From assembly GCA_030704615.1 (NCBI GenBank), contig CM060732.1:44826001-44890000 (forward strand): DNA of 64,000 bases, written 5' to 3'. The notes under the pieces were generated by a model that saw only the letters and a program-made list of their open reading frames with translations, was not told the DNA's origin and searched no databases. Position numbers and translations under genes: made by a program. Shown one piece after another: positions 1-64,000 of this stretch (position 1 is the first letter of the stretch; each line of letters starts with the position of its first letter). This DNA comes from Takakia lepidozioides (taxonomy: Eukaryota; Plantae; Bryophyta).

Positions 1-2408
1 AGTCGCTTGAGGTATGTCACCAAATCTGTTGGAGTGGAGTGCCTAAGGAGCGTATGATACAGTGGGTGCCTTTCGAGAGCCACAACTTGCCTGGAGAGTA
101 TCAGTCACCCACAAGAGTCTTAATTTTCACAAGATTACAAAGATTGATTTGTGGGAATGTCCGGAGTACTTTGATGGGGGGGTTAAGATCTCTTGGGCAG
201 ATGAGAACCTGGAAAATCACTGTATCATGCTGAATTGGCTGGGGTGAATGTGGAAAGAGCAGTAGAGTCTGTTTAGCTGTAGGAGTTGGTGGAGGAGTGT
301 GGCGTACCAAAGGGACTAATTCTTGACTGAGTTGTCCAAGTAAGCGAATTCTTGGAGGTCATGACGGGCAGCACATGGAGCTGTCAATGGGAAGATACAA
401 GTAAAAGCAAAGTTCTTTTTGTTGTTTTCGGCAGGTTTTGGTGGTAATGCAGTCTGCATTGACAGCAGCAGGCAATTGCACCATGTGGTTTGCAGCATAC
501 CGCATATATCAAGCCTCACAACAGGAGTCCAAGGCCCCGTAGCCACCTTGCCTTCCTGGATAGTTTCAATTGGCACTTCGGAGTGAGGTGTGTCTCTCGA
601 TTCAAGTCATGCTGTGTATGTTGAGGATTTTCAACTCCCAGGAAAGTGGATGTGATAGGCCATTCGGGTTTGAAAGTATCACTGGACAGTATATTGTTGT
701 CTCCTTCTCAAACTGTGTGTGGAAGGTGGACCATCCCATGCATGTTGCTTGAGCTGATCTACTTGAGGGGTATCAGTGATTACTGGAGTACCAGGCCTGC
801 AAAATCAGATGCAAGCAATCTTGCAAACGAGATGATAGAGCCCATCCCTGCAAGGTTGCAGACCTGCATGGGGCGAGGCTCCTAATTACGCTGACTTGGG
901 TTGGCGTCATCTCTCTCTCTGCAAATCTTGATGCTATTTACTCACATTGCAGCGCAAAAGAAAACATGTCAAACATCTTATGTGTACTGTAAAAATTTCA
1001 AATGTTTAATGAGAAGGCAGTACTCAATTCATTTACATTTGATTCTAACATACTCTATGACTATTGCACTTGCACCTTTCTTTCAGCAAGGCTCTCACTC
1101 CTATACAAGTGCCATCGGCCCTTGCCAACACCTCTGTAGACAGTCTGTACACATTCTGAGATATGCGTCATCAAATCCACGAGCTTCCATAAACTCATGC
1201 GCATTTGGTTGCCATTGGCAACTCGAAACAAGATTCTTCCATTTGATAAGCCCGTTGAGGATCATCATTTTGCACGTTGTTGGGCTGAGGTAGGAACAAT
1301 GCTCAGGGAATTACTTGCCTTCCAGGTCATTCACGGGTTCATCTACACCAAGACCAGGGAAGTACCTAGTCTTGTCATGGGCTGCGGAACATATTATGCT
1401 GCTTGTTTTATTTTACGATACCACACAGAGCAACAGAAAATGCAGATGAGGTACCAGACTTATTCCATGGGAGCATTGGACATTACCTCCAGTTCCAGAT
1501 CACAAGTACCTGTATGATGTGAGGCTCATGCTTCAGCGTGATACCCAGCTCCGTGATTGGTTTTCTTTTGCTCTGAAGGACTTAGGCAAACTGACCTGGG
1601 ATTACGATCACATTTTTCCCAAGGGGCATGAGGCCATGCCAAGAAGTGGCTCCACTTTTCAAAAGTGATAGGCACACCACTCAATTACACAGATGAGGAG
1701 CTACGGGCATATACGGGCATATACTACACGTGCCCGACAGAAGGTGGCACAAGTATTGTTACAAGGTGTTCCAGACATGGTAGGCAGTCATGGGGTGCCA
1801 GTCAAGCTTCCCGAAGTGCAGCCGAAGGTTAGGAAACAGAAAGGACAGCGGGGGATAGTGACTCTAATACCACTGGTTCTTTAGATGACAACTTTGACAT
1901 GGTTGAGGACTATGAGGAAACCATGGAGGAGAAGAGGAGAAGAGGAGAAGAGGCTCTCCTGTTCCTGACAGACGGCCCCCACTTGATTCCAAGACAGTCC
2001 AATCTGCTCCGGTGAGCAGTCCCACCAGCCAAAGACAAGGCTCGGGCTCATACACAGAGCCCTCATAGAGACTCTCATCAGCGTACAGGTGCCAAATTTC
2101 AGAGGTTTGCTGGCCCCAAGTAGTAAACCGTGAGGGCACGGCTTTTTGAGAGGGGGGGGGGGATAATGTTACAGGGCTGTCTGGGACTTAGACGATTTAC
2201 GGGTTCTGTGGAGTACCCTTAATTTTGCGCAGACATGGCTTTGCTGCCATGAGTCATCACAGGCCCACACATGCCTTAAGGTGTGGCACACTCAGGCCCA
2301 CACAGGTCTTACGAGACAGCAGTCACAGGCTTACACAGGCCTCTGCATATGATAGGCACGGGCTTTAAGCAGTAGAGGCTATCGCAGGCAAGGGGGTACG
2401 ACAGCTAA
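1..2408 (+). mobile_element. Partial LTR retroelement (orphan-ORF family, copy 1): internal region, PPT and truncated 3' LTR from 2167
   Basis: PPT TTTTTGAGAGGGGGGGGGG (2143-2162) is followed by TGTTACAGGGCTGTCTGGGACTTAGAC..., which matches the LTR starts at 48944 and 51501. The internal protein is homologous to 50533-51460. LTR similarity fades near 2408; the 5' part lies outside the window. Confidence 0.75.
1197..2126 (+). pseudogene. Frameshifted orphan protein of the LTR element (MRIWLPLATRNKILP...EDHHFARCW...GCGTYYAACF)
   Basis: ORFs 1197-1517 and 1693-1884 plus out-of-frame pieces (HWTLPPVPDHKYLYDVRLMLQRDTQLRDWF; DSDSNTTGSLDDNFDMVEDY) align co-linearly with the copy at 50533-51314. Confidence 0.75.
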
Positions 2409-4353
2409 TGCTCCTTCAAACATTATCAGTAATTTTCCTTGCAAGCATGATTGTTGTGTTTGAACTGTGAAACCCAGTTTTAACATCTTGTTGTCACATA
2501 AACATGCCCTCAATGTGGGTTTCAGCTCAAAATCTTTAGTGATTTCCTTGAGCCCTTTTCTCTGCAACAAGTCTCAAAAGAAATATACAAATCAAACACA
2601 AGGAAACGTTTCTCCCTGTCTTCTTCAATTTCTTAATCCGAAGACACTTAGTACCCCATCATGTAATCAGATTATTGGACAAGCCTCAAAGGTACGACAG
2701 CTGCACAAACTCACATCCAGCGTTTTTTTTTTGCGCGAAATTTCACCACTTTTCGATCTAGAAATTGGCCTCACGAAATTTACAAAAGAATTATGGGTTA
2801 AAATATGGCACTGTTTCGTATTACTGCCCTCCCTAATGCCATCACGTCGATGCAATGAGGACGCCGCCTGTACAACTGTCGCACAAGGAAAGAGCCATAT
2901 GTCATTTGGGCTCGTTAGATCCAGATGCTCTTGCCTATGGATTTCTAGAAACCCTACCACCCTACCAGCGCAAGGAGCAAAGCCTTGGGTTCAAACTCTT
3001 CTCGCTTTCACCAAGGGGTCGAGCTATGGAGGAACTCTCATTTAGGTTTCACTTACCCACCTAGTATCCGTGTCATGCACCTCCATTGAAGTAGACTTGC
3101 ACCGCCTCTTGCACTAGCACATGAGGCTTTGAGCAGAGTTGCTAATCTTGGACAAGATTAGTCATATTTGTCAATGGATTGTATCCATGTGAGAGAGTTG
3201 TGCTAGGCTTTGCAATATGTTGTGTCGTTGTTACTTAGATAAAATTACCTCCCTTGTCGCTCCCACAAACTGAACACTACATGAGTTGAGTTCGCATAAA
3301 ACTCGTCAAACATTCTTGACATTAGCCACCTGTTCGAGATCACATGCCATAGAGTCGCCACTTGATCTTCCTCATAGGCCAGCCAGGAGCCAACGTGGCT
3401 CAAGTTCTTAAATGAAAAAAAAACGCTGCTCACATCCTCCTCTTGGACAGGTTGGGGAAGCCCGCAGTCCGTAGGAGAGCGTTCAAAGGACGGTCGTCAC
3501 TTGTCACCTGCTTGTCCAACAGGATGTTTGTGTGTCCTAGGAAGATAAACAAAGTGGAAGAAAAGCCTCCACTTGTACTTCCATTGACTGTAGCTGTGGA
3601 TCTCGTGAGTAGATTTGTTCAGTATTCGAGCACTAATTAGGTGAAGCTTGTACTGTACTAGGAATTGAAGACTGGCAGAGCCCTTAATCAGCGATTCTCC
3701 GCCTCTCTGACACTGCGGGGACAATGCATTGATTAGGTAGTCTGCTGAAATCCGTCTGGAAAATGGAAAGGCTGTCGATTGTTTTTCTCCTGAATTTTTT
3801 AGATCACAAATGCGAGCAGCTGCTCATGCAAGTGTACGCACACGAACTTCTTCTGTGAATCTTAGATAGTGAGGGACAGAAGAGATGTATAGCGAGAGCA
3901 TTGCAGCAGATTCGAGTGGAATAAATCCCAAAGGCAGAACTTCGAAACTTGCCAAACGCGCATCGTGCACGATGTATATAGCCCAAAAGAGATCATGTGA
4001 AAGCACTAAGTATCATCTTTATTGTAAGGACTACTGACTACAAATGAATTAGAGGCAAGGGCATAACACTAAGCCAAGGAGAGGACTAGCGCAGACAAAG
4101 AATGCGGTATGTGGGGCAAATGGACATACGGTTATCCCAAAGCTAGTATGCACAACGAAAACCTTTGGAAGATGGACCCTGTATAGCGATGCTCATATGG
4201 CGTTGATATGGCAACATTCAGCATTGTTGCCAACCTGCCAGCCAGCTTATGGGGGAAACCTCAATAGCTGCCGAAGGACGTAGATCACTTTCTATGGCAG
4301 TGAAGGATGAGACTCTGAAACCCCTCACTTCAACTTCAAGTGGTAAGATGCTT

Positions 4354-6151
4354 TCAAGGGGCCTCTGAAGTTGCAGCCTCGGGTGCTGCCTCAGCAGGGG
4401 CAGCAGGTACTTCTTCAACTTTCTCTTCGACTGGAGCAGTCTCTGTTGGAGCAGCGGGTGCCTCAGCTTCAGGAGCAGACTCTGGAGCTGGGGTGTCAGC
4501 AGGGGCAGTGGTTGGTTCGACAGGAGGAGGGACCTCCACCTCTTTTGAGGCAGCTGCAGGCGGAGGCGCAGGAGCAGCTTCACCTTCAACAAAGACTGCT
4601 GTTTTTTCCAACAGGAACGTGATTGGACCTAGCAGTAGCGATGTTCCATACTTTGACACTCCATCACTCAAAATCTGTGCTCCAGGGACACCTGATTTTT
4701 AACAACCCACCAGAAAATTTCAGTCCAATGAGTGAAACTATCTTGAATCACCTCTATTCCCAGAGGAAGACAAGAGGGAGGGGGTGGAGGGGGAGGAACA
4801 GGACAAAGTATTGATGGGCTACTGAAATGGAAGTCCTTGTCTTGGGTTGTTGTGTGTGAGGTTAAGGAAGTGGAAAGAAACTTCATGACGTCCACTGGTC
4901 CACAAGGGTCAGAAAGAGAGAGAGAGAGAGAATCAAATTTCCAAACTGTCTAGGTAGTAGATTCGGCTGGCAAGTGATCTTTGGAGATTAAACAAAATAT
5001 TTGGTCTAATCAACCATTTTGGTTGGAAATGCTTTTTCCTAATACACTGCTAACTTCCTCATACTAAGGCTCCAAAAGCAGGAGATTGTGTAGGGCTGCG
5101 ACATTCACCTGCTGTGGAAAGTTGTGATAACAGAGTCTCAACACTAGCACTGTGATCCTTCACACCAGCCTCTGATGGCTCCTTCAACAAAGTCTGACCA
5201 CAGAAGCCCAAATAAACAATATAAGTTTGTAGCCAGCCCAGAATTCTACTCACCCTCAGTGCACACCTCTATAGACAGTAGATTGTGTATATGAACGGCC
5301 CATGGAAGTCACTCAATCAAGCAACTCAGGAACGAAAAATACGTCCACCTGAGACAATGGAGAATGAGAAAGGACGGAAAGATGTAAAAGACCAAAACGA
5401 GGAAGTTTACACAATTTAAAGAGCAGCTGTACCTGAGTTTCAGGTTTGGAAGACTTGTATATTTCAACGACCTTCGGTTGTAGCTCGTCCTTCTTTTCCC
5501 CTAGTTGTGTAACGATGGTTTCCTGAAAAAGTCCAGATCTTGTGTACATATTTAGTGCCGGATTATTCAATGCTGAGAGAGCACATGCAGCAGATCTTTT
5601 GTGCTTTCACTATCTTCTTCCAAAGACATGGATAATAGTCTCTACAGTCTGTGACTGTCGGCAGCAAGCAATAGTACACCCATAACATCTGACACTGGCA
5701 CAAGAGGAAACGTCAGGCATGGTAACCGTCCCCTACAAGAACCTACGATTGTTCTCCTATGAGCACTGAGAGTGTCCGAGGAACAGGACAGGTGCACAGC
5801 ACCATGGAGAGTCCTAAAACTGTAAACTCTCTTAATGAATACACATGAGTACATCACCACACCAGAGGATGCAAGCACTTGAGTCTCGTAGTACAGGTCT
5901 ATAGACAAATTGCATAGATTCCTAGCAAAAAGACGTGACTACAGACAATGCTAAGCTTTCCACGGTGAATTTGACTATATTGCCACCAAATTCCAAGAAG
6001 ATACGAGCGTCAGTTCAGCTGTGCCACGATTACCATGTACCTTCTGCTCCTCAAAAGTCTTCGTTACGTCTGCCGATCCTTTCTTCTTCACCGGCTTGTT
6101 GACAAGCTTTTTAAGCTTAGGCGCCACTTTGGACTTCCAGAAACTACTCAT
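4354..6151 (-). CDS. PCAP1: DREPP / PCaP1-family plasma-membrane-associated cation-binding protein, 207 aa; exons 6151-6041, 5522-5433, 5193-5109, 4691-4354
   Basis: Spliced product MSSFWKSKVAPKLKKLV...KTFEEQK|ETIVTQLGEKKDELQPKVVEIY...|TLLKEPSEAGVKDHSASVETLL...|VPGAQILSDGVSKYGTSLLLGPITFLLEKTAVFV plus an Ala/Pro/Glu-rich tail matches the DREPP pattern. All three introns are GT...AG and the frame is continuous (111+90+85+338 = 624 nt). Confidence 0.93.
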
Positions 6152-9100
6152 CGTCACAAGCCCTTCTCTTCCGCCAAAGATGGATAGTTCTGAACGTGTA
6201 TAAACGTAATTAACAAAAGGTTAGTCTGACTGTACAAGAGGATAGGACGAGAGTGACGCATGACTTGTGAGTGTGGGCTGAAGATCAAGGCATCCAAACT
6301 AAGCGACGAGCGCTATTTTGCAGCACTTAGACACGTATTTCCACTCCCACCAATTCGTGAATGAAGGAAGGATGTCTGGACTGCGGGTACGTTAGAAACA
6401 TGAGGACCTGCGCCAAGGAGAGGGCTCCAAATATGCAGGAGAAATATCTAGTCCAGCCCCAAGGAAAACTGATATTCTGGAGGGCCACCCCGAAATGCAG
6501 AATGACAACGGAAGATTCTAAAAATTGACTCAGCTTCGTCCTTCCTGATTTGAAAGTCTGAATTGTGTACAAAATCCACATGGGCAAGCACACAGGGCAA
6601 TATGTGAATTGAGCCCAAAAGATCGAGCAAGAACACGAAGAGAAGATTCCATTTGTGAGTGTCTACCTAGCAGTAGCCGTGCTGAATAGCCTTGGTCGAA
6701 CTATCGGATGCGCGCTCCTGCCTCGCAGACCTGAGTTGGAGAGACGGAGAGAAATCGTGGGAGGTAGGAGACAACAGTATCATGGGTGTCTTTGCGTGCG
6801 CGGTATTGGGCTCGAGGTGTTGGTGGGCCAGTGTGGGCAAGGGTGCAGGGCAGTATTAAACGCCAAAAGTGTCATCGCCGCTGTAGACTCCTGCCACGCG
6901 TACCACACTAGCTGCTTGCGGCTTTCTTCTGGCTGACCATTTTCTTCACTGCTTAGCTTCTCGAGTTCCGCTTTGCGTTCCACAATCACCGTGCTAGCTG
7001 CTATGTATGTATGTAGTAACACTTCAGTGCAGTAATAGGTTTCCAGTCCAGCAGCTAGTTTGTAGCTTCAACAGATTGGCTGTACAGTCGACATCCATTC
7101 TGTTTACCATTCTACCTGGTATAATCTTGTTGTCAATCCCTCTCCAAGATTGGGCCCAGGATAGTAAGTAGGTGGGAGGGGTTAGGACGTAATGCTTAGA
7201 GAGATCTCACAGTAGGGCCCAGTGTAGCAGAATCGTACAGCTTACGTCTGCCAGCTGGTCTGATTCAAGCAGGCCCTTATTGGTGGGTACGCTATCCTTC
7301 TCCTGCTCTGCCCGTCCTCACAAACATAATTCGAGGACTTCTCCAAAGACAATGCGGTTACGTGCCAACAAGCACCACAAGGCTCGAAATTTGTAGCTCA
7401 TCGTGTTGAAGTATATTCATTCATCCTTCACTCTAGCCTGATTCTAACGGTGGAGTTGTAGTTCATATGGCCATTGATTGCTGGGTTGAATACTGCACAC
7501 ACCTGCAAAGCAGCAGTCCGCAGTAATAGTAAGAGCACAACTGATCTCCCTTATGATCTTCACTCGTCTTTACTGGAGGGGACGTGTCCAGTTCTTTTAT
7601 TGGAGTATATGTGACTAACGACCTCACGGTGATTGCCACAGTGGAGTGCTGGCAGCCGCCGAAACTGCTCTCCCCCCAAAAATGGCGCTCTGCTAATCTT
7701 TGTCTCAAGACTTCAACTTTATGCCCAACAGTCACTTACTACCTCAATTACTCCCCTTTAGATGCAAGCATTGCCTTCTGTAGGAGGGCCGGAGTTTAAA
7801 TCCTATGGAAGATCAAGGACGTTGAACTTGGCCGCAGGATTCCTCACTAGAGCTATATTAAGGTAGGGGGCCGGGGCCCCCATAGTTGCACATGGGTGGT
7901 CAAGGAACAAGTGGACCCCTCCACCGGGCCCCCCTTCCGTGTCCTCTCCTCCCTTTTATATGGATTGTTTGATTTTTAGCTGGAGATGTTTCTTTCGGAG
8001 ACGGTTATGTGGGGACACTGCAGAGAAAACCTTAATTAGCAGTTTCTGACACCGCATTCTCAAGAGAGCCGTTTAAAACTTCAGTAGTATTAGATCATAA
8101 ATGTCATGATATGTTTCTTTCAAAGGATAAAGGAATTGGTGGCTGGTAGGTATTTGCAGGTTGGTATATGACACTGGATTCCCGGCCAGGGGCAGAGTGA
8201 TTTGCAGTCTGGTGGCGGGCAATGCAGCAGACGGATGCTATAATCCCAGTTTGGTTGCCAAATGCTAAAAACAGGGAGAGTGGTAGGCTATGGGACAGGT
8301 CGTTTCTTGCAGACTTGCAGTATGCAATTTGCGACGTCAATAGCGCTGACTAATTACATCCATACCCGTCCTTGTCCCCAGTACCCATTTACAGATCTTC
8401 CGCTAAAAGGATCAGAGAATCCTGTTCTGGCGTGATCATTGAAGGCTTGGTACGCAGACGGTCTGCTAAACTTGTTTGTCTGTGTGTCAAAATCATGTTC
8501 GCAGCATCGAATCAAGCAGATAGGCTAATCGAAATGGATTTGCAAATTTAATGAGATACAAGCTGGGGCAGGGGACTCGCATGAGCATGTGTGTTTACTC
8601 ATTATCAGGTAATTTCTTTATATAGAGGGAATCAACGTTCTCCGTCCACGCCAATGCGTTATCCAAAGGTCCTCTTATGCCACCAACCCTGGGGGGCCCC
8701 GCATTCCATGCTGCTACTTGGTTAAGGAAACTGTGAAAAGCCTGGCAAGTTGCTCTCCCAGTTCATGAGGGCGAGTGCCGCCAGCGGGGTCCTGTTCATT
8801 AAGAGAGGTTTATTAATTTTTTACCTGTGCACCATGCAAACTGACCATGTAAGCTGACTGGCTGCTTGGAATGGAGTGGGCCCAGCAGTTGGAGTGACAG
8901 ACACATTACCAAAGCTAGATGGCAGAGAGCTGACATTGGCCGCTAACTTAGCATGTGAGCCCAGCTGCCCAGTCTCTTTGGATGCTAGTTTCTGCTGCTA
9001 CTCTGCAAAGGTTACTGAAGTTGTGATGAACTTGAAGCTCCAGACTAGAGGAAAAACGTGCCATCTGAGCTTTCACCCGTTCCCAACCATTGGCATCTAT

Positions 9101-11032
9101 ATGATCCTCACCTCCAAAGTTTTAGGGGAGGGTATAGGCCCCATCTTGAGACAGCTCTTTCCATTCGTCCTTTTCAGCAGCCTACCAAGCGGATTCGCAC
9201 CTAGGGTTGTCACTTTCAAATTTTCTGCCAGTCTTCAACTTCCTCTAAGCTTTCCAAGTGGGCCCACAGCCATTGCTTAGCTGGCCTATGTAGGTTTTCG
9301 CAAGACAACCCCAATGGCATAAATCATTGAAACTTGCAAGTTCAACCATAAAATCTTAGGTGTCCTCTTACTGAGGCGAGAATATGCCAGCCCCCTGCCT
9401 CGCAAAAAGACACACAGCACATGTGGTGCGTCTAAGATTCAGGATTGAAGGCTGGCTGACATTCTGCTCTGCAAAGGCCTGTGGCATCTCCGAGAAAAAG
9501 AAGACACGTCGATGGTCAATCATTCAAGTGGGTGCAGGAATCCGTTAGGCTTTTCACCTGTGTTAAATTCTTGGTTCACTGCTACAAAGTGACACCCTTT
9601 GAATTGTGTTCAACAGCTCCAGGACTCGGACCACCAGTAGGAAAAATCACAGAAGAAACAAACCATGGAGGGCCCTTTGTACAAATTCTAGTACCACATT
9701 TTGCTTTCAGTTGGCCCCACCTACAGACTATTTCAATTCTACCTAGCCTTGTAGCCCAGCCCAATTTGTCCACTTTCTATGCGAGTTTGTTCAATCATTA
9801 GAGAAAATCGGTGAGAGGAATTTTCCAATCAACAACAACTCCTCAAGACAGCGCCAAAGAACACGCTGGTTCAAAACTGGATTTGGAATGAGTTCTGTCG
9901 TAAAAATGGCCTTTGGGTTGCATTCAACTTTGTGGGACTCGGTAGTAGAAGGAAACACACAAAGCAGGAGTAAAAGTTGGGAAAAACAAACCAAAAAAAA
10001 AGAGCTAAAGAATCCTAAAAGCAAGTCCTTTGTATTTTGTCGACTTGATTTTCTACTTTTCCTGTGTTAAGGTCCGACAGCAACCTACTATAGAAGCTTT
10101 CTTGCTCGGTGGTCACACACAAGACTGGTTCATGCCTACGCCGCAACGAGAATACAGCAAAGAGGATTGAAAAGTATTCCTGGCGCCATCGATGCGGCCA
10201 CCAGTAAAAGTCCTAACATGCACCCTTAAGGGAAAAAAAAGACGTACAGGAGAGGACACCTTCCTTTGCCTCATCAATCACATCATCTCTGCGATGTGGG
10301 CTTCCACATTTGTTCAATCACAAATCCTCCATCTTGCTACGCTCACTGCAACTTGTCGTTTCAAAATCACACAAGCCTTCAAAATTGTTGCAAGTCTAGA
10401 AAATATGTTACAGCACCAGAGATGATCCCACGAGCTAAGGGTGCCCAATCAAGAGGACCTACCCAAAGGCCCCAACCAATGCGCTCCCACCAGATGATGG
10501 TTCTTTTCTTTTTCTTTTTGATGGTTATGGGATCCTCATTGAGACATGGGACTTCTTCTTGTTCTGGAGATCTGTACTAGAAAAGATTGGAATGAAATGG
10601 TGTGCGCTGTGTAAGTTAAGTGGGAGAGATGACAAGCTTAAAGAGCAAATGGTGCATGAAAGGCAAAAGGGAGACGCAGTGGGCCACGTGATGTGCAGAC
10701 TGTCATTGCCTCACTCATTACTTGCATTATTGCCAACTGACAACAGACTCTCTTCTTCTTGGCCTTTTTTTTTTTGAAGTAGACAACAGTCTCTTTGGTT
10801 CTCCAGTGTCACACCTGCTTTTCGAATCAGATTTCCACTGCCAGATTTATTATTTATCGATCTCTAGTGCAGAAAAACCCAATTTTGAAATCTCGGAGAA
10901 ACATTTTTCCCCTCAACCCAGGGGAGCCAGTAATTACTAATGACTTGAAGTGAGCACAATAGAATATCAGGTATATTCTAGAAACATTGCCTAGAATATT
11001 TTACATAGAAACAAAAAGATAGAAGGATGTCA

Positions 11033-12056
11033 AAGTGGAAGAACGAGTGGCATATATAGCAATAAAAGATTTAATAGTTTATCCTTATATTTTTAATCAT
11101 TTTTTAATTATTTTTAGTATTCATCTTTTTAGTCATAACGTCGTAACCTAAACTTATTAGACTCATTAAAAGTTATATTACTGTACGAATTAAATGGCTC
11201 TCATTTTTTAATAATTGGGACTTGAATGCACCTATGGGCCTGCTGCTACGGCCCATGGGGTGAGCTCATGAACCCACCCCCTTTCACCGGTCTAGATTCT
11301 GAATTTTTTCCAAGTCCTAGTTCTTTAACGGCAGCGGACCTTCTAGCGGACTGGCCAAACCCTCAACAGACAGACTCCAATTGGCGAGCGGACTGTCCAG
11401 CGGATTGGTGAGCGAACTAACCAGCAGACTGGCGTTTATTGAAAATAAAGTTTTGTTTTAATTATAGTAAATGATAACAACCTACCAATTTTATCGGTAC
11501 ATACCAATAAATAGTATATGTGATTCACAAATATAATAACCAAAGTTGATACATTTATTATAGTAGTTCATATTTTTTTCTATTTCCCTTAGGAAATATT
11601 ATTTGCTTTTAGAGTTTTCAAGTCTCTCATGATCTCGCTTAGCCTCTTCCAACATTTTTGTACATCTTTCACAGTTTTTGACAATGTTGCCTATAGTCCG
11701 ACTCTCTTAATTAATTACAGTAGAAAGGAAAAATAGATTGAAATACTTAGAATCAGATTGTTACATGTCCGATCTTTAGATGTTTAGAAAATGAAAGTGA
11801 GACTGAATGTTGTGTGATAGATTTTTTAATATATATATATATATACTTGATTGTTACATGTTAAATTTTGAATATTATTTTATTATTTTTACTAGTAAAT
11901 ATCTGTTGATTTAACTCGTACAGTAATATAACTTTTAATGATTCTAATTTAGGTTATGACTAAAAAGATGAATACTAAAAATAACTAAAATATGATTAAA
12001 ATATAAAGATAAACTATTAAATCTTTTATTGCTATATGCAACTTGTTCTTCCACTT
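11033..12056. mobile_element. Non-autonomous foldback/MITE-like element with ~160 bp terminal inverted repeats
   Basis: 11033-11195 (AAGTGGAAGAACGAGTGGCATAT...) is the near reverse complement of 11908-12056 (...GCAACTTGTTCTTCCACTT). Internal short GCGGACTGGC-like repeats lie at ~11330-11435. No clean TSD seen. Confidence 0.75.
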
Positions 12057-12199
12057 AAGTCTAGAAGTGGTATGGCATCCTAAGGTATATATTAATGAAT
12101 CTATTACATCCCAGCTCGTGCATGAGAATGTACTGCTTCCGACCAGCGACCCCAAGTTTGCAGCACACTTTAAGATATTGGTCGGCCCGTACAGGCTCG

Positions 12200-12345
12200 G
12201 ATGATTCCTTAGAGGAGATATATATATATATATAAATCCGCTCTAAGGATATAAGTAGGATTCCTTAGAGCGGATATAAATAATAATTCATCTTTTTTTC
12301 CTTTTCCCGCTCTAAGAAATCCTTTAAGCGAATATTAACCCCTAA
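12200..12345. repeat. Dispersed repeat (CCGCTCTAAGGA/TCCTTAGAGCGG units), probable DNA-TE subterminal region
   Basis: 12259-12330 is the reverse complement of ~48073-48145; related units occur at 47757-47848. Confidence 0.6.
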
Positions 12346-13853
12346 ACGACTAGAGCTATTTTTGTCCATTTGGACAAAAATTGGCCCACCTGCTACCCCC
12401 TTTCATCCAAGGGATGAACCGTTGAAACATGTCCCTACCTAGTACATGCACAGGCACCCCAAATCCCCATATATTTGACCGTTCCATTTGAGATATTACA
12501 ACAAATAAGTTAGGTCCATTTTGTACAAAAAGCAAAAAAAGGTCCCAAAAGTGCATATTGACCAAGCCCGTGAGCAATGTTGCAAAATTTTCCAGGGCAA
12601 ATGCCCTCCATATTCCATTGCCTCCTCACATCCCGTAGGCTTTGTCAAAATTAGCCAAACTCAAACTTTTATGTGCTTATATTGAGGTTGTATTGTTCCC
12701 CTAATTTTGATATGCTCGGGATATCGTTAGTAGACATGTAGAAAGTGAAGAAAGAAACGATGAGAGAAAAAGTCAGCAGGATGATATGTTTATAGATACA
12801 CAAAATTGCTCCAAATCACACTATGTTATTGTTGAAGTATAATTTGTGCGAAGTTTAAAACAAGTTATAGACCTATCAGTCAACCAAATCCTTGGCCCTT
12901 TGTCCTTTTACAATTTCACTGCACATCAATGTCATCAACAAACTATTTAAAAATATTTTTATCAAAAATTGTATACATGTACAAGTAGATAGGTGACATA
13001 TTAAACAATTTAAAATGAGGTTCGTTTTCAATCTTCTCAAGGTCCGAGTAAGTTCCTTGAAAAACAAACAAATAAATTTTATACTAAATATTTTTACTTT
13101 TTCACCTACTACTTATGTGGTAGCCTTGGGCTTGTGCTCTTCAAGCTTGGTTTGCATGAAAGGTGATCACCATAATAGATCACCTCCAAGGGCTACGCTA
13201 CAACTATTTTTTTATGCTTCTTAAAGGCCATCCTTGCATGTCTTGCCAAATTGAAAACCATCCGGGGTACTGTCAATCTCCACCTATCCATTGCCTCTTT
13301 GCATCTAATTCTAGATAAACAGCTTGTAATATCTAACAATATTTTGTGCAACCCTGAGATAAACTGATCAAGACCTCTCATGTAAAGACCTTCCTCTATC
13401 AAGTGATTTACGTTTGAGGTTTGTAATTTGGGTCACGTACCTAGTAGCACTTCAATAAACTACCTATAGTAAAGCGGATAACTTATTACTTGGGGATCTG
13501 ACCATTACTCAGTTAACGTAGCCGTTACTGCATATAGCAAATGCAACCGACACTACTATTTTACTAGCAAGCTTGAAGAAGTGTGATCAAGACAAATTAT
13601 TATATCAGTTAGTATCCATTATAGAGTGGGGACAATAGATTGATAAATCATAAGATAAAACATGAATAGTCCTTATAAATTAAAATATTTACGAGGAGTA
13701 GCCAAATCAAAAGCAAAAAAGTTAAAACTTACATTGAGGTGAATAGGAAGACTCGTTGCTATTGTAACAACAAAAAATGAAGATGAAAGTCTTTTGCCAT
13801 ATGAGCGTAACCATCGACAAAGTCGCATCAAATTGTCCACATGTACGTATTTA

Positions 13854-16351
13854 GGGCCTGGCCGCACAGGGGGGTTACGAGCTGGAACCGAAGAGCTAAC
13901 CCACACTTCTCGCTTAACGGGGGCCGCAGAGGGGATCCTCCGATGCGGAGTTTTCGTATCCTGTCGGGGGCTTGTCAGGGGTTGATTATCGGATTTTGAG
14001 TCAAAATGAACAAACATGAAAGTAGATGATATTTCACGTTCCCAACCTGTCATCATTCCACGCTCCACGCTCGCTCCCAACCTGTTGTCATTCCCCGCTC
14101 CACGCCCGCTTCCAACCCTTGTCTTCAGATGGTGTTGTCGTTGGGGCGGAGAGGAAGGCAAAGTTGCGTTTCGAGCTTGATTATTGGTCTGTCTATGGTG
14201 GGCTTCTTGTGAATTACAGGGAATTGAGAGCCAGAGATATAGTAAGATGCAAAGATTCAGTTTGAAAGCTGATGTGATCTGTGAACCATAGAACAAATTG
14301 GTTTTTATTTTGGCTGTTCTTCTTTTCTGTTTCTTGTAAACATTCTCAAGCTAGGCGTGCACAATGGTTAGAGTCGTGTGGTCCATGTGGGTGGTGTAAG
14401 TTTCTGTCTACAAGGGAGATTTAGTCTTTGTGAGTGTGACAGATGGCCGACAGAAGTACGTATTCAGTCTTTGTTTGTTGTTGACAGACTTGTAGTCATG
14501 GACCCTTGCATATCATCGACAATGTCTGACGAACTCTTCAGTATATACTCCCTGCAGAATACTGAGACAAATTCAGAGCCGCCCTGCCAAATGCCAAAGT
14601 GGTCAAGTGCCTAAGTGATGCAGGATTCTTTGTTGATAAGTACGTTTTTCCCTTCCGACAAAACAAAGCAGACCACATAGTTTTGCAGCTCTCGTGCAGT
14701 AATGAACCTGTTGTTTGAGTGGTCTATAATTTTGGGACTTCCATCAATGATACATTTCAACACTAAAGCCTATTACAGAAGTGGACTTATCTTCTCCCCT
14801 TCTTATGGGGCTTCATTTTAGTGGAACCTTTGGAGTTTTTTAGGGATTCTCTCCCAACTCCTCTTCCAAATACATCTCGACTCTTGGCAACAGTTCGTGC
14901 ACAATGAGCTTCATCATTTGTCTAGACATCACCGGGGTGTTGTCAATGTAATTGCACATTATCCTGCTTGCACACAGTGAAATTTATTAGTTTCCACTAA
15001 TAACACCTTAGGACAAAACAAATGGCATGAATGAAGGCTGGTGTAAACACACCTAGTTTTGTCTCTCGGAATATGGCCTTCTCCACTAGGTCCACTTAGT
15101 AGTACCCATAGCAAAAATGTTTCTATCCATGCCAATAATCTTCTATTCTGTGACAATCAGAAAATCATAAGTATCAAAAAAAATATCAAGTCTGTAGCAT
15201 GTTGGGGGGCTGCTCAACAGAAACCCACCCTCGAGGCTATTTCTGGGTGAGGGGGGAGGGGATGGGAATGATCTTTGGCAGGATTCCAATAATCCTAGGC
15301 TTTGATTGTCTTCCTGCCAGAGGGCAGCATCAAGGTTATGTGGTTTTGTTGTTGGTTGTCTACAAATGGAGTGTTTTATTGCTAATGTGGTGCACTTCTG
15401 AGTCCTATGTATGTCAGTTCAGGGATGAATCGGAGAGTAGGCATCAGTGACAAGTGGTGCTCAATGGGTGATGTGCTCATTTTGACTATTCTGGCCAGAT
15501 GCTCTCTCTCACCTTATGCTTGCACTTGGCCTGATGTAATGATCCAAAAATGACTATCAAGGCTTGTATGTTGTCTCTCAATTAGGCTGCAGCTATTTCT
15601 GCTCCTCTCTCATTCCATCATTCCTCCCTTGATGTCCCCACCTTCTGCTATGCCCACAAGTGAGCACATGTTCCATAGGCGCAAGACTCTGCAAGTATGT
15701 TCTGAGGTACATTGCTCTCAGTATGCCAAGTCTCTTGTGCACAGGTTTTATTCATGTCAATTTTGGTGATAGCAGCAAGGCTATGTCCACCAGGGGTAGA
15801 GGCAATACTCTTCGCCACCTTGATGTCGTTCAACATTAATGGCGCTAATGTGATGGGGGTTCCTTGGGCCTGGACTTACTCGGCTTCTGGGTGTTACAAG
15901 CAAAAATTTCCAAAACTTGGCATAACAGTCTCAAAGCTTGTTGGAAATAAAGTTCACTACTCAACCTCTGCTCAATCTCTGCAATGTTTACCCCAAAAAG
16001 GTGTCCCGCAATATCTCTTCTATTCTTTGTTGCCCCCCCAAACTTCAATGTTGATTGCCTAGCTAATTCCACGAAGCTCCTTTCTTCAGACATGCTTGGT
16101 TTCTCTTCATCGCAGCAACCATCGCAATCATTCCTACGTTCCTAGTTCCCAATCAAAAACCGTGGATGAAGCAGAGATGAAATATTTAAGACTTTTCATC
16201 TTCAAGATATCTCGTTACATGGCTTGTGCAGCCCTTACGGGGACCCACCTCCTCCAGCTGGCGCCCAACTTTTAGTCTTCCCGCACACTTTAAAAAATTT
16301 CCAATAGTAAGCTATCGCCGGTCTGTACTGCTGCCCTGTGCGGCCAGGCCC
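13854..16351. mobile_element. PIF/Harbinger DNA transposon (decayed)
   Basis: Perfect 18-bp TIR GGGCCTGGCCGCACAGGG (13854-13871) / CCCTGTGCGGCCAGGCCC (16334-16351), with TTA TSD at 13851-13853 and 16352-16354. A weak minus-strand relic resembling the R..VERAFG motif of DDE_Tnp_4 lies near 15495-15530. Confidence 0.85.
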
Positions 16352-17699
16352 TTAATATAATGGAGGTAACCTTATTGTTTGTTGCGTGTAGCCGGCCTCT
16401 GCCTTCAAGAGGCCTCTTCTGATGTGGGTTTCACAATTTAACATCAGATTTACCTCTAATGTTGTTTTTCTGCGAAGATGAGCTTTAAAGCTCTTATACT
16501 GAAGACTATACGCCTTACTTTGACAAATATTGCAATATTTTTTATTTTATCTTTTAATTTGAGTTTCCCATCCGATTCCTTACATGCATATTTGAATCTA
16601 CATGAGATTGTCTTGTTGGAAATTCAATAATACATCTATTGCAGTACAAGAATCCGTCACCGTAGTCCACAATTTCATCATGCATGTAAATAATGAACAT
16701 AACATTCTTATCATTTTTTTCTCACATAAAATGAATGTATCAAACATAAGTATCGTGGAAGCAATGTTTTGAGATAAAAGTAATCAAATATACTTAACAC
16801 AGTACATTGAGATAACCATTCCATACATTTGTCTATTCTACTAAAAGAAACAAGAGAAGAACCAAATAAAAAGATTATACTACAAATGTGGTGTGGATCA
16901 CATGATGATCAGTCATTCATTTAAAGACCATCGTCAACAATGTGTATAGAAGTGACACGTTTCCATAGCAATCCCAGTAAATTGATCTATTTTTACCGTT
17001 GGGTCATTGTCTTCAATGTATATTCTATTTCCGTAGGCAGTGGAAGAACCCAGGAATGTTGTTGGTTACGATGGATTACAAAAATATACAAAGAAGAATA
17101 TTATTAGGCACATGAACAAAAAAATCATTTAGAACAATAACAAAGTGGGAAATCAGTACATACTACAGTTTCACACAAAACATAGCAAGGCAAAAGAGGG
17201 TTCTCATTTGCCAAAAAAAACCTAAACCTCCACAATACAATTTCGCCTTGAATGCAACAAGGCCAAAAATATTGTATATTAGAAAATTATATAATTATAG
17301 GGGAAAAATAATGAAATTAATTATCCCCCCATGAAAATATCTTTTTTTATCTCAAGTGACTACCAAATGATAAGGAGTGCTGCCCCCCACCCCCCCCCCC
17401 CCCCCCCCCCCCCCGCCCGAGAGCATGAATAGTAATAACTGGGGGCTATCTTTTTCCACTCGCTAAAACCGACGTGACTTGACTTGATGTTTGCAACACT
17501 AAATGCGACCAAATTCAAATCCTGCGAAACTCTACAGAATCACCCAATTCAAAATCAGTCCTTTAACATAGGTCAAATCAACAAAAATGTGCAACCCTCA
17601 CTCCTCTCTATATCTTAAAATTTGCACATTGGCTAAAGAAGTTGAAGCACTTGACGGTTTAGGTCTTGTTTATAAGTAAAATGAGCACACAAAGATTTG

Positions 17700-18167
17700 C
17701 ATGATAACTAAAGACATCAGGATCCATCAAAGTACCAACCGGTTTTGCCGGTGCTTTTCAAAAGCATGCAATGATCAAGAAGTGAAATGGGATGAAGTCA
17801 CACGTCTTATATGTACTAATGCAGCAGATACTACATATGTGCATTCGCGATACCATGAGTAGAGGGTCCTCGCACTGCCTTCATGCATGTATGACGAGTG
17901 TTCCGTCACATTTGTGCAAAGGTGTGGGATCTGAGGAAGATAACCTCATTGCGAGAGGATGTTATCGTAACACTTTGTTTGATGGAGAATGAATTTCCTC
18001 CTTCATTCTTTGAGGTCATGACACATTTAGCATTGCATCTTATGGATGAGCTAGATACATGTGGCCCCGTCACCACACGGTGGATATTGTATCCAATGAA
18101 AAGGTACATGAATGACTTGAAGAATTATGTACCGAATATGACAAGGCCAGAAGCAAATTTTTTTTAA
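17700..18167 (+). pseudogene. CACTA/En-Spm transposase fragment (DUF4218 region)
   Basis: GMKSH..VLMQQIL and TLCLMENEFPPSFFEVMTHLALHLMDELDTCGPVTTRWILYPMKRYMNDLKNYVPNMTRPEA are characteristic En/Spm transposase motifs. Confidence 0.88.
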
Positions 18168-18854
18168 TTTATTTATTTCTGCCTAGGCGTGGACGTGGCG
18201 AAATATTTTTGGGACTGAGTGCAGAGGTGACGACACGTACAATGTCCACCTACACTCCACCTGGCTACATGTATAGCAAATATTATACAATATGTCGATT
18301 TTTTCACAACTTATATATATTACCCAAGTGACACTTATGTATTGTGGCAAACTAGCTATCATGAAAAAATCAATTCAAGGTAGCACTTCGCGCATCATTG
18401 CCCAATCGCCCACTATTTAGCAAACTGGCACCACTGATACAAATGAAACAACGCAGTTTTAGGCACCATAGCCCAATGCCACACATTAAATTGGCACTAT
18501 TGTCATAAGATAGAAAACGAAGGAGACAGGCACCATAGCCCACTTAAATCACGCATTCTAGCACTAGCCAAACAAGTCCAAAATGTTTCATAGCCACCAA
18601 TATGGCATGAAGTGTGGAACAAATCCGGATATCTTATATAGATCGAGGGAATCTCACTACACTTGCGCCCGGTTATCAGCGTCACGTTCGTCCATCAGCG
18701 TTAGGTCACGTCAGACCTGAAGGGACCTCCGTCATGTCAGGTTCGGGGAATATTCTAGTAACGATAATACCAGGTAAAATACTGTCACTTAAGCAGCCAC
18801 GTCGCCGACACGGTGACAGTGGCAAATAAATTTTAAAAATTAACAAAATGAACG

Positions 18855-19825
18855 CGACCGCCAATTATGGCGGTCGATTTATATTTTGAAATTAAAATAT
18901 ATATATCGACCGCCGTATTGGCGGTCGCTTCAATTCATTTTATAAAAAAAAACAAGATTGGTGGTCGCATTGGTGGTCGCTTTATCTTTTGAAATAAAAA
19001 AAGAAATAGCGACCGTCATATTGGCGGTCGCTTCGATTTATTTTTGAACAAAAGCAAGATTGGCAGTCGCATTGGCTGTCACCAAATTTAAAAAAGAAAA
19101 CAAGCGACTGTCGTATTGGCGGTCGCACAATTTTGCAAATATATACAAAACAAGCGACTGCCATATGGCGGTCAGATAATTTCAAAAATATATAAAAAAA
19201 CAAGCGACCGCCATTTGGCGGTCACTTAATTTCAAAAATATATAGAAAAACAAACAACCGCCATATGGGGGTCGGTAAATTTAAAATTATATAAAAAAAA
19301 CAAGCGACATATGAAAATAAAAGCGACTGCCACACCGGTGGTCGCTTATTTTAAAATAAAACAATAATTGCGACCGCCAAACTGGCGGTCGTTTAAATTT
19401 AATAATATATAAAATAAAAGCGACTACCAGCCTGGAGGTCGCTTAAACTTGAAAAAATAAGATTAAAAGCGGCTGCCTTACTGTCGATCGTGTTTTTTTT
19501 TTAATATTAAGAATAAAAGCGACCACCATATTGGCGGTCGCTTTATTTTAAATATATAAACAAATGAAACGACCGCCATATCGGCAATCGCATTATATTT
19601 TGAAATAAAAAATAATAGCGACCGCCATACGAACGGTCGTTTAAATTTAAAAATATACAAAATAGAAGTGACCGAAATATTGCACAAAATGAAAGGAAAT
19701 AAAAGCGACCACAATAGTGGCGGTCGTTTGTTTTTCATTAAAAAAAAAAATAGTGACCGCAGTATTAGCGATCGCTTAATTTCAAAATTATAACTAATAT
19801 GGTTGTACCGCCTATTTCGGGTAGA
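18855..19825. repeat. Array of palindromic GCGACCGCCA-N-TGGCGGTCGC units with AT-rich spacers
   Basis: Roughly 20 inverted motif pairs at ~40-60 bp spacing, directly visible. Confidence 0.9.
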
Positions 19826-19883
19826 CGCTATTGGTTCGTCATTTATTCATTTCACTTTCATTTCACTTTCATCCTTCCTGGAT

Positions 19884-19893
19884 TATATATAAG
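19884..19893 (+). promoter_or_regulatory. TATA box upstream of the hAT transposase
   Basis: TATATATAAG just downstream of the motif array and ~300 bp upstream of the transposase coding relic. Confidence 0.5.
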
Positions 19894-20184
19894 GGAGCAG
19901 GATCACCAAGCTCCTCATTTCTTTTGACGCAAATACTTGAGGTTGCTTTGGATGTTCTCTTCCATTGAATGAGAGTGTAGCCCAAGAGGAGGGTGCGTAC
20001 ATTTTGCCGTTGTGGCTTCCACCGAAGCCACTTTAGCGGATTGTGTATAAACTCAACACTACAACCCATATCGACCCACTTGGGTTGCTGACAGGTGTAG
20101 AAGTGTTGGGCTATCGCATTGCATTCTACATTCACAACACATTCATTTTATAGGTGACTATTTTTTGTTGTTTACATCACTAGG

Positions 20185-22673
20185 ACCCAGGGGAGTGGAT
20201 ATTGGGTGAAGATGAGGGAGAAATGAAGTCCTTGGTATACGGCAATCCCGAACACTGTCAGTGCCACTGGTAGTGTTGAGTGCAACCTATGTGGATTAAA
20301 ACTTTCTTATCATAAAGATCGATTGTTCGCTCACATCGGCTATAGAGGTGTAAAGAGCACTGGGATGGGTTTATGCCCTAAAGCATCTATGTGGGTAAAA
20401 AACCACTTTGCCCAGTGTGGAGGCAATATTCCAATGACTCTGGATCTGGACATGACTTCTAAGCAGAACACTTCATCTTCCCGTCAGGATCCCCAATTAG
20501 TACCCAATGCGACTTTTGTGAGGCTTCAGGTATCCTTTGACAAGTGGGTTGTGCCGGAGCAACACCTGCTTCAACACCTCTTTGTACCCCTACACTTCAA
20601 TGGAGTAGAAGATTACAGCATTAATCCATGCAAGAAGGTCTTAACTTGTCTGCGAAAATACAGTTGGATAAAAAATGGGCGTAGTTTTTTTATGCCAACA
20701 TACCATTTAATGTGGCAGCATTTGTTTCTTCCGTTAGAGCAACCTCGGAGTCTAGATCCATGTACGTACCTCCAACTTATCTCAATCTCCGCACAGGATT
20801 GCTAGAAGACGCCATGACCGAGCTTATCCAAAATATCAACGATAGGACGGGCGAGTGCATCAGAAAATATGGAAGCACTAAATATGCCGATGGTTGGAGT
20901 TATGTTACAAACAGATCATTATTCAATGTCATGCTTGCATGTCCAACTGGGAAATAATTCTTGGGATCGGTCGACACCAGCGGCGTGAAGAAAGATGGAC
21001 GTTATCAATGTCAACTATTGACGAACTTCATCGAATGGGTCAGAAGTGATAGAATCGTGCAAATATGCACAGACAATGCCGTTAACATGAGAAACACTGC
21101 AGACATGTTGTTGGCATGTTATCACCATATGTACTATCAAGGTTGTGCTGCTTATATCCTTGACCTCTTTTTGGAAGATTGGGGAAAAGAACAGTGGGTG
21201 AAACAACTTGTCAAGCGAGCGAAGACCGTTGTGTTGTTCATCTGCACACACCATATCCCTTTGGCAATATATAGGAGGCACAAACCCAAATACAGCCTCC
21301 GGAATCTAGACGAAACTCGTTTTGTCACTAACTTCTTAATGGTGGATCGGTTGGTGACGGTGAAGAGCAGTCTGGAGCACACCATCATTGATCCTCAATG
21401 GGACGCGTACACACAGACATTGCGGGATTCCAGAAAAGCCAAGTCATTGGGCAAAAGTCGAAAAGTTCGGGAGAGCATTCGTAGCGATGATTTCTAGAAG
21501 AAATGTGAAAATTTTGTTTATATGGTAGAGCCGGTGTTAATCGTCTTGCGGGAGTTTGATGGAAATCAACCAGTAACGGGCAAGGCATGGTTACTAATGC
21601 AAAATCTTGAGAAGCACGTTCAATCCTTGAGGCATTATCCCTTCTCGTTGGAAGCTGAATTTGCGGACAGTGCTGAGGATGCATTTTACAACCGTCGTTC
21701 AATGGTTCGAACGGACTTGCATTATGCGGGGGCTTTGCTCAATCTATTCTTGCTCAACAATAACATGCTCCGAGTCGACGCTGATGCCAAGGCTGGCCTC
21801 GTGCAAATGCTCATGCGACTGGCTCCGCCGAACATGGCAAAGAGAGCTATATCCGAATATCAATGTTTCTCAGTTCGCCGCGACCCTTTTGAGGACATGC
21901 CGGATCCAAAAGAGCTCAATATGTTGTCACATGAATGGTGAGATTTGATCGGAGCTAGAGCAAGAACATTGGCTTCTATTGCAAAGTATATTCTTGCTCA
22001 AGTGTGCTCTGTCTTATCTTGCGAACGCAATTGAAGCAATTTTTTATTTGTTCACAACAAGATTCGCAATAGGTTGAATCTCGCGAAGGCTGACAAATTG
22101 GTGTACGTGTATACCAATTGCCGACTGCTACGTGAGAGAGCAGCAGATGATACTACAGCATGGTATGAGAAAAATTTGCATTCCGAAGACTCTGCTTCTG
22201 AGGTAGATTCGATGAGTAACGATACTGAATCTCAGAGGGAATCATCTCAGAGGGAATTATCTGCCTCCGATAGTGAAGATAGATCCGATGATGCTCCCGA
22301 AAATGCGTATGACCCGTTTACGTTCACAGAAGATGATGCTTATATCCAGCCAACCTTTGATGACCTTCTTGAGGGAGTACGTATCGCAGATAAAGATGAA
22401 GCTGCAATTATATCATCCCCAGAACACGGTCCTCAGAATGAAGTTGGGATCGATCATTGCCCCCCACTACAGGCTGAAGCCACCAGTAGTGCCCCAGTGG
22501 AGCTTAGGGGTGATGAACTTCTAGGACCTAGCGACGTACATAACCATGTTCATATAAACGATGGTGTTGAACCCATTGTACGGTCGACGGGACGGATCAT
22601 GCCTCATCGATACGACCAGTTCCACCACAACACCAAAACCGATCCAGCTCTCCATCAACACAGCAGGCATTAA
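20185..22673 (+). pseudogene. hAT transposase (BED-finger relic, DUF659, hAT dimerisation domain), disrupted by stops and frameshifts
   Basis: DGWSYVTNRSLFNVM; IVQICTDNAVNM; GCAAYILDLFLEDWGK; ETRFVTNFLMVDRL; LHYAGALLN; LAQVCSVLSCERN*SNFLFVHNKIRNRLNLAKADKLVYVYTN; acidic C-terminal tail. Confidence 0.92.
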
Positions 22674-23479
22674 GGAGCAACAGGGTTGATCTGTTTTCCA
22701 CACGCACGCACCATTTTGCTGCATTGGATTGGGCGGAAGTTGAAGCCTCGGATGATGACAACCTGCCACTACATTTCTACCTTAACCGACGTGTTGCGCA
22801 GTAGACCCGTGGTTCCTCACCTGCCGGACCATCTAATGTCGGTCCATTTCGGGCAGACCCCCTCCAGTACCTCCTTCGAGACCATCTTCGAATGCGTCTC
22901 AAGTCCATAAACGACAAAGAACAGTCTAACATTTCGTAGGCGATCGACCCACAAACTGGCCAGATACTGTGGATGGTATTCAAGACCGGAGTGGGAGTTG
23001 ACCTCAGATAGAACTAAATATGGTTCGAGGTCGCTTGCAGATTCAAAGACCTAGACATATGAGGTCGGATAGGGAAGACGATTCCAGCACTGAATGGTGG
23101 TGAAGTCGAGGGTAACTCGGACTTTCAGCCCATCGGAGCATGAGGATTAAGATCTTTTTCGTCCCGCCGTCGAAGCAGTACAAGGAATTGAAGCAAAACA
23201 GCTCTAGGCATGATTCAACACATTTTTGTGGAGATGTTTATATTTCTGTAGTGAAGTAATACCAGTGTGATCATTGTCAGTATGAGTATTTGCATTGTTG
23301 TTGTGTATGTGTTGGGAAATAAAATATGTTGTCTACGTGTATACCAGCCAAAATGTCGGCCAAAGACACAGTCACTTGCTCATGTTTCTGTTCGGTGATT
23401 TGCTTATGGAATGAAGAACAATTGTGCCAATGCTTTCAATTCTGCATTCATTTTTATTTTAATGCAGGGACCGGCATCA

Positions 23480-24625
23480 CTGGCGGTCGCATTTGTTTTT
23501 TATTCTTTGTAAATGCAACGAACGCGATGTAATAGCGGTCGTCTTTTGTTTTTTCGTAAATTTAGAGATCGCCAAAACTTTCGGTCGCTTGTTTTTTTAA
23601 TTTTAGAAAATGGATCGACCGCCATATTTAGCGGTCGTTTTTTTGGATTTTTTAAATAGAGCGACCGCCAAGGTGGCGGTCGCTTCTATGAGGTGTGCCT
23701 TGCAGTGAGGTGGGGGGATAAGCTCCGACTCATTCTCCCGTCATTTCCATTATTGGCGGTCGCTTGAAGTTTTTTTTTTTGGTAAATGTAGCGACCGCCG
23801 ATACTGGCGGTCGCTGTGATTGTTCTTTTTAAAAATATAGCGACCGCCATTACTGGTGGTCGCTTTTATATTTTTTTTGTAAAATGGAGCGACTGCCATT
23901 TGTGGTGGTCCATTTTTTTTGTTTTTTAAATAGAGCGACCGCCAAGGTGGCGGTCGCTTCTACGAGGTCTGCCTTACGCGTGGAGTGAGGAATGAGGCGG
24001 GGAGGGCTATATAAGCTCCGAGTCATTTTTCCCTCACTTCCATTACTGGCGGTCGCTGTAATTGTTCTTTTTTATAATGCAGCGATCACCATTACTGGCG
24101 GTCGCTTTTATTTTTTATTTTTCCAAAATGGAGCGACCGCCATTAGTGATGGTCATTTTTTTTAAATGGAGCGACCGTGGAGGTGCCTGTCGCTTCTACG
24201 AGGTCTGTCCTGCACGTGGACCGAGGAATGAGGCGGGGATATATTTTTTATACATGCAGCGATCGCCATTAGTGGTGGTCGTTTTTATTTTAATTATTTT
24301 AGAAATGAAGTGACCACCATTACTGGCGGTCACTTTTTTTTTATTTGGAGGAAAATGGAGCGACCGCCATTACTGGCGGTCGCTGTAATTATTTTAGTTT
24401 TATAAATGACGATTTTATTTCAATTTCTTTGGAAATGAAATGACCGCCAGTAATGGCGGTCGCTTTAATTCTTAATGTCACTATAAACGTAGCAACCGCC
24501 AATGCTGGCGGTTGCTTATTTATTTTATTTTCGGAAAATGGAGCGACCGCCAATTCTGGCGGTCGTTTTTTTTTTTTTTTTTTTCTTACGAAAAATGGAT
24601 CGACCACCAAGTGGGCGGTCGCTTC
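23480..24625. repeat. Second GCGACCGCC palindrome array, containing 3-4 copies of a promoter-like module
   Basis: Repeated GCGACCGCCATTACTGGCGGTCGC. The module GGCGGTCGCTTCTA(C/T)GAGGT...ATAAGCTCCGA(C/G)TCATT...CACTTCC recurs at ~23675, ~23948, ~24190 (partial) and ~24614. Confidence 0.88.
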
Positions 24626-24674
24626 TAGAAGGTTTGCCTTGCGCATGACCCAATGAATGAGAGGGGGGGGGTTT

Positions 24675-24682
24675 TATATAAG
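24675..24682 (+). promoter_or_regulatory. TATA box upstream of the hairpin cluster
   Basis: TATATAAG followed by a pyrimidine-rich initiator-like stretch CTCATTCTCCCCTCACTTCCTCTCC. Confidence 0.5.
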
Positions 24683-25020
24683 CTAAGGGAGGCTCATTCT
24701 CCCCTCACTTCCTCTCCACACAACTTCTGTGTGCGTGACATTTTATTATTCCACGACACGTAGTCACGTGGAGAAAGAGGCCATTGGATGGGTGGGGGGA
24801 CTTCTTACATGGTACATTGAACATAATGGCCAAGTCTGAAAGCGAACCAAAATCATTTTGATGGGCAACCATCCGTTGAGCCATTCATGGTATGTTGAAC
24901 ATAGCGGCAAAGATTGAAAGCAAACGAAAATCATTTGGATGGGAAACCATTCAATCGCCCGTTGAATGAATGGGGTTTGTCTCAGATTAAACCGGGATCT
25001 GTTACATGGTATGCCTTTAA

Positions 25021-25322
25021 AGTTCTTTTTGTAGTATCTCCTGCTTCGTAATGTGGTGCTTCGTAATGTCCATTTTATCCAATATATCGATGTTCTCCAC
25101 CTGGAACAGATCCACATATGTGTGCAGAAATCCTTAAATAAGCAAATGACCATCTCCACTTTTATAAGCCTCATCCGCAGCTTCCAGTTTTGATGGTCAT
25201 TTGGTTTTTTAAATATTTATATACGCATGTGTGGATATGTTCCAGATGGAGAATATCAACATTTGAAAAATAAAAGTTGGAGAAGCATCTCATTACGAAG
25301 CAAGAGATATTACAGAAGACCT
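25021..25322. ncRNA. Long imperfect hairpin A (~130 bp arms)
   Basis: 25021-25154 pairs with 25192-25322 (TGCTTCGTAATG/CATTACGAAGCA; CAAATGACCATC/GATGGTCATTTG). RNA expression is not shown. Confidence 0.6.
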
Positions 25323-25423
25323 CAACATGTTGAACATCTAGATGAAGAACCTTGTCCATCGTCGTTTGAAGCACTTCTGAAATGATCACATGTTCGTTGG
25401 TGGAAACTGATCTCGTAGGCCAC

Positions 25424-25607
25424 CACTACAGAAAAAGGGGGGGGGGGGGGGAAACAGCCCGGGCAGAGGTGAAGAACCAAATTTGCGACTCATGGGCGTC
25501 GCAAGGGCATTGCCAAAAAAACGTCGCAAATTTGCAACAAATGGGGGTCACAAATAGGTGAAACCGCGATTTGCGACGTCGACGCGATTTGCAACTCCTG
25601 GGCGTCG

Positions 25608-25666
<59 letters not shown>

Positions 25667-26448
25667 ACTCTGCAATACAGAATTAGCACCGTCCGGGGGT
25701 CACAAAGTGCGACGCCTGGACGTCGCAATTTAAGGGGGGTACATTTGAATTTAGGCAGAAAAATTTTGAATTTGAAATTTGAATTTCAAAAACTTGTGGA
25801 CCATTGACTCCGGCGTTGACCATTAACTCCGGTTCTATCTAATGACGATATGTTCATTGTTCTACATATATCATGCAATGCATACTTGAACCTAAGACCT
25901 CCACGTTATAACATTTCTAAGTCACTACAGACTATCCAACACACCTACGTTACATCTATGTATCACAAAAAACAATCTAAATATAAATAAATATATATAT
26001 ATATATATATGAAGATTTCCTTCAAGTTCCTTCTAAAGGGATCCCTCTTGTGACGTCGAGGAGTGGCGACCTCCATAGCCTTAGTGCCCAGCCCGAGCCC
26101 CAGCGTCGTCGCCATTGTTGCACTCCCCACCGCCAGGCGCCCCAAGCTACGTCCTTGAGATGACCTAAGCTGACTACAACACCATTGCGACCTCCTCTGG
26201 TGACGCCGTTGCAACCCCTGGCGTCGCAGCGTTGGACGTCCCCGCAAGAAAAAAAAATCCGTCGCAGCGAGGACCCTATTTCCCCCTTCATGCCACCTAG
26301 CGACGGTTGGGTGTCGCAATGGTGTCGCAGCGGAGTATTGCGACGTCGGGGCATCGCAAAAAACGTCGTGGGCTCGGCTTTGCGGGCTCAGCGCCGCGTA
26401 GGGCGTGGGGGCGCACTAACGTCGCAAACCCCCTCATTTGTTGTAGTG
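25424..26448. mobile_element. Non-autonomous CACTA element
   Basis: CACTACAGAAAAAGGGG ... CCCCTCATTTGTTGTAGTG termini, 3-bp TSD CAC (25421-25423, 26449-26451) and subterminal GCGACG/CGTCGC repeats. Confidence 0.9.
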
Positions 26449-26481
26449 CACTTGATCTCGTACCCATCAAAGACTTCCGTA

Positions 26482-26571
26482 GGCCACATGGAACGGTTTA
26501 TGCGATACATTTTCACAAATGCGATGTGATACATTTGTGAAATGGTATCACATCAACCGTTTCATGTGGTC
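26482..26571. ncRNA. Hairpin B, pre-miRNA-like (40 bp stem, short loop)
   Basis: GGCCACATGGAACGGTTTATGCGATACATTTTCACAAATG pairs with CATTTGTGAAATGGTATCACATCAACCGTTTCATGTGGTC. Confidence 0.6.
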
Positions 26572-26641
26572 AATGCACCTCTTCCGCACCATGGCGAAAT
26601 ATTTGTCACTTGAAGGCACAAACACAAATAATCTGTGCAAA

Positions 26642-27019
26642 CAATCTCAAGAATCATATGTACTGCAAGGTGTTTCATACTACCGATGTTCATGTAGCTG
26701 AATTATTTAGGAATCGTTTTGCTACTCCCATTCCAACAACATCAGGCCCACTGGGACTGCCATATTTTGAATTCCGTATCAGCCACCACGGACATGAAAA
26801 CAGGAACTTCGCACAAAATCTCCAATTTATTCAATTTATGGTGGGCCGTGGCTGCAGCCTGCAAGCTCGCCGGGGTAGCTGATACGTTCGTTTGAACATG
26901 ACAATCTCAAATGACCTGATATTGTTGGCATGAGAATAGCAAAAAAAGTACTACAGAATTCAGCTAGAGGAACAATAATAGCATGAAATACCTTACTGTA
27001 AATATGATTGTTGACATTG
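26642..27019. ncRNA. Long imperfect hairpin C (~150 bp arms)
   Basis: 26642-26791 aligns without large gaps to the reverse complement of 26871-27019; the supplied ORFs 26610(+) and 27036(-) translate to visibly similar peptides. Confidence 0.6.
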
Positions 27020-27087
27020 GTGACAACTCCAATCAATAAAGAACTCGCACCATCAGTTGCGTTCCTGCAGCAGCACCGATCTCCCGA

Positions 27088-27640
27088 GTAAATAAAATTC
27101 CATTGTAAATAATAAATTGCATATGGTCGAACCTCACAGATGTCATGTCAACAAAACCGGCCGTGTATTGTGTCGGTGCTTATAACTTCGAATGTTTCAA
27201 TGTTTCTAACATGGTACTAAGAAAATGATATATTGGTTCCGTACGAGTTAGATAACAAACGTTTCATATCTCATTCAAATGTCGATACTACATGAGTGAC
27301 ATGGATAAAAAACTAATATGTGTACATGCGACCTCCGGACATTTAAGTAGACCATTCGCTGGACCTAGTATCAAATGTTCCGACCTCGGAGGTCGCATGT
27401 ACCCCTATTAGTTTCCGATCCATGCCTCTCATGATAGTATTGCACATCCGACTGAGATGTGGGACGTTTGTTATTTAACTCCTACAGAACTAATACATCG
27501 TTTCTCATAACCCTAGCGAAAACGTTGGAACATTACAAATATAAACAGTGAGACAATACACAAACCATTTATGTTGCGATGACATGTGTCAGGGTCGAGC
27601 AAATGCAATGTAGTATTTACAATGAGACTTTATTTATTAC
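27088..27640. ncRNA. Long imperfect hairpin D (~250 bp arms)
   Basis: CATTGTAAAT...GTACATGCGACCTCCG (27101-27338) pairs with CGGAGGTCGCATGTAC...ATTTACAATG (27387-27624). Confidence 0.65.
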
Positions 27641-29006
27641 ATGCACGATCGAAATTGAGTTTTGTCTTCATAAAAGAACCATTGTACCGCCACAAATCTC
27701 ATATCTATGAAACTATGGTCTACTCCGTTCTATATACGTCTTTCGGCTCAGGCCAATTGAATGGCTTGCCCATGAATCAAAGTACTACATGGACTAATGT
27801 GACTCTCTCATTATTGTTGTTGTTGTCGTACAACCTTTGTAGCATTGAATGCCAACAACCTCCCATAAATTGGTCTTTAAACATACTTTCATCATAATGA
27901 GCGCCGCCATTTATTCGTACTGCTATCTTCCCAATGGCAATGGCCTCCGTCATTCGCATTGAAAACCGATGCAATATCTTTTTTCACCCACCATCTTTTC
28001 GCGAGTTCCCGGTCCAGCTTGTCTTGGTTTTTAAACTGGTACGGTGAGGCTTTGCGGATGCCCAATGGGGTAACTAAGCCCTAATCACACACCCCAATCT
28101 TGATCTCCTCAGTGTCATCCGGAAAATGCAACAAAATGTTGTCAGGGGAGAAGTCCGTTCTTGTGGACAGCATCCATGATACACACCAGTGCCCATGCAA
28201 GTTTATTGCGCACTTTCCGAAAACGAAGCAAGCGATTGCATTCTTACAACTCTGCTTCCGTTCCCCTTTGTTCCAAAATCACCCTGTTGTCCGAATCCAT
28301 TTGCCCTTCATCTTTTCTTTCAAGGTTTAATGCGCGGGTTATCCCCCATTCTACAGCGAGTGTAACCCTCACCTCATGTGCATTCACAGTAAATTATGAG
28401 ATAACATAGGATACTAGACCTCATCATGTCCAAACACTCAAGTTTATGTGGTCCAAAGTCTTTTCTGGATTTGAGATAACTGGGTTGTTTTTTTTCCCGC
28501 TAGCGGGGTGTCCAACGCTCCGGTATTCTAGAATCGGCAACAATCCTACACTGACAGACCTTAACATACCCTTCTTCTTTGTAAGGGCCAATCTCTACAA
28601 CCTTCGCACTAGTGTTCAGGTAATAAAGACTAGTTGTGTCTCCCCCGCCTGATGACCCCGCCTCCCAAGGGACAACCCTAGTCGGGCAATGGGAATTCTG
28701 ACTAGCCGAGCAAGCCCAATACTCGACACGCCGCATTAACTCAGCTTCGGCGGATGACACTCGACCCTCGGTTGTTCTACCCTTCCATGTCTTCATTAGC
28801 TGCTTTAAATTCCACGTGACATCTTTTGTCGTGCTTTGGATCCATCGATTGAACTTCGGCTTGTCCCTGTTCGCCGTCCACTTAAACCGCCAAAAGCGTT
28901 CGTCATTTTCTCTCCATATCTGCTGGAAAAATCTGAAACCCCTCCCATCCATGCCTGACATTCGGGTAGTCTGGCTTGTGGACCTGGCTATCCCGCTCGT
29001 GGGCAT
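27637..29006 (-). pseudogene. Decayed protein kinase-like gene carried in the hAT region
   Basis: Manual minus-strand translation gives kinase motifs in order: IGPYKEEGYVKV (Gly-loop-like, ~28557-28593), LAGKK (~28488-28503), ALVCIMDAVHKNG / DFSPDNILLHF (catalytic loop, ~28120-28190), IKIGVCD*GL (DWG with TGG>TAG, ~28075-28104), KRWWV, TEAIAIGKIA (IX) and LQRLYD...ERVT (XI). Several frameshifts. Confidence 0.75.
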
Positions 29007-29373
29007 GTTTTCTCTTCCTCCGACCCACAGACAACCCCGCCCCAGAACTTGAATTCACAACCCCCGACATTGTATAAACTTTTGCCCACTACCGGGGACA
29101 AAATCTCATAAAACGGCAATGGACGCGTGTGGATGGTGTTTTTTTGAGTTTCTGCAAAAAAAATTACAGCCGGAGATCATAAAATGGCAAAATGGTGATA
29201 CGATGATTGGACCGTGAACAAAGGTGTGAGACTGACCAATACAAAACCTCCCCCCCCCAAATAATCACTTTTGCACCTCCCGTGGCAGTGCCAAGCAACG
29301 AAGTACCAAAAGGACTACGGGATGTCAAGGAACCGCACAGAGAGGGGCAAAGTGATCAGAAAATGAGGGGAGG

Positions 29374-29381
29374 TTATATAG
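29374..29381 (-). promoter_or_regulatory. TATA box upstream of the kinase gene
   Basis: CTATATAA on the minus strand between the third motif array and the ORF start at 29006. Confidence 0.5.
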
Positions 29382-29569
29382 GCGCCCATCAACCCCCCCG
29401 CCCAAAATGACATTATGCGTGAAAAGGCGCGATAGGCCAGTGGCGCCTCGCCACGCACACCTTCATGGGAGAGGTCAAGGGTTCAAAACCATCTCCATGT
29501 TTTGTTTTTCCTGACCCGTGGCACCTTGCCACGTGGCTGGACAGTCGCCGCTTCATGATTTTTTATTTA

Positions 29570-30270
29570 TTTTTTAAACCGCTACACGGCGGGTCCTTGG
29601 ATTTGCAAAAAAAAAAAAAATACGCGACTGCCGCATAGCAGTCGCTATATTTATAAAAACAAGAAGAGCGACTGCCAAATGGTGGTCGCTGCATTTTTTT
29701 AAATATATAAATAAGCAACCGCCTACTGGCGGTAGCTTTAATTCAAGATTCAAAATAAAATAAGTGACCGCCACCTTCAATGGCGGTCGTTTCATTTAAA
29801 AATATATATAAAGTAAGCGACCGCCAGTAATCAAAATCAATCAAGCGACCGCCGCCAAATGGCGGTCGATGCATTTTCAAAAATTTACTAAAGAGCGAGC
29901 GCAACCGGCGGTTGCTTTATTAATAAATAATTAAAAATAAGCGACCGCTGCTTATTGACGTGCTCGAAATTTTGTTTAAATAAAGCGACCACCACATGGC
30001 GGTCGATGTATTTTAGTAAAATATATTAGAGATATAATAATAATAATATAATAAAGTGCGAGCGACCGCCAGGTGGTGGTCCTTACTTTTTTGAACTTTA
30101 GCGACGCAATAGCAGCGGTGCTTATTTTAAGATATAATATACTCCAAGCGACTGCCAATGGTGGGCGGTCGCTTAATTGAAGAAAATATTAATTACAAAC
30201 GGACTGCCAAATGGGTGATCATTCATTTAAAAAAAACAATAAATTATGTGACCGCAATATAGGCGGAGTT
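29570..30270. repeat. Third GCGACCGCC palindrome array
   Basis: Same inverted motif pairs with AT-rich spacers. Confidence 0.88.
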
Positions 30271-31099
30271 ATTTTCAAAAGGAATAATAAAATTAATAAT
30301 TGGCCACGTCTGTTTTACACCGTGGCTGCCATGTCATTAGAAAGGGTAGAAATAAATTGGAAAAGTCAAATGTAAAACAAATTACATGGATAAATGTCCG
30401 GATTCGATAGCAACTCCTCAGGGGTCGCTCTAAATTGGAGTGACCCTTTGGGCGTCACTAATTCGTCGACGACGCCGGCAGTGCACGGTTCCACGCGCGC
30501 CGGGCTGTGGGCGTCGTTAACCCCCCTAAATTTCAGTTCGTGATAGTCCGGGAACGAATGAGTTTCTGGAGATATCAATAGTTCTCCAAATCTTGGTGAG
30601 AGGATTGATGTCAAAGGGGGACTCAATGGCAGCCAAAACTTGCTTTTCGTACACAACTTAAGTCTTAAACATACCTTGCTGGGATTCAAGGTCGCTGCAG
30701 TGATTGAGCAGACCCAGCACTGTCTTTTTTCGTACCCGTGCCAAACACATGTGCTTCACCATACCAATTCTTCAACACATCAAGATGCTTTGGAAAACTC
30801 TCGCCTACTTGCAACCAATATTGTGGGTATACTATACCCATGCACAGCAATGTATGCTGGAGAAATCTCAAGTTCAGCTCGCTACAAGTTACGTCGTTGC
30901 AGCTGCACGTCCATAGGCACACATGTTAGTATACAGAAACCAATTAAATTCAAGCTCTAAGTCCCCCCCAATGCTGCCCAAACCATCCCCACCCCCCCCC
31001 CCCCCCCCCCCCCCGCTTCATCCATTTAACTGAGTAAGCCATCACAAGATCACAAAAATGACAGAACAAAGCTGAAGTGAAGGGGCTGGTTAGTATCAC

Positions 31100-32880
31100 C
31101 TGAACTCTTGCCGTAACTGCGCCACAAGGAGGTTCCATGCATCCTTATTAACATGGTTCTTCGGAACTTGTGGGGCTCCCTCATCAAAAGCATTGGCATT
31201 CAGCCTCCACACAACCATTGGCCCTACAGGTAGACACATAATACATTGGCATTGGGCACGGTTGAACCACGTTTCACATGGTTAGCCCAAATGTGTTCAC
31301 CATTCACAATGAAAGCCAATTGGTGTGAGTTGCTATTCAAGTAAGCCACCTACTTGAGGTGAATTGTCTCACATGGCTACAATCCAAACATCTTTTAAAT
31401 GACCAAAACTCGTCACTTGCAAACGCAATGGCCTGAATCAACGTATAAAGAATACAGTTGGCCTGGACAAATCTTAATTGCTACAACCATGTCACAAATG
31501 AAAACATTCTTGGGTTGTGCAAACTGCACTATGCAGTCAATGCCCTCAACAAGACGAAGAATACAACACATATCCAACAAAGTATATGGGTCACACAACA
31601 AAACCAGCAAGGTCTGTCACATGCCACACACACAAACCACTTTAAAATGTGAAAAAGCCACACTACATATGGAAAAGAATATATTATTAAAGCATGGGGT
31701 ACATGTTCAAATCTGCTCACCTTAGCCGACTTGTTTTCAATACTGTCAAACTTTATTTTGGCCAGTAGGGATATGTACTAAGCCAAAATCCTCCTGAGTG
31801 GCTCAATGATCGAAACCCCTCGTGTTTTCACATTCTTCAGCATTTTTAGACCATTTGTTCTCATGTCTGCATGTCTGCAAGTTTAGTGAACTCCAAGTGT
31901 CTCTGGGGGATGCGGACAAAGTAAACATGACCCTGGTCTAAAGTAAAGCTTCAATACTGCTAAAAAATCCCAATTGAGATAGTGTCTTGAAGGCCAGATT
32001 GCACCTATGAGCCTGAAAATGGACTCCCATACGGAATGGAGCATGCTTGGAAGCAATATGTTTGGTAACCCTATTCCTCACACCTTGAACAGTACGGACA
32101 TCACCAGCCCCAAAGCACATCAATTTCCCAGCTATACCACTACTTGAAAGTCCTCCACCTTTTTGTCAAGTTATCAGCCCTTGACTGATCCTCAATTGTC
32201 TGAAGGGAGATCATCATAGGGACTCTTACCTAGTTTTACACAATACAGGCATGTATGCTGAGATCCAAGAGCCATTGTCTACACTTGTCACCTCATCATA
32301 GGTCAGTGTCATTTGGCACCCTTCACACAGAACAACATAGCATCCCTCACTTCATTGTACATGAACTCCGCCATTATCCAACCTGATGTGTCACTCTAAT
32401 GCATCTTTGGATTGTTCTGGGCCTCAAGAAAGATAAACAAACTCTGCATTCTCTCATATTCAATCCTTAGACGTCCACAAGATCACAACACATGGAGTAT
32501 CATACCAAACTAAATCCTTTTTCTATCCCTCTCAGCTTTGTTTGTTACAACGACATGCTCCAAAACAATGGTAGGAGCACGAGAATAGTACAATGCAGCA
32601 TTCATTTTGTGCTTGCATTCAGCAGTAATGTACCACTTCTCTTTCTTCACCTTGTACTTGGGCATATCCTTCTGCCCTCCTCTTCCCTTCATGCTTGATT
32701 AGGGCATCCCACTTGGGGGCCATGACTTTGGGAGACTGGTTGATAGTGGAGCACACCTTGCATCTCACAAGGTGAAGACTGTCATCTGCTGCAAGCTTCA
32801 GCACATGACAACTTTGCTGTCTACTCCAACTAAAACCTTATGGTCAAGTCATAGTTAGGTTTGAACTTCTTCTTTGGTAC
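31100..32880 (-). pseudogene. ZNF862-like hAT transposase relic
   Basis: VRCKVCSTINQSPKVMAPKWDALIKHEGKRRA and CFGAGDVRTVQGVRNRVTKHIASKHAPFRMGVHFQAHRCNLA (degenerate HCxAHR motif). Confidence 0.75.
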
Positions 32881-32919
32881 AGAGCACTGCAAATAATCCT
32901 TTTCCGATAACACCTGGCC

Positions 32920-33778
32920 GATATCCCCCTCCACGTATAGTGGCATACCTCAATGTGTCTCAGTGTTGGGCAATAGCAAGGTTCTCAAAAGCCATAGGCA
33001 TGACCCTCTTGAACAACTCTGCCCGCTGGGCATATGCTTGTGTCCACACATCCGGATCATCAAGGGTGAGGACTACTGTAGCCTCCATGCGAATAGATGT
33101 AGGCAAATCCGGCTCTCGGCCAAAGAGAAAGAAATATGGTGAGAAGGAGGCAAGTGATGCTTGCTTGCTAAACCTGTAGCCCATGGCTAACCAAGGTTCC
33201 TGAATATCCCAATCTCCTAGGTGCCCCTGTTGCAAACCAAACTTGCGCAAACCCCTCTTCACTGTCTGAACCACTCTCTCTGCTAAGCCATCGGCCTCAA
33301 GATGGTCCCGAGAAGTGGTACGGTGGTCTATCAAGGCTTTATCACACAAAGCCTGAAACTCCCCCAAGAACTCTCTCCCTTGGTCCGTGAGTACCTCAGC
33401 TGGAGCACCGAATCGGCTAAGCACATGATCCAGGAATGCATACGCAGCCCCCTCACTAGTCTTGTCAGGCAATGGAACCAACTCAATCTAGTTGGAGATG
33501 TGCTCCACCATCACCAACACATATCTATGGTGACGCATCGTCAATGGCAAAGGCCCTGCGAAGTCAAGACTCCACCTGTAGCCCAATCCCATGATGGGTA
33601 ATGGATGCAATTGTGGTGTAGGGGCATTGAATGAAGCACATACCCTGTCACATACCATGCACCTAGCCACGAATTGTTGCACCTCTATGTGCATACCACG
33701 CCACCAATACTGCCCCTGCAGTAAACTACGAGTGCATCGCACTCCAAAATGCCCCAACTCCTCATGGGCATGCCGCAC
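32920..33778 (-). pseudogene. Gypsy integrase (HHCC zinc finger + catalytic core)
   Basis: HEELGHFG...YWWRGM...CMVCDR; WSLDFAGPLP; VLTDQGREF; DGLAERVVQTVK; SPYFFLFGREP. Confidence 0.93.
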
Positions 33779-34219
33779 TAACCATGCACACTATGTTGGG
33801 TGAGGCACGATCCTCACCCGACCATCCTCCCACACTCGAAGCAGGTGGATCCCCTCCCACTTGAACCTCTTGGCTTGTTGCAGGATCCGATCCCTCTCCT
33901 TGGTAGTCAAACTAGCTGCCATGTCTACAGTGCGGAGGTAGTCCAACACAACCGAATCCTCATGTATATCTCTGGAACCACCTGGCTCATCACTAGCCTC
34001 AGGGTCCTCAGACACTCCGTCTACAGTCATCCCTGTTGTAGGTCCAACCTGACCTCCCGATGCCAAGATACACAAAAAGGCAGATGCATGCCATCCCGAC
34101 ACCATCTCCTCGTCCATCTTACCATGCCACCGAACTCCTGTGTCATCCTACTGGCTCGTGCATGGATTGCGACTCAATCCATCCGCATCTCTATTGACCA
34201 AACCCGGTCGATGCACAAC

Positions 34220-34530
34220 CTAAAAGTCATACTCTTGGAGTATAAGTGCCCACCGTGCAAGCTTCCCCGTAAGCTTGTCTGACTCCATCAACCACTTGAG
34301 TGGCTGGTGATCCATGACAAGAGTAAAGAGATTGTCGTATAGATAGCACATAAAGTGTGCCACGGCCCACACTGCAGCTAAGCACTCCCCCTCATATGAG
34401 CTATACTTAGACTCTGTAGCGTTGTTCGAGCGGCTAGCATAAGCCACTACAAACTCTCTTCCCTATCATCCACCTGTGTGAGCACCGCTCCAAGCCCCAG
34501 CATGCTCCAATCTGTATGCAGCTAAAAGGG
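34220..34530 (-). pseudogene. Gypsy RNase H
   Basis: AYASRSNNATESKYSSYEGECLAAVWAVAHF...DHQPLKWL...LARWALILQEYDF. Confidence 0.92.
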
Positions 34531-34717
34531 ACGCCCCCTGATAGGTCGTCTCAAGATGGGCGCCAAGGTCAACCTCGCCTTGAGCTCCTGAAAAGCTCGC
34601 TCTTGCTCATCTTCCCACTGCCACTCCTCGTCTATCTTGGTCAGCTTGGTTAGAGTCTTTGCAATAGCACTAAATCCCTTGACAAACCGTCTATAGTAGT
34701 TGCCAAAACATGAAAGC

Positions 34718-35520
34718 TCAAACTCGGCTTACATCCGTGGGGTGTGGAATCTGTGCGATGGCCTCTACCTTAGTCTGTCGCACCCCCAATCCTCCAGGAT
34801 ATATCATGTAGCCCAGATACTCAATCTGGTTGTGAAAGAACTTGCACTTCCCCGGATGTAATTTCAATCCGTGCGCTCTCAAGCACTCAAACACCACCTG
34901 AAGGTGTCTCTCGTGCTCATCTACCATAGCACTAAAGATGATGATGTCATATATGTAGCACCGAGCAAAGTCTACCCCTGCTAGAATCCTGTCCATGACT
35001 CTTTGGAACTCTGCAGGAGCGTTCTTAAGCCCGAATGGTAAGAACCGCCACTGATATAGGCAATCCTTCTCGTGCTCATTGATCCCCCAGAATGTCATCT
35101 TCTGCTTGTCCGCCTCCTTGAACGGCAACTGGTGATATCCAGACCGTAAATCCAAAGTGCTAAAGACCTTGGCATGCCCGATGGCATCAAAGATCTCCTC
35201 AGGTGTGGGCATGGCATACTTATCGGACTTGGTCTGACGATTTACAGGCCGGTAGTCACCGCACATACGTCTCTCCGTCCAATTGCCATAGACATCCTTT
35301 TTGGCTGGCATCACCGTGGCTGAAGCATACTCTCCACCAGAGAGCTCCACCAAACCAGCCTCCCAGAGATCTCGAGTCCTCATCTGAATCAAAGACCTCT
35401 CCATGTCACTGTATCTATAGGGTCTCCGAAAGATTGGCATGTCCGTAGCCAACTCAATACGAATCTCCTGACCCTTCAGTGCTCCCAAATCCTTCAAACT
35501 GAAGGCAAAACAATTCCTAT
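34718..35520 (-). pseudogene. Gypsy reverse transcriptase (catalytic YIDD mutated to YIYD)
   Basis: RMCGDYRPVN, FSTLDLRSGYHQ, LPFGLKNAPAEFQRVMD, CYIYDIIIFS, KCKF. Confidence 0.95.
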
Positions 35521-35899
35521 AAGCTCTCAGGAACCGCCGTATACGTCGTCTCTCTCCTCCAGTGACAATGGGTCCAATGTCAGGCTCCCAATTGTCCTCC
35601 GTAACAACAACCTTAAGTCTAGCAGACTTACAGGTAGAGGACGTGTCCCGTGGTTGCTATGCCGCAACCTCTTGAGCAGTACTCCCTACCTGCTCAGTCA
35701 ATGGATGAGGTTGGGGATTCTTCTTGGTTAAGGAGGTCCTCAAGGATGAGATGATGGGGCAGGATGAGGCCTTGTCATGCCAACTCCCTCTGAACCTTGA
35801 GCACCTCCCACGTGTGCCATGGATGTCTACACCCCGTGGTCCTCACCGGCTCGCACCCACTTACTGCCCGTCTCGGTATACAGAGAGACCGTCAAAGGA

Positions 35900-36885
35900 A
35901 GTGCACTCCGTACTTTACGTTGCTCAGCCATAGCCAAGCTGATAATCCAGGTCAAGCAATTGAGATCCATCGCTTGCCCCAACACGTGACGACGTGATGC
36001 CTCAGAAAGAGAAGGCACCCCCGTGGTCCCAGTGGAAAAACCCATAGCCCGCTCGCGCTCGTCAGCGTTAGGCTCCACTAACTGCTGCAAATGAGCATCC
36101 CATAGGAGGTCAGGTCCACTATCCTGGAAAACATGCGATCCTGGGAAGCTGAGCAGTGTAGGTAGTGCTGCTTGTGGTTGACCCACCTTGTTGACCACTG
36201 CCAAAGGCGAACGGTCATCGTATTTCACACGCTGAGACTGCCTCCCTATGTCCAAAATTCTATCCACTGTGAGGTGTGCTAGCCGCTGTACCCCATCAAA
36301 TGCACGCTTGAGCCGTGCGGGTGGCATCAAGTTAGTCCACCATAGCCGCGGATGATGAGCCTGTGACCCCACTGCAGCTGCATCCAGCAACACTGCTGAC
36401 CCAAGCCACGACCGGAGTTGATGCACACTGGCCATTACCCTGGCCCGAGAATCGCCCATCAATGGCACATTCTCCAAGATGTATGCTAGAGATACAGCTT
36501 GATGAAGCTGTAAGTGGCGCAAAACCCGCACCATCTCCCAAAACAGACCCGACCTCGAGTCTCGCAATCCATTGCCATGCCCGGCTGATGAATACCCTTG
36601 GCAGGGCCAACCTGCCACTACCAAATCAATGGAGCCAATCCGCTCCAAATCCTACGCCCCCAGCACAGAGATATCTGCTGGTAAGGCCTGCTGATATCTA
36701 CGAACCGCGGACACCGGCAACAACTCAGGGTACTGCTGCACCAACTGAGCAACATGACGGAGTGAGACGCGTCGTGCAGTCTCATCCCTCTCCACATACA
36801 AGTAACGTTGTACCTGTACACCTGCCTGTAGCACAACAGTCAATCCGGTGCTGATCCCGCCAAACAAGTCCAAAAGACAAATGTC
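35900..36885 (-). pseudogene. C5 cytosine DNA methyltransferase domain (DNMT3-like) inside pol
   Basis: Motif I LLDLFGGISTG; IV IDLVVAGWPCQG; SGLFWE; VI YILENV; VIII AHHPRLWWTN; IX ERERAMGF; X RRHVLGQAMD. It shares a reading frame with the protease ORFs. Confidence 0.92.
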
Positions 36886-37199
36886 TTCCTCCGGTCACTG
36901 CAACACGATCGGTGTGGTATCCAATGGTGACAACTGAGGTGGTCTTGGTGCAATCCTCGCACTGTCCTCCTCTCCTAATGGTACAAATGCCTCTACCCAG
37001 GCTTGTTGCACCCATCGATCAGCAACCCGCTGCAAATCCTTGCTCGAGCCCCACAATGGAGTGTGAGCAACCATGGCAGGCAACTCCGCCATGCTGTACA
37101 TGTCATCCTGCTCTCCCGAAGGTAACATATCCTCTGAATGAGTGTTGTCATCCAACAACTCTCCAGGCCAAGTCACTGCAGTTGTGAATGCTGTCAGTG

Positions 37200-37625
37200 T
37201 CGACAACTTGCCTCGCTGGGCAACCGCAACTCCTCCTATGAACGTCACAGGGAGCTGCACACGCCGGCCCTCCCCTGACTGCCATCCAGGCCTATAGGAA
37301 GCTGACTCCTCCCAAAAATCCAGGGTGAAGCCCATGGGGTACAACACTGCCCCACCAGCAAGGACATCGTATGAGACCGTGTCTGTCACAATGGCCTTGG
37401 CTCTCATCACTAGGCCATCTGTAGGATGATCCGGCTGTAGTATGATAGCCAACTCATGTCGTGTCATGCCCCGAGCCTGCTCTGATCCTCCCAGAGATGT
37501 CTATATCTGGAAATGACACAGCTTCATATCCGCCTCCGTGAGGCCCAAGCCCGCAATAGCAGCTCTGCCCAGCATCAATGGCTAAACTCCCGAGTCCAAC
37601 AAGACCCACAGTGGCCGGTACGTCT
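37200..37625 (-). pseudogene. Gypsy aspartic protease
   Basis: VLLDSG(V*)PLMLG ... SYDVLAGGAVLYPMGFTLDFW. Confidence 0.8.
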
Positions 37626-38738
37626 TGCCTGCCGGTCCACTCAAACAGAAAATGCCATCATAGTTGTCTAACATGACAACTCCAGGTGTCACCATGGCGC
37701 GCTCAATGGCTGGCCTAGTTGGTAGCTCCGCCAACCTGGCAGCTGCTGCTTGCCATGGCACCGCCGTGGCAGTCTTGAAATTCGAATCCGAGGATCCCTC
37801 CGGCACTACACCTCCCACTATCTCCGCAGAAGATAAAGTAACCTCCCCACTCTCACAAAGTATAGCTGCCAGCCTGAACACCTCAGCTGGTCTTACCCCC
37901 GGCGTCGCAATCATGGTAGCCGAAAACAATGGAGCCTAGCACATAGCTGTGGCCCCCCCCCAGCAGCACACTAGCTGTCGTAGCCATGACAACACTAGGT
38001 AGTGGTGCTGCCCGTGTAGCTCTCCCCAGTAGCATAGTTGTCACGGACATAGCCCAGAAGAACTTACCAGGAGTAAATACCAGAAGTTACCAAGTTACCA
38101 TGTTACCGAAACTTACCATGACTTACCGTGATTTACCATGATTTATCATGATTTATCATGATTTACCATTACTTACCAAGTTACCGAGAGTTTACCAAAT
38201 TACCAAGAGTAACTTGGGAAACTACTCAGGAAGCTTCTTTTTGAGGAAACTTCTCCATCAAGATACCTCTTTTGTTTAAGGAAGCTTCTCCATCAAGAAA
38301 CCTTTGTTTAATTTTGGAAACTTCTTCAGCAAGAAACCTCCATAGGGGAAGCTTATTGGGGAAGCTTCGTAGTAGCCAGTATATATAGGAGGTAAGACTG
38401 GACACTCTTCAGTCTCGCCAACACCAGTTCAAGCTACTCTTGTTTCTAGTTTCCAGTACTCCAGTCCAGTTCCCAATACTCTAGCCCAGTTTCTTGTATC
38501 TGGTACTCCAGTCCAGTTTCCAGCATTCCAGTATTCAAGTCGTGTTCCAACATCTTGTACTTTTGTTCATTGTTATAAAGATCGTCTTGATTCCTATTTA
38601 CTCATCGTGCATACGGCCACGCTGACCTTGACTTCTTGTCTAGTCTTGTACCTCTAGTCTGATCTATTGTTTAAGTTCAGTCATGTTCTTGTCCTTGACA
38701 GTTTGGCGAGACTAAAGTTTGTTCTTTAGTTAATTAAG

Positions 38739-39753
38739 ATGGAAGACACATTTGCGGAAATGGTCACCACATTGCAGAGTCTTCAGCTCCAGATGCAAGA
38801 ACTTCGTACATCTACCGCCCAATTGCAAGCTGATCAGTCTCAAGATCTTGGCAACGCTCTCCACAATTTGCAACAACAAATTTCAGAGTTAAAGGAGTCG
38901 AACAATGGATCTTCAACCATACGAGTCCCTATTACAACAGTTCCTACTACAACGGTTCCTCTTTAACAGATTACGAGAGAACCAAAGATCAGCATGCCCG
39001 AGAAATTTGATGGGACGAGATCAAGATTTTGCGGTTTTGTTCAACAAGTACGACTGTTCCTATGACTACATGATGAAGGTATTCAAGTGGGATTCGTGGG
39101 CACCCTTCTATCAGGCAGTGCCCTATCTTGGTTTGCACCGCTATTAGAAAAAAAATCACATTTATTATATAATTTTGAAGCATTCATGTCCGAGTTCACT
39201 GCAACGTTTGGAGAGAATGATAGAAAGAGAGTTGTAAAAACAAAGATGCGAAATCTTCGACAAGGAGCACGTCCTGCTTCCGTTTATGCTGCCGAATTTC
39301 GACAACTTACGTGCGACCTCGACTGGAATGAGAAGAGCCTTATTAGTCAGTTTCGATGTGGACTAAAAGATGATGTAAAAGATTTGTTGCTGACAATGCA
39401 CACTGAGTGAATTCATCACCCAAGTCATTGCATTCGATAATCGTTTGTTCGAAAGACGTCAAAAGAAGCGATCTGGATGGTCGACGACGCATCATGTCAC
39501 TGTTACTACGACACCAAATACAACGATTCATCAGACATCCAGTCGTGATCCTATGCAGATTGATGCTGTCCGATTCAAACCATTGACGCCACAAGAAAAA
39601 CAAAGACGGCGTTCGAATGGATTATGTCTCTATTGCGGAGAAGAAGATCACATAGCATTAAACTGCCCCAACAAGAGAAGATTCAAAGCTCGGGGCACAA
39701 CTCAAGTGTTCGATACGAGGAGGTCGGAAAACGACGATGTCCAGTCACAGTAG
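38739..39753 (+). pseudogene. gag (retrotransposon gag domain + CCHC zinc knuckle)
   Basis: MPEKFDG; LLSGSALSW; LRQGARPASVYAAEFRQL; DPMQID; CLYCGEEDHIALNC. Internal stops/frameshifts. Confidence 0.9.
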
Positions 39754-39785
39754 GGACCCTGCGGTTGGACACCACAAATTCCTTA
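39726..39785 (+). promoter_or_regulatory. -1 ribosomal frameshift signal (G GAA AAC + pseudoknot)
   Basis: Slippery heptamer 39726-39732; stem TGTCCAGTCACAG/CTGCGGTTGGACA; loop TAGGGA can pair with TCCTTA at 39780-39785; the protease ORF is in the -1 frame. Confidence 0.75.
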
Positions 39786-40230
39786 CCGAAAAAAAGTCTC
39801 TTTCTACCTCCAGACCCTGCACCTTGCTTCACAGTTCAGGTAAAAATCAGAGTGCAAAATCGAGATATCGTTGTAGAAGCACTTTTGGACTCAGGAGCTT
39901 CAGCTTGTTTTATGGACAAAAACTTTGCGAAACAACACAATTTAACGCTCGTAAAGAAGAAACTCTCGGCCCCCGTTGAAGTCATCGATGGACGACCGTT
40001 AGGATCAGGAAATGTGGACCATGAAACTCGACCACTTGAAGTGAAGCTTAAAGATCAAGCATCACATATTGTTTTCAATGTCATCCAGTCTCCAACGAAT
40101 CATGTGATCCTTGAACTTCCCTGGTTCGTACTTCACAATCCCGACATCGACTGGAGATCGCGAAAAATTTCTGCAAGACAAAAATGTAGAAATATCAAAG
40201 GTATGCAACCCCTATTCCTTGGAGCTAGTG
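39733..40230 (+). pseudogene. Aspartic protease of the nested element
   Basis: VEALLDSGASACFMD...VEVIDGRPL...VILELPWFVLHNPDIDW. Confidence 0.88.
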
Positions 40231-41341
40231 CAACCATCACCTTGAACTTGGGACCATGCAATGATTTGAGCATTCTGATTTTCGAAGCTGCCTCCAAACA
40301 TGATTTCGTTGCCTTCTGGGTCCGAATCCTCAACCTCCAACAGAATTATCAGACTTCGAGTAGGCTCTACTTGCCGTCGTATGGGGTTCAGACAAGGAAA
40401 TACGCGTCGCATTGGTGGCCCATCGTCTTGAGAGCGTCGGCGTGATGTTGAAGGTCGTGAGAGTCGGAATGGCTGATCTGGTAGCTGGGTAATCGACAAC
40501 TCCAATGTATCTGGTTCTTGTGACTCCATGCTGCCAATACAAGATGCAAGAGTGCTGGAAGTGTAGCTATAAATCATTTGAGTCAAGAACGAAGAGCCGA
40601 ATACTTGGCAAGTACCATTCACCGGATTTTGGATTTTCTCTAAGCAAGTCCAAGATTTTACCGCTCCTCGAGGAACTCGGCGCTAGAGGAGGGGGTGATG
40701 TCACGGACATAGCCCAGAAGAACTTACCAGGAGTAAATACCAGAAGTTACCAAGTTACCATGTTACCGAAACTTACCGTGATTTATCATGATCTACCATG
40801 ATTTACCATTACTTACCAAGTTACCGGGAGTTTACCAAATTACCAAGAGTAACTTGGGAATTCAGGAAGCTTCCTTTGGATGAAACTTCTCCATCAAGAT
40901 ACCTCATTTGTTTAATGAAGCTTCTCCATCAAGAAACCTTTGTTTAATCTTGGAAACTTCTCCAACAAGAAACCTCCATATGGGAAGCTTCTTGGGGAAG
41001 TTTCTTAGTAGCCAGTATATATAGGAGGCGAGACTGGACACTCTTCAGTCTCGCCAATACCAGTTCAAGCTACTCTTGTTTCCAGTTTCCAGTACTCTAG
41101 TCCAGTTCCCAGTACTCTAGCCCAGTTTCTAGTATCTGATACTCCAATCCAGTTTCCAGCATTCCAGTATTCAAGTCGTGTTCCAACATCTTGTACTCTT
41201 GTTCATTGTTATAAAGATAATCTTGATTCTTATTTACTCATCGTGCATACGGCCATGCCGACCTTGACTTTTTGTCTAGTCTTGTACCTCTAGTCTGATC
41301 TCTTATTTAAGTTCAGTCGTGTTCTTGTCCTTGACAATAGT

Positions 41342-42359
41342 AACCTCCGCCTCGGTAACAGTCAGGCGAGAACTAGGTGCCATGGACGGCGTCGACACTG
41401 TCTCCGCCAATGTGAATGACTGAGGAAGCTTGGCCAGATGGCTTGCTTCCCACGTTGTGGATCCAACTCCACCTCCGCACCCTGTGGCTCAGGAATTCGT
41501 GTTGCTCCTCGAGTCACTGCCGCAACTGACTCCACTTACACTAGTGGTAGTGGTGCTTCACCCTTCCCGTACCAGAACTGGACTGCCTGAGCCTCCATAA
41601 CCCCTTGGGTTACATTTATTAAGTGCCTCATGCGAGTGAAAACCTCCCTCAAGCTCTTAGTAGGCTTCATTTGGAACTCTTGCAAGCTCCTCAACTTCTC
41701 TGTCCTCACCCCTTAGTAGTTCCTTCTCAACTCTTCGAAAAACTCCACAACAGGGTTGAAAGCAGGCACCGCCACTGGTGCTGGTGCAGCAGTAGCTTGG
41801 GTGGACGTCGTAGTTGCTGTACCACTAGTCCCAAAACTGCTCGTGGAAGCTGCCGGTGTGGCTGCTGCCCTTGTGCCTCTAGTGCCTCTAGTGATGGAGA
41901 CATAGTCGGGTGATCAGTACATCCTCCACTCCTTGATCTCGACAGCATGCCCCCGCCTAAACTCATGGTAATCATCCATGGGCGGCCCCTCAAGGTGCTG
42001 AAACAACCCCTTCTACGTCATAAAAGGCGTAAACAGTTGTGGATTGCGCATTTGCTGCAAGTCACACCAACTATCAAACTCTTGGATAAAATCATCCAAC
42101 TCAATGGTGCCCACCGCCCAGAGTACCTTCGTGGCCCCTTGGTAGCTCCATACATCTCCTCCATTGTATCCCACAACAATGGCAAGGAAACAACTTGCAC
42201 CGCCGGTGTGAGTCCTCCTGATTCACAATCCGAATCAGAACCTTCCGTAGAAGACACAGGAGGTGAAGGTGGCCTAAACCGCACACCTCGTCTCGTATAC
42301 CCGCTAGTATCGCTAGTGCTCGTACTGGCACTTTCCCCAGCAACTAGTGGCACTTCCAT
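41342..42359 (-). pseudogene. gag-like region of the DNMT-Gypsy element (decayed)
   Basis: ORF 42018-42359 and a shifted frame LDDFIQEFDSWCDLQQMRNPQLFTPFM...; it lies upstream of the protease once the nested insertion is removed. Confidence 0.55.
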
Positions 42360-44179
42360 ATTGACAAACTGACACTCAACCGGTCATGAGCCTGTCTCTA
42401 ACCCCCTCTCCACAAGGTAACCGGGTAGAGAACCTGATGCGGCTTATGGTTTGGAATACTAGGTTCCTAACATAGCTTGCACCTGCACCTGCAAGGAAGT
42501 AATCCCCTTTGTTAAAACGCAATAGGGAGGCAATTCCGACTTTTCTGTCGGATCAGCTAGCTCAAAACCGTTGTTCTTCAGAGCCCAACGTCCCCATTAA
42601 GGTCCCACGAAACGAGTGATTTTTTTATTTTTTTATTATTTTTTTCCACTCTGACTGTTCGCGGCCTTCCGCGGCTCCAACCACCACGACTCCTCACGGC
42701 CTGCCCTAAGCGCTCGTTGGCCACGGGCTGCCCCGTGATACCCTGTGGTACCACGCCCACGAGCCTTCACGGCCCGCCATCCCCACGATCTGATCACCGT
42801 GCCAACCCGTGGTGTCCACACCACGGCTTCCCATTGTCATGGTCAACGGTCACGGTCAACAGTTCCCTGCATTCCCAGGAACTCTACACAAGTTCCCATG
42901 CGTTCCCGGTCGTTCCCGAGACGTTCCCACGTGTTCCCGAGCTCTCCCTGAGCTGGGGTTTGCTCCTGCATCTGCTGTCGCTGAGCTATGGCTTCTGCGG
43001 AGCCATCAGCCCTGTCGCCTTGCACTCCTGAGCTCTCACGGCCCACTAGAAGCGCCCCCAACTCAACAAGCAAGCTATATGCTGCCCAACAAGCTCCATT
43101 TTCTTCATGAAGCTCACAAAAACAAATCTGAAAATACACACCTTTACAACCTTGGTGTACCTGCAGTTCTACTGCACATTCCCTGGCTCTAGGACACCTA
43201 GTTGCTGCCCTTCCAGCCCCACTCTTGCCACTCCAAGAGCCCTTACAGTGCTAGAGTTTCAGATTGAACTTCCAACTCAAGCACATGCTTCACAAGTGCA
43301 CTGATTTGCACACAAGAGGGACCAGCCCCCTCTCTTCACTCATACCTCTTCATGAGCTTGGAGTTGAAGCTCCCAACAGGCTGCGATGCATCCCCTCGCA
43401 GATCCACTATTCAGCTGCTCCTCCTCTACCCGCAACAACTAGTTTTGGGCAGAGATACCTGGAGCTGATCATATCATCTCCAACCTGCAACATGCTAGCT
43501 TCCCATGCGCCACATTCTTGCAGCTCCTTAACTCGACTTGCAGCTGAAGAAGACAACCACCAGTTCGCCCACTCGTGACCAGCATTTCCTCTGCTTCACA
43601 TTAGAACCGCATACTCAGTTGCCATAGCGTTGAGCTATGCAACACTGACCGCCTCTCTATCCATTGCAAACCTGCAAACTGTTTGCCTTTGCACTCTATC
43701 CGCTTTGGATAGTCTCATGCATGGATCCCTGCACTCTAGGCTGAACCGTTTCTCATGATCTGAAAACACAAGTGCTACAACTAATTCGAACCTGGCACTC
43801 ACAGACTCGAGCTGATTTTTCTCGAGTGATAAAGAAATAAATGATACAAGCACACAAGCTCTCTCAAACTCACATACTTGCACATGAAAACATCACTCAT
43901 ATATTAAGTTGAGCCAAGTGCACCCCACGCCATGGGGAATCCACACTACGGCGCCATAGCTAGACGCGGTGAGGCTCAACTCGAGAAAGATGAGCCCATC
44001 GCGATCTGCCATGAAGATAACAACGCCAAGTACCCAAACATATATTGGCCCCTGGATTGACACTTAGGTCAATCCCAAATGTCAATATATCAAAACTAAC
44101 TATTTCCTAGCTAGTTTCACACTAGTGGTAAAATAACTTGATAGATGCGACGATTTTGATTTTTTTCTTAAAGAATTGA

Positions 44180-45515
44180 TGCGACCGCCAAGTCTGGCAG
44201 TCGCATATAAACTCTTTAAAGAATAAGTGCGACGGCCAAGTCTGACAATAACATGTATTATTTTTACTATGTACGATCGTCATAATTAGTCGTCACATGT
44301 TAATTTTATCTTTTATATTTGACAGTCATATATATCGTTTATTTTCTTAACATGTGCGACCGCCAAGGCTAGGGGTCACATGTAACTTTTATTTTAAATA
44401 TATTAATGAAAGTTGCGCCCAATTCCGAGATATTTTAAAAGGGGTGCGATCGCAGAGTCAGGCGGTCGCATGTAATTTTTTGTTGTTTTAAAAAGGTGCA
44501 ACTGCCATAAGTTGCGGTTAAGCCCAATTCCAAAAAATGAACCAAATTTTTTTTTTTTAAATTTTTTCGTATTGCATTGCATGTTTTTTTTTTTAAGAAC
44601 AAAAAAATAAGACGTAAGGAAAAAAATAACCTTACACAGAGCCATGAGGCGTAGTAACGAGGTTCCACTCAGATCCAAGAGCCAAGAAGAAGGGAAAGCA
44701 TAAGAAAACTAAGAGCAGAGAAACAACTCTGCATAACAGCAGGATACGATCAAAGTAACAAGGTAGGAAGAGCAGCTTCATGACTGATCTCCAACCCTTC
44801 AAGAAGCAAAGAAAAAGGCAGAAGAAGCCTAATTCCCTAGGAAAGAGTAAGACAAGAAGAATCTACGAACTACATCTTTTACGCTTGGGAGCTTCAAAAG
44901 ATAGTTGAGTTTTAGATCTAATTTACCTAGAGGAATTTTTTTTATTTTGATTGGTGTGATCGTAAGGGTTGGCAGTTACATGTAGTTTTTTATTTTAAAA
45001 TAGGTAGGACAACGGCCATAATTGGTGGTCGCACCCATTTTTGGAAAAATGAAGAAGAAGAGGAAGATTTTTTTTTTGCACTTGTTTTTCAAAAACTGGT
45101 GCGACTGCTTAGGTCGGCGGTTGTATGTAATATTTTATATATGTGACCGCTAGAATTGGCAATCGCATTAATTTTTTAAAATTTAAAATACAGGCGATCG
45201 GTGAATTTTGGCGGTCGCACTTATTTTTCAAAAAATATTTATAGTGACCGCCAAAATTGGACGATCATACGTACATTTTTCAAAATAAATTACATGCGAC
45301 CGCCGAATTTTGGGCGGTTGCAAATATTTATTCAAAAATTAAAACCTACGACCGTCGGATTTTGGAGATTAAAAAAAAAAAAAACCATACGACAACCGGA
45401 TTTTAGTGGCACACATATATTTCTTAAGTAATTATGTGTGTGTGCTAATATTGGCAGTCATAGCTATTTTTTAAAATTTTAATTTGATGGAACTCTCAAT
45501 ATATGGCAGTCGTCG
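44180..45515. repeat. Degenerate (T)GCGACCGCC palindrome arrays, related non-autonomous element
   Basis: Same motif family as 18855-30270. The end near 45660-45715 resembles 18647-18730 in reverse (CGTCACGT...CGTCAGA.CTGA). Confidence 0.7.
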
Positions 45516-47147
45516 TTAGTTTTTTAAAGAATTTTTAATTAACTGTGATGTTGTTAATATGTCAACGTGTTTGCCAATGCGATGTGACGTTTTTCTTTTA
45601 CCCTTCATATATTTTTATTTTTATAATAAAAAAATAAACGTGACATAAGTTGCGTCAGTGTCAGTTCTGACGCGATGCGACCTGACGGGGACGTGACGTG
45701 TGCAATCAGTCTCCATACGACACATACTTTATTCTAATGAGGAACCAAATTGCCCAAAGTTCTACGTTCTATGTTCTCACCTCTCTCTCTATACACATGA
45801 CCTCACAAATCAACCATTCCAATACCCACTGGCCCCCCTCTCCATTTTTTTGGCCTTCAGATTTAACCCCTGCAAGTATTTGGGACCCTTATATTGCACG
45901 AGTTGTTCTACGTTCTGGAAACTGAAAATGTATTTGGTTTGTGGTTTGGGACAAGTCTAAATCGGCCAAGATCAGTACCTTCCTATGACAGGTGGCCAAT
46001 AGGGTCCTCAAAGTGGGCCAATACTTGAACTTCCGGGAGGCTCTGCTATGTCAATGCTGCACTATTGGGATCATTAAATCCCTTGAACATTGCCTCATCC
46101 ACTATGTTGCCCCACACACCATATGGCCCCTGGTACAAAGTTTCTATCAGGCACGGAATCTCATGCCCTTATCTCTGGTGGCAATACTCCTAAAGTATGG
46201 TCAGAGGGGGGAAAGACAAGGCTTCTGAATGCCCAGTCTTTGAGACTCTAAGATCAACCTTATGGAATCTATGGAAAGACAGATGTGTATGGGCCGTGGA
46301 CAATGATAACTGCACTGCTCACATAGCTAGTTTTCTTTGATCTTACAGTGACAGCTAAGAAGGCTTGGGCGGTTATGTGTGCAGATGTTGCCAGGAAACC
46401 ACAACGTCAGCTAACCCTCCTCCTTGCCTTTCGAGCAACATGGGGGAAGCTTGGGATCATTTGCAGCTGCTTTGATGACCTCTCCTGTGTTTGGGCAGAC
46501 AGAATCCCTGATTGTTGGCAGGGTCAGAGATCCAGGCTCTTCAGCTTCCCCAGAGTTTGAGAGGTCAGAGGTCAACTAAAATCACATCATAACATCATCA
46601 GCTGCCAGACTTCACTTCCATAGATAGTTCTTTCTCGCTTGAGGCCTTCTCTGAGGCCATGTTCTCATTCTCAATATGGCCTAGTGTGCTCCTGCTAGGT
46701 TCAACAAATTTTTTCCCTTCTCGCGTGACTGTTTCAAGTAACCCTGCTACTAGACGCTACAGTCTATTGTAGCCTTGGTATCTTTAGGGCATTGAAGGCT
46801 CTTGGTCAATAGTCTCGTCATCATATCAGTTGTTGTTCGTGAGTTATCCAACACGGTCCACCGTGAGAACAAGCCTCATGGCAGCCTTTGGGCACTCTAG
46901 GGTTTTATTTGTTTTCCCCGCAAATAATGCGAATAAAGTTTCAAGGGCTTCCTCCCCTTTTCTCAAAATTAAAAAAAAATGCCGAATTTCTAGATATTTG
47001 AACCCAACGCTCGCTCGCGTGTTCAATACCATACGTACTTGAGTACAAGGCATACTTTTATACAATATATCTTGTATAGTGCCGGAACTATTCCGAAAAG
47101 CATGCTAGATCTCCTATGTAAGAAAAATAAATATTATACACACAACA

Positions 47148-47350
47148 GGACTGTGGCCCCGTGGTAAGCCACTTGTGTATCGGCTTGTGGGTATGGGGTT
47201 CAAACCCATGTCATCTGTCTCTCTGCCGTTGGGCTGAGGCCCTGCCCCTGTAATGCCTCCATGGCTCAGAAATGGGGTTTATTTTCCCTCTCAAGGCCTA
47301 GTTGCTGGGGCTGGTGTTTCCTTGGCAATAAACAAAGAAAAGAAAAGAAC
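47148..47350 (+). mobile_element. tRNA-derived SINE-like repeat (family B)
   Basis: A-box-like TGGCCCCGTGG, B-box GGTTCAAACC (47197-47206) and an A-rich tail. Related copies at ~55605-55745 (-) and ~56390-56482 (+). Confidence 0.6.
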
Positions 47351-47847
47351 TACATGAGAGGCCTAACGAACAGCATGGGCACCTACTGTTTCTCCAATTG
47401 CAGTCCGCCTGAAGCCCAAATGTTTTCATATGAAAAGAGTTTCGCTGGCAGAACATTTTCATTGAATTTTCATAGGGGAAGGCTTCTTTGAAACTCCATA
47501 AATCCTATCATTTCCATATGAGAAATTATAGGCAATTTTGCATCATCTTGGGTTGTGCATTAAGTTATGCTCAAGGGCCAAATTTGTGTGAAACTTTGGC
47601 ATCAGTTTCGCAAAAGGGCTTCAGTGAGCATCATTAGGATGCTAGCTAGTGCCAAGTTTTTGTTTCTCGGCAAGACAGAAGGCCACGTCGACAGGTTTGG
47701 TAGGAGACTAGTTCTAAATCACCATCAGATCATCAACATCAAGTTTTTTTAATATTTGCTCTAAGGAATCCTTTGGAGCGGCTCTAAAGATTTCGTAGAG
47801 TGGGAAAAAGGGAAAAAGTCGAATTATTATTTATATCCGCTCCAAGG

Positions 47848-48066
47848 TTTATTTATTTTTTGAAAGGGAAACACCTTGGAGCGACAGCTCACAAATCAGG
47901 CCCCTTAATAGTGAGAGGAGAAAATAACCTCTTTTCACAGTAACCCCCCATGAGGCGTAGGAATGGGTACCACCCAGGAACCATACCACACCCGTCAGTA
48001 GCAAGATTTGACCCCAGAATCGTCTGGGTGGCACTCAGTGCACTTAACCAACTGAGCTACTGACTG
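47848..48066 (-). mobile_element. tRNA-derived SINE-like repeat (family A)
   Basis: Minus strand: A box TAGCTCAGTTGG, B-box-like GGTCAAATC, A-rich tail. A 5'-truncated homolog lies at ~61805-62000 (+). Confidence 0.6.
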
Positions 48067-48943
48067 TTGGTCAAGGATTTCTTAGAGCGGGAAAAGGAAA
48101 AAAGGTGAATTATTATTTATATATGCTCTAAGGATTCCTTAGAGCCAGAAGAAAATATAAAGATAAACCAATGAACGTTAAACCGTGACAGATTCTGAAA
48201 GATAGGCCACAAGTCATTGAATTATTAAAGGGAAAAAAAAATTAGAAAACTTACAGGCGGGAATGCTGCTATAAGGCCTTATCGGTAAACCGTGACGGAG
48301 AACCTTGACGGAGAATCTGATGACTGATAATGTCTTACGATAGGCCACAAGTCGTTGAATTATTAAAAGAAAAAAGAAAAAAGAAACCCTTATAGGCCTG
48401 AAGGCTGCTATAAGGCCTGAGGGTAAACTGTGGTGGAGAATCTAATGATTGATAATGATAGGGCACAAGTCGTGAACTCGAGAAGAACTAAGGGTCAACT
48501 TCCATGTCTCGGCCAAATCGGCCAAGTTATCTAAAGTTTGTCGACGTTGGTGGAGCATGGCCGACTGATGACATGGATGGTTGATTTTATGTGCATAGGG
48601 TTCAAAAGTAATTGGGCAATAGGTCTGCATCGCTTAGCAAGGTCAGGTGTTGGAACAAATTTTGTATTATATGCCAGCCATATTGGATGCTTTTCAAGTG
48701 ATGAAAACTTATTAGTATCGACAAACTACCACATTCCAATTTCAATTATGCTTCATTTTGTGGTTGATGTTTTAGTGGACTTGAATAAGTTGAATCGGAA
48801 ATTTCAATACGACATGGTTGATATTTCAATGGTTGGATGCACTTTGAATGCAACCATTTTATTATTGAGGAGGTCTTTTCTCTATGGTCTTGGTCCCAAC
48901 TTGGACGACTAACAAAGCATTTGGGACCATTTTTGTCTGGAGC

Positions 48944-51900
48944 TGTTAGAGGGCTGCTTGGGACTTAGACGCTTTTACGGGATCTGTGGGGTACCCTTAA
49001 TTTTTACACAGACTAAGACCAACAGGAGCCTTAGGGGTGACAGCAATAGGCCTTAGGGGGGAGATACACAGCCCGACACAGTCCATCACAGCCCGACACA
49101 GCCGTCACAGCCAGTCACAGCCAACACGTCACAGTCCAACACAGCCAGTCACAGCCAGCACAGCCCGTCACAACTTCGCATAGCCCTACACAGCCCGACA
49201 CAGCCGCCACAGCTTCGCACAGCCCTACACAACCCGACACAGCCAGTCACAGCCCGCCACAGCCTGATACAACCAATTACAACTCGGCACAGCTGGGGAA
49301 CAGTTATCATTGGCAGGGAACGACGGTGGGGGAACGACATCTGAAAAAGGAACGTGTACTACAGAGATAACGGTTAGTTAGGAAAGTGGTTAGAACAGCT
49401 TGTAGGTAGAAAAAGCGAGGAGCGGGGACGTCTAGGGGGACTACTTCTTGGGGGATACTTCTGGCATCACGGGGGGGAAATGAAGCGGAGAGCGCATCTC
49501 TGAGTAGAAAGAGGGAGAGCACGGAGTAGGAGGAGAACGATCTGTTGATGCTTGATGAATGCAAGCAGTAGAGTTGTAATGTAGAGCAGATTAGAGACTC
49601 CATGGCTTCAGCCTGATACTTGATAGATATTAATCTGATACATATTTCATACTCACACTGTGTAGAGAGACCTGAGTGAAGCTGTGGAAATGAATGGATG
49701 GAACTTGATAGATACAATCTGTCGCAACGAGAATACTTTCAATCAATACAGGCAGGTTAAAGCTGACCAAGAGAGGTACATCCTGGAATTGCAGCAAACG
49801 CTCATGTCCAATAGAAATGAACTCTCTGTGGCTAACAAGGCTTGGAAGGAAGCCAATAATCTGGCTGCTGCATATGCGAGTTTGGTTGAACCTCATGCGA
49901 AGCGCATGGAGGCTTTACAGCGGCAGATAGATGTGTACATGCTCACAGAGGAGCAGACTCTCAGGGGTGCCACAAGCAACTTGGTGGATAACCACCTTAT
50001 GCAGGTCTGGTTAGCACAAGGGCCGGTGGAGGGCAAAGCACCACGAAAGCTCACCCAAAGCGAGATGAATGAGCTCAGACTGCAAGTGCAGAACATTGCC
50101 ACAACTACTATAGACAATGTCTATAGTAGAATAGCAGAGCTACAAGAGGATGTAGACGGCCTGCAGACTCAGGTGGAGGACCTGACATCAAATATTGACA
50201 AGAGAGTCTTTGTACCTGAGGAGCAGCTGATGGCTTCTTATTTACAAGCCAGAACTTTGGCTTTTCAGTCTTCTTCGCAGGGGGTGTAGGAGATGCCAGT
50301 GGTACAAGAGCCAGTGCCACCAACACCACAACAAGTCACTGTGACAGTAGCTGACCCTGTTGTTACTACAGCCACACCACAGCCACCACAGCCTAAGGTA
50401 TGGGGGGATGCTGCTTTTAACCCACCTAAAACTCATGCTGCACGGGAGTACAGTCGGGCTGTGATTATGCCCTTCAACCAAATTCCCATTGTGTTGGATT
50501 TGGCTTGAAAGGAATTTAGTCCTCCACAGTCGTTGGCACATTACTACCAGATCATGCGCATTTGGCTGCCAGTGGCAACTAGGACTAAGGTTCTTCCGAA
50601 CAATCGACCCATCGAGGATCATCACTTTGCGAGGTACTGGCATGAGGCAAGTACCATGTTGAAGGAATTAATTGCCTTCCAAGTTGTACATGGGTACATT
50701 TATATCAAGACCAAGGAGGTAACAAGTATTGTCATGGGCTGCGGGTTATACTATGCTGCTTGTTTTCTGGCACGTTATCACATTGAACAGCAGAAGATGC
50801 AATCGCGCTTTCTGAGTTATTCCAGTGGGGATCATTGGGTCTTACCTTCAGTGCCACCTCATATGTACCTCTATGATGCAAAGGTGATGATGCAAAAGGA
50901 CTCCCAACTTCGTTCATGGTTTCATGCGGCCTGGAACAATTGTCAACACAGAAATTCAGGCCTGACGATATTTTCTTTAAGGGCCATGAGGCATGGAAAA
51001 ACTTGCACAATTCACAAGTCATTGGTACCCCACTCACCTGGACAGACAAGGAGTTCAGGGTCTTCACCAATTTTGCCATTCAGCGCTTACAGCAAGTTTT
51101 GCAGTTTAAACTTCCAGACATGGTGGGACAACATTGTATGCCCCAGAGAATTCCAGTTAGAGTTCGACCGTTAAAACACCTCAGGGGGGACGAGGATTCT
51201 GATACTACTGTTTCTTCAGCGGACTCTTTTGACATGGTAGAGGATTATGCAATTCAGATGGCAGAGAAGAAGCGACGGGGGTCTCCTATGCCTGAAAGAT
51301 TACCTCGATATTAGCCAAAGGAGGGACTGACATATCCAGGTAGTATTCAATCATCTCCGTCAACCAGTGTCAGGACTCGAGCTCGCACAAGGAGTCCTTC
51401 ACGAGACTCTAACCGTCAGAAATGTGCTCGCTCACAAAGGTTTACAAATCCCAAACAGTAAACCGTGATGACACGGCTTTTTGAGAGGGGGAGTGGTAAA
51501 TGTTAGAAGGCTGCTTGGGACTTAGCCCCTTTACGGGATCTGTGGGGCACCCTTAATTTTTACATAGACTAAGACCAACAGGAGCCTTAGGGGTGATAGC
51601 AACAGACTTTAGGGGAGAGATACACAGCCCGACACAGTCCATCACAGCCCGACACAGCCGTCACAGCCAGTCACAGCCAACACAGCCCGTCACAGTCCAA
51701 CACAGCCAGTCACAGCCAGCACAGCCCGTCACAGCTTCGCACAGCCCTACACAGCCCGACACAGCCAGTCACAGCCCGCCACAGCCTGATACAACCAGTT
51801 ACAGCTCGGCACAGCTGGGGAACAGTTATCATTGGCAGGGAACGACGGTGGGGGAACGACATCTGAAAAAGGAACGTGTACTACAGAGATAACGGTTAGT

Positions 51901-52235
51901 TAGGAAAGTGGTTAGAACAGCTTGTAGGTAGAAAAAGCGAGGAGCGGGGACGTCTAGGGGGACTACTTCTTGGGGGGGACTTCTGACATCACGGGGGGGA
52001 AATGAAGCGGAGAGCGCATCTCTGAGTAGAAAGAGGGAGAGCACGGAGTAGGAGGAGAACGATCTGTTGATGCTTGATGAATGCAAGCAGTAGAGTTGTA
52101 ATGTAGAGCAGATTAGAGACTCCATGGCTTCAGCCTGATACTTGATAGATATTAATCTGATACATACTTCATACTCACACTGTGTAGAGAGACCTTAGTG
52201 AAGCTGTGGAAATGAATGGATGGAACTTGATAGAT
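48944..52235 (+). mobile_element. LTR element (copy 2) with ~0.75 kb near-identical LTRs and a single orphan ORF; no recognisable gag or pol
   Basis: LTRs 48944-49716 and 51501-52235 contain CACAGCC tandem repeats; PPT GAGAGGGGGAG at 51483-51493; TTTTG on both sides. Confidence 0.9.
49690..51461 (+). pseudogene. Orphan ~590-codon protein: coiled-coil-like N-terminus, Pro/Thr linker, conserved globular domain, acidic then Arg/Ser-rich tail
   Basis: ORFs 49684, 50293 and 50533 share one frame and are separated by single stops. One frameshift near 50935 leads into ORF 50916-51314, which reads on past one more stop to TAA at 51459-51461. Confidence 0.75.
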
Positions 52236-55200
52236 TTTTGAAGCAAACTGATACTTAATTGCAGATAGTAAGGTAACTCGCTAACATGAATGTGGGAAGG
52301 AGTACAAATAAGAAACACCTCCATGATACACTAGCTGTAGGTCATGACTGATTGTTCTGAGCGGGCTGAGTGCTTAGAGATTTCCAACTCTTCTATCTTG
52401 GAGTTCCCACCTCAGATAGCGAAGGGATGGGTGAGTAAAAACCGCGCGACAGGAGCTTGCGTTGAGGGCGCCTTAAGATGGAGGGTAGACAATGGCCTTG
52501 ACGATACAATGCATCTTATGCATCACAGACGGATTTTTTTATCGAGATGACACGTTGCACGAATGCAAGGTAATATGAGCTGAGTATATGCAAGCGGGTG
52601 TATATAGCTTGAATGAGAGATTTCCCAACCTTCATGTTTTCAATGCATTAAATCTCTTCAGTCCAAAGTATTGTCCAAGTGATGAAGATGCTCGTATCAT
52701 TATGTCCGAGCAATGGTTGGTTGATCTTGAAATTTGGATTGACAGAGGCTGACAAGCAGGGCTGAGTTGCTTGAGTTTGTAGAAAAAGAGAGAAGACTCC
52801 GGCCAAAGTCGGCGTAACTAAGAGCCACTTCGCGTCACGGCTATTGCCCCCTTTCGGGGGTGGGCCCTATAAAACAGATGTCTATGGGACACCGTGTAAC
52901 CAGGGGTAAGTAATGGATAGGATAGCGGTACCTAGGATACCCGGGGTTACCCATAGGGTACCCCGAGGAAACCTTGTGGAAACCTTGAGGCATGAGTGTG
53001 AAAACAATCATTGTTTGAGGCGTGGCGTGACGACCAATGAATGACATACTAACTGGCCACACCTCATGCGTTTTTTTACAAAAGACACTTGTCATTCCTG
53101 CAATTTGTGAGAGAGGTTTCTCAAAACAAAATGCTATCAAAAGCCATTTGAGATCTTGCTTGAAGTTGGATACTTTGGACGCTTTGAGGCGAATGTCATT
53201 ATGTGGAATCAAGTTGGAGAATATGGATTGGGGGGCGGTGTTCGAAGTATGGCGCAATTTGGGAAATCGAACTTTGGACTAATTGTAAGAAGTTCACATT
53301 TCTTTATCATTTTTAATTTTAATTTCATATGATATGGTTGTGTGAAAGGTCAAAAATTTCTCAACTTGTCATATGAAAGACATTTTCTCAAAGTTGTCTG
53401 TCATAGTGAAAGTCCAAAAAACAAAAACCCTGTCACAAAAAAGGTAGGGCAACCTGTCAAAAAACAACACCGTTAACTGTTACCCCCCTAAAATGCGCGA
53501 GTCGGACACATGGAAACTTGTTTGATTTTACCTCTCCAATGTTAGGCAAACTACCTACTTAACATGTAGTTTGGTCGTCTACCTTATGCCCAAAGTGGAA
53601 AGGGCCAATCCACCTCAAAATGCTTTGTTCCCAAACTCAAAAGTGGCCACAATAGTTTCGGATCGGGCTCAAAGTAATTGTTTCCTCCCGCTGTTCCTAT
53701 ACACTTTACGCCCTTGTTTTCTTTGCTCTCTTCACGACCTGAAACTTGTACGGAATGACACAGTTAAATATTAATAATTGAAATTATATATATATATATA
53801 TATATATAGGCAAGGACTACGCTTACCCGACGAGTTTAAGGCAAGCGTGTGAGGTGGTGGGGCCCGCTGGCCTAAGCTCAGGGAGGCTCCGGCATACCAC
53901 ATGTCAAATATAAAGCGCAGATCAGGGAGGTCCCATGGTCACTGGAAATTTTGGGCCAAATCTAAATTGCAACGGTCAGTCTATGCAGTGGCATCTTTCA
54001 AAGCACCCTGCCCAAAAACTGCGGCATTTGGAGCAAATTGCATCTCGGATGGAGCTTTGAGTGATTTTCTTGGTGAAGAATTCTGTCAGCCCGAATTGCA
54101 TGTGACCCAGGCAACCGTGTGTGTCGTCATAAGGGCCTACCACATCGCCGGTCAACATGCGTGGCCCCACCCCCCCTCCACCCAAAATTTTGCACCCGCT
54201 TCCGAAAAATCCTGATGGTGGAGAAATGATCTGTCGGGGGCGCCATAAAGTCTTGCGTGTGAAGGACATTGGGGGCTACAATTTGCATTCAGGCAGCGCC
54301 TTCATCGGACTTCATCGGCTGGATAAAAAAATGAGGCGACCCGTTTTGGATCGCCTCGTCGTTTAGGGGTTAAAAAAAAAATTGATGTTGATGATCTGGC
54401 GATGATGACATTCTAGAACTAGTCTCCGACCTTCACTACAATGTCACCTTTTTGCTAAAATGTATTAGAGTTTAGCCAAAACCTACATATTAGGTGTTAG
54501 GGTTTAGTCATAGCTTGTCGACGTGGCCTTCTATCTTAATGGTAAGCAAAAACTTGGCACTAGCTGGCACCCTAATAATTTGATTGAATGGATTTTGAGA
54601 TTGAATGGACTTTGAACTTAAATGATGAAATCTGAGTCGAAAACATGATATAATATAATATAATAATATAAATTCATTTTTATATTAAGTAATATATATT
54701 CATATTTATTATTAATATTTAAAATAAATTCGTTAATATAAATATTATATTTAGTACATTTGTAATTTTTGAGATGTAATATGATAAATAATTTGATTGA
54801 TTGGTTTTAGATTGAAATGATGAATTTGAAGTTGAAAGCATGATACAATATGAATAATATCTAGGATAATGCATAAAATTATAATGTTTAATCTTGAATC
54901 AACAAGTAGGCAAAAATGACAAAAGTTTTTTCTTTCTTTTATGGGGACCACTTAAGGTAGTTCAATTGTTTTTCTAAAGACTCAAACACATCCACGTTTT
55001 AAGTGTTAGAAAGAGAGTCTAGCCAGAAATCCGACCAAGGGGATGCAATGACCCTCTACTTTATAACTACATTGGGCAAGACCTTCCTCTGGATTTGAAC
55101 CCACAATCACCTACAAAGTGGTCTTGTGTTGTAATGACTATATCATACATGGTGATTTTAATCCCCCTTGATTTTAAAGGTCTTTAACATTATTCATCTC

Positions 55201-56954
55201 CCTTCTTTCGTCTTCTACCTGGTCTTTCATCATCATAATCATCCGGTTGTGCGTCCTGTTTTAGCCCTGGTGAGAGACAAGGAAATTCGATCCATCCAAT
55301 ACGATTCATGTCATTATCAAATGCAATCGCTAAACCTCTCAATGATATAGCTGCCACACACACAAATTGTTTTTATTTTATTAAGATATCAAAACAAGTA
55401 TGTTATATAATCTATATAATCTATGTAGTTTAGGCCCTAGGGGCTCATCTTTGTCAATGTCAAAATGAGTTTGATGGTGTTTATACCTTATATGCAACAC
55501 CTCATTGGTTGTACAATAAGAGTTGAAGAAAAATCTATATTTTATGACTCATAATCTTACGAATTTATAACTAATTGTGGATAAAAATTAATCTCACAAA
55601 TGAAGAACCATTGCCAGGAAAACCGAACCGGGCCTTGAGGGGGAATATAAACCATCTTTTTTAGCATACGGGGGCAAAGCTCTAGCCCAAAGGCAGCATG
55701 GGGGTTTGAACCATATACCCAAAAGCCATTGCACAAGATGCCGTTGTGCTATTAGTATTACTAGGGCTTCGCACCACCAATACAACTTCATTGAAAAAAT
55801 AATAATGTCCAAACATCAATATATCTTTACAACTAAAAGGAGATAGGACTCCGGAGAATATAACATTGTGAAAAACAAGCAATTGCTTGGTCATTGCTAA
55901 GAGCATTCAAATCATATCCAACGTATGTGATAGATTTAGGCAATATAAAGAGGCAAAAGACATTCAAGTAGTTAAACATTTTATTTATTTATTTTTATTA
56001 TTTTTTGAGAAGTTTGGGCAGTGGCAGTCTTGACATATATGACAATGGTGTGGCATTTAGGACCCTTTTCCTGCTCCACGATATAGCTAGTATCTGAGTT
56101 TTCAATCCATCGCTAGAGTTTTAATTAAAAGCTAGGGAACGGAGGCCCTGTATTTGATAGTTAAAGGAGTCATGAAAAAAATAACCATGACAAAAGACCA
56201 TAGGCTTAGTAGCACCATCCTTTATTATTATTAGTACATAGCAGTGATTTTACGGATTAGTTCCAAGCACATTTTTCTGTACTAACAATATGCAGACACA
56301 TATTCCTAATTTAATAACTTTGAAAGCACATAAATTGTTCATATCTCCTCTTTGAAATTTAAGATAAAATAAAATAAGAATTGACAAAAGGGTTGTGGCC
56401 TGGTGGTAAGACATCCTATGCATTGGCTGGTGGATTTGGGGCCCAAACCCCTGTGAGCTGTCTCTCTCTAGTGCCTAGGGGAAAATTTTATAATAATAAA
56501 TATATATAATATAAATATTTTGTTCAAGTTAGGTTGAAGTTAGTACCACCAAGTACGTTTTTATTATGGCGATTGTGCTTGTCATACTTTGCTGGTAAGA
56601 TGCCTAAACATATACGTCGGGATCCTTCATCTTCGCCCTATCAGCAAAATAAATGTTAATGATAATCATTAACATTCACATAATTTTTTTTGTGTATAGA
56701 GAATTATGTATAGTCTCTCAGAGTTTTAATTTTTCAATTATTTAAATGAAAGAGGGGACATTGATCAAGTTTAAATTATTATTGTTAATAATTATCATAT
56801 AGTATGATTGTAATTATCACACAAAGATCATTTCAAAAAGAACATTATTTATATCATTGTATTTCATTGTTCATATATGTATGCATAACATAATGATTTA
56901 AATTACATATTTGATCATTTGACCACAAAACATATAAGAATGACTTCACGTGAC

Positions 56955-59900
56955 TTACCACCTCACGAAGGTATCCTTCCGGAGGGATTTGAAGTTTGGA
57001 CACCCTCGTACATAATGACCACGCCGAATTTTATCTTTATAAGTTCCAAAATTCAAAGATAACACTTTGAAGTCTTTATACATGCCCTTCGGACCTTTAG
57101 GTCGCGATGTCGCTTGTGCACAAGAGTTTGAATCAATTTCTTCTGAAGAACGCAAATCTGAATCCGAGTCTGGATGAGAATGGGAACTTGAGCCTGAGCC
57201 AAAACCGGAACCCCAACCCAAATTCGAGCATGGGCGTGAACCAAAGCATGAACCATGACCCAAACCATCTTCAACTGATGCAATTTCTTCAAATGAATTT
57301 GAGTCTACGTGTGTGTCTGAGTGTGTGTATGAGTGTGTGTCCGAGTCTATCAATATAAGTTGGTCTTGGTCTGAGTCCATTCTTGAGTCATCGGATGAGT
57401 CAGAGTCAGAGTCAGATGAGTCAGATGACCTTGATGCGTGCTTTGATAGTCTTCTACCAATTCCCATACTGCCAAAAAAACTCATTGACCACTTTGTCAA
57501 ATATATTTATGTAAATAAAAAGAGAATAAAAAATTCTTAGCATATAAGTTACTATTCTAATAGTCAATAAGCTTAACATCCAGAAATAAGATTGTAAATA
57601 GACTCAGCATTAGTGCTTGAAGCAAGTTGGAATCAATTTGATATTACATTCCTAGAGGTTCTCAATGTGTTAGTTCTTTGTAAAACCCATTGAATTTGCA
57701 ATTGCATATCGTTGTGAGGATTACATAAGTATTGTTCCAAAAATAAAATGACAACAAGGTCTATTATTATAATGTTTGTTATAAATTTATGAGATATTAA
57801 CTACAAAAATGCTGAAATATATGTTATTTACAAGGTGACATCAAACCCAACACTAGTTTTGATGTAGATTATCAAATATATTATACGGGGTGCAAATATG
57901 AAATTTGTATGCTTTTGTTCCTGTCGATTGTAGTGACTAAAATTAACATGACCATGTTTTGAAGGGAGAACACTAAGAAAGTGTAGGAACTTAATGCACG
58001 CTTGCGATATCTGATAGGATGGTACGCAGGTTTTTGGCATGCCAATTCTTCCCCACCCCTCCCGAGAGTGACATGGAATTAATAGGAGTGTAATTCCAAT
58101 CAGGACACTGGGTTACACGGATGGGAGTGTAACTCCACTTGGGGTTACAATATCGAGTTACGTGGAAAGAAGTGTAATTCCAATCAATGTAATTATTTCG
58201 TCTCAAATTGACTACGTTCACATTTGGTTAGGTATAAAATGTACTAAGAGGAGTTACATAAGACACAAGGTGACATTGCCCAAGGTTACGTAGACCTAGG
58301 GTTATTAGGCACAAATCAAACCTTGCACCTCACTGCCTACACTGCCATCCTCTTATTAATAGGTTACTCACCACAGCTTGACAACCTCATACACTCTAAA
58401 GTATTTAATTAACATTGAATCTGGGGTAAGATGGGATGGAAATGATTTACAGGGCCCGACCGGAGAAGCCTATGCTATCTAAATTTGGCAAAAGTATTGC
58501 CAGATCGCCCCCTTGCATTAAGTTCGCAAACATTGACCAAATATTTTTTACTATTGTTTTGACGGTCACTATTGTGTATTGTGGCTCACTCGTGAGTTGA
58601 AGCCGGATTATACCAACATACTTTGAAATAAGAATCTTTATCGATCTTATTGTTGTCTTGTACATATCCTTTCTTGTGAGCTTGTGCTTGCACCTACTTC
58701 CCAAAACCATACCTCCAAAATTTTAGTACTTATTCATGAATCTACTATCTCACTGCAATGTATAGTTGGGACAATCAAGTTTATTTTGTTGTGCTATGTC
58801 ACAACGTACATTGCTGTCCAACTACACTCCCTAGCATACAATCCTACAAAGCTACATCTATCACTATGGCGGCGAGACAAGCCTCGGGAGGTAGAAGACG
58901 AGCCTTCTTGAGCCTCACACGGAGATAAGCCTCTCCACGTCCCAATAGAGATTCACCACCTCACTTGGCACATGGAACTAAATGAAGTCCCAGTGCCAAC
59001 AAATACAAATATAATATCTAATGTCCTAATTAGTTAGAAATAACTATTTTTGACTAACCATGACAATTTAATCATGACCACTTGATAAGCAAGACTAGTG
59101 ACATTTTCTTTGTCATAATTTATTAGCATGGTTAGGATGAGTCACTAAATAAAGGCCATGGGTTCGAGCCCGCAAACCAAATTATGTTCATTCGTACTTT
59201 AAAGTTTATCCATCGCTAAAATAAATTTAAAGTTTAATAACAATAATATTAAACCTAAAAACAGTTGTCGAGTTTTGAAGATGGTTAGTTTACTTTGTAC
59301 TTACAGCACTAAGGATGGTTGTATACATCTTGTGTGGCATATATGTAAAGGCAGTACCAATATGAACTAAAACATGAGTATAATCATCAATCAAATGACT
59401 CCTATCCATCAATTGTTTATCTCCATACTCAATATTGACCAAGTGGGCTTTATATGTACAATCATCTGTGAGGGTAGGAATTTGTTGGCTGGTACAGATA
59501 ATTTAATAAATGTCAATAATGTAGACATCTTAGTATGTGTGTGTGTGTGTGTGTGGGGGTACGATGAAGTCACATGCTAGTCAACGTAAGTTTTTTGAAA
59601 CTATGTGAAATGGAATCATCCATGTTATTAATTTACTATTTATTTCATAAAATATATTTTCATTGATTAAATTACCACCTATGAAAAGACCTTTTCTTCT
59701 AAATCTGATAGTTATATAAAAATGAAGTATTTATGTCAAGCAAGCAAGTACAATGTGTCTCTTCAACCTAATGCCTTCTTTTTGGATGAACACATTATAA
59801 TGACTATAATCTATAACTAGCTGGGGTAACATGTGGTGGTTTGCCCAAAGACTTGAAAGCCCCTGGATACCAACAGCATTCAGCTAACTGCGGCTAGTAC

Positions 59901-62900
59901 CACATAAGTAAAAAATAAAGTTAACTAGGATTGAAGGAAGTGTAAATTATGACATTACTCTATCTCCATATGACTCGAAATTAGTCCCCATGTATCCACA
60001 CATTTTTATCCAACAACCCTTTTTTTGTAATAGGTGGTTTGGCTATAACGGATGACATCCAACATATTGTAAATGATGCTGTGTGGCTTTGAGCCCACAA
60101 CCACTTGTAAGGCAGATTTGTGCGCCCCTTCATCTGTTGGAGGTAATGTAAATTTAAAACTAAGAGATTTTCCCCGTCACATTATTCACCTTGCATATGG
60201 ATAGTTTAGGGCATCTATCCAGTGTGTGAGTGTTTATATGTGTGCTTCACCAATATGACTAACAAATGGACATTTTTTTGTATAGGGTAAGGTTTGGCAT
60301 AGAGGGTGTTACTATAGGGGGCCTGAGGGTATACGGTGAGGGCCCCAATGGACACCCCATATCACATAGAGATAAGAGTCAGGCCAGTACCCAAATACTA
60401 TATACCAATGGCAATCTCAATATGACATGTGGACATTAGTATTTTAATTAACATAGGATGAATAATTTAAAATGTGACAATTATTATACCCAAAACAAAT
60501 CCAAAACTCTCGTGTAAAGTGGGCATAATGAGTTACTCTCTTCCAATTTACAACATTTCATGTACACCCAAAGTTAGAATTACTCACATGTATGCCATGG
60601 GAACCATTGGGGTCCAAGACATGAAGTTGAAAGCCGGTGGAAGTTCACCCATTTTTAGCCAACCTACTTTATTTTCTGGCCCAACCAACTTATCCACACA
60701 CATGGTAATTATATTTTTTCGAAGAAATCCTGATGTTATAAGTTGTGTTGGAAATGACAGAATAGATCACACCTGCCAATCTAACATACATATACTCAGA
60801 ATTTTGTTCATATAATATTTCTGTAGTTTATTTAGTTGTGTATAATTAATAGAATAACCAAGTTGGGAGTAAGAAAGTAAGAAAGATGACTCCTCCAAAA
60901 GGCTTCATCCAAGGATTACTGTTTTCCGTTGGAAGGAGGACACTTTGAACCCTAGATCACCAAGGTGATGTAGAAGCAAAGCACAAATACACCATGGGTT
61001 ACCTGTTCTAGTGCATTGGGAGTAAAATTATATTTACTGCATTATGAAGCATTAGTTGCAAATCTATTTGAATCAAGATCATAACCAACATAAGTAATAG
61101 CTATTATATTTCCATGTGAACATCAAATATATAACATGGTATTTTAAATATTAGTATCAATTATATTTTATCATCTAAAATAAATACTATTGCTATATTA
61201 TGCAGTCACTAGCCAGGTACATTAAGAGCCATCATCATTAGTCTGCCCGCACAAAAAAATAAATGAGTTTCAAACAATTCAAACAATGATAGTCATATAT
61301 TTCTAGAATAATATGAAATTTAATATTATGTTTCTAAAATCCTACACAAATACGAATGTAATATAATTTATTTCCCTTTAAGAGAATTATTTGTGTATGA
61401 CTTTGCTCTTAAATAAATTGGTGCATGCATTATAAAATTTACACTAAATTGGTCAAAGGGCACCTCTCAAAAGTATATACCCAAATATCATTGCTATATC
61501 TTGTTGTGGTAAAGCGGTATTGTTTAAAAGCTTAAAATGATCATACATGAGTGCACCTTGAGTAACATCACCCTCTAGATGTTGCATAGTATAATCACAC
61601 CTTAAATCATCCCTTTAGTGACAATTATTTGATTTTGATCCACCTTGAACATATTCACATACACTTGAAGAACATTCCACAAATTTTTCCTCATTGGGAT
61701 AATATGTTCTTCTAGTTCCTTGAAGTATACACACGTGTGAGAAAAAATTAGTCTTGCAAGAACAAACACTTTATTAATCTAAATTTTGCTTAATATATTG
61801 AAACTGTCCAAATCTTGCTACTCCAGGCGGGTATGGTTTGTTCTGTGACCGGTTGGTTTGGGGGCCATGACATTTCTTTCTTGTGTGCCCAATGGCTTAT
61901 ATGAAAGGTGGCTTATTTTTCCCTCTCGTTAAGGGCCAGGATTGTGAGCAGTCGCTCCCGGGTTTCCTTTATAAGAGAAAAAAAGAAAAGGAAAAGAAAC
62001 GGTGAATCATATTAGACGTATAAGACAAATACAAATAATAATCTTTGACATATAGTATACATACCCTGAATCAAATTTATGTAGGTAGTGAACATTGCCC
62101 ATTATAACCAAATTATTTGTCTATTGAGAGCCTCTTCATCAAAGGTGTAGATGATAAAATATGACAACTGCACACACAGGACCACACACAAAGAGAGAGA
62201 AAGACTCTTCCTAAAGCAAATGTAATGTATGGTGCCAAAGGGCTACTGCCTTCCGCTTGGACAACATACTATACATTTAAATGTTTTGAGAATATTAAAG
62301 ATTCAGTGAGATGATTAAACAATAGCGATAAACGCACTTGATTAGCAACAAAAAGAGGATCCTCCTTAGAACAACTTCCTTCAAGCCAATTGCAATAGAT
62401 CCATGTTAAGGAATTAGTAGTGTCGATTTCAAAAGAGTACGATTAGCTGGATATCTTTAAGTGTATATAATATAACCTGCATTATATTAACCATCCAGAC
62501 ATATAAAATATATAGTTTATTTAGTTGTTAGTTTTCAAATGCGAAATTGATGCAATAGAGACACATTACAAATGAACTAATGGTGTGTATTGCAAAGTTA
62601 CACCCACTGAATTATTGGTTTAAAGGCAATATTAATTACCAGTATTGTTGTACTAATTACATGGGATTAACTAATTTACCCCTTTTGAATTGAGACGGAC
62701 AAAGGACTATAATTGTTGACCGAACAAGGTGTCCACCTTTCTATCGGAACTTAGCAGTAGTGGTTCGGGTCAAGTGACACCATAAGCTACGCTTGCTTAG
62801 GTAAGAGTTCATTCATTTATTTATTTATTTTTGCCCTTTTTCGTTAACCGAACTGATGGACTAAACTAAAAGAGCCCACCTTTTACTAGGATCCATATCT

Positions 62901-63860
62901 TAGTCTGGTATTGGAAGTTCACAATTCTCATTTATGATTTCCACTGGAGTCTTCTCTCTCAGACTAAACTACTTGAGGGCACTATCTTGTTGTAATGATT
63001 GTTTCAATATGCCTAGATTTAAATTTTTGGTTCAATCTTACTTGCGTACAATGATCTATGGTTCTTGAGTCAAATAATAATCGTTAACCATTATTATCCC
63101 AGCTATGTCTCATATTCGTATTCGGAGTTTTGATTTTGTAAAGTTAAAACTTAAAATTTTAATTGCATGAAAGGTACCTGCTGCCACAGTTTCAGCTAAT
63201 AACCTATGTTTTTTGAAATAGATGTGACAATCTCTATATTGACTAAGTTGCAGTCACAAGTGACAATACATGTCACTTTTCAGATTTTGTTTTGGATATC
63301 AAAGTTCAAACCACGCTAAGAAACCTCTAAGAAATTGCCTTCTAGCAATAACTAATTAATATAATATCTATGTATATTTTAGAAAAGTAGAATGTGTTAA
63401 TTTTATGTAAAGCATTGTCACTATGTATAATCTGTTTGTTGTTAGCAGCATAACAATATGGATTATTTGAGCCTATAATCTATTAGCTTTTGATCTGGAC
63501 AAATTGATTGTGTGAAACTATCAAGTTAATATCTTATGCATTTGTACATCATAAAAACCTTAAGTCAGCTAATAAAACTTCATAATATTTACAACTGAAG
63601 TGGAAAATAAATGTTGAGTCCGTATATGCGAGTTTTGGATTATAAATGTACCTATGGAAATCCTTTGATTCATAAAGTCTATCCCACATGCCTGTGCTCA
63701 CACCAGACAATCCTCTTCCATGTATTGACTTAACCCGGTCCAAATGCAAACTTTGTTTTTCTGCCAACTTATTCGGAATTTGATGTCTATATGTGGAATA
63801 CAAAGTATAGTCAAGACTTAAACTCTCTTCATGATTTGATACCAATGACATGTCAAGCAT
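56955..63860 (-). other. Scattered exon-like coding relics in AT-rich DNA (unidentified gene or large-TE relic)
   Basis: Protein-like minus-strand segments at 56955-57500 (ending at a GTAAGT donor), 58447-58710, ~60480-60700, ~61600-61780 and 63549-63860. No family recognised. Confidence 0.3.
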
Positions 63861-64000
63861 TGTTGTCCGAGTCTTTAATCCACAACAAGATTATCAGAGT
63901 GAGAGCTAGAAACAAATTGGCCAATTTTTTCTTGTATAGTCTTGGTTGAGGTATAATATTACCGTGATGAGATGGCAACAAATCTTCCTGCTATATTGGA

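Follow-up and report, generated by a model that had tools for sequence, protein, structure and literature searches.

Genes, arrays and hairpins at the locus

The window, i.e., the whole 64-kb stretch of DNA that was analysed, contains a non-functional copy, shortened by internal deletion, of a hAT transposon family with several genes from a land plant, probably a bryophyte. The copy is about 10.9 kb long when a CACTA MITE within it is left out. Its features are the following, with the strand given where one was assigned:

18600-18830: left terminal region, in which no TIR and TSD pair was found
18830-19800: left palindrome array, about 14 units with A-rich spacers
19884-19893, plus strand: TATA box of the transposase gene, as recognized in the sequence
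20230-22670, plus strand: decayed hAT transposase gene, with a zinc-finger-like N-terminus, DUF659, the two Asp motifs and the Glu motif kept, and a long acidic tail
23450-24630: middle palindrome array, about 16 units with T-rich spacers, including four copies of a 101-nt promoter-like unit
24675-24682, plus strand: middle TATA box, a candidate orphaned promoter of a RING/coiled-coil gene
24797-25010: tandem repeat of 80-120 bp, two to three units, present also in two sequencing runs guessed to be RNA
25021-25322: hairpin 1 (z about -16)
25424-26448: later CACTA MITE of 1025 bp with a 3-bp TSD (CAC), located between hairpins 1 and 2 and absent from other copies
26470-26585: hairpin 2 (z -8), with a 3' arm that in translation looks like part of the RING-family N-terminal domain
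26634-27026: hairpin 3, which folds better on the minus strand and has diverged homologs in the runs guessed to be RNA
27086-27640: hairpin 4, the apex of which holds a 13/14 match to an array unit of a sister element
about 27720-29070, minus strand: decayed, intronless gene for an atypical protein kinase, with a basic N-terminus, a helical domain and a kinase domain
29240-29380, minus strand: TATA box (29374-29380) and 5' leader of the kinase gene, conserved in the distant relative L002 (z 10.6)
29580-30250: right palindrome array with A-rich spacers
30360-30493: interval in which the abundant family sequence ends, with a degenerate, TIR-like short hairpin at 30419-30450

The arrays, the TATA boxes, the hAT transposase, the four hairpins, the kinase and the decay of the copy had all been described in an earlier note on this DNA, and all are present in the sequence of the window.

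Judged by its domains, the transposase is a hAT-type DDE transposase. The version in the window matches DUF659 (E = 1e-17) and is 49-50% identical to a relative of 1054 aa, and its relatives match Dimer_Tnp_hAT. The gene is disrupted by six stops in 20589-22292 and by a frameshift after the zinc-finger-like N-terminal part. Its promoter region is similar to that of L024, which is the nearest relative by transposase (z 4.4).

The unit of the arrays is a palindrome, consisting of GCGACCGCC, 2-8 nt and GGCGGTCGC, which recurs at a spacing of about 50 nt with AT-rich spacers. Exact matches to GCGACCGCC number 34 in the 64-kb window, where 0.04 would be expected, and 29 of them are located in the three arrays (18.85-19.63, 23.48-24.62 and 29.82-30.17 kb). 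The other five lie in a separate sister element at 44.2-45.3 kb, and confinement of the 9-mer to the present element was not confirmed. T-rich spacers set the middle array apart from the left and right ones, whose spacers are A-rich, and it is thus inverted with respect to both. The observed/expected ratio of CpG is 1.5-2.2 within the arrays as compared to 0.64 for the window.

The ends of the copy, being decayed or disrupted, are less sharply defined. Searches of the window for a TIR with an 8-bp TSD and for CACTA-type ends yielded low-complexity matches only, and the ends originally placed at 18647 and 30568 have no such TIR and TSD pair. On the left side, the segment 18680-18858 is similar to the terminal part of the sister element, located at 45509-45698 (z 5.9). 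On the right side, the summed depth of the contigs drops from 9682 at 30360 to 466 at 30493, and the abundant sequence therefore ends before 30568. At the middle array, a TIR or TSD was not found either.

Other copies are abundantly represented in sequencing runs. In two DNA runs, contigs cover all of the 24.7-30.5 kb region in thousands of variants, mostly 90-95% identical; hence, the hairpins and the kinase are both multicopy. In these DNA runs, the depth of the tandem repeat at 24797-25010 exceeds that of the remaining stretch about tenfold. Contig joints skip the MITE, which identifies it as a later insertion, and a joint of 24873 to 27703 in a DNA run connects the region behind the middle TATA box to the 3' end of the kinase gene, which means that one or more copies are devoid of the hairpins and have both of their neighbours. 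Where other copies differ from that in the window, A>G (87) and T>C (89) changes prevail over C>T (19) and G>A (26) changes. Thus, the other copies have G or C where the window copy has A or T, a pattern expected for the decay of a methylated copy. Two runs from different studies (X6 and X7), whose status as RNA is a guess, contain diverged pieces of the tandem repeat and the hairpin cluster, and no kinase.

Kinase and RING genes in related elements

Relatives were found via transposase homologs on long contigs of one ENA sample from another plant. Three loci of this sample (L005, L017 and L018) hold a kinase gene on the minus strand and a RING/coiled-coil gene and a hAT transposase gene on the plus strand, in identical order. 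The element in L005 (1845-13518) is bounded by the TIR CAGGGTTGTC and an 8-bp TSD matching at 7/8 positions, and that in L018 (2351-13860) by the same TIR and an 8-bp TSD matching at 6/8 positions. These complete elements measure 11.5-11.7 kb. L017 contains the same three genes and a left TIR, and its right end falls outside the locus. Each gene in these loci is preceded by a cluster of a CG-rich motif, unlike that in the window, and by a TATA box. An array directly upstream of the TATA box of each gene is found in several lineages, with motifs that differ between lineages. In L002, at a protein identity of 34%, the GCGACCGC motif, the TATA box and the leader of the kinase gene have all been kept.

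From these relatives with their TIRs and TSDs, a single organised hAT family emerges that carries a kinase as cargo and has genes headed by an array and a TATA box, as the earlier note had proposed. It had suggested asking whether the modules lie within shared TIRs and an 8-bp TSD; for the kinase and the hAT transposase, this is the case in the relatives, whereas no such pair is found around the copy in the window.

The kinase of the window is homologous to intact kinases of 492-497 aa (E about 1e-21), but it is interrupted by stops and frameshifts, 82 bp present in a 90%-identical copy have been deleted from it, and its catalytic motifs are disrupted. The intact relatives have a Gly loop of the form GG(F/Y) and the motifs FAAK, HNDxxPxN and DWG, and they match Pkinase (E = 5e-8). 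Intact, intronless kinase genes, encoding 492 and 497 aa and with motif clusters upstream, were obtained from two further samples, the contigs of which are too short to reveal a transposase; intact kinases are present in L022 and L023. Copies closest to that in the window have a basic, NLS-like stretch at the start of the kinase, which is probably a nuclear protein.

Values of dN/dS were 0.31-0.45 for the kinase, 0.32-0.34 for the transposase and 0.24-0.41 for the RING gene. In neutral simulations with transition bias of the kinase catalytic domain, the mean dN/dS was 0.6-0.75, and 0.32 was reached in 0-8 of 300 simulations. In the comparison of the window with L001, which covers a short piece of the kinase, the signal of selection was not significant by itself. 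On these substitution patterns, purifying selection is judged to act on the kinase in the same way as on the transposase (dN/dS about 0.3), and also on the RING/coiled-coil gene of the relatives. Passive capture of the Pack type was ruled out by the full-length intact kinases and by their dN/dS of about 0.3 as compared to about 0.6-0.75 under neutrality.

Since TIR- and TSD-bounded relatives hold a kinase, a RING gene and a hAT transposase, and since the kinase is under purifying selection, the kinase is genuine cargo of this hAT lineage. Besides the RNA hairpins, the lineage retains a protein-kinase gene of its own and, in most cases, a RING gene, which is missing from the copy in the window.

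Comparison of the kinase with PDB returned generic kinases and no close solved relative. A search of viral contigs with the kinase gave no match, and a viral origin is therefore without support; a first metagenome scan for the kinase was empty. The N-terminal domains of the cargo proteins gave no informative match in Pfam, in Atlas or by fold. Two AlphaFold models were of low confidence (pLDDT 53 and 42) and had no match in Foldseek. Matches in Atlas were below 0.9. As both structure models are poor, they demonstrate no DNA-binding fold, and the protein that might bind the arrays cannot be named from them.

The middle promoter and the hairpin cluster

Relatives carry the RING/coiled-coil gene behind an array of this type. 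In the window, regex, tblastn and HMM searches revealed no remnant of the RING gene, except for the match in hairpin 2 discussed below. Because the gene is absent, the middle TATA box may be its orphaned promoter rather than a promoter of the hairpins, and we regard this as the somewhat likelier origin of the box. The 150 nt at the middle TATA box match best, among 39 comparisons, the RING-family promoters of L006 (z 5.9) and L017 (z 5.5), but they also match a transposase promoter (z 3.9) and do not match two other RING promoters; with matches so mixed over 39 comparisons, the resemblance to RING promoters is suggestive only. The proposal that the hairpin cluster is a third module with its own promoter is weakened by these findings.

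The four hairpins score z values from -7 to -20 relative to shuffled sequences, with no consistent preference for folding of the plus strand across them, and none matches Rfam at the gathering score. When translated, the 3' arm of hairpin 2 yields the motif C-x-x-F-V-x-W-x-H, which fits the conserved N-terminal domain of the RING family, and the other arm is antisense to this motif. The match of hairpin 2 to the HMM of this domain, one of four HMMs tried, amounts to 11.5 bits, a score reached by 0 of 300 shuffled sets, and about 20 of 26 nt are identical to L016. With the HMMs of the kinase, the RING domain and the transposase, the hairpins gave nothing significant. In hairpin 4, a 14-mer at the apex is one base off the unit repeated in the array of the sister element (44-45 kb), which is a post hoc observation. 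The possibility that an open frame on the minus strand of hairpin 3 is an exon captured from the host was dropped, as the flank of the contig from a run guessed to be RNA resembles a hairpin arm and Pfam was blank. Variants of the family within the stems strengthen a pair in three cases, weaken one in one case and break one in another; being few and mixed, they do not demonstrate covariation.

Hairpins 2 and 4 are the only ones with an assignable source, and both match transposon sequence. The matches point to putative small RNAs directed against the element itself or against sister elements, rather than to miR820-like targeting of the host. The idea of miR820-like targets among host silencing genes has so far found no support.

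A possible control system, its alternatives and known transposons

Taken whole, the reading of the locus as a deletion derivative of a family with the anatomy described above and with a mechanism of control has an even chance of being correct. Its anatomical part, i.e., the architecture of the element and the family, is highly probable. That the arrays, the kinase, the RING protein and the hairpins together would form a control system is an interpretation with slightly less than an even chance. In such a system, an element protein, either the transposase through its zinc finger or the RING gene product through its N-terminal domain, would bind the arrays, and this binding would maintain the activity of the element's promoters in the face of DNA methylation, in the manner of VANC and TnpA. 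The transposase, or proteins of host silencing, may be targets of modification by the kinase and the RING protein. Small RNAs from the hairpins may act against the RING gene of the family itself and against the arrays of sister elements, which would amount to self-limitation or competition and be closer to Mu killer than to miR820. The copy in the window probably lost the RING gene by deletion, together with the greater part of the 120-bp repeat; the CACTA MITE inserted into it, and its genes decayed through C-to-T and G-to-A changes. A fully specified circuit, in which an element protein reads the array promoters, a nuclear kinase and a RING ligase counter host silencing, and small RNAs of the hairpin cluster tune the accessory gene of the element and suppress sister elements, is somewhat unlikely.

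Several observations count against the whole reading, among them the lack of a TIR or TSD in the window copy. In a quick tree, the transposase of the window is on a different branch, far from the TIR-bounded elements with a kinase; the cargo is therefore either old or exchanged between branches, and the tree fits either. The gene order in the TIR-bounded relatives differs from that in the window, and no conserved cluster of four hairpins comparable to that in the window was found in them. None of the DNA-run contigs over 24.7-30.5 kb spans the modules. Two other hATs, L006 and L016, contain a RING-family gene or its N-terminal part with arrays of their own, and no kinase within 10 kb.

The locus might instead consist of two neighbours, an ordinary hAT extending from the left to the middle array and, abutting it, a separate cassette with the kinase and the hairpins that shares the motif and moves with other elements or non-autonomously. 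The polarity of the arrays (A-rich, T-rich and A-rich from left to right), as for subterminal repeats, the lack of a common TSD and the presence of the motif in the element at 44-45 kb all fit such an arrangement, but it appears improbable given that relatives hold the kinase and the hAT transposase inside one TIR/TSD pair, that the joint in another copy links the region of the middle TATA box to the 3' end of the kinase gene, and that the middle array, too, is without TIR or TSD. Alternatively, the cargo could be real and the rest passive, with arrays that are subterminal repeats for binding of the transposase, spread inward by rearrangement, and with hairpins that are neutral fold-backs or MITE-like debris. 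hAT transposases indeed bind subterminal repeats (PMC10368747), and the motif before the kinase in L023 resembles the subterminal motif of L005 and L017. However, the position of arrays just upstream of the TATA box of each gene, in several lineages with differing motifs, counts against this view. Likewise, the array-like palindrome at the apex of hairpin 4, the lack of a conserved hairpin cluster in the TIR-bounded relatives and the mixed effects of the stem variants would suit neutral hairpins, whereas the abundance of all four in the family and their diverged homologs in the runs guessed to be RNA would not, and we consider a passive origin of both arrays and hairpins unlikely.

A further possibility, following the earlier note, is that the middle array and TATA box drive a polycistronic hairpin RNA that silences silencing genes of the host, as in the precedent of miR820 (PMC3459959). 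The TATA box is located about 350 nt before hairpin 1, the hairpins are strong, related pieces are present in the runs guessed to be RNA, and no source was assigned to hairpins 1 and 3. Nevertheless, this possibility has a small chance only, as the hairpins that can be assigned match transposon sequence, Rfam matches at the gathering score are absent, the expected RING gene is missing behind a promoter that is weakly RING-like, and folding does not consistently prefer the plus strand.

The maintenance under selection of a kinase and a RING gene on distant branches implies a putative transposon-encoded toolkit for signalling or anti-silencing, no description of which was encountered. As the intact kinases (L022 and L023) can be assayed and the arrays form a defined candidate binding target, counter-silencing by transposons becomes testable outside Arabidopsis. 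If the hairpins act on sister elements, they would represent competition between transposons by small RNA.

To our knowledge, the classical hATs (Ac, hobo, Tam3 and Hermes) encode a transposase only. A search of an incomplete body of literature, apart from Repbase and Dfam, brought up no hAT that carries a kinase or a RING gene. The present family is like others of the superfamily in its transposase with DUF659 and hAT dimerisation domains, in its subterminal repeats and, in the relatives, in short TIRs starting with CAGGG and 8-bp TSDs; it differs in the kinase and the RING/coiled-coil gene, in the internal array before each gene and, in this genome, in the hairpins.

In the VANDAL elements of Arabidopsis, VANC binds dense arrays of a 9-base motif (PMC5735166). 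Common to these elements and the present one are the organisation as a DNA transposon with several genes, the dense tandem arrays of short motifs in non-coding regions and the turnover of motifs between lineages (PMC5735166). In contrast, VANDAL elements are Mutator-like and the present one is a hAT, its motif is a CG-rich palindrome, and homology to VANC was not seen among the Pfam, Atlas and fold matches of the cargo N-terminal domains. Thus, the VANDAL analogy that had been drawn holds for layout, as an analogy, and does not extend to the transposase, which is of the hAT and not of the Mutator type. By its sequence, the element is not a VANDAL, though VANDAL-like in layout, nor is it a Pack-type capture. 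According to the available part of a report on Spm TnpA and transposases, an element protein reads dense motif clusters and activates cognate copies (10.64898/2026.08.24.746577). Dense motif clusters are shared with the elements studied there, in which the transposase itself can be the regulator; this activation was shown in CACTA and Mutator elements, and that part of the report describes no kinase or RING cargo (10.64898/2026.08.24.746577).

With respect to the hairpins, miR820 is a single miRNA, borne by a rice CACTA element, against the host gene DRM2 (PMC3459959). In both cases, a hairpin RNA, here predicted from sequence, is located inside a DNA transposon, but here there are four unrelated hairpins, two of which match transposon sequences. 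Mu killer of maize, which silences cognate elements, is one rearranged derivative that contains a long and perfect repeat (bioRxiv 10.1101/2020.01.09.900282). The present element resembles it in having a hairpin made of transposon gene sequence, and differs from it in that the hairpins are short, imperfect and common to many copies.

Shared motifs and repeats in the hAT element

A CACTA MITE that lies within the hAT element (window 25424-26448) contains GCGAC...GTCGC palindromes of its own, and a 5-bp core is common to these palindromes and the hAT arrays. The core motif of the arrays recurs, as the variant ATGCGACCGCC, in a sister element at 44120-45700, one end of which is similar to the left terminal region of the hAT element (18680-18858). 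The sequence CACTAGTGG at 44120 suggests that the sister element has a CACTA-like end; no gene was recognised within it. The hAT element also contains a weakly structured tandem repeat with units of 80-120 bp (24797-25010), the depth of which is ~10x that of the rest in DNA runs, and which is also found in runs that are, as a guess, RNA.

Retrotransposons and LTR pairs

Three further features were found in the window:
34718-37467, minus strand: Gypsy-type retrotransposon; beside its reverse transcriptase is a domain of the C5 DNA methyltransferase family (PF00145 at E 1e-12)
38039-41336: gag/protease-like ORFs flanked by a pair of LTRs (91% across 662 nt)
48944-52235: orphan ORFs at 49684 and 50533, between paired LTR-like sequences (92% across 771 nt)

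A homolog of the second orphan ORF (50533) is located at 1195-1519. Elsewhere, L001 carries, from position 464 onward, a 90%-identical copy of the kinase, which an LTR retrotransposon interrupts.

Flanks and ends of the relative loci

In L017, which carries kinase, RING and hAT genes, the right end of the element is replaced by a ~118-bp satellite with a palindrome (TGTCTCGGATCCGAGACA; 13200-14400). Two features accompany the hATs of two other relatives:
L016: transposase gene flanked on both sides by inverted repeats, long and degenerate, at 6263-7362 and 13157-14543
L005, 13860-20290, minus strand: second hAT, abutting the first

This second hAT has a short array and a TATA box immediately inside its left end, and it belongs on the window transposase's side of the tree.
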